DNA from: Octopus sinensis
Lineage: Eukaryota
Length of the DNA stretch: 64,000 bases
Direction: 5' to 3'
NCBI RefSeq assembly: GCF_006345805.1
Contig: NC_043009.1
Location: 310,001 to 374,000 of the forward strand
The translations under genes were made by a program, and so were the position numbers. Within the stretch, counting starts at the first letter, position 1. The number at the start of each line of letters is the position of its first letter. Of the stretch, positions 1 to 64,000 are shown piece after piece. The notes under the pieces are model-generated. The model had not been told where the DNA came from. It saw only the letters and a program-made list of their open reading frames with translations, and did not search any database.

Positions 1-59
1 CTAATACCTTGGCTAAAATCTAAAACTCTGAATTAAGCATAGTTATGAGCCTGAAGTTA

Positions 60-2083
60 TCTAATGTGTCCCTCTTGTTTTCTTCTTTCGACTCACAGAA
101 CTGGGAATACTCCTGTTCTGCTGTCAGTTGCAGTAGAACGCTTCGAGGAGATCGGCGAGCAAGTCTGGCATATTTACATAAAGTTTATAGTTCAGAACAT
201 TTAAACCGGGTGACTTGCGCCTCGTGCAGCCGACAAGGGCATCCTGAATTTCAGCTGAAGTTATCTTCATTTCACGGCGCCCGGCGTCGGCCGTTGAGCG
301 ACGCGGCAAACCGTCGAGTTAATTACTAAAGTCCACTACCATCTCCACCCTCCCACTCTCTCCGATCAACCGAGCAAAGTGCTGGCGAAAGACTTCACAC
401 ATATGCCTGGAATCGCTCAGCTTGTGTCCGTCTCGGTCCGTCAAAAACCGAATTGTGGTTCTGTTATCACGCTGCGCCTCCGCTACGCGAGTCCATCGAA
501 CAGCTTTGATCCCCTTGTTTCATAGAGCACGCGCCTTAGCTCTGACAATGCAACCTTCATGTTTCGCATTGAAGAATTGGTTTAATGCCATTCTTGCTGC
601 TAGCACGTCGATTACAATGTCACTACAAATAGCCTTTCTAGTTTAGTTACCAACCCCTCCTTCTTTCTATTTTTTCTAACGCTATTTCTTCGATAAACCC
701 TATTGATATCAATCTAACCTCTCTTTTGAGAGCCACCCACCACCTGTTGTTGACGACCCTCCCTGTCAACTTCTGCTTAACTAATTTGTTGACCCGGTCC
801 CTGTAAGCCTTACGTGTCAGAAACGACATGTTCACCTTCAAGTACCCGGGTCCTAACCCACGCATCTTATCTACCGTACAGATTACAAACTTATGGTCTG
901 AATAGGTGACCGTTTTAAAAGTGGACATCCTACACTATAACTATCTATTTCCCTAGTGCAAATACTATCTGTATACGATCCAGATGATTCTGAGCGGTTG
1001 GTCTAGGTCCACACTGATGCATTAGGGAAATCTTGTCGGTACCTGTCAGCAGTTGGAACTGGCTGATTAGGTGCTTGAGTCTTTTGCACACCCTCTTCTA
1101 TCAGCTATTCCTACAAAATCCCAGCGTTGGTCTAAGATTCTGTTCCAGTCCCCTACTACGGTAAAAGGCAAGACGTATCTAGAAAGGCTTCCAGACACCT
1201 AAAGAAATCCGGCCGTTTGGCTCCGGTGGGAGCGTAGACAGCCACCAGTCTAAATATATTACCTTCACTATTGCTCACGTCCCGGGTCTCGGAAGATCGA
1301 CTTTACCTCAAGATCCAGTTATTTTCTAAACAGCACTGCTACTATTCACCCATTCCCTATCTGGTAGTCGTCGAACATGGAGTCCAATGCGCGTGCATTG
1401 GCAATCCTGGTCTCACTGACAGCAATTATATCCATTTCTAGAGACCTGAGATCGTTGAGCAGGCGCCCTTGTTCCCAGGGCGATCACAGGCCTCGATCAT
1501 TTAAAATGCTTACTCTTAATATGGCCATGTTGACATGCTAAAGAGAGAGGGGAAAGATTTACTTACCTCCCGGTGTCTTGTGAAAGTAGGGTGGTTCGAC
1601 TTCCATAATTGGTGGGGATTTTTGGGGGGAACCTCGTTAGGAGTCTTGATGTTGGTCTCTCTCGTTCGGGGTTCCCACGTCCTCCAGAAAGCTCTCTCTC
1701 CAAATTTTGTGTAGGAATCGAGCGACATTCGCACTAGAAGTAAATCTGGTACGCATCCCAAAAGCCACCTAATATCAAGTCCTGATGGGATCCTAGGAAT
1801 GCAGACACGTGCTGTACGCTTCCCCATGTGGGAGGCGTGCATAATGAATTTACTGGTTTTGCAAGGGGTTATTGAGTGTTTCATAGCGAGGGCTTCTGAC
1901 TTAAGCAGCACCGAAATGGTGCCGTATTGTTTTCCCCTCGCTATGTTCTCGATGTCATTTCTGACGCACCTCAATATTTACTCGGGCAATTAAAGCCGCT
2001 CTTTTCGTGCCTGCTGAGATACCTCTGAAAATCCCCGTTCTTCTCACCACTGCTTCAATTGCCTCGGGAGGAATAGTTACATT
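60..2083 (-). mobile_element. Degraded L1/Tx1-clade LINE (ORF1 fragment + AP endonuclease + start of RT region)
   Basis: ORF1 DIENIARGKQYGT is homologous to 50882 DIKYIARGRTYGT; endonuclease motifs SETR, VYAP, GDWN, YSDHK; MPDLL..QQN matches ORF2 at 53321. Confidence 0.85.
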
Positions 2084-2274
2084 GCAGTTGCTCAGAGGCA
2101 CCGCGGGACAAGGGGTCCAATACAGACCTATGCTGTGGGTTGCTCTCAATATATAAATAATATGTGGCTCAGTGAACTGATTTGCTCAGGAGCCTTGGGT
2201 CTAGAGATTCAATTAAGACCTATGTATGTTGTGACTTGCTCTCAAAATATAAATAATATAGGGTCCAGTGTACT
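2084..2274 (+). repeat. ~2 units of a 96-bp tandem repeat
   Basis: Same start (gcagttgctcagaggcaccgcgggac) and unit as 49851-50330. Confidence 0.85.
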
Positions 2275-2409
2275 CTGTGTTTTCGTTGTTTGAAAAAAAG
2301 TTCGTTTCCATGTTTTTCTTTTTATGTTTTCGATTCTCATTGTGTTCAACGTTTTTATGGTGTCCTGTACCCATATATGCATGTATATATGCATATAGAT
2401 GTAGGTATG

Positions 2410-2474
2410 TATATATATGTATGTATATATGCATGTCTATATATTATTTCTGTTATTATATATATATATATTTA

Positions 2475-2506
<32 letters not shown>

Positions 2507-2529
2507 GTATATACACACACACACACACA

Positions 2530-2589
<60 letters not shown>

Positions 2590-2618
2590 AATATATATAT
2601 ATACATAAATAGATAGAT

Positions 2619-2657
<39 letters not shown>

Positions 2658-2666
2658 GAGATAGAG

Positions 2667-2721
<55 letters not shown>

Positions 2722-2722
2722 G

Positions 2723-2768
<46 letters not shown>

Positions 2769-2780
2769 ATAAATAAATAA
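2410..2780. repeat. Compound microsatellite (TA)n/(CA)n/(GATA)n
   Basis: Directly visible. Confidence 0.95.
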
Positions 2781-2971
2781 ATTCGCCTTTGGAATAGAAA
2801 AGAAGTCTATTTTTATTTCTTCTTTTTCTGGTGTCTCAAATTTAAGTTAAATCAGTGTTTCTCAAATGGGAGGCCTATGGGATGGTCGGACAAGTTGTTT
2901 TAGGAAAATTTGGTTTAATGTTTGACAACTCTCGCACCGTCCATTGGACGGGGGATGTTTTGCTCGTATCG

Positions 2972-3008
<37 letters not shown>

Positions 3009-3058
3009 GTATGTGTGTATGTATGTATGTATGTATATATATGTATATATATATATAT

Positions 3059-3106
<48 letters not shown>

Positions 3107-3954
3107 GCACACAAACAAAATATAAAGCAAAGTAAGATTGGATGTACCGCACTAGTGAAAATATATAGGAAAGATTGATTTGAAAAGAAGAGGTATTTTA
3201 AAGATGTCTTACATTTTCAAATCCCCTTCCCTATATATATATATATATAGATATATATATATATATATATATAATATACTATACGTATATATATATGTAT
3301 ATATGTATATTTAAATATAATTTAAATATCGATTTATCAAGTGGCTAGTATGGGAAAAAAACTTCAAAGGTAAGAATTATTAATAAATTTATAATTTATG
3401 GTATCTAAGAGATACCACCACGCTGAAAATAGAAGCAAAAATCTGACTCTAAAACTACATTAAATATTCATAGAGCACCAGGAGATAAGACAAACTGACA
3501 ACATAAACTAGCAAAAAATTACTGGATCCAGTGATACCAGTAGTGGTAATGGTGGTGGTGGCAGTATTTTTTGTTGTTGTTGTTTAAACTCATTTCAACC
3601 GTGTTTGGCCAGATCTGTGATCAAAGTGTTTCCAACCATGACTGTCTTGTCTTTTCCTCCCTGACACTAAGTACTTATCATTGTATCCATTATCCAATGC
3701 ATCTTCCCTCTTCTTTAAGACAGTAAACTTTGATTTTGATACCTTACCACGCTTATTTCACTCACCTCCCCCTCCCCATACTCTATCCCTTGCCACCTCT
3801 CCCTCCCCCCCTCTGGACTGCAACCCACCATTCTACCCACCTTCCATTTTGCTTCACCGAAATCAACGACGTCTTTTCACTTAACACCCTTTGCCTTTCT
3901 TCCTTTCTATCTGCTGTTGACGAAGGAATATTGTCTTCTCTGGAACTTTCCCAC

Positions 3955-4508
3955 GGTGTTGTCCGGAAAGTTCATGCCGACTTATAGTAGCTTACTTTTC
4001 GACTTATTTTAGAACATGGTTGAGTCCATAAAATAAGATTTGACTACACCTCCATTTAGAGCACAGTTTAAGCTATCTTTTCGTGGAAGAAGGTTTATGT
4101 TCCTATAATCTGTGTTAATTCTGTAACCCTTTAAAATGGAAAATAAGAAAGTTCATTTTCGGCACTTGATGCTTTGGGAACCAGACAAAAATTGCTGCAG
4201 CTCGGCTGGAATGTTACCCCATCCTCCATATTCACCAGATATTGCTCCTTCAGATTTCCACTTATTCAGGTCTCTGCAGAATAGTCTTAATGGTAAAGAT
4301 TTCAATTCCTTGGATGACGTAAAAAGACACCTTGATGAATTCTTTGCCATGAAACCACCTCGAAGAGGGTATTTTCAAGTTAAAGGAAAGATGGAGACGC
4401 ATTGTGCAACAAATTGGTTCATATTTGGTTGATTAAAAAATTAATGGCAAGTATTTATTGACTTTTTCTTTCCTTTAAAATCGGCACGAACTTTCCGGAC
4501 AACTAAAT
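3955..4508 (+). mobile_element. Internally deleted mariner element (paralog 55418-55986)
   Basis: TIRs gttgtccggaaagttcatgccga / tcggcacgaactttccggacaac; transposase pieces MENKKVHFRHLML and PHPPYSPDIAPSDFHLF. Confidence 0.9.
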
Positions 4509-5099
4509 ATATTTGAAGATCTACACTTGTACACTATTTTGTTGCTTTTTGTTTATCCTTCTTTTTTCCTTGGGGCAAGATGGCGAGATTGCAGGGCGAG
4601 GGTCCTTGTAACATGAGTGGGATATTTAGTTCCTGGTCCAGGCCACTTGGCAATAAGTAAGTGACAAGTTCCTTTATTAATTCCTAAGCATTAAATTAAC
4701 CAGTTAGCGTTTGTTGTTTCCGGCTAACTTATAGAATACACGCACACGCACACACTCTCACACACACACACACATATATATATGTATACATACATGTACA
4801 CATAGATACGCACACACACACACATACATATGCACATAGAAACACCCACGCGCGCACACACACAAACACACGCAGAGATACACACTCACAGGCATACATA
4901 AATACATGCATATAATCATACATAAATACATGAAAATACATTTATACATGCACTGTATCTGTCTGTGTGTGCGTGCGCTTGTGTGTGCGTGCGTGCGAAT
5001 ATACATATAATTGCCTGGTTTGTATTGGACGGAAGAACCTCGCCTGCAACAGTCACTACTAAAAATTCTTTGAAAGGAAAAAAATAAAAAAGTGTCGCT

Positions 5100-5273
5100 G
5101 TCTGCTAACCTAACAATTCGCTTCAGTTACATCGGCTGACAACTACACTTGAAGGAGCAACAGTTTTGCGTCCAGTCAAAAGAAAAAACAAAATTATCCT
5201 ATAGTCTTAAAAATAATCAGCGTTCGGCGTTAATTTTCCTACATACAGTAAGAAAACTAAAAATCTTACCACC
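5100..5273 (+). promoter_or_regulatory. Putative proximal promoter / 5' UTR of the neuritin-like gene (paralogous block ~56582-56755)
   Basis: Unique sequence directly upstream of the ATG, near-identical between paralogs (a few substitutions); TSS not identifiable. Confidence 0.4.
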
Positions 5274-5310
5274 ATGAACGGATTATATTATGGAATATGC
5301 CTTTTATTCG
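5274..5310 (+). CDS. Exon 1 of neuritin-like secreted/GPI-anchored protein gene, copy 1 (MNGLYYGICLLF-, phase 1)
   Basis: Kozak-like accaccATG; 37 nt ending at a G|GTAAGT donor; joins in frame to exon 2 to give the signal peptide MNGLYYGICLLFVIGSAMA; identical in the paralog. Confidence 0.8.
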
Positions 5311-5355
5311 GTAAGTTGTATTAACATCTAAAACTTTTGGAAGAGAATGAGAAAC

Positions 5356-5389
<34 letters not shown>

Positions 5390-5479
5390 TATGACGATAG
5401 TGTTTTACATTTCTTTGTTTATAATTTTAAGTGCAAAGCCCGCAAATTTGAATAAAATGGACTTAGTCGAATCGGTTTT

Positions 5480-5697
5480 TTTTTTCGATGACGTAAAAAG
5501 ATACCTTGATGAATTCTTTGCCATCAAACCACCTCAATTCTGGAAAGAGAGTGATTTCAAGTTAAAGGAAAATACGGAGACGCATTGTGCAACAAAATAG
5601 TTCATATCTGGTTGATTAAAAATTTAATGACAAGTAATTTTTGACCTTTTTCTTTCCTCTAAAAATCGGCACGAACTTTCCAGTCAACCCAATATAT
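5480..5697 (+). mobile_element. 3' fragment of the same mariner family (paralog ~56990-57205)
   Basis: DDVKRYLDEFFA..PPQFW peptide plus right TIR tcggcacgaactttccagtcaac. Confidence 0.8.
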
Positions 5698-7094
5698 ATT
5701 TACTCGACAATAAACGTGGCGTGCAAAGAAGTTTATTCTATTCTATTTTATTTCGTTTTGTTTATTTACTTATTTATTTATTCATTTTGTAATATAACCG
5801 AACAATCACTTTATTCTTACTGAACCAGTCATTTCGAACAGTTTTAATTATTTTCTATTTTTTGTTGTGTGTTGAAACTATTCTATTGCCATTTCCAACC
5901 GCGTTCGCGATTTTTCACGAGACATGTTTAAAAATTTGCTAAAAGAGATCAGTGAAAATACTTTTTTAAACATGGCTTAAATTATTAGTGTGAAATGAGC
6001 TGAACAGTGCAGTTAGCGGATATTAGCAGCTAGTAGAACATCAGAACTATAAGACTTTTGCCACCATATTTTTGAAAAGATATACTGCTTTATCCAATTA
6101 GTTTTGAAATTAATAAAGAAGGATGGTTTCAAATTTTGGCATGAGCCCAGCACAATTTTAAGGGAGTGGGACAAGTCAATTAAATCGAGCTTAATATTCG
6201 ACTGGAGCTGTTACTCAATTTATTGACCCCAAATTACTGGCCTCGCACCGAAATTAGAAACCATTAAAAATATTGAGAGTTTAAGGCTGCGCACTGGCGG
6301 AATCAGTAACGAATTGAACAAAATACCAAGCGGCATTTCTTCCGGCTCTTTACGTTTTGAGTTCAAATTCCACCGAGAGTGATTTTTACCTTCATCCTTC
6401 CTGGTTTATTGACCACTGACGTCGATATTATCGACTTATCCCATCCACTGAAACTGCTGGTTTTGTGCCAAAATCTAAAACCGTTATTAATCTAGTGTGC
6501 TGAGTATAACAATTAACATGGAATTACAGTGGAAGGGGTTAATTTTGATTTCTTTTAATCAAGTCTATATCGTAGAACAAGGAGTGGTGGCCTGGGGTGG
6601 CCTGGTATCAAAAAGGTTAACAAATTAAAGGGCTCAATATTGATAACATTATAGTCGAAATATTCAGCAATGAAGGAATGAATGCTTAAAAAAGTATTAA
6701 AAAGGGTAAGTATTCAATACAGACAGCAGTGGATCCTCACCGTTTGACGACGAGGATTTGGTTGTTCTATCAACAGAATGTTTGCCTCTTAATTAGAGAG
6801 TGAATTACTGTGTATTCCTCAGACACGAGCAACTTCCCGTAATTCTCCGCCAGAACCAGCTTCACACATCGAGCGTGACCAGGCCGTACATTTTGATTAC
6901 AGGAAAACTTTGAATTCATGCGTTTGTACATTTTCCGTCTACCCAACTTTACTCATTCGTTATGAACTGGAAGGAGGCTGCCCAAAAAGACATTTGCCCA
7001 GGATCTCAGGCAGAAGGATCAAACGCGTGGCCTCCTTCAAAAGCGGTCTTCTTAAACAATCGGCCATGCTTCGTCTACATATATATTTTTTTTT

Positions 7095-7321
7095 TTATTG
7101 CCCACAAGGGTCTAAACATAGAGGGGACAAACAAGGACAGACAAACGGATTAAGTCGATTATATCGACCCCAGGGCGTAACTGGTATTTAATTTATCGAC
7201 CTCCGAAAGGATGAAAGGCAAAGTCGACCTCGGCAGAATTTGAACTCAGAACGTAACAGCCACGAAATACCGCTAAACATTTCGCCCGACGCGCTAAAGT
7301 TTCTGCCAGCTCGCCGCCTTA
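7095..7321 (-). mobile_element. tRNA-derived SINE, present only in duplication copy 1
   Basis: Head aaggcggcgagctggcagaa..gttctgagttcaaatt; absent at the paralogous site ~58495. Confidence 0.8.
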
Positions 7322-7660
7322 ACATATACATATACATGTTTGCCTGAGTATACTTGGAAGTGTACTGTGTTTTTCAACACAGTAAGTCTTTAAAGGAGGG
7401 CTTTTCCTGGACGAAATACACAAGCCCCGCCCCCACACACATACACGTGATGTTTGGTTGCGCAATCAGCATGACGTTTCCTTAACGAGATTCATGATTG
7501 GCTAGTTGCAATTTGACGTGAACAGCATATGCGACGGTACGTGTCGGTCGATGTTTCATCCAACTTAAACTGTAATTATATAACTTTTAAACATGATATT
7601 AGTTATAAAGACATTTCTGTTGCATTTTCTAAATAAATACACCATAACCAAACGTTCTCA

Positions 7661-8017
7661 CTTGTTAAATAAACACTAATAAACTAAAAGCCGGAAGAAT
7701 AAGGATGAGAAAGAGTTGGTAGAGAAATAATAAAAGAAAATGGAATAAGATATACAAGGAAAAAAAGAGTGACTAAAGAGGCGACACTTTATTCCACGTT
7801 GCTCCAGTTGTAGAAACGTCTCTGGTGCCAACTGTATCGGCCTTGGCTTTCACTTGGATAACATTAGTGGCGACTGGTATGCATGGACGGCTGCTGGCCT
7901 TCCATAAATAACCTTGCTTGGAATATATCTTATTCCATTTTCTTTCATCATTTTCCTACCAACTCTTTCTCATCCTCATTCTTCCGACTTTTAGTTTATT
8001 AGTATTTATTTAACAAG
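7661..8017. repeat. 94-bp inverted repeat pair (7661-7754 / 7924-8017) around a SINE fragment; paralog 58832-59188
   Basis: Arms are reverse-complementary with a few mismatches. Confidence 0.85.
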
Positions 8018-8059
8018 CATGGACGTTTGGTTATGGTGCAGAGGATTGCGGTCACCATC

Positions 8060-8350
8060 AGGAGAGACCATGTGTGAACCCGACGGTAGTGGGCATAGAT
8101 ATTTAGGGATTTTGGAGCAAGATGACATTCTACACAAAGAAATGAAAGTCAAGGTCAGCGAGGAGTATCAAAAAAGGGTGAAGATGGTGCTGACATCCAA
8201 CCTGAATGTCAAGAATTTGATTACTGCAATGAATATCTGGGCTGTTGCGGCGATCAGATATAGTGCGTCCATCCTAAAATGGACAAAAGAGGATATTTGA
8301 ACACTGCATAGAAGGACGAGAAAATTCATGACGCCGCATGGGGCGCTACT
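8060..8350 (+). mobile_element. R4/Dong-like LINE RT fragment (paralog ~59230-59525)
   Basis: YLGILE..MKVKVSEEYQKRVK..LN.KN.ITA.N.WAV..IRYS is homologous to the Dong-like ORFs in this window. Confidence 0.75.
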
Positions 8351-9138
8351 ATCGTAATACCTGTCATACCGTCTGCTCAATGCCTGTCATACCGTCTATC
8401 ATTTTTGTAATAGACTTTTGAGGTCCTTCAACTTTCATGATACTTTGTTTCGTGGGGGAGACCACAGTAGACAACAGTATTCAGGCTGAGGTCGGGCAAA
8501 AGTGGAGAAGAGAAGGATAATGGTGTGGATATCTCATGACTGGAAAGTTATGAGAATCCAGAAACACATTCCGCAGGCCATGTCAACTTTGCTGTTTATA
8601 TGAGAGCCCAGCTTATGCTGTTGTCCACAATTACTCCCAATATTCTGATGTTGTTGGATGGCACGAGAGTTTCACCTGAAGGAAGAGAGTATGAGAGTTT
8701 CAGGGTGTCTTCTTTTCCGAAGTGGATTAATTAAAATTTTGTCCTCGTTCAGCAGCATATTATTCTTTTCCGCTAATTTGATGACAGCCAGTAGATCTGA
8801 CTGATTGTATGTCCGGTCACCCACTGCATTGATGACCTTCTGGATCTTGGAATCGTCTGCATAGATTCATATGTTGCTGTGCTTGATGATGTCAGTAATA
8901 TCATTGATATAGATGATGAAAAGAAGTGGGCCCAACATAGTGCCTTCTGGGACACTGCTACTGACTTTGGCTGGGCTTGATTTTACTCCTTCGACTACAT
9001 GTTGGGTTCCGTCTGTGAGGAAACACTTGATCCGTTGTAGTAATCCAGTGCTGAAATCAAGGTATTCAAGCCCTCTCCCAAAGCTCTCAAAATGTCATCA
9101 AAGTGATGCAGGAGCTGTATTAGGCAGTTCCTTCCATT
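8350..9138 (-). mobile_element. CR1/Jockey-type LINE RT fragment (paralog ~59540-60420 is longer)
   Basis: SGVPEG..FGPLLFIIYINDI motif on the minus strand. Confidence 0.75.
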
Positions 9139-9139
9139 C

Positions 9140-9195
9140 TAGCAAAAACTGTCTGATGAACGGCAACGAGAAACTCAGAGTAACAGATTTTGTTG
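9140..9195 (+). ncRNA. Type I hammerhead ribozyme motif (PLE-type)
   Basis: Stem I tagcaaaaactgt/acagattttgttg, CUGAUGA 9153-9159, cg-GCAA-cg stem II, GAAAC-ucag-aGUA; predicted cleavage after 9182. Confidence 0.7.
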
Positions 9196-9217
9196 AATTT
9201 TCTGCTGCTTAAAATAA

Positions 9218-9254
<37 letters not shown>

Positions 9255-9365
9255 TATATATAGATAATATATATATATATATTATATAGTATGTATATAT
9301 TTGCATATATATATGTATACATTATCAATATATATATGCATATATATATACATATATATATATAT

Positions 9366-9570
9366 ATTCAAACACATAAGAGATGGCCATAATAGGACAT
9401 CTGACTCACTAGAAAGAGCAGTTAAACTCCAAACTACTAATAGTTGTAATTCTGAAATGGAAAGAGAAATAAGAACGTTTGACCTATCTTTTCTGGAATA
9501 TGCATGGAGTTTAACTGCTCTTTCTAGTGAGTCAGATGTCCTATTATGGACACCTCTTATGTGTTTGAAT
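9366..9570. mobile_element. MITE-like hairpin with 66-bp terminal inverted repeats
   Basis: Arms 9366-9431 and 9505-9570 differ at ~2 positions; TA-rich flanks. Confidence 0.7.
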
Positions 9571-9668
9571 GTATATTACATAGTCTATTGACTATTTTCT
9601 TCTTTCTCGCTAGACCGAATGTTTTTCCTAACCTAAATTTTATTAATATATATATATATCTATATATA

Positions 9669-9716
<48 letters not shown>

Positions 9717-9727
9717 ATATATATATA

Positions 9728-9767
<40 letters not shown>

Positions 9768-9800
9768 TAGTGTTCTCTGTGTGTGTGTATAAACATACAT

Positions 9801-10095
9801 AGGCGCATGGCTCATTCGAATCCCAGACCGGGCTGCGTGTTGCGTTCTTGAGCAAGACACTTTTTCTCAGACTGCTCCTAGTCACTCAGCTGTAGAAATG
9901 AGTTGCGACGTCACTGGGCCGAAGCTGTATCGGTGTTTGCCTTTCCCTTTCGATAACAATGGTGGCGTGGAGAGGGGAGGCTGGCATGCATGGGTGACTG
10001 CTGGTCTTCCATAAACAACCTTACCCTGACTAGTATCTGGGAAGGTAACTTTCTAGGTACAATCCCATAGTAAGTCATGACCGAAGGGGGTCTCA
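9801..10095 (+). mobile_element. tRNA-derived SINE (paralog ~61660-61990 has the complete head)
   Basis: ggcgcatggctca..gttcgaatcc tRNA-like boxes, CA-repeat tail. Confidence 0.75.
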
Positions 10096-10137
10096 GACAG
10101 ACAGACACACACACACACACACGCATATACATACACA

Positions 10138-10174
<37 letters not shown>

Positions 10175-10175
<1 letters not shown>

Positions 10176-10481
10176 CACGTGATCAAGTGACCGACCAGAC
10201 CATCAGATGTTGTTACACATCGCTGGTCACAATGCGTTCGCATTGTGTTAGACTTCGAATGACGCCACCCCGCTGGCTAAGCGAGCAGGCCAACAGAAGA
10301 AAGAGTGGGAGAAAGAGTGGTGAAAGAACACAGCAGGGATCACCCCCCCCCCCTGCCGGAGCCTCGTGGAGCTTTTAGCTGTTTTCGTTCAATAAACACT
10401 CACAACGCCCGGTCTGGGAATCGAAACCGCGATCCTACGACCGCGAGTCCGCTGCCCTAACCACTGGGCGATTGCGCCTCC
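10175..10481 (-). mobile_element. tRNA-derived SINE (duplicated at 11472-11779)
   Basis: Head ggaggcgcaatcgcccagtggttagggcagcgg..ggtttcgattcc (A/B boxes). Confidence 0.85.
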
Positions 10482-10515
<34 letters not shown>

Positions 10516-10714
10516 TAATATATAATAATAAATATTAGGGAATAAATCCAAATTTACAGGGAAAATCAGATTTAGGATTGAATCCAATTTTATAGTAAAA
10601 TATTATATAATATTAATTAGAGACAAAACCACTATTTTGCAAATCAAACAAAGAAAGACTTAATCCAATACATAAAAAAAAAATTTTAATATAAATTAAA
10701 TAAAATTATATTCG

Positions 10715-10760
10715 CCACTACAATTGTTTCGTGTCTCTTCTCAGGACATTCATCAGGTGG
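10715..10760 (-). ncRNA. Minimal hammerhead ribozyme motif in a Penelope-like terminal fragment (duplicate at 12012-12057)
   Basis: Minus strand ccac-CUGAUGA-augucc..gacac-GAAAC-aauu-GUA-gugg; palindromic stem III acaattgt. Confidence 0.7.
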
Positions 10761-11419
10761 ATTTCAGATCTAAAAATAATCAATATTTTTAAGATATAAA
10801 TTTAAAATGACTAAAACTATAATAATATAAATTTATCAATGAAAATATATATATATATATATATAATCTATATATAATCAAGAACTAAAATAACATCTAT
10901 AAACAATTGAATATAAAGAACCCTAGTATTTAAGTTCTCATATTAAAGATGAAGAATCTAATTTCAAAAAACAAAATAAAATAAAATATATACAAACACA
11001 CATGCTCATACACATATATCTAAGTATATATATAAACATATCTAAATACATACACTAACTCACACACCCGTATATATATCTCTATACATACCATAAACAT
11101 CTAGGCAATGATAATTAATAAAGTAGCCGTATACTTAAACACATTACTTATTCGTACTCCCACACACACACATACAACCCTCATTCATAAACACACTCAC
11201 TCTGCATGACAACCACACATCCAACATCCGCAAATACTCAACCACAACAACAGAAACATTTTATTCTTAGCAATAAACTACCGAATACCATATACACATA
11301 TATACAACACCATACATAAATACTTAAAACAAACACACACACCACACACACATATTCCAAATACCACATGCATACAACAAACATACACAAATACGCAAAC
11401 AAACACACACACACACACG

Positions 11420-11472
<53 letters not shown>

Positions 11473-11779
11473 CACGTGATCAAGTGACCGACCAGACCAT
11501 CAGATGTTGTTACACATCGCTGGTCACAATGCGTTCGCATTGTGTTAGACTTCGAATGACGCCACCCCGCTGGCTAAGCGAGCAGGCCAACAGAAGAAAG
11601 AGTGGGAGAAAGAGTGGTGAAAGAACACAGCAGGGATCACCCCCCCCCCCCTGCCGGAGCCTCGTGGAGCTTTTAGCTGTTTTCGTTCAATAAACACTCA
11701 CAACGCCCGGTCTGGGAATCGAAACCGCGATCCTACGACCGCGAGTCCGCTGCCCTAACCACTGGGCGATTGCGCCTCC

Positions 11780-11813
<34 letters not shown>

Positions 11814-13266
11814 TAATATATAATAATAAATATTAGGGAATAAATCCAAATTTACAGGAAAATCAGATTTAGGATTGAATCCAATTTTATAGTAAAATAT
11901 TATATAATATTAATTAGAGACAAAACCACTATTTTGCAAATCAAACAAAGAAAGACTTAATCCAATACATAAAAAAAAAATTTTAATATAAATTAAATAA
12001 AATTATATTCGCCACTACAATTGTTTCGTGTCTCTTCTCAGGACATTCATCAGGTGGATTTCAGATCTAAAAATAATCAATATTTTTAAGATATAAATTT
12101 AAAATGACTAAAACTATAAATAATATAAATTTATCAATGAAAATATATATATATATATATAATCTATATATAATCAAGAACTAAAATAACATCTATAAAC
12201 AATTGAATATAAAGAAACCTAGTATTTAAGTTCTCATATTTAAAGATGAAGAATCTAATTTCAAAAAACAAAATAAAATAAAATATATACAAACACACAT
12301 GCTCATACACATATATCTAAGTATATATATAAACATATCTAAATACATACACTAACTCACACACCCGTATATATATCTCTATACATACACATAAACATCT
12401 AGGCAATGATAAATTAATAAAGTAGCCGTATACTTAAACACATTACTTATTCGTACTCCCACACACACACATACAACCCTCATTCATAAACACACTCACT
12501 CTGCATGACAACCACACATCCAACATCCGCAAATACTCAACCACAACAACAGAAACATTTTATTCTTAGCAATAAACTACCGAATACCATATACCACATA
12601 TATACAACACCATACATAAATACTTAAAACAAACACACACACACACACATATTCCAAATACCACATGCATACAACAAACATACACAAATACGCAAACAAA
12701 CACACACACACACACACATTCACACATACATAAACACTCAAAAGAAAACAACTTTTCTACACATAAACAATGCACACCCACACACACACACAATCACTCA
12801 CACACAACACCACTCCCACCGCCACTCCATCACAGAGGAGTAACAAATTCAGCAGATACATACATTCAGCCACACACATACATTAACATTCTCTACTCGG
12901 CAATATACTATTAAAAACCCCATCACCACTCTAAACAAAATTATGAATATGAATAATAACTTATATAGAATTATTCTATTATTAAACGTAACCTAAACCA
13001 TTTAAAAACGAATCTATCTATTTATCAAAGTATGTCTAAATTATTTAATAACTAATAGCAAAGAAAAGTACGATAAATAGATCAATACATAAACAACAAG
13101 TTTAACATAAGGAGAATATATTATACAAAAACTTATACATATACAATTAAAATTAAAATAGGAGATCTAAAATAATACATACCTTCTATTCTATTTTAAG
13201 TTATGAAGTGAATTTAAAAGTCTAACTGTTATAGCGTTTACAAAATTACGTTATCATAGAAATAGA

Positions 13267-13324
<58 letters not shown>

Positions 13325-13329
13325 CATAC

Positions 13330-13368
<39 letters not shown>

Positions 13369-13433
13369 ATATATATATACATATATATATAAATATATAT
13401 ATATATATATCATATATATATATATATATAATA

Positions 13434-13518
<85 letters not shown>

Positions 13519-13521
13519 CAT

Positions 13522-13554
<33 letters not shown>

Positions 13555-13589
13555 TGCATTTATGTAATGCATATTCTTTTTTGTTTCAG

Positions 13590-13694
13590 TGATTGGCAGT
13601 GCCATGGCTGAATGCGATCTTCAAAAGGTAATGGAATGTCAAAGATTTACATTCCGAAGCTGCAAGATCCCGAAAATAAAGAGGCTGTGTGCAA
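13590..13694 (+). CDS. Exon 2, copy 1 ([18 protein letters not shown][fs][17 protein letters not shown]); carries a -1 frameshift
   Basis: ttttttgtttcAG acceptor and AA|GTAAGA donor. It is 105 nt versus 106 nt in the paralog; one base is missing near 13641-13645 (caaag att tac). Confidence 0.8.
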
Positions 13695-14192
13695 GTAAGA
13701 TAAATAAATAAAAAAAAAGGATTTTTCCATTTTTCATTCTTCTCTTCTTTATACATTGTCAGGAGATTTAGATTCGAGGAGCCGGGTTCGATCCCCCAAA
13801 GTGGCACCTAGGTCAAGTTTTGTTAACCTCTAAATCTAGGATTGACTTAATCCGCGTGGCGTGGACACAGCTCCAGTGTTCAGGAATTTGGAAGAACATG
13901 TAGTTCCCCTTAATTGCGCCCTATTCTTAGGGGCTTTCTGGCCCTGAAAGGAACTACTCTACAGTTATAGATCCAGCAAGAGATTGATCCTGTGGCCATG
14001 GCGTTGCACCAGGTCTACCTGCCAGTGAGTATTTTTGTGTGGGAGTCAGCGATATAATTGGAACGAAATACATTCAAACGAAGAGGCGAAGGTCACGCGT
14101 GTCTGTGTGTGTGTGTGTGTTTGTTTTTCTATGCTCCTCCCACCACCACGTGACAACCACTGTTGGATTATTTATGTCCTTGTGACTTAGTT

Positions 14193-14402
14193 TGTGGAGG
14201 TGCGTGGCTTAGTGGTTAGGGTGTCAGCATCATGATCGTAAGATTGTGGTTTCGATTCCTGGACCGGCGACTTCATTTCACGTTGCTCCAGTCCACTCAG
14301 CTGGTAAAAAGGAGTAAAGCTGCGATAGACTGGCATCCCGACCAGCAGGGGTACACATACGCCATTGAACTGCATGGTTAGGCTTTAGAAAGGGCGCATT
14401 TA

Positions 14403-14465
<63 letters not shown>

Positions 14466-15450
14466 CATTATTATTATTTGTATTAGTTTGGCAAAACCGC
14501 CCGATAGAATTAGTACTAAGCCTTAAAAGCGAAAGAGTGCTGGCATCAATTTGTTCGACTTCAAAATAGAGCCCCAGCATGGCCGTCTGATAACTAAATC
14601 AAGTAAAAGAAAATATGGAGGAAAGGTTATTAATCTTCCGTTTTATGGAAAATTAATAACACAAATTTTAAATAATATACACTTTCATACGATGCGGCGA
14701 GCTGGCAGAAACGTTAGCATGCAGGACGACATAATTTGCGGTATCTAAGTGTCTAATATAAGGAATATCTTTGAAGGCGGCGCGCTGGCAGAACCGTTAG
14801 CAGGCCGGGCGAAATGCTTTGCGGTATTTCGTCTGCCGCTACGTTCTGAGCTCAAATTCCGCCGAGGTCAACTTTGCCTTTCCTCCTTTCGAGGTCGATT
14901 AAATAAGTACCAGTTACACACTGGGGTCAATATAATCGACTTAATTCGTTTGTCTGTCCTTGTTTGTTCCCTCTGTGTTTAGCCCCTTGTGGGTCGTAAA
15001 GAAATAGGTATTTCATTTTTCTTTGCGTTTTGTGTTCAAATTGCGCAGTGGTCACCTTTCCCTCTCATCCTTTCGAGGTCGATAAATTAAATACCAGCTA
15101 CGTTCTGGGGTCGTACTGGACCCCACCCACACACACACCAAATTCGGTCTTTGTTCCTAGTGTAGGTAAAGAATACCCACTAACAGACAACTTAGAAAAC
15201 TATCTTTTATTTTATTTTATATATTTTTATCCTTTACTCTTTTCAGTCATTTCACTGCACCATGCTGGAACATGGCCTTGAAGGGTTTTAGTCGAACAAA
15301 TCGACCGCAGGACTTATTCTTTGCAAACCTAGTACTTACTCTATCGGTATCTTTTGCCGAACCGCTAAGTTACGGGGACTCAAACACGCCAGCATCCGTT
15401 TCCAAACGATATCGGGGAGACAAACACAGACACACAAAAACACACACACA
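14193..15450 (+). mobile_element. Cluster of SINEs and SINE tails with an (ATT)n tract (paralog ~62805-63950)
   Basis: Recurrent heads ggaggtgcgtggcttagtggttaggg and aaggcggcgcgctggcagaa; shared tails. Confidence 0.75.
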
Positions 15451-15460
15451 CTCACACACA

Positions 15461-15501
<41 letters not shown>

Positions 15502-15544
15502 TATATATATATATAATATATATAATATATATATATATATATGC

Positions 15545-15683
15545 GGTGGGCTCCTTTCAGTATCCGTCTACCAATCCACTCACAAGGCTTTGGGCGACCC
15601 GAGGCTATAGTAGAAGACACTTGCCCAAGTGGCAACGCGGTGGGACTGAACCCGGGACTATGTGGTTGGTAAGCGAGCTACTT
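15545..15683 (-). mobile_element. tRNA-derived SINE split by the L1-like insertion (head resumes at 17622-17655)
   Basis: The rejoined sequence gives head ggctgtgtggtaagtagctcgcttaccaaccacatagtcccgggttcagtcc. Confidence 0.8.
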
Positions 15684-17621
15684 TATTTTATTTTATTTGC
15701 CATAATGGCAGTATACAGTGTAGCTGCGGGCTGGACAAGACATTAATGAGGCGAATGGTAACAATACAAGATGATAAAGATGAGAGAAGACACAAAGCGC
15801 CCGCCGACACCCTGCTTCTCGAAAACATTGTTCGTTATAAACATCTAAAAAGGAAATAAACCTCTTACAAATATATACAAAAACTTGGACTAGAAGTCTA
15901 TTACAAAGGAAACAAATTTTATACGTATATAGGCGATAAACCACTTACATTACTCCCTCAATTAACTCTTCTGTGGCCTACAGGTATTCCCGCAACCACC
16001 AATCTGAGCCAAAATAAAGTAATCTGTATTCCTCCTTTGGCAAGGATATTGAAACCGGAAAAAATGTTTTCTTTCCAGTACCAGTGCAGCCACCTGTGAA
16101 GGCCACTCAGGACTGTCAATAAAAATCGGGTCCATCATAACCCGACAATCAAGATTATTTGCCACATACTCCTCAATCACCCCTCTCTTGCTTTCGAGAT
16201 ATGCCGTCGCCGGCAATGCCCTGTTTTTCTTTTTCTTCTTCATTTTCCCTTTTGCGACGTTAGGATGGAGTTCCACCGACATATCTGGAGGTCCTTCTTC
16301 CCCTTCCTCCACCTCAGGGTCCATCGGCTGGCAACCATTGTTGCCCACCTTGTTTCTCTTAGTACCTTTTCTCGAGTAGGTTACCTCCTCCTCCAGTGAA
16401 GGAGCAGGAGGCTCCGTTGGGGGAACAGTGGGTTCACAGTCATCAATCAACTGTTCCAGGACATCCGCCTGGTCCCGACAACAGTTCTTCTTCATGTGCC
16501 CTGATTGCATGCACAGGTGACACATGGGGGTGGGGCGTCCTTCAATGATCACCGGGTGCCTGGAACTAGCCATTGTCAAGAAATCTAGTAAAACCAGATC
16601 TTCCGCCGATTGGGCCCATAGGGTCAAAAGCAATTTTGACCCGACCCAAGCGACCGCAATAGTATTTTTACATTCAAGAACTTGGCAGGGCCACCACCCA
16701 GGCTCGAGGGATAGAATCTTCTATCCATTCAGCCTCTGTACTAGGCGGCAGCCCACACACCCAGGCTCTTGTCAATTAACGCCCACCATAAGGAGGGAGA
16801 TACAAAATCTTCCTCCCATCTATAGACTGGCTCGCAAATTTCCGAGCCTCCGTAGGGGTGTCGAAAGCACGCACACCGTTGCGTACTTTGCACCCCAACG
16901 GATGAACCTATAAGTTGGCTCAAATACTGCCAACTCTTCTTCAATTTCACTCTGAGGGAATACACAGATGGTGTCGCGGTCCTTGCAATAGGGATGCAAC
17001 AACACAGTTCTCTCATCATAGTTTTTTAACCACTCCTTGGGGTCAACAGTTCGCAACTCCAAGGTTTCTTACATTTGGTTATCATCAATAAAATAAATTA
17101 AAATATAGATGTTCATAACAAATAAAAGTCTCTAATGCAAACACAAAAAAAAGCAGAAAAAGCGAATAGAGGAAAAGAACGAAGGATGACAGTTCAAAGG
17201 ACAACAAAATTCAACTCTGGTAATCCTTTGTCGCACAGTTAAAAATCCCTTGCAGCCGGAAAAATAGCAGCAAAAAATTCCTGGTTGTACTCCAAATGGT
17301 AAAATTCTGGTTGTACTCCAATTGGTAAAATCCACGAAGTGCACACAGTCACATAAAATCATAAATTTCCGGAGGGGATACGCCCCCTCAAAAAACACAA
17401 TTCTCACTACACAGTGAGTCTTTTTGCACGTTCACAGGCAGGTAAATAACCCAGTGGAGACCCTTGCTCGTCAAAAATCATTAATTACGAACCAACGGAC
17501 TCCAATAAGCTCACCACAAAAACAAACACCTTACCTGTAGTCGTGCTTCAGTTGTTCAATATTTCTACGTGGAACGACGTGACTTCGGAGCGTATGAAAA
17601 CGCGAACTCTTCTGTTGTGAA
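15684..17621 (-). mobile_element. ORF1-only (HAL1-like) L1/Tx1 derivative with a 15-bp TSD
   Basis: TSD gtaagcgagctactt at 15669-15683 and 17622-17636; gag-like ORF1 with CHLCMQSGHMKKNC knuckle; ~280-nt 3' UTR and (AAAAT)n tail; no endonuclease or RT sequence. Confidence 0.8.
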
Positions 17622-17867
17622 GTAAGCGAGCTACTTACCACACAGCCATTCCTATGTAGTTAGACACGGGCTTCTTTCAGTTTCCGTCTATCAAATCCAC
17701 TCACAAGGCTTTGGTTGGACCGAGGCCATAGTTGAGGACACCTCCTGAAGATTCCACGCAGGGGGACTGAGTCTGGAACCATGTTGTTGGGAAGCAAGCT
17801 TCTTATCGCACAGCTACGCCTGCACCTATGTATATATTCAATGTTTTCTTTCTTTCCTTCTTTATAG

Positions 17868-17989
17868 AGCAGCTTCAGACTTGATGAACTGTATGGGCTC
17901 GGCCTCTACTGGTTGCGGTGAAGAAATGGAGAAAACATTCGACCAAGCTCGTTCACAGATTGCAGAATTAGGATGTCCACAGTCATCAC
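17868..17989 (+). CDS. Exon 3, copy 1 (AASDLMNCMGSASTGCGEEMEKTFDQARSQIAELGCPQSS)
   Basis: Long polypyrimidine tract plus tttatAG acceptor; C|GTAAGT donor; 122 nt, phase 2 to phase 1, matching the neighbouring exons; overlaps ORF 17881..18198. Confidence 0.8.
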
Positions 17990-17996
17990 GTAAGTA

Positions 17997-18037
<41 letters not shown>

Positions 18038-18066
18038 GACACACACACACACACACAAGACACACA

Positions 18067-18111
<45 letters not shown>

Positions 18112-18622
18112 CCTAAACTTCTTAATTGGATGCAAAACACTTTCATTAAGTTTGTCGTAAACGTCCATGTTTGTTTTCAGTTAACCTTTGCTTCATAAGT
18201 TCTGAGTTTAGTTAAACTTTGCTTCATACGCTCTGAGTATTTCCTTTCAAAAGTCCCAAGCAACTTTGGAGGTTGAAACACACATTGGGAATGTGCATCA
18301 GATGATGCATGAGCGCCAGGGAAATAGGTTCTGTTTGCCCAAAGCATTATCATAAGTTTGTCCTAAACGCCTATGCATGTTTTCAGATTTTTAGTTAAGC
18401 CCTGACAAGAAAAGCTATGTCAGAGAACACGGCTCTGGTATTCAAACTGATGCAAAAATTTGAATGGGCTTTTGCCACACGCAGTAGGGAGTGTGATGGT
18501 AAGTAAAAAGAGGGATAATTTACAAGTTTCGGTTTATTTAGATTTCATCGGCTAAATATATTTTTGATAGCATATCTAGACCAAATACGTAGGTTTTAAA
18601 GTGCTTAATGGTAGTTATATAT

Positions 18623-18676
<54 letters not shown>

Positions 18677-18690
18677 TATATATATATGTT

Positions 18691-18722
<32 letters not shown>

Positions 18723-18777
18723 GACACAAACATGTATGCAGACACACATATATATATATGTGTGTGTATGTGTATTA

Positions 18778-18847
<70 letters not shown>

Positions 18848-20420
18848 TCTACATAATTGGGCAATTCTCTCTGCGGGTGTGTTTGCGGTGTCGTTAGCTA
18901 ACTCCTCCTACATCGTTTTATCGATTTTGATGAAACTTAATACGTGAATAGAACTCATGACTGGAACCCTTTAACAGCTTACACTTATGGAACAGAACCA
19001 AGGGATAAGTCCAGTTTTTCCGGGAATTACCGGATACGTCAGTTATTATATATATGTATGTATGGAAATGATCCTTATATCTACTACATATAATTAATGT
19101 TGTTTAAATGCTCAGGGGAAATAACCCATAGCACCATTACTTATAATTGTCAGTTTTTAACGAAGCGGTCAATATTTGTTTCTCGCGATCAGGCGACCTA
19201 ATTCAATATTTCGCTACTCACACTTTTTAATTGCTAAACCTGATTATTGCACTTTCATGATTTGAATCTTAAACCTTAAAGATTTCATTCATACATTTAT
19301 ATACATACATTTGACTGCTCATAACTCCGATAATTCTGCATTTCTCCAGTTACACCTTTTTGATGTCAGTAGATAAATTTTTAATTCCAGAACGTATATG
19401 TAGCAGCTTCATGCAGGCATAGTGTGGATTCGATCCCCGATTGACAAATTTCACTTAACAGTTCAACAGCACTTTTCTTACGGTAAAACAATAGTCTTTC
19501 TATGAATGACAGCAGTTACATTTGCCAGATGCCTTCGCTAAGCAGAATAATGTCTTTAGAACTTCTAACCTCTTCTACGCCTACAGGGGCTGGAATGGAG
19601 ATAACAGACTTCCAATGAAAACACAAACTTCGTGACATACATAGATTGTTGAAAAAATCGATAATAGGGCCCCTGGAAGGATCTTTATAACTACTATATA
19701 TAACTAATATTTTATTTAAACACCCAAGGGAAATAACCCATAGCACCTGCATTTACATCAGTTTTTAGCGAAGCGATCAATATTTGATTCTCACGATCAA
19801 CGGACCTAATTCTCCATTTCACTACTCACACTTTTGAACTACTAAACCTTATTAATGCACTTTCTTGATTTGAATTTTAAACCTTAAAGATTCAGATCAA
19901 CAAATGTATGGGCAGACATTGGAAGTGGTAGGCCTTAATCTTGCAGAACCTAATTTTTTCACGGACAGCTCTATGTCGGATGCTCTAGAGTTGGAAATCC
20001 GGAAAATGTATTCATCTATGCTCCCAACGGCATAACCTAAAACATTGTCTAGCACGAAGCCCTGCAAGACTAATATTTTGGAACAAAGATGCATCTTCCC
20101 CCGACAACCTCTCTCGCTAACCTCCGAAAACCTCTCTCGCCAACCTCGAAAATCTCTCTCGACAATCCCTAACAGACTTTCTCGCCAATCCCCGACAGTC
20201 TCTCTTGCCAATCTCTCCCTCTTCCACCTGAGAGTTTTTTGTACTCTTTCGCAATGGAAAATACACCTTTTGTGGCAGTTATAACAAAATTGCTTTCTTT
20301 ATATCAGAGTAATAAGGCGTTTCAATAAGGCGTTTAACTAGAACATCTTTACCCCCGGAAATTATCAGGTATACCAGATTGTATATATATATGGATGACG
20401 CGTGACCGAGTAAAACCACT
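18848..20420 (+). mobile_element. Non-autonomous Helitron-like element with a helicase C-terminal remnant
   Basis: A|TC start. 19897-20070 translates to INKCMGQTLEVVGLNL..HGQLYVGCSRVG (Helitron Pif1-type helicase motifs). Internal ~220-bp duplication (19068-19288 / 19677-19893) and ~21-bp subrepeats at 20098-20220. Confidence 0.7.
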
Positions 20421-20469
20421 TTTTTAACGCATTTTGCTCCAAGACGCATCTCATATTTGGTCTCCCCAT

Positions 20470-20770
20470 CGCTTTTGATGTCCCATATGGCTCGTAAGAC
20501 CTGTAAGGAATCTACAAGTCATTCTACACCGACCAACCAAGCAACAGCCCAACAATTTGGATGTTGGGACCTACAATACTGAATGAAGCTAGTGGCCGAC
20601 CGAGACACGCTGCTACATACGGTGCACGTAATAACATGCGGGGCAGCACATTGGTAGACACGATTGTAACTGAGTTGGCTTGACTTCGATGAGCAGACAG
20701 GACCACACTGATCGCAGGAAAGGAACTCATTTGTGTCCTTGTTAGGGAGAGGAGAGTTCACATCCTCCAT
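20470..20770 (-). pseudogene. Degenerate C2H2 zinc-finger-like fragment
   Basis: CDQCGPVCSSK.., CTVC..RS..FIQY..QHP, and in another frame CRMTCRFLTGLTSHM; His ligands are partly lost. Confidence 0.4.
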
Positions 20771-21482
20771 ATATATTTACCACTGTCTTTATGATAGACC
20801 TAATTTGCAGCCGAAATTTGTGGTGAAGCACTTGATCATTTTGTGTAGGGCTATCCTGAACTAACACCAAACGAATATAAATACCGTCACGATATAAGGT
20901 AGAGTAATGTTTACATTGGAAAATATGTAAGCAGTACCAAATAGACACACCTGCTGACTGGCATAAACACCGTTCTGACTCAGTGGCTGAAGGCGAAAAT
21001 GTCATCAGCTGAGACTTGCCTAACACTGACTGAACAATCCACGCTAATCGACCAGACATAACCATTAAAGACTGAGAAAAAATGCTTGTAAACTGATAGA
21101 TATGTGACCCTTCTAACAATATATCTGCCAAGGAATTTGACAAGCCCAGTAAATATAAGAATCTAAGCTGAGTAGATATAAGAATCTGAGTAAATGTAAG
21201 AATATAAGTTATTGAAATACTAGACACAGCATTTTGAAGCGAAAACTGTCCCTGTTATTATAAGTATCAGAAACATCTAGATAACCTCCCAGAAGACACA
21301 TCTCTCACAAATATATTTTCAAAATGTGTTAACATGTACTACCCACCCTCTTAGAAAAGCTCTATCAAATTACATGCTTTTTACTGTAGTGTTCATGTAT
21401 TGTATATGTATTTTTGTACTGTCTTCCCCACTTTCTCTCCCCAAACTTTCAAATCTACCTAAACATTTGTTAAGCATCACTA

Positions 21483-21530
<48 letters not shown>

Positions 21531-21531
<1 letters not shown>

Positions 21532-24086
21532 GTAAACAACCCCAAAAAGTTCTACCAAGAACTGGGAAAAAAATAAAATAGAAGTCACTGCAGCACCAAC
21601 GGAAGAAGAAGTGGAAGAATTCTGGAGAGAAATATGGTCGGCGAACGAACAGCCAAAAAAAAGGAGTATCAAAATAACAAACTCGGCATCTGAACAACTT
21701 TGGACCACCATAACAACTGAAGAGGTCACCCGGGCACTGCAAAAAAATAGCAACTGGAAGGCACCTGGGCATGACAAGATCCCCAACTTCTGGTTGAAAT
21801 ATCTAACAGGAATGCACAAAAAGCTGGCTGAAAACTTTAACAGCATACTAGCAGAGCCAGAGACAATGCCTGAATGGCTCACGAAGGGGAAAACCATCTT
21901 AATTCCCAAATCAAATGAAACAGCAAAACCAGAAAACTACAGACCAATAACCTGCCTCCCTACTATGTTCAAGGCATTTACTGCAGTGATATCGCAAGGC
22001 TGAAAAGCACTGGACGAAAACAAACTGTTCCCAGAAGAGCAGAAAGGATGCCGCAAAGGCTCATATGGCTGTAAAGATCAACTAATGATTAATAAAGCCG
22101 TAACTGAAGACAGCCACAGAAAGAAGAAAGGCCTCAGTATGGCCTGGATTGACTACAAAAAGCGTTTGATAGCATCCCCCACACATGGATCCTCGAAACA
22201 CTAGCCATTAACAAAGTAGCACCAACAATCATAAAATTCATAGAGCACTCTATGAATAAATGGCAAACAGTCCTACACCTCCAAACAAAAGAGGGACTCA
22301 TGAAAACCAAAGACATCCCCATTAGAAGTGGAATATTCCAGGGAGACACGCTCTCTCCACTCCTTTTCTGCTTGGCACTGTCACCTCTATCTGATATGCT
22401 AAATAGAACTGGATGCGGATATAAATGTTACGGCAAAACGATCAGCCACCTTTTAATATATGGATGACCTAAAACTATACGCTGCAAATGACAAACAGCT
22501 GGAAACACTATTAAAGACAGTTCATGGATTTACCAAAGAAATAGATATGAAATTTGGATTAGAAAAATGCGCCAAAGTAACCATGAAAAGAGGAAAACTA
22601 GTTAAGAGTAACAACATCACACTAGATAAAACCAATGAAATAAAAGAATTAGACCAAAGCCAAACTTACAAATACTTAGGAATCCATGAACTAGATAAGA
22701 CACAACACACACAAATGAAGGAAAATAAAAAAAGAATATTATAGACGAGTTAGATCAATACTAAAAACAGAGCTCAATGCTAAAAACAAGATAATAGTTA
22801 TCAACACTTTAGCTGTCCCAGTTATAAGTTACAGCTACAATATCCTTAACTGGACACGAAATGAACTGTCCAAAATAGATAGGAAACAGAAAAATACTGA
22901 CAGTATCTAGGATGCATCACCCAAAATCTGACATAGAAAGACTATATATACAACGTATAGAAGGTGGTAGAGGCCTTATACAGCTGGAAAACTACTATAA
23001 AATAACCACCATAGGACTGCAAAAATACCTACTTCAGAAGGAAGGAAAACTGATCCAGATAGCAGCAAAACACGAGCAAAACAAAAAACTGTTCTCAGTA
23101 TTTAAGCAAGCTGACAAATACAAACAAGAAATCCTACCACCTAATAAACACGAAGAAGAAGAAGATGATGATGAAGGAACAACAAAAGCTATAAAACAAA
23201 TGAAATCCAAACTAAAAAATAGAACAGCAACGAACCATGATAAAACGATGGCAAGAAAAACCCCTTCATGGTAAATACTGCACTAAACTAAACGCAAAAG
23301 AAATAGACAAAGAAAAATCCCAGCAATGGTTGAGAAGCTCAGGACTCAAAGCAGAAACAGAGGGATTTTTAATTGCAGCACAAGACCAAAGCCTCCCCAC
23401 CAGAAATTACCAAAAACATGTAATGAAAAGAAATATTACAAGTAACTGCAGAATATGTGGAGATGGACAAGAAACAATAAATCATATTATCTCTAGTTGC
23501 CCAGTCCTGGCTAAGAAGGAATATATTCACAGACATGACAGAGTTGGAACCTACATACATTGGAGGCTATGCCAACATTATGGAATAACAACAGAAAAGG
23601 TCACAGAAAACGAGAAAGCAACCATACTCTGGGATATGCCGATACACACAGATAGAGAAATTAAGGCCAACAGACCAGATATAGTTGTCAGAGATCATGA
23701 AGAAAGAAATGCTTTCTAATTGATGTATCAATACCGGCAGATGACAACGTTTCTCTAAAAGAAATGGAGAAACTCTCAAAATACAAAGACCTGGAAATAT
23801 AGGTAACTAGAATGTGGAATCTGAAAACAGAAACAATTCCTATCATAGTAGGTGCATTAGGCATGATAAAAAAATATTCAGACAAATACATAACAAAAAC
23901 ACCAGGACTTACAAACACATATAACATACAGAAAATTGCACTACTAGGCACTGCACACATCCTACGCAGAACACTTTCCATACAATAACCATCAGAGCAT
24001 CACAACAAATCACAGCACATACCCAAGGCACACAGAGCTGCACTCGGTAGTGAAGTGAAAGCACGATATAAAAAATAAAACTACTG
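21531..24086 (+). mobile_element. R4/Dong-like RLE LINE, family A, 5'-truncated (A1)
   Basis: RT (YRPITCL, IFQGDTLSP, YMDDLKL), CRIC..ETINHIISSC knuckle, RPDIVV restriction-like endonuclease; (AAT)n on both sides. Confidence 0.92.
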
Positions 24087-24110
24087 AAAATAATAATAAT
24101 AATAATAATG

Positions 24111-24173
<63 letters not shown>

Positions 24174-24205
24174 TAATAATAATAATAATATAATAATAAT
24201 AATAA

Positions 24206-25232
<1,027 letters not shown>

Positions 25233-26757
25233 GTTAGACCCAGTGGAGGGCTACAAGTACCTAGGGGTAATTGAAGTGGATGGAATAAGGCATTCAATGA
25301 TGAAGGATAGGATCAGGAGAGAAGACAGAGCTGAATGCAAGAAACAGGATCGAAGCGATCAATGCTTTAGCCATACCAGTCGTAACTTACAGTTTCAATA
25401 TCGTTAACTGGTCAATTACTGAAATATGTAATCTTGACAGAAAAATACGAAAACTGATGACAATGCATAGAATGCACCACCCTAAGGCAGATATAGATCG
25501 ACTTTATCTACCAAGAAAAGAGGGAGACCGTGGGCTTTTACAACTGGCAATAACAATGAAGGTTGCTACAATTGGCCTAGACACCTACCTGAAAAACTCT
25601 GAGGACTGGATGTTAAAACTTGCCTCAAAACATGAAAACAAGAAAGCATCATACTCAGTAACAAAACGGGCAAAGGAATATCTAAGTGAATTCCGAATAC
25701 AACAAATTCCGGAATTAGACACACAAGAAACAAGCGCAGAAAAAGCTAGGCGCATGAAAACCCGTGCTAAAACTGCTGCCTTTGATATTCTGACTGATAA
25801 ATGGCAAGAAAAACCTCTCAATGGCAAATACCCAAGTTGAGTGGATAACGCAGATGTTGACAAAGCCCTGACCCATCAATGGCTAATGGTCTCTGGCTTA
25901 AAATCTGAAACAGAAGGGTTTATCATAGCAGCTCAAGATCAATGCCTACCTACAAGGAACTACCAGGCCAACATATTAAAGAACGGCAGTAGCCCAACAT
26001 GTCGTATATGTCGACAACAAAATGAAACCATTGATCACGTTGTCTCCAAGTGCAGTCTTCTTGCGCCTACAGAGTATCTCAACAGGCATGATAGAGCTGC
26101 ACTATATATTCACCGGGTAATTTGCAGAAGCCTGGACTTGCCCCATGATAAAAACTGGTGGGAACACGAACCAACTTTAGTGCTTGAAAATGACCACATC
26201 TCACTCCTCTGGAACTTTACCATTCAAACTGACAGAAAGATAGACGCGAATAGGCCAGACATCATATTGAAAGACTTCAGACAAAAACATGCCTCCTCAT
26301 TGATATGACTGTCCCAATCGATATAAACGTATCTGTCAAGACCTACCAGAAACTGAGCGAATATAAAGATCTGGAAATAGAAATCAGCAAAATGTGGAAC
26401 CTGAAGACTAAAGCAATACCTGTTGTCATAGGTGCCCTGGGAATGATAGCAAAAGGGGCCGATTGCTACCTAACTCAGATACCAGGAAACCCTAAAATGA
26501 CAGAAATTCAAAAGATAGTGCTCATGGAAACTGCTCATATCCTACGCAAAATACTTTCTATGTAATCTCAAGTTTTAAAACAAACATAAACTTCGTATGG
26601 TTTTTTAGGTATTCACTAGTACAACACTAAGTACAAAACCAAATATATGGCACACTAGGCATAACACCAACATGAACTTCAAAACTTGTTGTCCCTTGAG
26701 GTCTCTGGGTGAGACTTGGAGCCAGCTTGTGCAAATGTAAAGCAAAAGTCAAACATA

Positions 26758-26758
<1 letters not shown>
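25233..26758 (+). mobile_element. R4/Dong-like LINE, family B, 5'-truncated (B1)
   Basis: MHHPKADIDRLY, CRICRQQNETIDHVVSKC, RPDIILKD; 3' end ..ggtctctgggtgagacttggagcc..aaacatag(AAT)n shared with B2. Confidence 0.9.
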
Positions 26759-26843
<85 letters not shown>

Positions 26844-26899
26844 AGATAATGATAATGATAATAATAATATAATAATAATAATAATATAATAATAATAAT

Positions 26900-27033
<134 letters not shown>

Positions 27034-27047
27034 AAGAAGAAGAAGAA

Positions 27048-30000
27048 GGGGACGTTTAAGGAGTTACACCGGGGGACGTTTAAGATGTAAGAACGATAAA
27101 ACAGAGATCTGAAATCTATCCACAAACATCGAAACCAAGGACATCGTATGGAGCCAAAGATTTACTAACAAAGGATTTGACTGTATCCGAGTAAGTAATA
27201 CTAATTGAAATTTATTACTATTTTCGAAACGAAATGATGTATTTTGACTCGATATGATCTCCACCTCTAACACAACACATGTAAACATGCGTGGAACATT
27301 ACGATCCATCAATACCAGATCATCCCCGACCCCAAACACCATGTACAAAGGAACTACGAAGAAATTAACTACCACCGATATTATTCAACCCAAGAATAAC
27401 AATCGGGAGGTACGTACTTTAAACTTACAACACAAAATGTACGAAAAACTACACGTGCAAAACAATGTGACAATAGAAACGAACGGACCGGTACCCTACG
27501 AAAATGACGACCGTCAAAATAATGCGCCGGACGTTGTTCCTCATGTCTCGCAAATAAAACCCAAAAGACATAAATGGACACGTGAGGAATACATTTCTAT
27601 CCTACACGCATACTTCACAGAAGTGCTCTACCCAAAAAATGAAAACACAACAACACATACATATAAAATATGGAAGGAAAATAGCATAAATATAGACTTG
27701 GATACAGCAATGAACCCTAATAAACTAGCTTACGTACGAAGATACATTCTCAGCGCAAAAAAATATCAGAAATAGAAATAGAACATCTAAAAGAAAAAAA
27801 TACACCAGGAAAATGTAGATAGAAGTCACACAACAATGCCCAATAATATAAACACTGAAGCAGCAAAACACGAAGACAAACGTAACATTCCCAACAAACA
27901 CGATGTAAACAAAAAGCAACAAACCCAGACCGTAAGGATGCATAATAATACACGACAAACAGCAAGCCAAAACACGGCAAACAAACATATAAATAAGAAA
28001 GAAAGCGACACAAAGCTAAAACCTGGAAACAACGAAGGGGAGCCTAATGATTATGATAATATAAAAAGTAGAATAGTCAAAGAACTGAAAACCATAGAGC
28101 TCAAAATGGACCACCGACCATACCTCCCAAGAATCAAAATAGACGAAACAACAACACCAATTATAAACAGCATAAACCTAGCCGTCACGGAACTAATAGC
28201 CACTGAAACAAAAAGCGATATCACTGAGCTAAATGACTTAGTATACGCAGCAGCCACTGCAGCCACAAAAGAAGCTGGATACTCACTCAAACCCATCCAA
28301 ACAGGAGTACCACCACCCAAACAAACCCTCTGGATAAATAACATCCAAAACAAAATTTAAAAAATGAGAAAAGATCTGTCGATTCTTAATGAAATCAGTA
28401 GACAATCAACGCAACTGAGCAACAAAAAGAGAACAAAAATACTCCGCAAATATAACATCACAGAAAAAGATTTACCTGAGATAAAAGAAAAGCTGAAGCA
28501 AGATATCTTGCCAAAGCATAAAGGATCCGCCGATACGAGAAACGCCAGCGCTTCTTTGAACAAAACAAAAAGTTCAACTCCAATCCCCAAAAGTTCTACC
28601 AAGAACTTGGCAAAAATAAAATAGAAATCACTGCAGCACCAACGGAAGAAGAAGTGGAAGAATTCTGGAGAGAAATATGGTCGGCGAACGAACAACTAAA
28701 AAACAGGAGTATTAAAACAACAAACTCAGCATCTGAACAACTTTGGACCCCCATAACAACTAAAGAGGTCACCCAGGCACTGCAAAGACTAAGCAACTGG
28801 AAGACACCTGGGCATGACAAGATCCCCAACTTCTGGTTGAAATATCTAACAGGAATGCACAAAAGGCTGGCTGAAAACTTTAACAACATACTAGCAGAGC
28901 TAGAGACAATGCCTGAATGGCTCACGAAGGGGAAAACCATCTTAATTCCTAAATCAAATGAGACAGCAAAACCAGAAAACTACAGACCAATAACCTGTCT
29001 CCCTACAATGTACAAGGCATTTACTGCAGTGATATCGCAAAGGTTGAACAAGCACCTGGACGAAATCAACCTGTTTCCAGAAGATCAGAAAGGATGCCGC
29101 AAAGGCTCATATGGCTGTAAAGATCAACTAATGATTAATAAAGCCATAACTGAAGACAGCCACAGAAAGTAGAAAGGCCTCAGTATGGCCTGGATCGACT
29201 ACAAAAAGGCGTTTGATAGCATCCGCCACACATGGATCCTCGAAACACTAGCCATTAACAAGTAGCACCAACAAATAAAAATTTATAGGGCACTCTATGA
29301 ATAAATGGCAAACAGTCCTACACCTCCAAACAAAAGAGGGACTCATGAAAACCAAAGCCATCCCCATTAGAAGAGGAATATTCCAGGGAGACATGCTCTC
29401 TTCACTCCTTTTCTGCTTGGCACTGTCACCTCTATCTGATATGCTAAATAGAACTGGATGCGGATATAAATTTACGGCAACAAAACGATCAGCCACCTTT
29501 TATATATGGATGACCTAAAACTATACGCTGCAAATGACAAACAGCTGGAAACACTATTAAAGACAGTTCATGGATTTACCAAAGAAATAGATATGAAGTT
29601 TGGATTAGAAAAATGCGCCAAAGTAACCATGAAAATAGGAAAACTAGTTAAGAGTAGCAACATCACACTAGATAAAACCAATGAAATAAAAGAATTAGAC
29701 CAAAGCCAAACTTACAAATACTAAGGAATCTATGAACTAGATAAGACACAACACACACAAATGAAAGAGAAAATAAAAAAAGAATATTATAGACGAGTTA
29801 GATCAATACTAAAAATAGAGCTCAATGCTAAAAACAAGATAATAGGTATTAACACTTTAGCTGTCCCAGTTATAAGTTACAGCTACAATATCCTTAACTG
29901 GACACTAAATGAACTGACCAAAATAGATAGGAAAACAAGAAAAATAATGACAGGATCTAGGATGCATCACCCAAAATCTGACATAGAAAGACTATATATA

Positions 30001-31258
30001 CAACGTATAGAAGGTGGTAGAGGCCTTATACAGCTGGAAAACTACTATAAAATAACCACCATAGGACTGCAAAAATATCTACTTCAGAAGGAAGGAAAAC
30101 TGATACAAATAGCGGCAAAACACGAGCAAAACAAAAAACTGTTCTCAGTATTTAAGCAAGCTGACAAATACAAACAAGAAATCATACCACCTAATAAATA
30201 TGAAGAAGAAGAAGAAGAAGAAGAAGAAGAAGAGAAGAAGAAGAAGAAGAAGAAGAAGAAGAAGAAGAAGAAGAAGAAGAAGAAGAAGAAGAAGAAGAAG
30301 AAGAAGAAGAAGAAGAAGAAGAAGAAGAAGGAGATAAAGAAACAACAAAAGCTATAGAACAAATGAAATCCAAACTAAAAATAGAACAGCTACGAACCAT
30401 GATAAAACGATGGCAAGAAAATCCCCTTCATGGTAAATACTGGACTAAACTAAACGCAAAAGAAATAGACAAAGAAAAATCCCAGCAATGGTTGAGAAGA
30501 AACAGAGGGATTTTTAATTGCAGCACAAGACCAAAGCCTCCCCACCAGAAATTATCAAAAACATGTAATGAAAAGAAATATAACAAGTAAATGCAGAATA
30601 TGTGGAGATGAACAAGAAACAATAAATCATATTATCTCTGGCTGCCCAGTCCTCGCTAAGAAGGAATATATTCACAGACATGACAGAGTTGGAACCTACA
30701 TACACTGGAAGCTATGCCAACATTATGGAATAACAACAGAAAAAAGATGGTATAGGCACACACCAGAAAAGATCACAGAAAACGAGAAAGCAACCATACT
30801 CTGGGATATGCAGATACACACAGATAGAGAAATTAAGGCCAACAGACCAGATATAGTTGTCAGAGATCATGCAGAAAAAAATGCTTTCTAATTGATGTAT
30901 CAATACCGGCAGATGACAACGTTTCTCTAAAAGAAATGGAGAAACTTTCAAAATACAGAGACCTGAAAATAGAGGTAACCAGAATATGGAATCTAAAAAC
31001 AGAAACAATTCCTATCATAGTAGGTGCATTAGGCATGATAAAAAAATATTCAGACAAATACATAACAAAAACACCAGGACTTACAAACACATATAACATA
31101 CAGAAAATTGCACTACTAGGCACTGCACACATCCTACGCAGAACACTTTCCATACAATAACCATCAGAGCATCACAACAAATCACAGCACATACCTAAGG
31201 CACACAGAGCTGCGCTCGGTAGTGAAGTGAAAGCACGATATAAAAAATAAAACTACTG
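27048..31258 (+). mobile_element. R4/Dong-like LINE, family A, near full length (A3), ORF disrupted
   Basis: N-terminal RHKWTREEY..Y..W..NKLA.VRR region, RT, knuckle and RLE in fragments 27254-31160; (AAT)n tail at 31259-31478. Confidence 0.92.
30202..30330 (+). repeat. (GAA)n expansion inside the A3 ORF
   Basis: About 43 triplets, versus GAA4-GAT3-GAA at 23152-23175 in A1. Confidence 0.95.
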
Positions 31259-31260
31259 AA

Positions 31261-31306
<46 letters not shown>

Positions 31307-31341
31307 TTAATAATAGTAATGATAATGATAATAATATAATA

Positions 31342-31382
<41 letters not shown>

Positions 31383-31518
31383 TAATAATAATAATAATAT
31401 AATAATAATAATAATAATAATATAATAATAATAATAAATAATAATAACAACAATAATAATAATAATAATAATAATAAACACCATATAATACTAACATTGT
31501 ATTTCTCTATATTTTCAG

Positions 31519-31601
31519 ACGTACCCAAACTGTATGCTCATAGCAGTGTCATCTCTGGTGCTTTCATTGCAGCAGTCGCCTTCAAGAAGTTACTTCTTTA
31601 A
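31519..31601 (+). CDS. Exon 4 (terminal), copy 1 (HVPKLYAHSSVISGAFIAAVAFKKLLL*), GPI-signal-like tail
   Basis: Branch-point-like CTAAC at 31491-31495, attttcAG acceptor, phase 1, TAA at 31599-31601, hydrophobic C-terminus. Confidence 0.7.
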
Positions 31602-31761
31602 AATTTTTATTATGATATTCATAAAATTGATAAATATATGTTGATTTAAAAGTTGTAAACTTGCTTTCTCAATGAATGTACGAGTTCAAAGAGTACAAAT
31701 TCTTGGTGTCTTAATTGTATGTTGATATGCAAATTATAATTTGAGCTGCCCTAAAGTTTGA

Positions 31762-31767
31762 AATAAA
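31762..31767 (+). terminator. Polyadenylation signal AATAAA of the neuritin-like gene
   Basis: AATAAA ~160 nt after the stop codon in an AT-rich 3' UTR. Confidence 0.5.
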
Positions 31768-32234
31768 GTGAAATTTATTACAATAATACTTAGTTTCGTT
31801 TGATTAGGTTCCGTGGATTTCAATGTTTTACGATACATATAAATACATTCTTACATGCACTAATCTTGAGAAATCATGGTTCTGAAAATCATAAAGGAGA
31901 AACCTAATTAGAAGACTACAGTTATATGCCATCAATGGAACTGTCAAATGATGTAAAAAAAATTCCCAAAGTACATATGCACTTATATAGACACGCGAAT
32001 ATACGTATGAACATACATTCAGAAAACGAAACACACGTCTTTACATGCATTCACTTCAAATATTTGCACATATTCACGCATACATGCAAAAACTATATTC
32101 TCGGTATTGTTGAAATTCTAAGGAAGCCTTGTATCTTGAGTAGAAATCGGGCCTTTCTCAATTGGCAAGAAATATAGACATAAACTAAATAATAACATAC
32201 ATACATACATATATACATATGCAAAACACAGTAG

Positions 32235-32370
32235 AACTGGCACGAAGCGCAGCCTCTCTTGGACACAAGGCCACTACATCACATCACAGTTTGAAGGTTA
32301 TGTGTTTGCAATCCAGGAACAGGAGATTGCCACAAAGTACCTGCTGGACAAGCGGGACAGTGATGCTATT
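32235..32370 (+). mobile_element. Short fragment of another R4-like LINE family
   Basis: Translates SLSWTQGHYITSQFEGYVFAIQEQEIATKYLLDKR, cf. ETEGFLIAAQDQSLPTRNY in A1. Confidence 0.6.
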
Positions 32371-34489
32371 GTAATCTCAAGGCGCAAAATAGAAAACAAT
32401 ACGTTTGAACCAGTGGACAGCTCTCTGATATATGTAGCTGTTGGCGGCATCACGTAGACGAGGGACTGGAAGGCGGCAGGTAAACGGCCGCGTGCATGCG
32501 CCGGCGGTAACGACCACGCCCTAGTGGCATGGTCGGCGGGGGAGCCGCCAGGCTAGCACCATCGGCGGCGCTAAAGACCACGCGCGTCAGTTTCAGAACG
32601 TGTATTCGTGCGGTAAGCACGAACAGATGCACGAAAGCGCGGCGTAGGGTGAGGAGCCATCAGCGTTGTGCACACAAGGGAAATGAGATAAGGGACTACC
32701 TACATCAGCTTCCTATTGTTTCCATGCTATAGACGTCGTCATGGCAATCGTTATGTAAAAACTAACGCTTCCTTTTTCCGATCTGAGATTCGAAACTGAA
32801 TCTCAGGATTCTCGCTCATCTGATCCACCATTGGTGAAAGAGGAGGCGCTAGAGAAATTTCATAGTCCTGACGAAAGATAATACATGAACTTTCATTTCG
32901 AACTTTGGCACTAGCTATTTCACACCAGTTGACCTAAATTACTCCTGATGACCATCATATAAATCTAACACTTTGGCCAATCAGCCAACATATATTTAGC
33001 AGTCGCAGAACACACCACACACACACACTCATATATATACATATATATACATATATACGTCGGGCTTCTTTCAGTTTCCGTCTACCAAATCCACTCACAA
33101 GGCTTTGGTCGGCCCGAGGCTATAGTAAAAGACAGTTGCCCAAGGTTCCACGCAGTGTGACTGAACACGGAACCATGTGTTTCGTAAGCAAGCTACTTAC
33201 CACACAACCAATCTTATGACTATAGCAAACTAATAATGTTTAAAATCAATTAATTGAATTCCACGTTAGCCATACGAAGTATTGGCTATAAAACAGGACT
33301 TGGTCATTTGACTATAAAACAGGACTTTTTCCACGAGACACTTATATTGTGAGATAGCACGCGACTTCATTCACTACTGAAATTTGCTAACGGGACTTTC
33401 CAGCTGTTTCGGTGTCCTATTTCCGGCATATTATTCCGGAACCCAAACAAATGGGGGCGAAATGCTGGTGGCATTCAGATGCCCACTGATGATACGGTAT
33501 AGAAACGTATTCAGTAGAAGAATTCGCAGAAACTCTGAATAGCTGCAACAGTTTCCATATAGTGCAATGCAACTCCGATATTTATTTCACCTTACGTTTA
33601 ATTTAAATTACCACTACTTGGTCGTTTGCTGCCTTTAATTGTGTCCACACTATAAAAAAGCATTCAGACCAAGGATAACATCCATTCTTCCTCTCTTTCG
33701 TCAATCTTAGAAGCCCTGCAATGAGTTATAAACGCTGTTCTTTCTTTCTTGTATACTTAATTAATATCAAAGAAATATCTCAATCCATTTTGAGCATAAA
33801 ATGTAGATTGCTATGAAGCAATCTTCACAGCAACTTAATGGGTTCTATTGACGTTAGAATGCTTTCAGTGTTTGTAAACCTAAGTGGAGTAATTTCTAAT
33901 TCAAACATGAGACCTAATATTTTTTTAGATACGTAGCGAAGTTTTGCTTTTCAATAATGCTAATTTGAAAACGTTAATTATATAGGCGTTGGCGATGGCC
34001 GTGTTGGTAAGGAGCCTGCTTCCCAACAATGTGGCCTTAGGTTCAGTCCCACTGCGCAGGACTTCGGGTAAGAGTCTTCTACAATAGCTCTGCATCAACG
34101 AAAGCCTTGTGGGCGGATATGGTAGAGGGAAGCTGGAAGAATCTTGTTGTTTATAAATATATATATATGTATGTGTGTGTGTGGGGGGGTGTCTATGTGT
34201 TTATCGCTCTGTTTGTCCCCCACCACCATTTGGCAGCCAGTATTGGTTTGTTTACGTTCCCGAAACTTTCTTATTGATTACAAATTATGGCTCAAGGCCA
34301 ACAAATTCAGGGATGAGTTAAGTTGATAACATTGATCACAGGACTCAGTCGGTTCCTATTCTACTGACCACACACGAAAAGATGAGAAGCAAAATTGACT
34401 TCGGTGGAATTTAAGCACTGACCCTAAAATCGGACGAAATGTTACAAGGCTTTTTTTTCTTTGTTTGCCGATGTGCTAGCGATACTTAT

Positions 34490-34900
34490 TCCTTTATTGC
34501 CCACAAGGGGCTATACGTAGAGGGGACAAACAAGTACAGACAAACGGATTAAATCGATTACATCGACCCCAGTGCGTAACTGGTACTTATTTAATCGACC
34601 CCGAAAGGATGAAAGACAAAGTCGACCTCAGTGGAATTTGAACTCAGAACGATGCGGCAGACGAATACCTATTTCTTTACTACCCACAAGGGGCAAAACA
34701 CAGAGAGGACAAACAAGGACAGACAAACGGATTAAGGTGATTATATCGACTCCAGTGCGTAACTGGTACTTAATTTATCGACCCCGAAAGGATGAAAGGC
34801 AAAGTCAACCTCGGCGGAATTTGAACTCACAACGTAACGGCAGAAGAAATACCGCTAAGCATTTCGCCCGGCGTGCTAACGCTTCAGCCAGTTTGCGGCC
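34490..34900 (-). mobile_element. Tandem SINE copies (same family as 7095-7321)
   Basis: Two overlapping copies of the cccgaaaggatgaaaggcaaagtc core. Confidence 0.75.
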
Positions 34901-35444
34901 TTTAAAGATATTCCTTATATTAGACACTTAGGGGTAAATATTTCATCGTGTGCAATTAGTGTGATAAACAGATAACATACATTCAATGGATGTCATACAT
35001 AGACTGCATTCTTTCGTTATCTAAGTCTTCTACTACTACAGGAATATTCAATACATGGATTTTATGAAAATATGGAAATACCATATACCATTCACTTCAT
35101 AGTAAAAAGACCTCTCATGATAACGAATAAAACAAAACTAGTATACAACCCTGCAGCAGTTCTCCCCGTTAGAGAAAATATTCACCCACTCTGTCATTTC
35201 ATAGTAATTTCTTTCCTCCCTCCCTCTCTTAGTCCGTAATCCAAAGTAGGAAGCAACAGTTGTAGATCCCAGTCAAGTAACCGCGTGTAGAATGCATTTC
35301 TTTCCCTTATACCAGCGATAACCGTTAGTAGTTAATAATAAATCTTGTTAACGTTAGATGTAGCAAAATTCATGCCTTTCCCAGACATACGAGTGGCGTC
35401 AGTAAAAAAACAAACAGAAAAGGCACAATTAAAAATATAGAAAA

Positions 35445-35946
35445 CTACCTTAAGGTGACCCGCTCTACGCGCGGGCGAGGGTGTGGTTGTTACTTTTTGT
35501 TGCTTCCTTTCAATTTTTCATCGCCACATACTCCATCTTTTTTCTCTCTCCTTTCTCTCACTTTCCCACTCTCTTACTCTTCCTTTCTCTCGGACTCTCT
35601 CTCGCATTCTCTTACTCTCTATCTTTCACTATCTATCTATCTCCCATTTATAAAAAATTAGATTTCCGCGCTCAAATTACAAATCCGCTTCCACTTTACC
35701 ATGTTGAAAATTTGATTGAAATCGGGCAAAAGGTTTCGAATCTAGACCCCCCAATATCATTAAAATCCCCGTTTTCACAGCAAAGCAGCCACTGTAGCGC
35801 CCCAAAACGTCTCCCAATCAGTTTCTCACCTCAAGTTACCCCCTCCTGTAAATTTTAATCCACTTCCAGCCCCACCAAGACCCCCTTTTACATAAAAATC
35901 CAATTTGTATCAATGTTCGCCTTCTTCATTTTATAGAACAGACAGA
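35445..35946 (-). mobile_element. Short non-autonomous Helitron-like element
   Basis: Minus strand: A|TC start, 3' hairpin gcccgc-gcgta-gagcggg followed by GTAG|T. Confidence 0.55.
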
Positions 35947-36215
35947 TATACCCGGCCATGCTCGGGATTAAATAGTTATTACTGTTTTAATTGTTTCGGT
36001 ATAATAATCCTATTTTATTTGGATCTACGCGGGCCGCATTTTAAAAGATGAGGAATTTTGCCCTAGAGGCCATGCCTTTCAATTGAGCAAACTCAAAGTT
36101 GCCATGCAAACTCGCTTGCACTTTTAACATAGGTGTGCATATCTTCAGCTCAATCCGACCACATATGCACACATTATAAATATGTATATATATATATGCA
36201 TTATATATACATGTC

Positions 36216-37660
<1,445 letters not shown>

Positions 37661-39207
37661 ATGATAATATCAAATAATATAATACCTAATTATCTTAAAT
37701 TTAATACTACTTAATAAATATACCACCTAATTATTAAATGATATATTTTCTAACAAAATTAATTCTCAAATAAAATTAAATGTAACGCGTTAGATCCCTT
37801 TATAAAAAATAATAAAACATTCTAAATAAATAGATATAATAATTAATATCTATCATAACTTATAACTATCAATATATATAAAAATGATATAATGGCGAAA
37901 ATTATTTACTAATGGAAAGTAAGAAAAATTTAAGCCCCATAAATTAAAGAAACATGCAAAAATATTAGAACAAATGAACAATAAACTATGAAGATATTCA
38001 ACCACAACCGACAGTCCACTACAAATCCAGTTAATAACAATAATAATAATAACAACGATCAAACTCAAAATAATACAAGATCTAAATTAATATTGATAAA
38101 CAAACTATGTTACGAAGTTCAACGATTAAATTAATCTATCTGGATTTTAAATGTATAAAAATATATGTTTTAGCGTCTTATTAATATACCCAATGCTATT
38201 ACTAATCATGATTAATACAATCAAAAATAGGAAATAGTTCAAATATACACAAATCCATTATATAAACTATCTATTTTATTAATATCTATGTGTAATATCT
38301 ATAGATTTAATATTTCACGCGATAATAAAGTTAAACATAATATTAGTTAAAATAAAAACTAATTTACTTAAATGTAATACTACTTAATAAAAATATTACA
38401 TAATTATTAAAAAGTATAGTCTAACGAAACTAACTCTCAAATTATATTATATGTAAAACGTTAAATCCCTTTATAAAAATTAATACAGATCATAATTTAA
38501 TAACGATCGTAAAAAATAACTACCAAGAAACTATAAATAAATAATAATATTTGAACAACAATAATAATAACAATAATAATAATAATTTCAAACCCAAAAC
38601 GATTCATAATCCAAATGAAATAGATTAGCAATAGAATGTAACATAACTTGACGAAGGAAAATTGTAGCTTAATTTTTAACGTTAAAAAAAATTAATAGCG
38701 TTTATAAAATTTAACTCGTGAAGACATAGTGAAAACAAACAGAATAAATTCTCAATGAAAATGGCAAATCTTTTTATCAATGAAAAATACGAAAAAAGAA
38801 GAAAAAACATTTAAGCCTGATGAACTAAAGAAAGGTGAGAAAAAAATACAACTTATGGAGAAACTACCATGAAGACGCCCAACTACATCTAACAGACCCC
38901 TATTAATAATTCAATAACAATATCAACAACAACTAATTATTAATCCCAATACAATACAAAATCCAAACAAAATTGAGGAAATTGTCGTTGAGACAATATC
39001 ACTAGATTATAAACGTAAAAGAATAGTTCTTAGCGTTTATAAAAATAAAATAAGAATAAATAATATTAATAAAATAACTAAAAGGATTTATTAATGAAAA
39101 ATGCGGAAAATATTTAAGCATCGTGATCAAAGAAAATTAATAAAAATAGGATAACAAGTATTACTTGTTCATCAAAACTACCCGAATCCTACATCAAACT
39201 GAACGCG

Positions 39208-39269
<62 letters not shown>

Positions 39270-39789
39270 ATCTGCCACTAACCCAATCTACAAACCGCCA
39301 GCTACCGCCATATTTATTCACAGCCCACTACCCCCCTAACATTCAACCTTTCCAATAGTCTCCAACACATGAAGACAAAACCCATCTCAAACTCACCATC
39401 AACAAATATTTTTGGTCATTTTGTTTAAATTATTAATATAACTTTTAACAAAATAGTAAAATGTACTCTAATACTATTAAATATCTACAATAAATAAATA
39501 AACAACATAAGACGATATAAGGTTTAATATATACTTAAGATAAGTTAAATGTAATATACAGGTACATAAAATAATTATAGCATTTAATTTAAATGATTAT
39601 TTACTATAAATTTAAAGTCTAAATAATAAGTAATTAAATCAAATAAATATATATTATGTTGAATTTAATTTATATTACTATAATAAATATATATTTAAAA
39701 ACAATATAATTATTTATTTATTAGCTAAATCTATTATAAAGTTACTTTAATTTATATTTACATTTAATTTTACGTTCCTCCAGTGAGTT

Positions 39790-40470
39790 TACCAACGCAT
39801 AATTGTTATTAAATAATATTTCTTTAAATTCGTTATTACAAGGAGAACAATTATTACACCCTATAGTATATGATTTAGCCCTACAAATAATATCCCTATT
39901 TAATTTATGCTTAATAGATCTTTATTTAAGGTCCCAAATATATTTACTGAGACCTGTTGAATTTATAAGATTTTTATTCCTAAAAGAATACAAATGTTGA
40001 GAAATTTTGGATTTAATTTTATTCGAAGTGGACCCTATATAAATACTATTTAAATTAACTTCATTCAAATTCTTATCATTTATTATAGTTACCATACACT
40101 TATAGACTACATTATTTAAAATACAATAATTATTAAATTTTCATGTAGACTTATCACGACATGTACAATAAATTAAATCTTGGTCTTTATTATTATTATT
40201 GGAATCAATATTTAATCTATCTTTATAGAATTTCTTTAATTTAAAAATATTATACAAAGAAACATTATTATTAACATTATTAGTAGTTGAATAACCAACT
40301 CCAAAATTATATTTGGAAAAAATATTACGATATTTTTTATTATCCTTAATAAATACTTCAATTATATTTAAATCTCTTTAATAAGATTTGTTTTAAATTG
40401 AGCCCCAAAAGGAATGATTAACCATATTTTATTTTTATTTTTATCTTTTATATTATGATTATAATTAATA
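39790..40470 (-). mobile_element. Penelope-like element, C-terminal part (RT thumb + GIY-YIG), degraded
   Basis: KIWLIIPFGAQFKTNL; YIGSTSNKIK..HLYSFRNK..NSTGLSKYIWDLK; C-x2-C near the end. Confidence 0.75.
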
Positions 40471-40482
40471 TTATTATTATTA

Positions 40483-40541
<59 letters not shown>

Positions 40542-40566
40542 TATTATTATTATTATTATTATTATT

Positions 40567-43500
40567 CTATGTTTGACTTTTGCTTTATATTTGTACAAGT
40601 TGGCTCCAAGTCTCACCCAGAGACCTCAAGAGACAACAGGGTTGGAAGTTCATGTTGTTGTTATGCCTAGTGTGCCATATATTTGGGGGGTGGGGATGTT
40701 GTACTAATGAATGTCTAAAAAAAAAATTTTTTTTTTTTTTTTTTTTTTTTTAAACCGAAAATATGGTTGTTTTAAACTTGAGGTACATAGAGAGTATTTT
40801 GCGTAGGATATGAGCAGTTCCCATGAGCACTATCTTTTGAACTTCTGCCATTTTTGGGTTTCCTGGTATCTGAGTTAGGTAGCTATCAGCCCCTTTTGCT
40901 ATCATTCCCAGGGCACCTATGACAACAGGTATTGTTTTAGTCTTCAGCTTCCACATTTTGCTGATTTCTATTTCAAGATCTTTATATTTGCTCAGTTTTT
41001 GGTAGGTCCTGACAGATACGTTTATATCGATTGGGACAGTCATATCAATGAGGAGGCATGTTCTTTGTTTGAAGTCTTTCAATATGATGTCTGGCCTATT
41101 TGCATCTATCTTCCTGTCAGTTTGAATGGTGAAGTTCCAGAGGAGTGAGATGTGGTCATTTTCAAGCACTGGGGGTGGTTTGTGTTCCCACCAGTTTTTC
41201 TCATGGGGCAACTCCAGGTTTTTACAGATTACCCAGTGAATATATTGTGCAGCTCTATCGTGCCTGTTGAGATACTCTGTAGCGCTAGAAGACTGCACTT
41301 GGAGACCACATGGTCAATGGTTTCATTTTGTTGCTTGCATACACGACACGTTGGACTGCTTCTGATCTTTAATATGTTGGCCTGGTAGTTTCTTGTTGGT
41401 AGGCATTGATCTTGAGCTGCTATGATAAACCCCTCTGTTTCAGATTTAAGCCAGAGGCCATTAGCCATTGATGGGTCAGGGCTTTGTCGATATCTGCATT
41501 ATTCGCTCTCTTTGGTATTTGCCGTAGAGAGGTTTTTCTTGCCATTTATTATTCAGAATATCTAAGGCCGCAGTTTTGGCACGGTTTTCATGCGCCTAGC
41601 TTTTTCTGTGCTTGTTTCTTGTATGTCTATCTCTAATTCCGAATTGGTTGTATTCGGAATTCACTTAGATATTCCTTTGCCTGTTTTGTTACTGAGTATG
41701 ATGCTTTCTTGTTTTCATGTTTTGAGACAAGTTTTAACATCCAGTCCTCAGAGTTTTCAGGTAGGTGTCTAGGCCAATTGTAGCAATCTTCATTGTTATT
41801 GCCAGTTGCAAAAGACCACGGCCTCCCTCTTTTCTTGGCAGATAGAGTCGTTCTGTATCTGCCTAGGGTGGTGCATTCTATGCATTGTCAACAGTTTCCT
41901 TATTTTTCTGTCGAGCTGACATATTTCAGTAATTGACCAGTTAACATATTGAAACTGTAAGTCACGACTGGTATAGCTAATGCATTGATTGCTTCGATCC
42001 TGTTTCTTGCATTCAGCTCTGTCTTGAGTATTGCTCTCACTCTTCGATAGCATTCTCTCCTGATCCTTTCCTTCATCTCTGAATGCCTTATTCCGTTCCC
42101 TTCAATTACCCCTAGGTACTTGTAGCTCTCCGCTGGGTCTAGGTCTTTTATGACATTCTGTTGGTCAAGGTTAACGTTAGATGTTTCTGTCATTTTTCCT
42201 TTGATAAAGGTAGCCTTTGCACATTTATCGAGGCCGAATTGCATTCTGATGTCGTCACTGAATTGTTTGACTATCGCTAGTAAGCCCTTGAGTTGTTGAT
42301 CATTTTTTGCAAAAAGCTTAAATCATCCATGTAAACGAGATGATTTTATTTTTATCAAACATTTTATACCCGTACTGCGCGTCATTGAGCAGCTTTGAGA
42401 GAGGTATTAAGGATAACAAAGAGGAGTGGTGACAGTGAGTCACCCTGGAAAATGCCACACGAAATTTTTACATCACCAGCATTTAGGGATTCACTGTCAC
42501 TGTTCAGAGTTAGTGTGGTTCTCCATGATCTCATACTTACAGTCAAGAAGTTTCGCAGAGTTGGTGCTATCTTATACATTTCAAGGCATTTCCTAATCCA
42601 GCTATGTGGGGCTATCAAAGCCTTTTTATAGTCTATCCAGGCTATTGATAAGTTTTTGTGTCGTTTGTGACAATCTTCTAAGATCATCTTATTGATGAGT
42701 AGTTGGTCTTTACAGCCGTAGGATCCACGTTTACATCCTTTCTGTTCATTAGGGAATATGCTGCTGTCTGTGTTAAAAACTATAGGTATATTCCGTCAGG
42801 ACAGATGTTAGAGTTTTGTACATAGTTGTTAAGCAGGTTATGGGTCTATAGTTTTTTGGTTCATTTGTTTCTTCACTTTTTGGAAGCAGGAATGTTAACC
42901 CATTAACTAGCCAAGGAGGCATCCTACTAGGGTGTTGCAGAACATCATTGTACAGTTCTGTTAGCAGTTCATGGCTCTCTGGGAAGGCATTCAGCCAGAA
43001 GTTAGAATTTTATCCTTTCCTGGAGACTTCCATTTGCTTGACCTCCTGAGAGCAGATCTTATATCTTCTACCTTGACACCCTCCCACTTTTGCTCTTCTA
43101 AGGGGTCCAGTTCTGTAGATATTCTGTCAATCCAGGGGGCCTTTTCGTTGTGTGTTTTTTCTTCTGCCCAGATTTTATTCCAAAATCTCTGCACTTCTTC
43201 TTTTGATGGTACAGACCCTGCAGTAAACGCTGTTTTTCCTATCTTCCTGTAAAAATTCTTGGTGTTATTTTGAACATGTTGTTGTCCTTGAAAAATCTAA
43301 CACGCTTTTCATACCTCGCTATGCGGGTAGCTTTGGCAGATACCTTTTGTTTGATGGTTTCTATGGTGGCATCAATATCAAGTATATTTTCATATTGTAT
43401 TTTTTCAGTAATTTTTGGGTTTTTGTAGGTTTGGTAGTCTTGTGAGCCTTAAGGTTTTTCAAATATTCAATGTCAGATCTAAAACTTTAATTTGTTGTTG

Positions 43501-44620
43501 CAGACGCTCTTGCCAAGAAGGCTTTTTGTGGGACTGTTGCCGTTTTCTAATCTTTACACCACATAGGATCGTTGAGATTTTCGCGGATGCATAGTATAGG
43601 TGGTTGAGGTTTGTGATATCAACATCATTAACTGAAATTATATCCTTAAGTGCAAGCCGGATTTTACCAATTATTTTCATGTTTTGGTTAGAGTTGCGGA
43701 TTTTAGGAAGTGTATCACGCTCATCCATGCTGGTTTCTTTAATTTTCAGCCATTCAATCATGATTTGATTTTTTAGCTCATGTAGTTCTGTTGGGTCAAT
43801 ATTTGTGTGACTTTCTTTATCTATTTGATGCTCATCTGTCTTAGTGTTTATGATTGGTTCAGGGCGTATTTCACTTTGCCTATCACTTATACTAACTCTT
43901 TCATCCTCTCTTCGTTTATCCGCCCTGGGCTGGTCTATAATCATTTCCTCTGTATTATCTTCTCTAGCTGCAGCTTCGTTCATTTTATCCGATATTGCTT
44001 GTCTAACCTGATCAATCTCTACTTCAGTCAGTAATTTCTTTTTATAATGTTTCTTCTAACATTGGCAAGCTTGTTACTGTCTATGTAGGGTCTTACTTCA
44101 GGTTGTTTCTGTCTCCAGTTTAAGTATGCTTGTACAGTGCTAGACTTATCTGTGGGGAAATATATGGCATGGTAGAAGGCCTCGAGAACTTCTTTATTAT
44201 CTTCCCTAGACCATTTTTCCTTCTTTTTCTTTTGATTATTTGGTGATGAGCATGGATGGCCATCTGTTGGAATATTCCGGTTGTGGGGTTCATCCAGCTC
44301 CTGTGTGTTGGGAAGATTTGATCCAGTAACTGATTTTTCAATCAGGATTTGGTTCAATTTTCGGGTACGTGGTCTTTTGTAATCCGCGCAATGACCAATG
44401 CGTTTATTGTTTGATTTGTTGACCTGGCAGCATGACGAGCATCCATTCTTATATTAGGAGATGGATCTGTCAGTTTAGGGTTCACTACATGTAAGCATTG
44501 CTCATAGCGCCGCTTCTTAAGACTAGCAGATCTATATTCGTCTGTATTTTTTTGGTTGATAGTTTTATCTCCGGACATTTTTTTTTTCCTCCTTTCCTCC
44601 TCTTCCTTTCTTCAAGGCTT
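40567..44620 (-). mobile_element. R4/Dong-like LINE, family B, near full length (B2); 5' boundary uncertain
   Basis: KWSREDNKEVLEAFY..NKLANVRR N-terminus, IFQGDSLSP, MDD, RPDIILKD; (AAT)n tail at 40475-40566. Confidence 0.9.
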
Positions 44621-45478
44621 ACTGTGTCTGTATTAGTTCGAAATAATGAGAATAAAATACGGAGAAGGAAACGAAAAGAAAGGGAAAAAGACGGGATCTG
44701 TCAGTTATTATTGTTATTACTATCATCTTCACCACCATCACCATCATCAGCAACATCACCATCACCATCATCATCTTCGATGTGTAGCCACAGCCACCAT
44801 CAACACTCCATTGTGTTGGAGAATGGGTGGTTAAAGAATTCATGTTCTTTGGGTCTATAAATAGCCACGGTAGATGGTGGAGACAAAGGACGTTAATGGT
44901 CAGTAAAAGGTCAAACCTGTTTACGTTTATTTATTTATTTATTTATTTTTTTCCCGTTCTCTTTTCTTCTTCACCACATGCATATGTATATGTATATATA
45001 CGTATATTCACTCACACATATTATCTGATGTTTTCGTCGAAGATTTTTAAAAAAATTTTTTTTAAAATAACTTTCTGAGTTCAATGTTATGTATATATTT
45101 TTAAATTTCTGAATTCAGTTGTAAGTATATAGTAGTAGGTGCTTAATTCCATAACTTTTTATCGTGCATTTAATTGTGTTGTTACAATAAAAGGTAATTA
45201 AAAGGCAATTTTACCATTCTTATAGTCATGAGAGACGACTAAATGTAAATGTTCACACAGAATTGGAGATATTTTGTTCTAATTTTTCTTGTTAGGTGTA
45301 CGTTTGTATAGCTGTAGATATGTAAGTTTTTTTTTTACTTATTTTGAGGGTAATTCAAATTACTTACAGAAAACAGTAGATCTTCCAGTTTTCTACAGTT
45401 GACATGCTGGGTTCGCTGTTGCCAGTTCAGAGCATCGTAAAAATACGTCCATCCTCTGTCACGTCCAGCCGCCTTCTC

Positions 45479-45541
<63 letters not shown>

Positions 45542-45569
45542 TATTATTATCATTATCATCATTATTATC

Positions 45570-47334
45570 ATTATTATTACTATAATTATTTGTAATTTTA
45601 TTAAATTTATTATCTTCATTAATTGAATTAAATTTTATCCTATTTTATTATTATTACTATTCTTTTTATTTTTTATTCTAATATTAAATTAATGATTTAC
45701 ATCATCAAAATTCCTATTATTATTAAGACGATAGATACCTAAACAAAATTTATCATAATTCAGATAATTAGGTTTATCATTATTAAAATCATTAAAAAAT
45801 TATCTTTTAAATTATAATTATGTTTACAAATGTTAAAGAATTTAATATTATTATTGTATCCTGTCTCATACAGGGCATTATTATAATAAGGTGCATGTTT
45901 ATAAAAATTCTCTAAATCATAAGAAAGTAATGATATTCTTTTACCTACATTATTTATCAACGATTTTTTTAACAGAAGGTGGATGATTACTATAAGCATT
46001 AATATATCTGAGATTTTGATTAATTTAATGGAATGGTTGGGTTTTACCCGTTATGAAATTAAAATTAACATCTAAATAATTAACATTATACTTCTCATTA
46101 TAAATAGTAATACTTAAACCATTTCTTTTAAAGAAATTATAAAGTTAATCTTTATATAATTCTAATTTTCTATTAGTACAATCCCTAGTAAGTAACATAA
46201 GGTCATCCCTATATAAACCACCCTCCAAATTTAAATTTTCTAATTGAAGTTCTGATAATAAGTAAATACCTACTAAATCAGTAGCCTGAGCAGAATCAGG
46301 TACCCCCTTAGGTATATCAAAAAAGTTTCTAGTATACTTCCAAACCCATAATTTATTATTATATAAAATTAACGATTTCCTAGCCATTTTAATAACATTA
46401 ACTTCATCTATGTTCATTCCTACCTTATTCATTGCAAAGATAAGGGATTTATTAAGTACGATCTCATTAATAGAATAATAATAGTTATCTATATCAATTT
46501 GAATGAATTTATATTTATTTTTATCATTAGTATTATGAAACCATTTTAAAATACCATAAGTACAGTTCCAAAGTTTAAGGTAATTAAATTCATTTAACCT
46601 ATTAATGTATTTATCCAGAATAATTTTACTTAATTTACCTAAATCAGATTTACATGGACAAATTAATCTAACCTTAGGGTTAGAGTAAAAAATTTCTTTA
46701 TGGTCTTTCAAAGTTTTTCTAGGGTGCATAAGTACATAAGGTTCAGATTTATTATCGAAATTATATTTCATAATTATTAATTTAGAGGCTTTATTTATAT
46801 TATAGAGTGTATTTTTTGGAATTTCTTTAACTTTAATAGCTAAATTTCTTAAATAATCGTTATGTTTATTAGTGTATTTATGAAATTTAATTTTTTCACT
46901 ACCTTCCAAATCTGTATTTCTCCATTATATGGAGGTTCCTTCGTAGATTTAAATTTTGAATTAATGTAATTATTAGTATCTACATCATTAATGTTGTTCT
47001 TATTAAAATAGTAGGCTTTCCATTTAATTCTATTAATAAAATCTTTAACATTATTAATAAGTAATAAAATATATTTCTTTCTAGATGGTATAGGAATATC
47101 CTTCAAAGATGAATTCCAAAAGAGTGGTTCTAGTTTACCTGTAAGTTCCATAACCGACGATAATGAGGTTAATATCTCAGAAACATTAGTTATAAATATA
47201 ATAAAAATAATATTTTCTACCAAATATATACGTTTTAGTTATTATTTTGCAATTTACTTAATCATCGGTATATTATCGTTATTTTATTCTTAATATTTTT
47301 ATTATATGTATTTTCTAGATGGTGTAATTTAATT
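45570..47334 (-). mobile_element. Penelope-like element, RT part, degraded
   Basis: TLKDHKE..VRLICPCKSDLGKLSK..IQIDIDNYY..FDIPKG..DSAQATDLVGIYLL..GLYRDD (PLE RT type). Confidence 0.85.
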
Positions 47335-47339
47335 GTATA

Positions 47340-47370
<31 letters not shown>

Positions 47371-47386
47371 TATATATATATATATA

Positions 47387-47428
<42 letters not shown>

Positions 47429-47470
47429 ATATATATATACATATATATATACTTTATATATATACATAGA

Positions 47471-47813
47471 TATAAGCGAGAAAAAAGCAACAAGAATGGA
47501 TAGGTTTTTAGTACAATCGTTTCATACAAGGACAGGCTTTATTAAAAGTTGCAAAAATTGCAGCATATAAACGTGTCCCGTACTCATCAGCTAAAATACA
47601 TGTGAGTTCTCTAGACATCCTAGTGGTTGAGGCTATACTCATGAAGTATAGCCTCAACCACTAGGATGTCTAGAGAACTCACATGTATTTTAGCTGATGA
47701 GTACGGGACACGTTTATATGCTGCAATTTTTGCAACTTTTAATAAAGCCTGTCCTTGTATGAAACGATTGTACTAAAAACCTATCCATTCTTGTTGCTTT
47801 TTTCTCGCTTATA
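47471..47813. repeat. Perfect palindrome: 169-bp arms, 5-nt spacer
   Basis: 47471-47639 is the exact reverse complement of 47645-47813 (checked base by base). Confidence 0.95.
47688..47778 (+). ncRNA. Type I hammerhead ribozyme (mirror copy on the - strand at 47506-47596)
   Basis: ttttag-CUGAUGA-gtacgggac...gtccttgtat-GAAAC-gatt-GUA-ctaaaa; intact core, 6-bp stem I; predicted cleavage after 47772. Confidence 0.8.
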
Positions 47814-47952
47814 ATCACCCCACATTACTGTATTGTTAAAACCGTATAGTTTGTTTTGGTGCATCTAAGTTAGGTACCATATTCAAGTAAATTCATTTAA
47901 ATTAACTTGAATCTTTATTGCTTTTTGAATATATACATATATATATATACTT

Positions 47953-48029
<77 letters not shown>

Positions 48030-48428
48030 ACACATTATATTTATATTTATATACACACACAAATATATAGATTAACACAATATATCTGATTAATAAAATC
48101 GTTTATGCTTGCGCGGTGGTGGTGGGCAATAATAATTTACCGTTCGAAAAGACCTGTGGCGGAAATATTTAAACTTTTGCGGCTGTCAACGCTTTCTCTC
48201 TATAGATACAGACAGACGTACAGTGAGAGAGGTGGTGAAGGAAAGAGTGACAGAGAGACGGCGAAGCTGTCAAACGTCGTTATAGTGCGAAAGGGGAGGG
48301 AAGGAACTTTATAAATAGAGATTACGTTGCTGTCGAAAACCAGAGCCTTACCACGTATTTTTTTTTTGCAGTACTACTGTCGTTATTGCTGCTGCTGCTG
48401 GAAGGAGACATTGTTGTTGTTGTTGCAG

Positions 48429-48466
<38 letters not shown>

Positions 48467-48739
48467 GGTTGTGGTGGTGGTGGTGGTGGTGGCGATGATG
48501 ACGATAATGAAGATGACGATTTTGATTACGACGACGATGATAGTGATGTTGTTGAACAAAATGTACGACGAAGAGCGCTCCAGCCATAACCACTCTGTTT
48601 GCTTCTTCGAAATGATCTACTTAGGGCTACATTATCCAACGTGCTCTCCCCTTCTGAAAAGTCGAACAACCGCATACAGATTCATGCTTCTTGATTCAAG
48701 CAGTAAAGTATGGAAAAGTGTACAGTCTTGCGATGTAGT

Positions 48740-49118
48740 GGAGGTGCAATGGCCCAGTGGTTAGGGCAGCGAACTCGCGGTCATAGAAATCGCGGTTTCG
48801 ATTCCTAGACCGGGCGTTGTGAGTGTTTATTGAGCGAAAACTCCTACAGCTCCACGAGGTACCGGCAGGGGATGGTGGCGAACCCGGCTGTACTCTTTCA
48901 ACATAACTTTCTCTCACTCTTACTTCCTGTTTCTGTTGAGCCTGTAATTCAAAGGGCCAGCCTTGTCACACTGTGTCACGCTAAATATCCCCGAGAACTA
49001 CGTTAAGGGTACACGTGTATCTGGAGTGCTCAACCACTTGCACGTTAATTTCACGAGTAGGCTGTTCCGTTGTAACCCTCCTCGTCGTCGTAAGCGACGG
49101 AGTGCCAACAATAAACTG
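48740..49118 (+). mobile_element. Full-length tRNA-derived SINE with TSD
   Basis: TSD tgcgatgtagt at 48729-48739 and 49119-49129; head shared with the 10175-10481 family, different tail. Confidence 0.85.
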
Positions 49119-49479
49119 TGCGATGTAGTGTCAGTTAATGCTGATCAGTTCCAGAACCTATAGTCAAAGACACTCTTGCCATAAACATCCGTTTTAGTCA
49201 CCCTTCCGCTTTACTTATGATACTAAGGGGAAATATGAGATAAATTCTGATCAAAAATAGTCATCAGTAAAGGCAATTCAAACGTGACTATCAAGTAATT
49301 TATCCGGATCTAGATTATCCTTTTTTTTCTAAAAAAAACAGTAGTGTAATTTTTTTTTAAATGGCGCAGGAGTGGCTTTGTGGTAAGTAACTTCCTTACT
49401 TGGGCAAGTGTCTTCTACTGTTGCCTCGGGCAGACCAAAGCCCTGTGAGTGGATTTGGTAGACGGAAACTGAAAAAAGC

Positions 49480-49525
<46 letters not shown>

Positions 49526-49850
49526 TATGTGTGTGTATGTTTGTGTGTCTGTGTTTGTACCACTAGCATTGCTTGACAACCGATGTTGGTGTGTTCATGT
49601 CCTCATCACTTAGCGGTTCGGCAAAATAGACGGATAGAATAAGTATTAGGCTTGCAAAGAATAAGTCCCGGTGCCGATTTACTCGACTAAAGGCGGAACT
49701 ACAGCATGGCCGCAATGAAATGACTGAAACAAGTAAAAGAGTAATGACAGATATTTCCAGCATGTAAAGCGACCATGTAGATGTTTGCTCTCTTTATCTC
49801 GGGCAATACTTTGTAGATTGGTGCATGGGAGCAGTTGCCTTAAGGCATTG

Positions 49851-50330
49851 GCAGTTGCTCAGAGGCACCGCGGGACGAGGGGTCCAATACAGACCTATGT
49901 TGAGGGTTGCTCTCAATATATAAATAATATGTGGCCCAGTAAACTGATTTTCTCAGGAGCCTTGGGTCTAGGGGTCCAATTCAGACCTATGTATGTTGTG
50001 GCTTGCTCTCAATATATAAATAATATAGGACACAGTGAACCTATTTGCTCGGGGGCTTCGGGCCTAGGGGTCCAATTCAGTCCTATGTATGTTGTGGCTT
50101 GCTCTCAGAATATAAATAATATAGGGCCTAGTGAAATGATTTGCTCAGGAGCCTTGGGTATAGGGGTCCAATTCAGACCTATGTATGTTGTAGTTTGCTC
50201 TCACTATATAAATACTATAGTGCCCAGTGAACTGATTTGCACAGGGACTTCGGGTCTAGGGTTCCAATTCAGATCTCTGCATGTTAAGGCTTGCACTCAA
50301 GATATAAATTATATAGGCCCCAGTGAACTG
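49851..50330 (+). repeat. 96-bp tandem repeat, ~5 units; array resumes at 54547-54700
   Basis: g(g/t)tccaat at 49881, 49973, 50069, 50165, 50261. Confidence 0.92.
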
Positions 50331-53300
50331 CGGGGGTGGGATCTGAACTCTTGTACTCGTAGAGAGGAAAAAAGGGAAAAACCATTATAGGTTTCCCGTT
50401 TCTGGGGATTACAAAATAATTTTTGGCGTGAAATTTCGACCGTTGAAGGCGATGTTGTTGCGTGTCACCCCCGCAGGGGGTGAGATTCGAACTGTTACCC
50501 TAGTCGACGGGAAAAAATATATATATATAAAAAAATAAGGAAAAAAACACATAGGGTTCCCGTTTCTGGGAATTACCAATTAATTTTTGTGTGTGAAATT
50601 TTGCCGTTGAAGGCTCTGTTATTGCGCCTCGCCCCCCCTGCGGGGATGGATCTGGAATGTCATCCTCGTCGAGTTTCCCGTCTTTTGGGATTCCATTTTG
50701 TGCAAAAATGTCTGTCGAAGTTATTTCGAAAACACTTTCACTGGATGAGACAAATTAAGAAATTCTCTGCAGTTGCCGCAGTGGCAACGGAAAATGTCGA
50801 ATTACAGAAAGGAAAGCTCCCAGAGCTTTTTGGAAGAATAAAAGAGGAGGGGGTAATATAAAAATATCACCCTCACCTAGTGTGGAAACATTTAAAAGAA
50901 TTACAGTTGTTTTTAAAACATACTGTCCATCAACTAAAAAATTCAAACACTTTGAAAAGTGTACAATTGAAAAATGTCTGGCTCCAATGTGGAAAGACAT
51001 TAAGTACATAGCGAGAGGCCGGACATATGGCACGATAGAGGCCAGATTCGAAAGAGAAACAAAAGCCAAAGAGTCCTCGGTGAGTCCCTTGAAAACGAAG
51101 GACTTGGTGCTTCTGCCGACCTAAATGGGAAGATGAACTGCGCGTGTTAGGGTGGCAGAAGTACCACCTGAAATTGACGCAAGGGAGGTGAATGCCGCCT
51201 TGTTGTATAACAGGATGGACAAAATCCCCTTCCTTCAGATAACATGCTCTGCCTCACAAAATTGGCTCGGGCAGAGCATTTCTTCCATTATTCAGGGGAC
51301 TCCGGAGGATATTGCAATGCTTCCGGAAGGAGTACTCTCGGGGGAGGATATCGTCCTCAAAATACAAGTGGAGGGAAAGAAGCAAACATTCTATGAATGT
51401 GGCAAAAAAGGTCACATTCGTAAAAATTGCGAACAGTGGATAAGAAAAGTTACACAGACACCAGGCCCCTCAAATACAAAAACAGACCCCAAACCCGCAC
51501 ACACTTTAGCCCCTACAGAAACAAATATTCCCGCTTCCCCATCTGTAGTGCCCACCCCCAAACATGATACCCAAATGCCCCAGCCCATGCACACAACAGT
51601 CCCGACAACAAAAACACCCACCCCCTCTGAAGTGGCACCAGAACGTGTAGCTCCCCCGGACAACACCATGGAGGTGGTCGAGGAGGAGTTCACAACAGTA
51701 GTTCGGAAACGAATACACACACCTTCCCCATCCACATCCCCCGCAAAAGAAAAGAAAAAAGAAAACACTGTACCACAAACAATAAAACGACCCCGGCCCA
51801 TTGTCCCAAAAGAAAAGGATAAAAAGAATGACAATGAAACAAAAGCTCTTATAAAATATGATACCAGAAACAAATATATAGCAGACATCGTAACAAAACA
51901 CTGCACTGCCACGCTGTTCGAACAGTACAAGGAATTGAGAGAGAGGTGTGCATGGATAGGAGAAAAACTTTACAAGGAACTGAAAGATAGGCATCCAGAG
52001 GCTATCAAAAGCATCCTGGACCTTCCAGGTTATATGAAGGAGGAGGAGAAAAGGGCTGCCCCACGTGTTGTGAGGTCAGCTCCAACATCACCAGTCAAGG
52101 GTAAGTGTTTTTTTCCCTGATTATGGCGACACTTAATCTTGGGTGTTTGAATGTGCGTGGTCTGAGCTCGAAGTGAAGGCAAGCTTGTTTCCTCGACGAC
52201 CCCAGACAACACGATATGCATGTGATGGTTGCTACAGAGACCAAGCTGGACAGTCTACAAACCTTCTCACCCCTTCTGAATGACTATGAGAAAATCATGT
52301 CTCCTAGCCAGACCAGAGGGAGAGGGGGTGTAGCAGTACTGGTTCGAAAAGGCTTGGCCTTGCAGACAATTACAGTCTATGTAGACCCAGAAGGTGGGCT
52401 GGTCGTCCTTGAGGTGACATACAGCAGTAAGGCCTTCAGGTTGATCGGGATTATTGCACCGTGTGCTAGAGGATTTCAAACTGATTTTTATCGGTACCTA
52501 GAGAACTTTCTCGTGACGTCGAAGTCATTAGCGGTGTTAGGAGACTATAACGCTATCGTTGACGCACGCATCGGTAGCGTTGGCTCGATCTATAGGAAAG
52601 TGAAATCACGTCTCGTAGATCTGCTTAAACGTATTCAGCTGGAAGATCGTTACAGACTTGACCATCCGAACGTCCCAAAGTGGACCTGGATGACTGGCGA
52701 CGGAAGGTTCAAGTCTTCTTTAGATAGGATAGTGATAAGAACTAGAGATTAGTCTAGTTTTAGCTGTCCACAACTTGTCCAAGTAGCTTACACTGACCAT
52801 AAAATGGTTAAGTGTAGACTGGACATAGATAGTACAGTTAAGAGAGGATCCGGTTACTGGAAACTGAACAAGTCTATTTTGACTTGTGAGGCATACCGTA
52901 GTCGATTGAGAAATTAGTGCAGAGGGCGTTAACCGGCGCGGTGGTTAATAACCGATGGTGGTTCGCCCTCAAGAGAGCCATTCGTTTTGAGTCTGTTAGG
53001 TTTAGCCGTCAGCTAAGACTAGATAAGGCCAGAATAGAAGGGCAACTAGTTAAGGGCCTAGAGAAGACGTTGAGATTGAGCTCTACATCTCACATTCTGG
53101 CAGCGAGAACGGCCTTGGACCGTCACCTCAAAGCCAAACATGAGGGGTGCAGAGTTCGGGCTAAGGTGCGCGCATTGGGCCGTGATGGAATTAATGTTGT
53201 CGGATGGCCCTTGGTGTCTTCCTGTCTGGCGGCCCGAGGAGGTGATCGAGGTACTGGGCGAATGCCCCCGGGGAGAAGTCGCCGAGTCTCGATGGTCTGC

Positions 53301-54545
53301 CTTACGAATTTTACAAAACTATGCCAGACTTGTTCGGGCACATGCTGGCCAGCGTCTACGCCAATTGGCAGCAGAATGGGAGAATTCCCAAGTCTGCGAG
53401 CCGAGGGGTGGTGACGTTGATCAAGAAGGACCTGAGCAAGGGGGACGAGATAGGGAACTTCAGGCCCATAACTCTGCTGAACACGGAGTTAAAGATTTTG
53501 GCCAAGGTGCTATCGAATAGGTTGGCGCGGCTCGTGGGCAAACTTGTCGGGGAAGCGCAATAGCGCGCTATCCGGGCAGGACGATCCACGACAATCTCCA
53601 CCTTATACGCTACTCCTTCAAGAGGGTGGGGAAGCTCTCTGGCGCAAGGGGGGGGGGCACTGATACATTTAGACCAGTCTAAGGCATTCGATAGGGTCGA
53701 CCATCGGTACTTGGCGGCGGTCTTCGAGGAGGCTGGCCTGGGCCCGACCTTCCGCGGTTGGATTGCTGCATTGTACAGCGACATCGATTCCGTCTTAAAA
53801 GTGAATGGTTTCCTTTCGAAGCAATTCAGGATCGAGTGCTCAGTGCGCCAGAGATGTCCCGTGACCCCGCTTTTGTATGTATTGGCTCTCGAGCCATTAT
53901 TGCGGAAGTTGGAGGCACTAGGGGGCGCACCGCATGATCTATTGTGCGGAAGAGGAGCTACGGCGTATGCGGATGACATCTCCATCATCGTGGCGGATGA
54001 GGGCCAGCTTCCAGTGGTGGAAGAGGCTATCAAACGTTAGGAGACGGTGGCTGGAGCAAAGGTTAACAAGGACAAGTCAATTGGTTTGCAGCTCGGCACC
54101 TGGAGGGGCAAGCTGATGCCGTCCAATAACGTCGTGGGGCGTTGGACGGAAGGTCCTGTTAAGCTGCTCGAAGTCTGGTTCGGGCCAGACCTCCGGATAG
54201 AGAAAAATTGGAGTGAGGTGGCCAACAAGGTGACTGCTCTAACCCAGACCTTGTCTGGGCGAGCGTTATCCTTGCTAGGAAAGGCGGAGGTGGTGCAGAT
54301 GTTTATAGCATCGGTTATCACCTACCGTCTGGCCGTGGTGTCTTACCCCGATTTGTGGCTGAACAAGTTGGAGAGAATTTTTTCCGCTTTTTGTGGAAAG
54401 GAGGAAAGCCACTCGTGAAGCGCTCTGTCTGCTGTCAGGAACCGCTAAAGGGTGGGCTAGGGATGCCTTGGCTGAGAATGCGAAAATTCGCGTGAAGGTT
54501 GAGGCACCTCTGGCTTTACCTGGATGCAGAGCAGGTGTGGTCTCG
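50331..54545 (+). mobile_element. L1/Tx1-clade LINE, 5'-complete and 3'-truncated, degraded
   Basis: 5' monomer repeats; ORF1 ~50710-52120 with a degenerate knuckle FYECGKKGHIRKNC; ORF2 from 52123 with AP endonuclease (NVRGL, ETK, GDYN, LDRI, TDHK) and RT (RPITLLN, DQSKAFDRVDH, YADD at 53966-53977). Confidence 0.9.
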
Positions 54546-56755
54546 GGTTGCAATTTAGATATCTGTATGTTAAGGCTTGCAATCAAGATATAAATTATAT
54601 AGGCCCCAGTGAACTGTTTTCCCAGGGGCCTCAAGTGTCTAGAGGTCCAACTCAGATCTATGTATGCTGTACCTTACTGTCAATAAATAAATACTCTAAG
54701 GCTTCCACATATTTTCGTCTACCAAATTCATTCAAAAGGCGTTTGTCGGGCCGAGGTTATAGTAGAAGACTACATCTTAAGGTGTGCGGCGCAGTATGGG
54801 GAGAAGATTTCAAAGGTAAGAATTATTAATAAATTTATAATTTAGGGTATCTAAGAGATACCGCCACGCTGGAAATAGCAGCAAAAATCTGACTCTAAAA
54901 CTACATTAAATATTCATAGAGCACCAGGAGATAAGACAAACTGACAACATAAACTAGCAAAAAAATTACTGGATCCAGTGATAGCAGTAGTGGTAATGGT
55001 GGTGGTGGTAGTATTTTGTTGTTGTTGTTTAAACTCATTTCAACCGTGTTTGGCCAGATCTGTGATCAAAGTGTTTCCAACCATGACTGTCTTGTCTTTT
55101 CCTCCCTGACACTAAGTACCTTATCATTGTATCCATTATCCAATGCATCTTCCCTCTTCTTTTAAGACAGTAAACTTTGATTTTGATACCTTACCACGCT
55201 TATTTCACTCACCTACCCCCTCCCCATACTCTATCCCTTGCACCTCTCCCTCCCTTCTCCCCACCACTCCCCCCTCTGGACTGCAACCCGCCATTCTACC
55301 CACCTTCCATTTTGCTACACCGAAATCAACGCCGTCTTTTCACTTAACACCCTTTGCCTTTCTTCCTTTCTATCTGCTGTTGACGAAGGAATATTGTCTT
55401 CTCTGGAACTTTCCCACGGTGTTGTCCGGAAAGTTCATGCCGACTTATAGTAGCTTACTTTTCGACTTATTTTAGAACACGGTTGAGTCCATAAAATAGG
55501 ATTTGACTGCAACCTCCATTTAGAGCACAGTTTAAGCTATCTTTTCGTGGAAGAAGGTTTATGTTCCTATAATCTGTGTTAATTCTGTAACTTTTTAAAA
55601 TGGAAAATAAGAAAGTTCATCTTCGGCACTTGATGCTTTGGAAACCAGACAAAAAATTGCTGCACTCGGTTGGAATGTGTTACTCCAGCCTCCATATTCA
55701 CCAGATATTGCTCCTTCGGATTTCCACTTATTCAGGTCTCTGCAGAATAGTCTTAATGGTAAAAATTTCAATTCCTTGGATGACGTAAATATGACACCTT
55801 GATGAATTCTTTGCCATGAAACCACCCCAATTCTGGGAAGAGGGTATTTTCAAGTTAAAGAAAAGATGGAGACCCATTGTGAAACAAAAGGGTTTATATT
55901 TGGTTGATTAAAAATTCAATGGCAAGTATTTATTGACCTTTTTCTTTCTTTTAAAAATCGGCACGAACTTTCCGGACAACCAAATATATTTGAAGATCTA
56001 CACTTGTACACTATTTTCTTGCTTTTTGTATATCTTTCTTTACTCCTTGGGGCAAGATGGCGAGATTGCTGGGGTGGGGTTCCATGTTACAAGAGTCGGG
56101 TATTTAGTTCCTGGCCCAGGCCACTTGGCAGTAGGTAAATGTCAAGTTCCTTTATTCCTTCCTAAGCGTTAAATTAATCAGTTAGTAGCGTTTGTTGTTT
56201 TCGTGTTAACTTATAGAATACACACACACGCACACACACTCACACACACACACATATATATGTATATACATGTATACATACATACACACACACATACATA
56301 TACATATGCAAATACAAATAACCACGCGCCACACACACAAATACACGCTCACAGGCATACATAAATACATGCATATATATTCATACGTTCACATGGGAAT
56401 TTGCAAACCTGTTTTTGTCTCTGTGCACGATTGTTTGCGCATTTGTGTGCGCGCCCATGCCTATATATATATATATATATATATATATGTAATTGCCTTG
56501 TTTGTATTCGGTGGAAGAGCCACACCTACAATAGTCAGGGCTGAAAATTACGTAGAAAGGAAGAAAATAAAAAGGGTTGCCGTCTTCTAACCTAACAATT
56601 CGCTTCAGTTACATCGGCTGACAACTACACTTGAAGGAGCAACAGTTTTGCGTCCAGTCAAAAGAAAAAACAAAACTATCCTATAGTCTTAAAAATAATC
56701 AGCGTTCGGCGTTAATTTTCCTACATACAGTAATAAAACTAAAAATCTTACCACC

Positions 56756-56792
56756 ATGAACGGATTATATTATGGAATATGCCTTTTATTCG
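56756..56792 (+). CDS. Exon 1 of paralog copy 2 (MNGLYYGICLLF-)
   Basis: Identical to 5274-5310, including Kozak context and donor. Confidence 0.8.
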
Positions 56793-56842
56793 GTAAGTTG
56801 TATTAACATCTAGAACTTTTGGGAGAGAATGAGAAACAGAGG

Positions 56843-56898
<56 letters not shown>

Positions 56899-59800
56899 GA
56901 CGATAGTGTTTTACATTTCTTTGTTTATAATTTTAAGTGCAAAGCCAGCAAATTTGAATAAGGCGGACTTAGTCGAATCGGTTTTTATTTTCGATGACGT
57001 AAAAAGATACCTTGATGAATTCTTTGCCATCAAACCACCTCAATTCTGGAAAGAGAGTGATTTCAAGTTAAAGGAAAATACGGAGACACATTGTGCAACA
57101 AAATAGTTCATATCTGGTTGATTAAAATTTAATGACAAGTAATTTTTTACCTTTTTCTTTCCTCTAAAAATCGGCACGAACTTTCCGGTCAACCCAATAT
57201 ATATTTACTCGACAATAAACGTGGCGTGCAAAGAAGTTTATTCTATTCTATTTTATTTCGTTTTGTTTATTTACTTATTTATTTATTCATTTTGTAATAT
57301 AACCGAACAATCACTTTATTCTTACTGAACCAGTCATTTCGAAAAGTTTTAATTATTTTTCTACTTTTTTGTTGTTGAAACTATTCTATTGCCATTTCCA
57401 ACCGCGTTCGCGATTTTTCACGAGACATGTTTAAAAATTTGCTAAAAGAGATCAGTGAAAATACTTTTTTTAAACATGGCTTAAATTAATTCAGTGAAAT
57501 GAGCTGAACAGTGCAGTTAGCGGACATTAGCAGCTAGAACATCAGAACTATAAGTCTTTTGCCACCATATTTTTGAAAAGATATACTGCTTTATCCCAAT
57601 TAGTTTTGAAATTAATAAAGAAGGATGGTTTCAAATTTTGGCATGAGCCCAGCAATTTTAAGGGAGTTGGACAAGTCAATTAAATCGAGCTTAATTAAAT
57701 TGGAGTTTAAGGCTGCGCATTGGCGGAATCAGTAACGAATTGAACAAAATACCAAGCGGCATTTCTTCCGGTCTTTACGTTTTGCGTTCAAATTCCACCG
57801 AGGGTGATTTTTACATTTCATCCTTTCCTGGTTTACTGACCACTGACGTCGATATAATCGACTTATCCCATCCACTGAAACTGCTGGTTTTGTGCCAAAA
57901 TCTAAAACTGTTATTAATCTAGTGTGCTGAGTATAACAATTAACATGGAATTTCAGTGGAAGGGGTTAATTTTGATTTCTTTTAATCAAGTCTATATCGT
58001 AGAAAAAGGAGTGGTGGCCTGGGGTGGGTTGGTATCAAAAAGGTTAACAAATTAAAGGGCTCAATATTGAAAACATTATAGTCGAAATATTCAGCAATGA
58101 AGGAATGAATGCTTAAAAAGGTATTAAAAAGGGTAAGTATTCAATACAGACAGCAGTGGATCCTCACCGTTTGACGACGAGGATTTGGTTGTTCTATCAA
58201 CAGAATTGTTTGTCTCTTAATTAGAGAGTGAATTACTGCGTATTCCTCAGACACGAGCAACTTCCCGTAATTCTCCGCCAGAACCAGCTTCACACATCGA
58301 GCGTGACCAGGCCGTACATTTTGAATTACAGGAAACTTTTGAATTCATGCGTTTGTACATTTTCCGTCTACCCAACTTTATGAACTGGAAGGAGGCTGCC
58401 CAAAAAGACATTTGCCCAGGATCTCAGGCAGAAGGATCAAACGCGTGGCCTCATTCAAACGCGGTCTTCATAAACAATCGGCCGTGCTTCGTCTACTTAT
58501 ACATATACATGTTGCCTGAGTATACTTGGAAGTGTACTGTGTTTTTCAACACAGTAGGTCTTTAAAGGAGGGCTTTTCCTGGACGAAATACACAAGCCCC
58601 GCCCCCACACACATACACGTGATGTTTGGTTGCGCAATCAGCATGACGTTTCCTTAACGAGTTTCATGATTGGCTAGTTGCAATTTGACGTGAACAGCAT
58701 ATGCGACGGTACGTGTCGGTCGATGTTTCGTCCCACTTAAACTGTAATTATATAACTTTTAAACATGATATTAGTTATAAAGACATTCTGTTGCATTTTC
58801 TAAATAAATACACCATAACCAAACGTTCTCACTTGTTAAATAAACACTAATAACTAAAAGCCGGAAGAATAAGGATGAGAAAGAGTTGGTAGAGAAATAA
58901 TAAAAGAAAATGGAATACGATATACAAGGAAAAAAAGAGTGACTAAAGAGGCGACACTTTATTCCACGTTGCTCCAGTTGTAGAAACGTCTCTGGTGCCA
59001 AACTGTATCGGCCTTGGCTTTCACTTGGATAACATTAGTGGCGACTGGTATGCATGGACGGCTGCTGGCCTTCCATAAATAACCTTGCCTGGAATATATC
59101 TTATTCCATTTTCTTTCATCATTTTCCTACCAACTCTTTCTCATCCTCATTCTTCCGACTTTTAGTTTATTAGTATTTATTTAACAAGCATGGACGTTTG
59201 GTTATGGTGCAGAGGATTGCGGTCACCATCAGGAGAGACCATGTGTGAATCCGACGGTAGTGGGCATAGATATTTAGGGATTTTGGAGCAGGATGACATT
59301 CTACACAAAGAAATGAAAGTCAAGGTCAGCGAGGAGTATCAAAAAAGGGTGAAGATGGTGCTGACATCCAACCTGAATGTCAAGAATTTGATTACTGCAA
59401 TGAATATCTGGGCAGTTGCGGCGATCAGATATAGTGCGTCCATCCTAAAATGGACAAAAGAGAATATATGAACACTGCATAGAAGGACGAGAAAATTCAT
59501 GACGCCGCATGGGGCGCTACTCTCTAAACCAAACGTAATACCTGTCATACCGTCTACTCAATGCCTGTCATACCGTCTATCATTTTTGTAATAGACTTTT
59601 GAGGTCCTTCAACTTTCATGATACTTTGTTTCGTGTGGGGAGACCACAGTAGACAACAGTATTCAGGCTAAGGTCGGGCAAAAGTGGAGAAGAGAAGGAT
59701 AATGGTGTGGATATCTCATGACTGGAAAGTTATGAGAATCCAGAAACACATTCCGCAGGCCATGTCAACTTTGCTGTTTATATGAGAGGCCCAGCTTATG

Positions 59801-60559
59801 CTGTTGTCCACAATTACTCCCAATATTCTGATGTTGTTGGATGGCACGAGAGTTTCACCTGAAGGAAGGGAGTATGGGAGTTTCAGGGTGTCTTCTTTTC
59901 CGAAGTGGATTAATTAGAATTTTGTCCTCGTTCAGCAGCATATTATTCTTTTCCGACCATTGGATGACAGCCGGTAGATCTGACTGAATGTATGTCCGGT
60001 CACCCACTTCCTTGATGACCTTCTGGATCTTAGAATTGTCAACAAAGATTCTTATGTTGCTGTGCTTGATGATGTCAGCAATGTCATTGATGTAGATGAT
60101 GAAAAGAAGTGGGCCAAACATAGCGCCTTCTGGAACACTACTACTGACTTTGGCTGGGCTTGATTTTACTCATTCGACTACAACTTGTTGGGTTCCGTCT
60201 GTCAGGAAACACTTGATCCGTTGTAGTAATCCAATGCTGAAATCAAGGTATTCAAGCCCTCTCCCAAAGCTCTCAAACTGTCATCAAAGTGATACAGGAG
60301 CTGTATTAGGCAGTTCCTTCCATTACAGTACCCGTGTTGGTCTGGGTTCAGCACTTTCAAGAAAGTGGGTTTTTCGTGATCTCACCACTCTCTCAAATAC
60401 CTTGATAATATGAGATGAGTGCGGTCGCACTGTAGTTCACTGCAAGGGACTTGTTTCCCGTTTTGAAAATCGGGACAACAGACTGGGACAAAACCGGTAC
60501 AGTCTATATATGTATGTAATATGTATGTATTTGTAGGGACAAAACTTCAAAATCAAATC

Positions 60560-61240
60560 TAATTTTACTTGTGCTTCAGAAAACAGAATGTATGTCATAA
60601 ATTGCTCGGGCTGCCACCAAAACTACATGGAGCCCACAGGATTATCGCTCAGACAACATATTGCATCCCCAGAATACAGAATGATACCCTTTGGTGAACA
60701 CATTGAGAAATGCGCAAAGCCACTACTACCACAATTTATAATCTTTCAAATTATATCAAGGTGCTGCTGGAACACCAACACATGTTATATTAAACAAGGA
60801 AACGCTCTTCATTGAAAAATACAAACCAAAACTTAATCATTTCTAACATGTTTAAATAAGGAAACTCACCTCATTGAAAACAATATGAAGCAAAATCTAA
60901 CAACATTCTATTCTTTCTAATCTAAAGCATGTTTAACTAGTCATTCCCAACATGTTTGATTATCTCCCCTTATACCGGAAAAAATCCCTGATTACCTTCC
61001 CTTGCCCGGAACTCCATATATCACAGCATAGTGAAGACATGACAGGATGTAGGTAAAGAAATTTCAGAACTTTTGAAAAGAAAACACGAAACCGGTTATT
61101 TCTTCAAAATCTGTTACGATACACAAAATTTTATAACATTTTTCCAAACACAACGACTTAAATACATTCTTTAACCATATAACACAAGCTTTCTGTAGTT
61201 TTTTCACTCTTTTTTTATTTTAGATATATTTATAAATATA
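60560..61240 (+). mobile_element. Penelope-like GIY-YIG remnant + 3' region, present only in duplication copy 2
   Basis: YVINCSGCHQNY..TGLSLRQ..PEYRMIPFGEHIEKCAK. Confidence 0.65.
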
Positions 61241-61293
61241 TATATATATGTACGCGTATATATATGTATGTATATGTACATATAAATGTATAT

Positions 61294-61333
<40 letters not shown>

Positions 61334-61509
61334 GTATCCTTGTATATCTATATATATGCATGTTTATACTTGCATATATATGTATCTATATATATATACA
61401 TATATATATACATATATATATATGTACATATATATGTATATATATATATATATATTCTATATATATATATATATAATGTATAGTATATAATAATGTATAT
61501 ATACATGTA

Positions 61510-61621
<112 letters not shown>

Positions 61622-62070
61622 TTATATATTATATATTTATATATATATAAACATACATAGGCGCATGGCTCAGAGTCTAGAGCGTCGACATTACGATCGT
61701 GAGTTTGTGAGTTCGAATCCCAGACCGGGATGCGAGTTGCCTTCTTGAGCAAGACACTTTATTTCATGCTGCTCCAATTCACTCAGCTGTAGAAATGAGT
61801 TGCGACGTCACTGGGGCGAAGCTGTATCGGTGTTTGCCTTTCCCTTTCGATAACAATGGTGGCGTGGAGAGGGGAGGCTGGCATGCATGGGTGACTGCTG
61901 GTCTTCCATAAACAACCTTGCCCGGATTAGTATCTGGGAAGGTAACTTTCTAAGTGCAATCCCATGCTAAGTCATGACCGAAGGGGGTCTCAGACAGACA
62001 GACACACACACACAAACACACACGCACACACACATACATACACACACATATATATATATATATAATACAC

Positions 62071-62106
<36 letters not shown>

Positions 62107-62138
62107 ATTTATGTAATGCATATTATTTTTTGTTTCAG

Positions 62139-62244
62139 TGATTGGCTGTGCCATGGCTGACTGCAACATGCAAAAGATGATGGAATGCCAAAGTCAATAC
62201 GCTCCGAAGATGCAAGACGGCGGAGATAAAGAGACTATGTGCAA
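62139..62244 (+). CDS. Exon 2 of paralog copy 2 (VIGCAMADCNMQKMMECQSQYAPKMQDGGDKETMCK), frame intact
   Basis: Canonical AG/GT; 106 nt, phase 1 to phase 2; three mature-domain Cys conserved with copy 1. Confidence 0.82.
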
Positions 62245-64000
62245 GTAAGATAAATAAATAAATAAAAAACAAAGAATTTTTTTCATTCTTCCATCGTTCT
62301 CTTCTTCTTAATACATTGTCAGGAGATTTAGTTTCGTACTCATGAGGAGCCAGGTTCGATCCACCTAAGTGGTGCCTATGTCAAGTTTTGTTAACCTCTA
62401 AATCTAGGATTGACTTAATCCGCGTGGCGAGGACACAGCTCCAGTGTTCAGGAATTTGGAAGAACAAGTAGTCTCCCCTTAATTGCGCCCTATTCTTAGT
62501 GACTTTCTGACCCGGAGAGGTACTACTCTACAGTTATAGATCCAGCAACAGATTGATCCTGTGGCCATGGCGTTGCATCAGGTCTACCTGCCAGTGAGTA
62601 TTTTTGTATGGGAGTCAGCGATATAATTGGAAAAAAATACATTCAAAGGGAGAGGCGAAGGTCACTCGTGTGTGTGTGTGAGTGTGTGTGTGTGTGAGTG
62701 TGCGTGTGTGTGAGTGTGTGTGTGTGTGAGTGTTTTTCTATGCTCCTCCCACCACCGCGTAACAACCACTGTTGGATTATTTATGTCTCTATAACTTTGT
62801 TTGTGGAGGTGCGTGGCTTAGTGGTTAGGGTGTCGCCATCATTAGCATAAGAATGTGGTTTCGATTCCTGGACCGGGCGATGCGTTGTGTTCTTGGGTAA
62901 AACACTTCATTTCACGTTGCTCCAGTCCACTCAGCTGGCAAAAATGAGTAGCCCTGCGATGGACTGGCGTCCCGTCCAGCTAGGGTACTCATATACCATC
63001 GAAATAGGGAAACTGGGCCCATGAGCATGGCTAGGCTTTAAAAAGTGCGAATTTATTATTATTTTATTTTTTTGTAATTTTGTTTGGCAAAACCGCCCGA
63101 TAGAATAAGTACTTAGCTTCAAAAGCGAAAGCGAGTACTGGCATCAATTTGTTCGACATCAAAATAGAGCCCCAGGAGGGCCGTCTGATAACTAAAGCAA
63201 GTAAAAGAAAATATGGAGGAAAGGTTATTTATCGTCCATTTTATGGAAAATTAATAACACTAATTTCAAATAATATACACTTTCACACCAGGCGGCGAGC
63301 TAGCAGAACCGTTAGCACGCTGGGCGAAATGCTTTGCGGTATTTCGTCTGCCGCCACGTTCTGAGCTCAAATTCCGCCGAGGTCAACTTTGCCTTTCATC
63401 CTTTCGGAGTCGATTAAATAAGTACCAGTTATACACTGGGGTCAATATAATCGACTTAATTCGTTTGTCTGTCCTTGTTTGTCCCCTGTGTGTTTAGCCC
63501 CTTGTGGGTCGTAAAGAAATAGGTATTTCATCATTCTTTGCGTTCAAATTGCGCAGTGGTCAGCTTTCCCTCTCATCCTTTCGGCATCGATAAATTAAAT
63601 ACCAGCTACGTTCTGGGGTCGTACTGGACCCCACCCCCACAAAAAATTCGTTCTTTGTTTCTAGTGTAGGGAAAGAATACACACTTTCAGTCAACTTAGA
63701 AAACCATCTTTTATTTATTTAATTTTTTTGTTCTTTACTTTTTTCAGTCATTTCAGTGCAGCATGCTGCAACATGGCCTTGAAGGGTTTTAGTCGAACAA
63801 ATCGACCGCAGGACTTATACTTTGCAAACCTAGTACTAACTCTATCGGTGTCTTTTGCCGAAATGCTAAGTTACGGGAACGTAAACACGTCAGAATCGGT
63901 TTCCAAGCGATATCGGGGAGACAAACACAGACACACAGAAAGACACACGCACAAACACGCACACACATATATATTTATATATATATATATATTTATATAT

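Follow-up and report, generated by a model that had tools for sequence, protein, structure and literature searches.

Two copies of the uncharacterised gene LOC115218432 are located in the window, that is the whole stretch of 64,000 nt of Octopus sinensis DNA that was analysed here. An earlier note on this DNA reported that exon 2 of the two copies is more diverged than the introns flanking it, and proposed that the exon either diversified under positive selection or resisted gene conversion. Which of these histories did the exon have? The excess alone does not answer the question: an exon that is more diverged than its intron is no proof of positive selection when copies recombine. We therefore considered the divergence between the two copies together with further copies of the gene from O. 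sinensis and O. vulgaris.

Structure of LOC115218432 and its copies in two octopus species

LOC115218432 consists of four short exons (exon 1, 37 nt; exon 2, 106 nt; exon 3, 122 nt; exon 4, 83 nt including the stop codon) and its product has 115 aa. The protein begins with a signal peptide, for which exon 1 and the first part of exon 2 code, continues with a 6-Cys domain of ~68 aa that comes from exons 2 and 3 and is predicted to form three helices, and ends with a hydrophobic C-terminal tail (AHSSVISGAFIAAVAFKKLLL) encoded by exon 4. Such a product would be secreted or tethered to the membrane. In copy 2 exon 1 is located at 56756–56792 on the forward strand. It starts with the ATG, comprises 12 codons plus 1 nt (MNGLYYGICLLF) and ends in phase 1 at a GTAAGT donor. 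Copy 1 carries the same sequence at 5274–5310 on the forward strand; in both window copies the nucleotide sequence reads ATGAACGGATTATATTATGGAATATGCCTTTTATTCG followed by GTAAGT. Exon 1 was located from identical runs between the copies, as heuristic scans for an ATG, a hydrophobic run and a donor were unproductive. It is invariant across all 8 copies examined in the two species.

Exon 2 of copy 2 is located at 62139–62244 on the forward strand (106 nt). It is intact, and its splice sites, a tttcag acceptor and a gtaaga donor, were read directly from the sequence. The exon codes for the last residues of the signal peptide (VIGCAMA) and, in the mature domain, for helix 1 and the loop (DCNMQKMMECQSQYAPKMQDGGDKETMCK). 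Joined to exon 1 it translates as MNGLYYGICLLFVIGCAMA followed by DCNMQKMMECQSQYAPKMQDGGDKETMCK, and this product of exons 1 and 2 is identical to residues 1–48 of P0010 and of XP_029644102.1 (P0003), which the protein search returned as ‘uncharacterized protein LOC115218432 isoform X1’ of O. sinensis. As modelled, the X1 transcript is a putative chimera in which exons 1–2 of copy 2 are followed by exons 3–4 of copy 4. Exons 3 and 4 of copy 2 lie beyond the window end. They were found at 19757–19878 and at about 27172–27256, respectively, of L002, an O. sinensis sequence (CM016871.1:356756–454561) whose positions 1–17245 are 100% identical to positions 46756–64000 of the window. This places the window at about CM016871.1:310,001–374,000.

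In copy 1 all remaining parts up to the stop codon are located in the window on the forward strand. Exon 2 occupies 13590–13694 and comprises 105 nt. It is followed by a proximal part of intron 2 (13695–13805), a type-specific tract in common with the O. vulgaris copy of the same exon 2 type (type A, see below), and by the remaining intron 2 (13806–17867), which is mosaic and ~5–7% different from copy 2. Exon 3 (17868–17989, 122 nt) codes for helices 2–3 (AASDLMNCMGSASTGCGEEMEKTFDQARSQIAELGCPQSS), and exon 4 (31519–31601) for the hydrophobic C-terminal tail (VPKLYAHSSVISGAFIAAVAFKKLLL) and the stop. Intron 3 of copy 1 contains ~9.7 kb of LINE sequence; the DNA of the window is generally rich in microsatellites, tRNA-derived SINEs and ORFs for LINE reverse transcriptase. 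The 3’ end of the O. vulgaris protein P0002 was rejected: it uses a splice site that is absent in O. sinensis (GC, not GT), the natural donor being located at +48 nt. No paper was found when the literature was searched for the name of the locus or for neuritin in connection with octopus.

The two window copies are part of a segmental duplication. Its copy 1 side is visible at 3347–15703 (forward strand), the full gene unit reaching about 32220, and its copy 2 side at 54793–64000 (forward strand) stops at the window end and goes on in L002. Window and L002 together contain four O. sinensis copies: Os1 and Os2, corresponding to copies 1 and 2, the inverted Os3, and Os4. Four copies were sampled from O. 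vulgaris, namely OvA (L003) on OX597826.1, OvB and OvD (both L004) on the same chromosome, and OvC (L001) on OX597836.1. LOC115218432 is thus present in O. sinensis and O. vulgaris as an array of at least 4–5 tandem and inverted copies. Os1 and Os4 are spaced by 118.5 kb and OvA and OvB by 119 kb. Because spacing and flank identities match, we regard Os1/OvA and Os4/OvB as positional orthologs. Two other pairings were rejected: OvC, a mosaic on another chromosome, as ortholog of copy 1, and OvB as positional ortholog of Os2, since spacing and flank identity pair OvB with Os4.

Argonauta hians has a single gene of this kind, whose exon structure is unchanged; beside it lies, in inverted orientation, a gene from an older branch of the family (LOC106875478-like). 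The older branch is also found on the same chromosome as the array in O. vulgaris. A profile search and an exhaustive representative protein search gave no significant match outside octopods (Octopus, Argonauta), and the LOC115218432 family appears from these searches to be octopod-specific.

Divergence and selection in the domain exons

Copies 1 and 2 do not differ in exon 1 (0/37) or exon 4 (0/83). In exon 3 they differ at 18/122 positions and in exon 2 at 22/105, with one additional 1-nt indel; the non-coding DNA is 5.5% different (10,334 aligned, unmasked columns). These values agree with the earlier estimates of ~22–24 differing nucleotides in exon 2, an identical exon 1 and ~93% identity in the adjacent intron: exon 1 is embedded in an identical run of 78 nt, and 13801–14100 differs by 6.3%, corresponding to 93.7% identity. 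That exon 2 is more diverged than the introns was likewise confirmed, both in comparison with intron 2 (22/105 vs 197/2922, Fisher p=3e-6) and in comparison with non-exon windows of 104 columns, all 99 of which lie below exon 2 (mean 5.7, sd 5.2, max 21), several of the most diverged consisting of transposable-element (TE) or microsatellite DNA that aligns poorly. Exon 3 also shows an excess of divergence (Fisher p=0.004). No other part of the repeat unit is as diverged as the domain exons 2 and 3.

The raised divergence extends beyond exon 2. Over its initial ~110 nt, intron 2 shows 9.8% substitutions in addition to indels of 6, 4 and 8 nt, which is above the rest of the intron, and the type-specific block reaches ~110–170 nt into intron 2. 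On the 5’ side the alignable exon-2 block is limited by a (CA)n/(TA)n/(TG)n microsatellite, which is located at 61985–62106 abutting the exon 2 acceptor of copy 2 and has its copy 1 counterpart at 13240–13557. A mutational hotspot caused by the adjacent microsatellite was rejected, as the 45 nt between repeat and exon differ at one position only. The earlier note had overlooked the over-divergence of exon 3 (18/122) and a frameshift in copy 1.

The frameshift results from the lack of one G between 13645 and 13646, which the intact 106-nt exon of the O. vulgaris ortholog has. As assembled, the frame of copy 1 shifts after ECQR and meets a stop in exon 3, giving a product of 52 aa. A 2-nt deletion is found in exon 2 of Os4. 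Since exon 2 is intact in the O. vulgaris orthologs of Os1 and Os4, the indels are species-specific lesions or consensus errors, and copy 1 is accordingly either a very recent pseudogene or an assembly consensus error. None of the divergence of exon 2 is accounted for by the frameshift. It does affect the protein comparison: the 14 amino-acid differences, 2 synonymous codons and 3 conserved Cys counted earlier are obtained once a gap is inserted, but not from the 105-nt exon as assembled.

For the selection tests on exon 2 we used 8 sequences from the two species. Pairwise dN/dS according to Nei-Gojobori (NG86) ranged from 0.5 to 1.2 between type A and the other exon 2 types. For Os1 and Os2 it was 0.77 (Sd 4, Nd 16), and 0.62 with the intact OvA; the bootstrap intervals include 1. 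Maximum likelihood (ML) gave an M0 omega of 0.8–1.05 with three codon-frequency schemes, which is not different from 1, and M2a brought no improvement over M1a (p=0.47). All codon ML models are our own implementation and were applied to 7–8 short sequences with fixed NJ trees and recombining data. The synonymous divergence of exon 2 (4/16.5) is higher than the intron rate of 0.067 (p about 0.02), an argument that depends on 4–5.5 changes in about 17 sites. By these tests, positive selection is not detectable in exon 2. We do not maintain the earlier proposal that the exon diversified under positive selection: with the added sequences dN/dS is not above 1, an outcome that had itself been named as refuting it.

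The domain does show a signal of diversifying selection, but in exon 3 and not in exon 2. Among seven sequences the ML M0 omega of exon 3 is 4.1–4.6 (LRT p 0.007–0.012), and only 1 of 341 null simulations (omega=1) reached the observed LRT. M2a is preferred over M1a with p=0.001, to be read with the fact that recombination inflates site-model tests and that the exon 3 result comes from seven short sequences and our own code. When exon 3 is split at its recombination breakpoint codons 1–27 keep the signal, with omega 5.6–7.8 and p 0.008–0.03. The positional orthologs Os4 and OvB are distinguished in exon 3 by six nonsynonymous and 0 synonymous differences.

Exon 2 types, recombination and the origin of the divergence

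The exon 2 sequences group into four types: A (Os1, OvA), B (Os2, Os4, OvB), C (Os3, OvC) and D (OvD). The two species, O. sinensis and O. vulgaris, share types A, B and C, whereas D was found in O. vulgaris only. Between the species, exon 2 differs by 1 substitution and 1 indel for type A (Os1 vs OvA) and by 2 substitutions for type C (Os3 vs OvC), and Os2 and OvB of type B are identical at 106/106 nt. Type A has an approximately equal distance to B, C and D (20–25/105), which among themselves differ at 10–14/106 positions. The clean orthologous non-coding divergence is 0.5–0.8%, the paralogous one 4.7–6.9%. Of the 24 differences between A and B, the exon of Argonauta agrees with A at 8 and with B at 9, while at 7 it agrees with neither. 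This outgroup comparison indicates that the divergence between A and B is symmetric and that neither type had a burst of change.

The copies recombine. In the stretch 13900–14265 Os1 equals OvC (100%), and over 13900–14265 and 20600–21300 the two are 99.5–100% identical. OvA, the positional ortholog of Os1, is 86–97% identical to Os1 in these stretches and there equals OvD. Os2 and OvB have an identical exon 2 and a non-homologous distal intron 2. By the four-gamete criterion 28/171 site pairs of exon 3 are incompatible, a breakpoint falling between positions 81 and 86; in exon 2 this applies to 9/325 site pairs, mostly with OvD. Introns and exon 3 of the array copies are recombination mosaics. 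In the flanking non-coding DNA four-taxon site patterns mostly follow the orthology of the copies and not the species grouping: the ratio of orthology, concerted and third patterns is 91:0:0 in the 5’ flank and 37:5:6 in intron 1, ‘concerted’ and ‘third’ patterns being present in introns 1 and 2. By these patterns only local tracts were exchanged between copies after speciation. As the post-speciation non-coding patterns are mostly orthologous, the flanks, if they were homogenised on a large scale, must have been so before speciation, a step that we infer and did not observe.

Taken together we favour, with somewhat better than even confidence, the reading that old exon-2 types were retained amid gene conversion in a recombining array. 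Unequal crossing-over or gene conversion would have repeatedly homogenised or swapped flanks, exon 1 and exon 4 among the array members, and the exon-2 types together with about 100–170 nt of the neighbouring intron would have escaped. Exon 2 would then have an older coalescence than its flanks, because the types are old and stable, there is no replacement-specific excess, the divergence is symmetric, the copies recombine and the diverged block extends into the intron. The escape might be due to selection favouring distinct versions of the ectodomain, or the divergence of the types may itself block conversion tracts. Adaptive amino-acid change would show in exon 3 and not in exon 2. Of the two proposals made earlier, resistance of exon 2 to gene conversion is therefore the better fit compared with positive selection, given the trans-specific types, the raised synonymous divergence, the symmetry and the mosaics. 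Within the tract, divergence is still higher in the exon (21%) than in the neighbouring intron (~10%); this speaks against the retention of old types as the full account and leaves room for some selection-driven excess.

Classical accelerated evolution, in which positive selection acted on exon 2 itself after a duplication dated by the ~5–7% divergence of the introns and in which flanks were not homogenised, is a possible but rather unlikely alternative. It would resemble the evolution of the genes for venom PLA2, small serum proteins or conotoxins. The nonsynonymous divergence of exon 2 (16/82.5 = 0.19) does exceed the intron value of 0.067 (p=1e-4), the exons for signal peptide and tail are invariant while those for the mature domain vary, and analogous arrays are known (PMC6609765). 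The same domain has an omega of about 4 in exon 3, and 9 nonsynonymous and 0 synonymous differences separate the mature domains of Os3 and OvC. For exon 2, however, dN/dS is never significantly above 1, and although the M2a fit puts 56% of its sites at an omega of about 2, this is non-significant. Its synonymous sites have diverged as much as the nonsynonymous ones and above the intron rate, the changes fall evenly on lineages A and B, and since speciation the types have been nearly static, with 0–2 changes per 106 nt. Moreover, introns that swap among copies do not provide a clean neutral clock. We consider it unlikely to a greater degree that exon 2 of type A was imported together with the proximal intron from a distant, unsampled family member by a single ectopic conversion, the flanks never having been homogenised. 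Such a patch would be short and bounded, as is the diverged block, which begins within exon 2, reaches about +110–170 nt of intron 2 and has type-specific indels. It would also be in line with the position of type A about equidistant from B, C and D, which are mutually closer, and the older LOC106875478-like branch does adjoin the gene in Argonauta and share its chromosome in O. vulgaris. No donor was found, however, and the known distant paralog has only about 40% protein identity, far beyond the divergence of type A. In addition the intron part of the tract (~10%) is less diverged than the synonymous sites of the exon, and as exon 3 of copy 1 is distinctive too, at least two patches would be required.

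Two further explanations concern copy 1 and the assembly. If copy 1 were dead by its frameshift, exon 2 could simply have drifted. Its 105-nt exon 2, a spliced frame that stops after 52 aa and protein searches that returned no type A model from O. sinensis would be expected for such a decaying pseudogene. This is nevertheless very improbable, since the frame of OvA is intact with an exon 2 that differs by 1 substitution and the indel and an exon 3 that is identical at 122/122 positions, and the divergence of types A and B is symmetric. Furthermore neutral drift cannot outrun the intron rate, and exon 2 is 3–4 times more diverged. Finally, frame-breaking indels in exon 2 of 2/4 O. sinensis copies raise doubt on the quality of the local consensus, so that the copies might be uncollapsed haplotypes or products of mis-assembly. 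We give this the least credence of all, as the independent O. vulgaris assembly shows the same arrangement (118.5 vs 119 kb) and the same exon types, TE insertions differ between the copies and one copy is inverted. The retention of old exon-2 types in a recombining array hence remains our preferred reading.

Protein resemblance and comparison with known systems

The earlier note had expected a surface molecule, and this is plausible. The hydrophobic N-terminus (MNGLYYGICLLFVIGCAMA followed by D) was judged from its sequence to be a signal peptide. The C-terminal tail AHSSVISGAFIAAVAFKKLLL is conserved across the family and forms a low-confidence helix in the structural model; a GPI signal or a short membrane anchor is possible. 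All full-length members have six Cys, among them those of Argonauta and the O. bimaculoides paralog. Similarity to known families stayed below threshold. The best Pfam match of the copy 2 product is NRN1 (PF15056), with residues 19–82 aligned to positions 9–73 of the 89 in the model. P0010 reached 19.2 bits (E=0.0014) against NRN1, below the gathering score of 27, and 2/8 family members matched at E<=1, with no match for P0011 (type A). For RGM_N (PF06535) the best score was 18.7 bits (P0004, E=0.0021), below 24.2, and 3/8 members matched at E<=1. A sequence search of the PDB with the family profile gave no meaningful match.

An AF2 model calculated from a shallow alignment predicts helices at 23–38, 43–60 and 66–81 and contains the six Cys; its mean pLDDT is 57 (64–74 in the domain). 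The top two Foldseek matches in the PDB were the N-terminal domains of RGMC and RGMB (4ui1_D, 6z3m_I; prob 0.80–0.85, E 0.25–0.43), and the TM-score to RGM N-terminal domains was 0.53–0.57 on the target for this model of pLDDT 57. The N-terminal domain of RGMs, which are GPI-anchored proteins, is a three-helix bundle with three disulfides and binds BMP/GDF ligands (PMC7354924). The low-confidence octopus model likewise has three helices and six Cys. The full RGM architecture is absent: after the signal peptide the 115 aa hold only the three-helix domain and the tail, and unlike in RGM there is no room for a large C-terminal ectodomain. Nor is the octopus protein known to bind BMP/GDF ligands or Neogenin.

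In its layout the octopus protein is also similar to neuritin (NRN1/CPG15), which is small and has a signal peptide, a six-Cys domain of ~65–70 aa and a short hydrophobic C-terminal segment. Segments of this kind direct GPI anchoring. Neuritin is a conserved low-copy gene, whereas the octopus family is found in octopods only, is multi-copy, has hypervariable domain exons and matches the HMM below threshold. Because independent weak signals from Pfam and from AF2/Foldseek converge, a neuritin/RGM-N-like, probably lipid-anchored three-helix protein is a reasonable working description, not an established family membership.

Genes for cell-surface proteins have undergone well-known lineage-specific expansions in cephalopods. 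We tentatively suggest, as a reading that is more doubtful than probable, that this octopod family of neuritin/RGM-N-like, probably GPI-anchored three-helix surface proteins serves as a diversified recognition or signalling repertoire, be it neural, chemotactile or immune. The family would have grown into a recombining array in the lineage of O. vulgaris and O. sinensis, and its two ectodomain exons would be maintained as separate, shuffled variants, those of exon 3 under positive selection. If true, this would be a repertoire of a kind not described in cephalopods. If the variation is functional, four short exons and a 70-aa domain would make up a compact system that could reveal how conversion and selection jointly create and maintain a repertoire of surface proteins in a neurally complex invertebrate.

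Mature exons that are more diverged than introns, next to a conserved signal exon, are known from snake venom PLA2 and conopeptide genes. The array of small serum proteins (SSPs) in habu shares this pattern with the octopus array, both being composed of tandem paralogs with a conserved signal exon and with mature exons more diverged than introns. KA/KS is near or above 1 in systems of this type. In the SSP array KA/KS is 1.5–1.7 and the KN of introns 0.05–0.065 (PMC6609765). In contrast, exon 2 of the octopus genes has raised dS and a dN/dS of about 1, and an omega above 1 is confined to exon 3. The octopus array further differs from venom and SSP arrays by its extensive mosaicism, which shows recombination to play a large part, and in being without a venom or serum link.

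In the MHC, lineages of the peptide-binding exon are kept across species and introns are homogenised by recombination or conversion. Similarly, the octopus exon types are trans-specific, their flanks are less diverged, and segments are shuffled in and around the exons. Unlike MHC alleles, the octopus types are paralogs at fixed array positions, and their introns mostly track orthology since speciation; nor are they known to have an immune function. Variable mature-domain exons in a recombining array are a known pattern, found here in an uncharacterised octopod family. The locus adds a small octopod-only family, weakly neuritin/RGM-like in fold, in which the variable part follows the pattern of the diversified exons in genes for venoms, serum inhibitors or the MHC.

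Frame-breaking indels in exon 2 and their gene models

In copy 4 of the array, exon 2 (L002 84331-84434, on the O. sinensis sequence that carries copies 2-4) is 104 nt long owing to a 2-nt deletion that turns GCTCCG into GCCG. Copy 1 also has an indel in exon 2 that breaks the reading frame, so that two O. sinensis copies out of four are affected. Exon 2 is intact in OvB, the O. vulgaris positional ortholog of copy 4.

The NCBI isoform X1 (XP_029644102.1; L002 10001-87806, window 56756 onward) combines exons 1-2 from copy 2 with exons 3-4 from copy 4. Its two halves lie about 78 kb apart, and the inverted copy 3 is located between them. Isoform X1 is a chimeric model, probably as a consequence of the frameshift in exon 2 of copy 4 itself. 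For the two O. vulgaris protein models P0001 and P0002 we found that exon 3 is cut early at a GT (L001 19094-19215 and downstream), at a position where O. sinensis has GC. Both are likely mis-annotated, shortened versions of the normal 115-aa product.

Exchange tracts between copies

Two stretches of copy 1, window 13900-14265 and window 20600-21300, match the O. vulgaris copy OvC (OX597836.1) at 99.5-100% identity. The positional ortholog of copy 1, OvA, is only 86-97% identical to it in the same tracts and matches OvD instead. This pairing of copy 1 with OvC and of OvA with OvD indicates conversion tracts in O. vulgaris. OvC is placed on a different chromosome from the other copies.

Repeats and mobile elements

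In all copies and species examined, the acceptor of exon 2 adjoins a long microsatellite of (TA)n/(TG)n/(CA)n repeats (window 13240-13557 and 61230-62106), at which the alignable exon-2 block ends on its 5' side. Two partial LINE-like elements, arranged in tandem and carrying reverse-transcriptase ORFs, lie in intron 3 of copy 1 (window 21536-31240). Neither is present at the O. vulgaris locus L001. An element related to them is found in inverted orientation at window 40426-42444. Just upstream of the start of the copy 2 repeat unit lies a GC-rich retroelement (window 51152-54400, GC up to 51%) with a gag-like ORF including a CCHC zinc knuckle as well as endonuclease/RT-like ORFs.

The Argonauta locus

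Argonauta hians carries a LOC115218432-like gene and a LOC106875478-like neighbour (L005, BAAFZT010000071.1, 10001-42278 and 48508-52278). The adjoining gene is inverted and belongs to the older LOC106875478-like branch. The LOC115218432-like gene has four exons as in Octopus, exon 2 again comprising 106 nt, and is single in Argonauta, which limits the array expansion to the Octopus lineage sampled.
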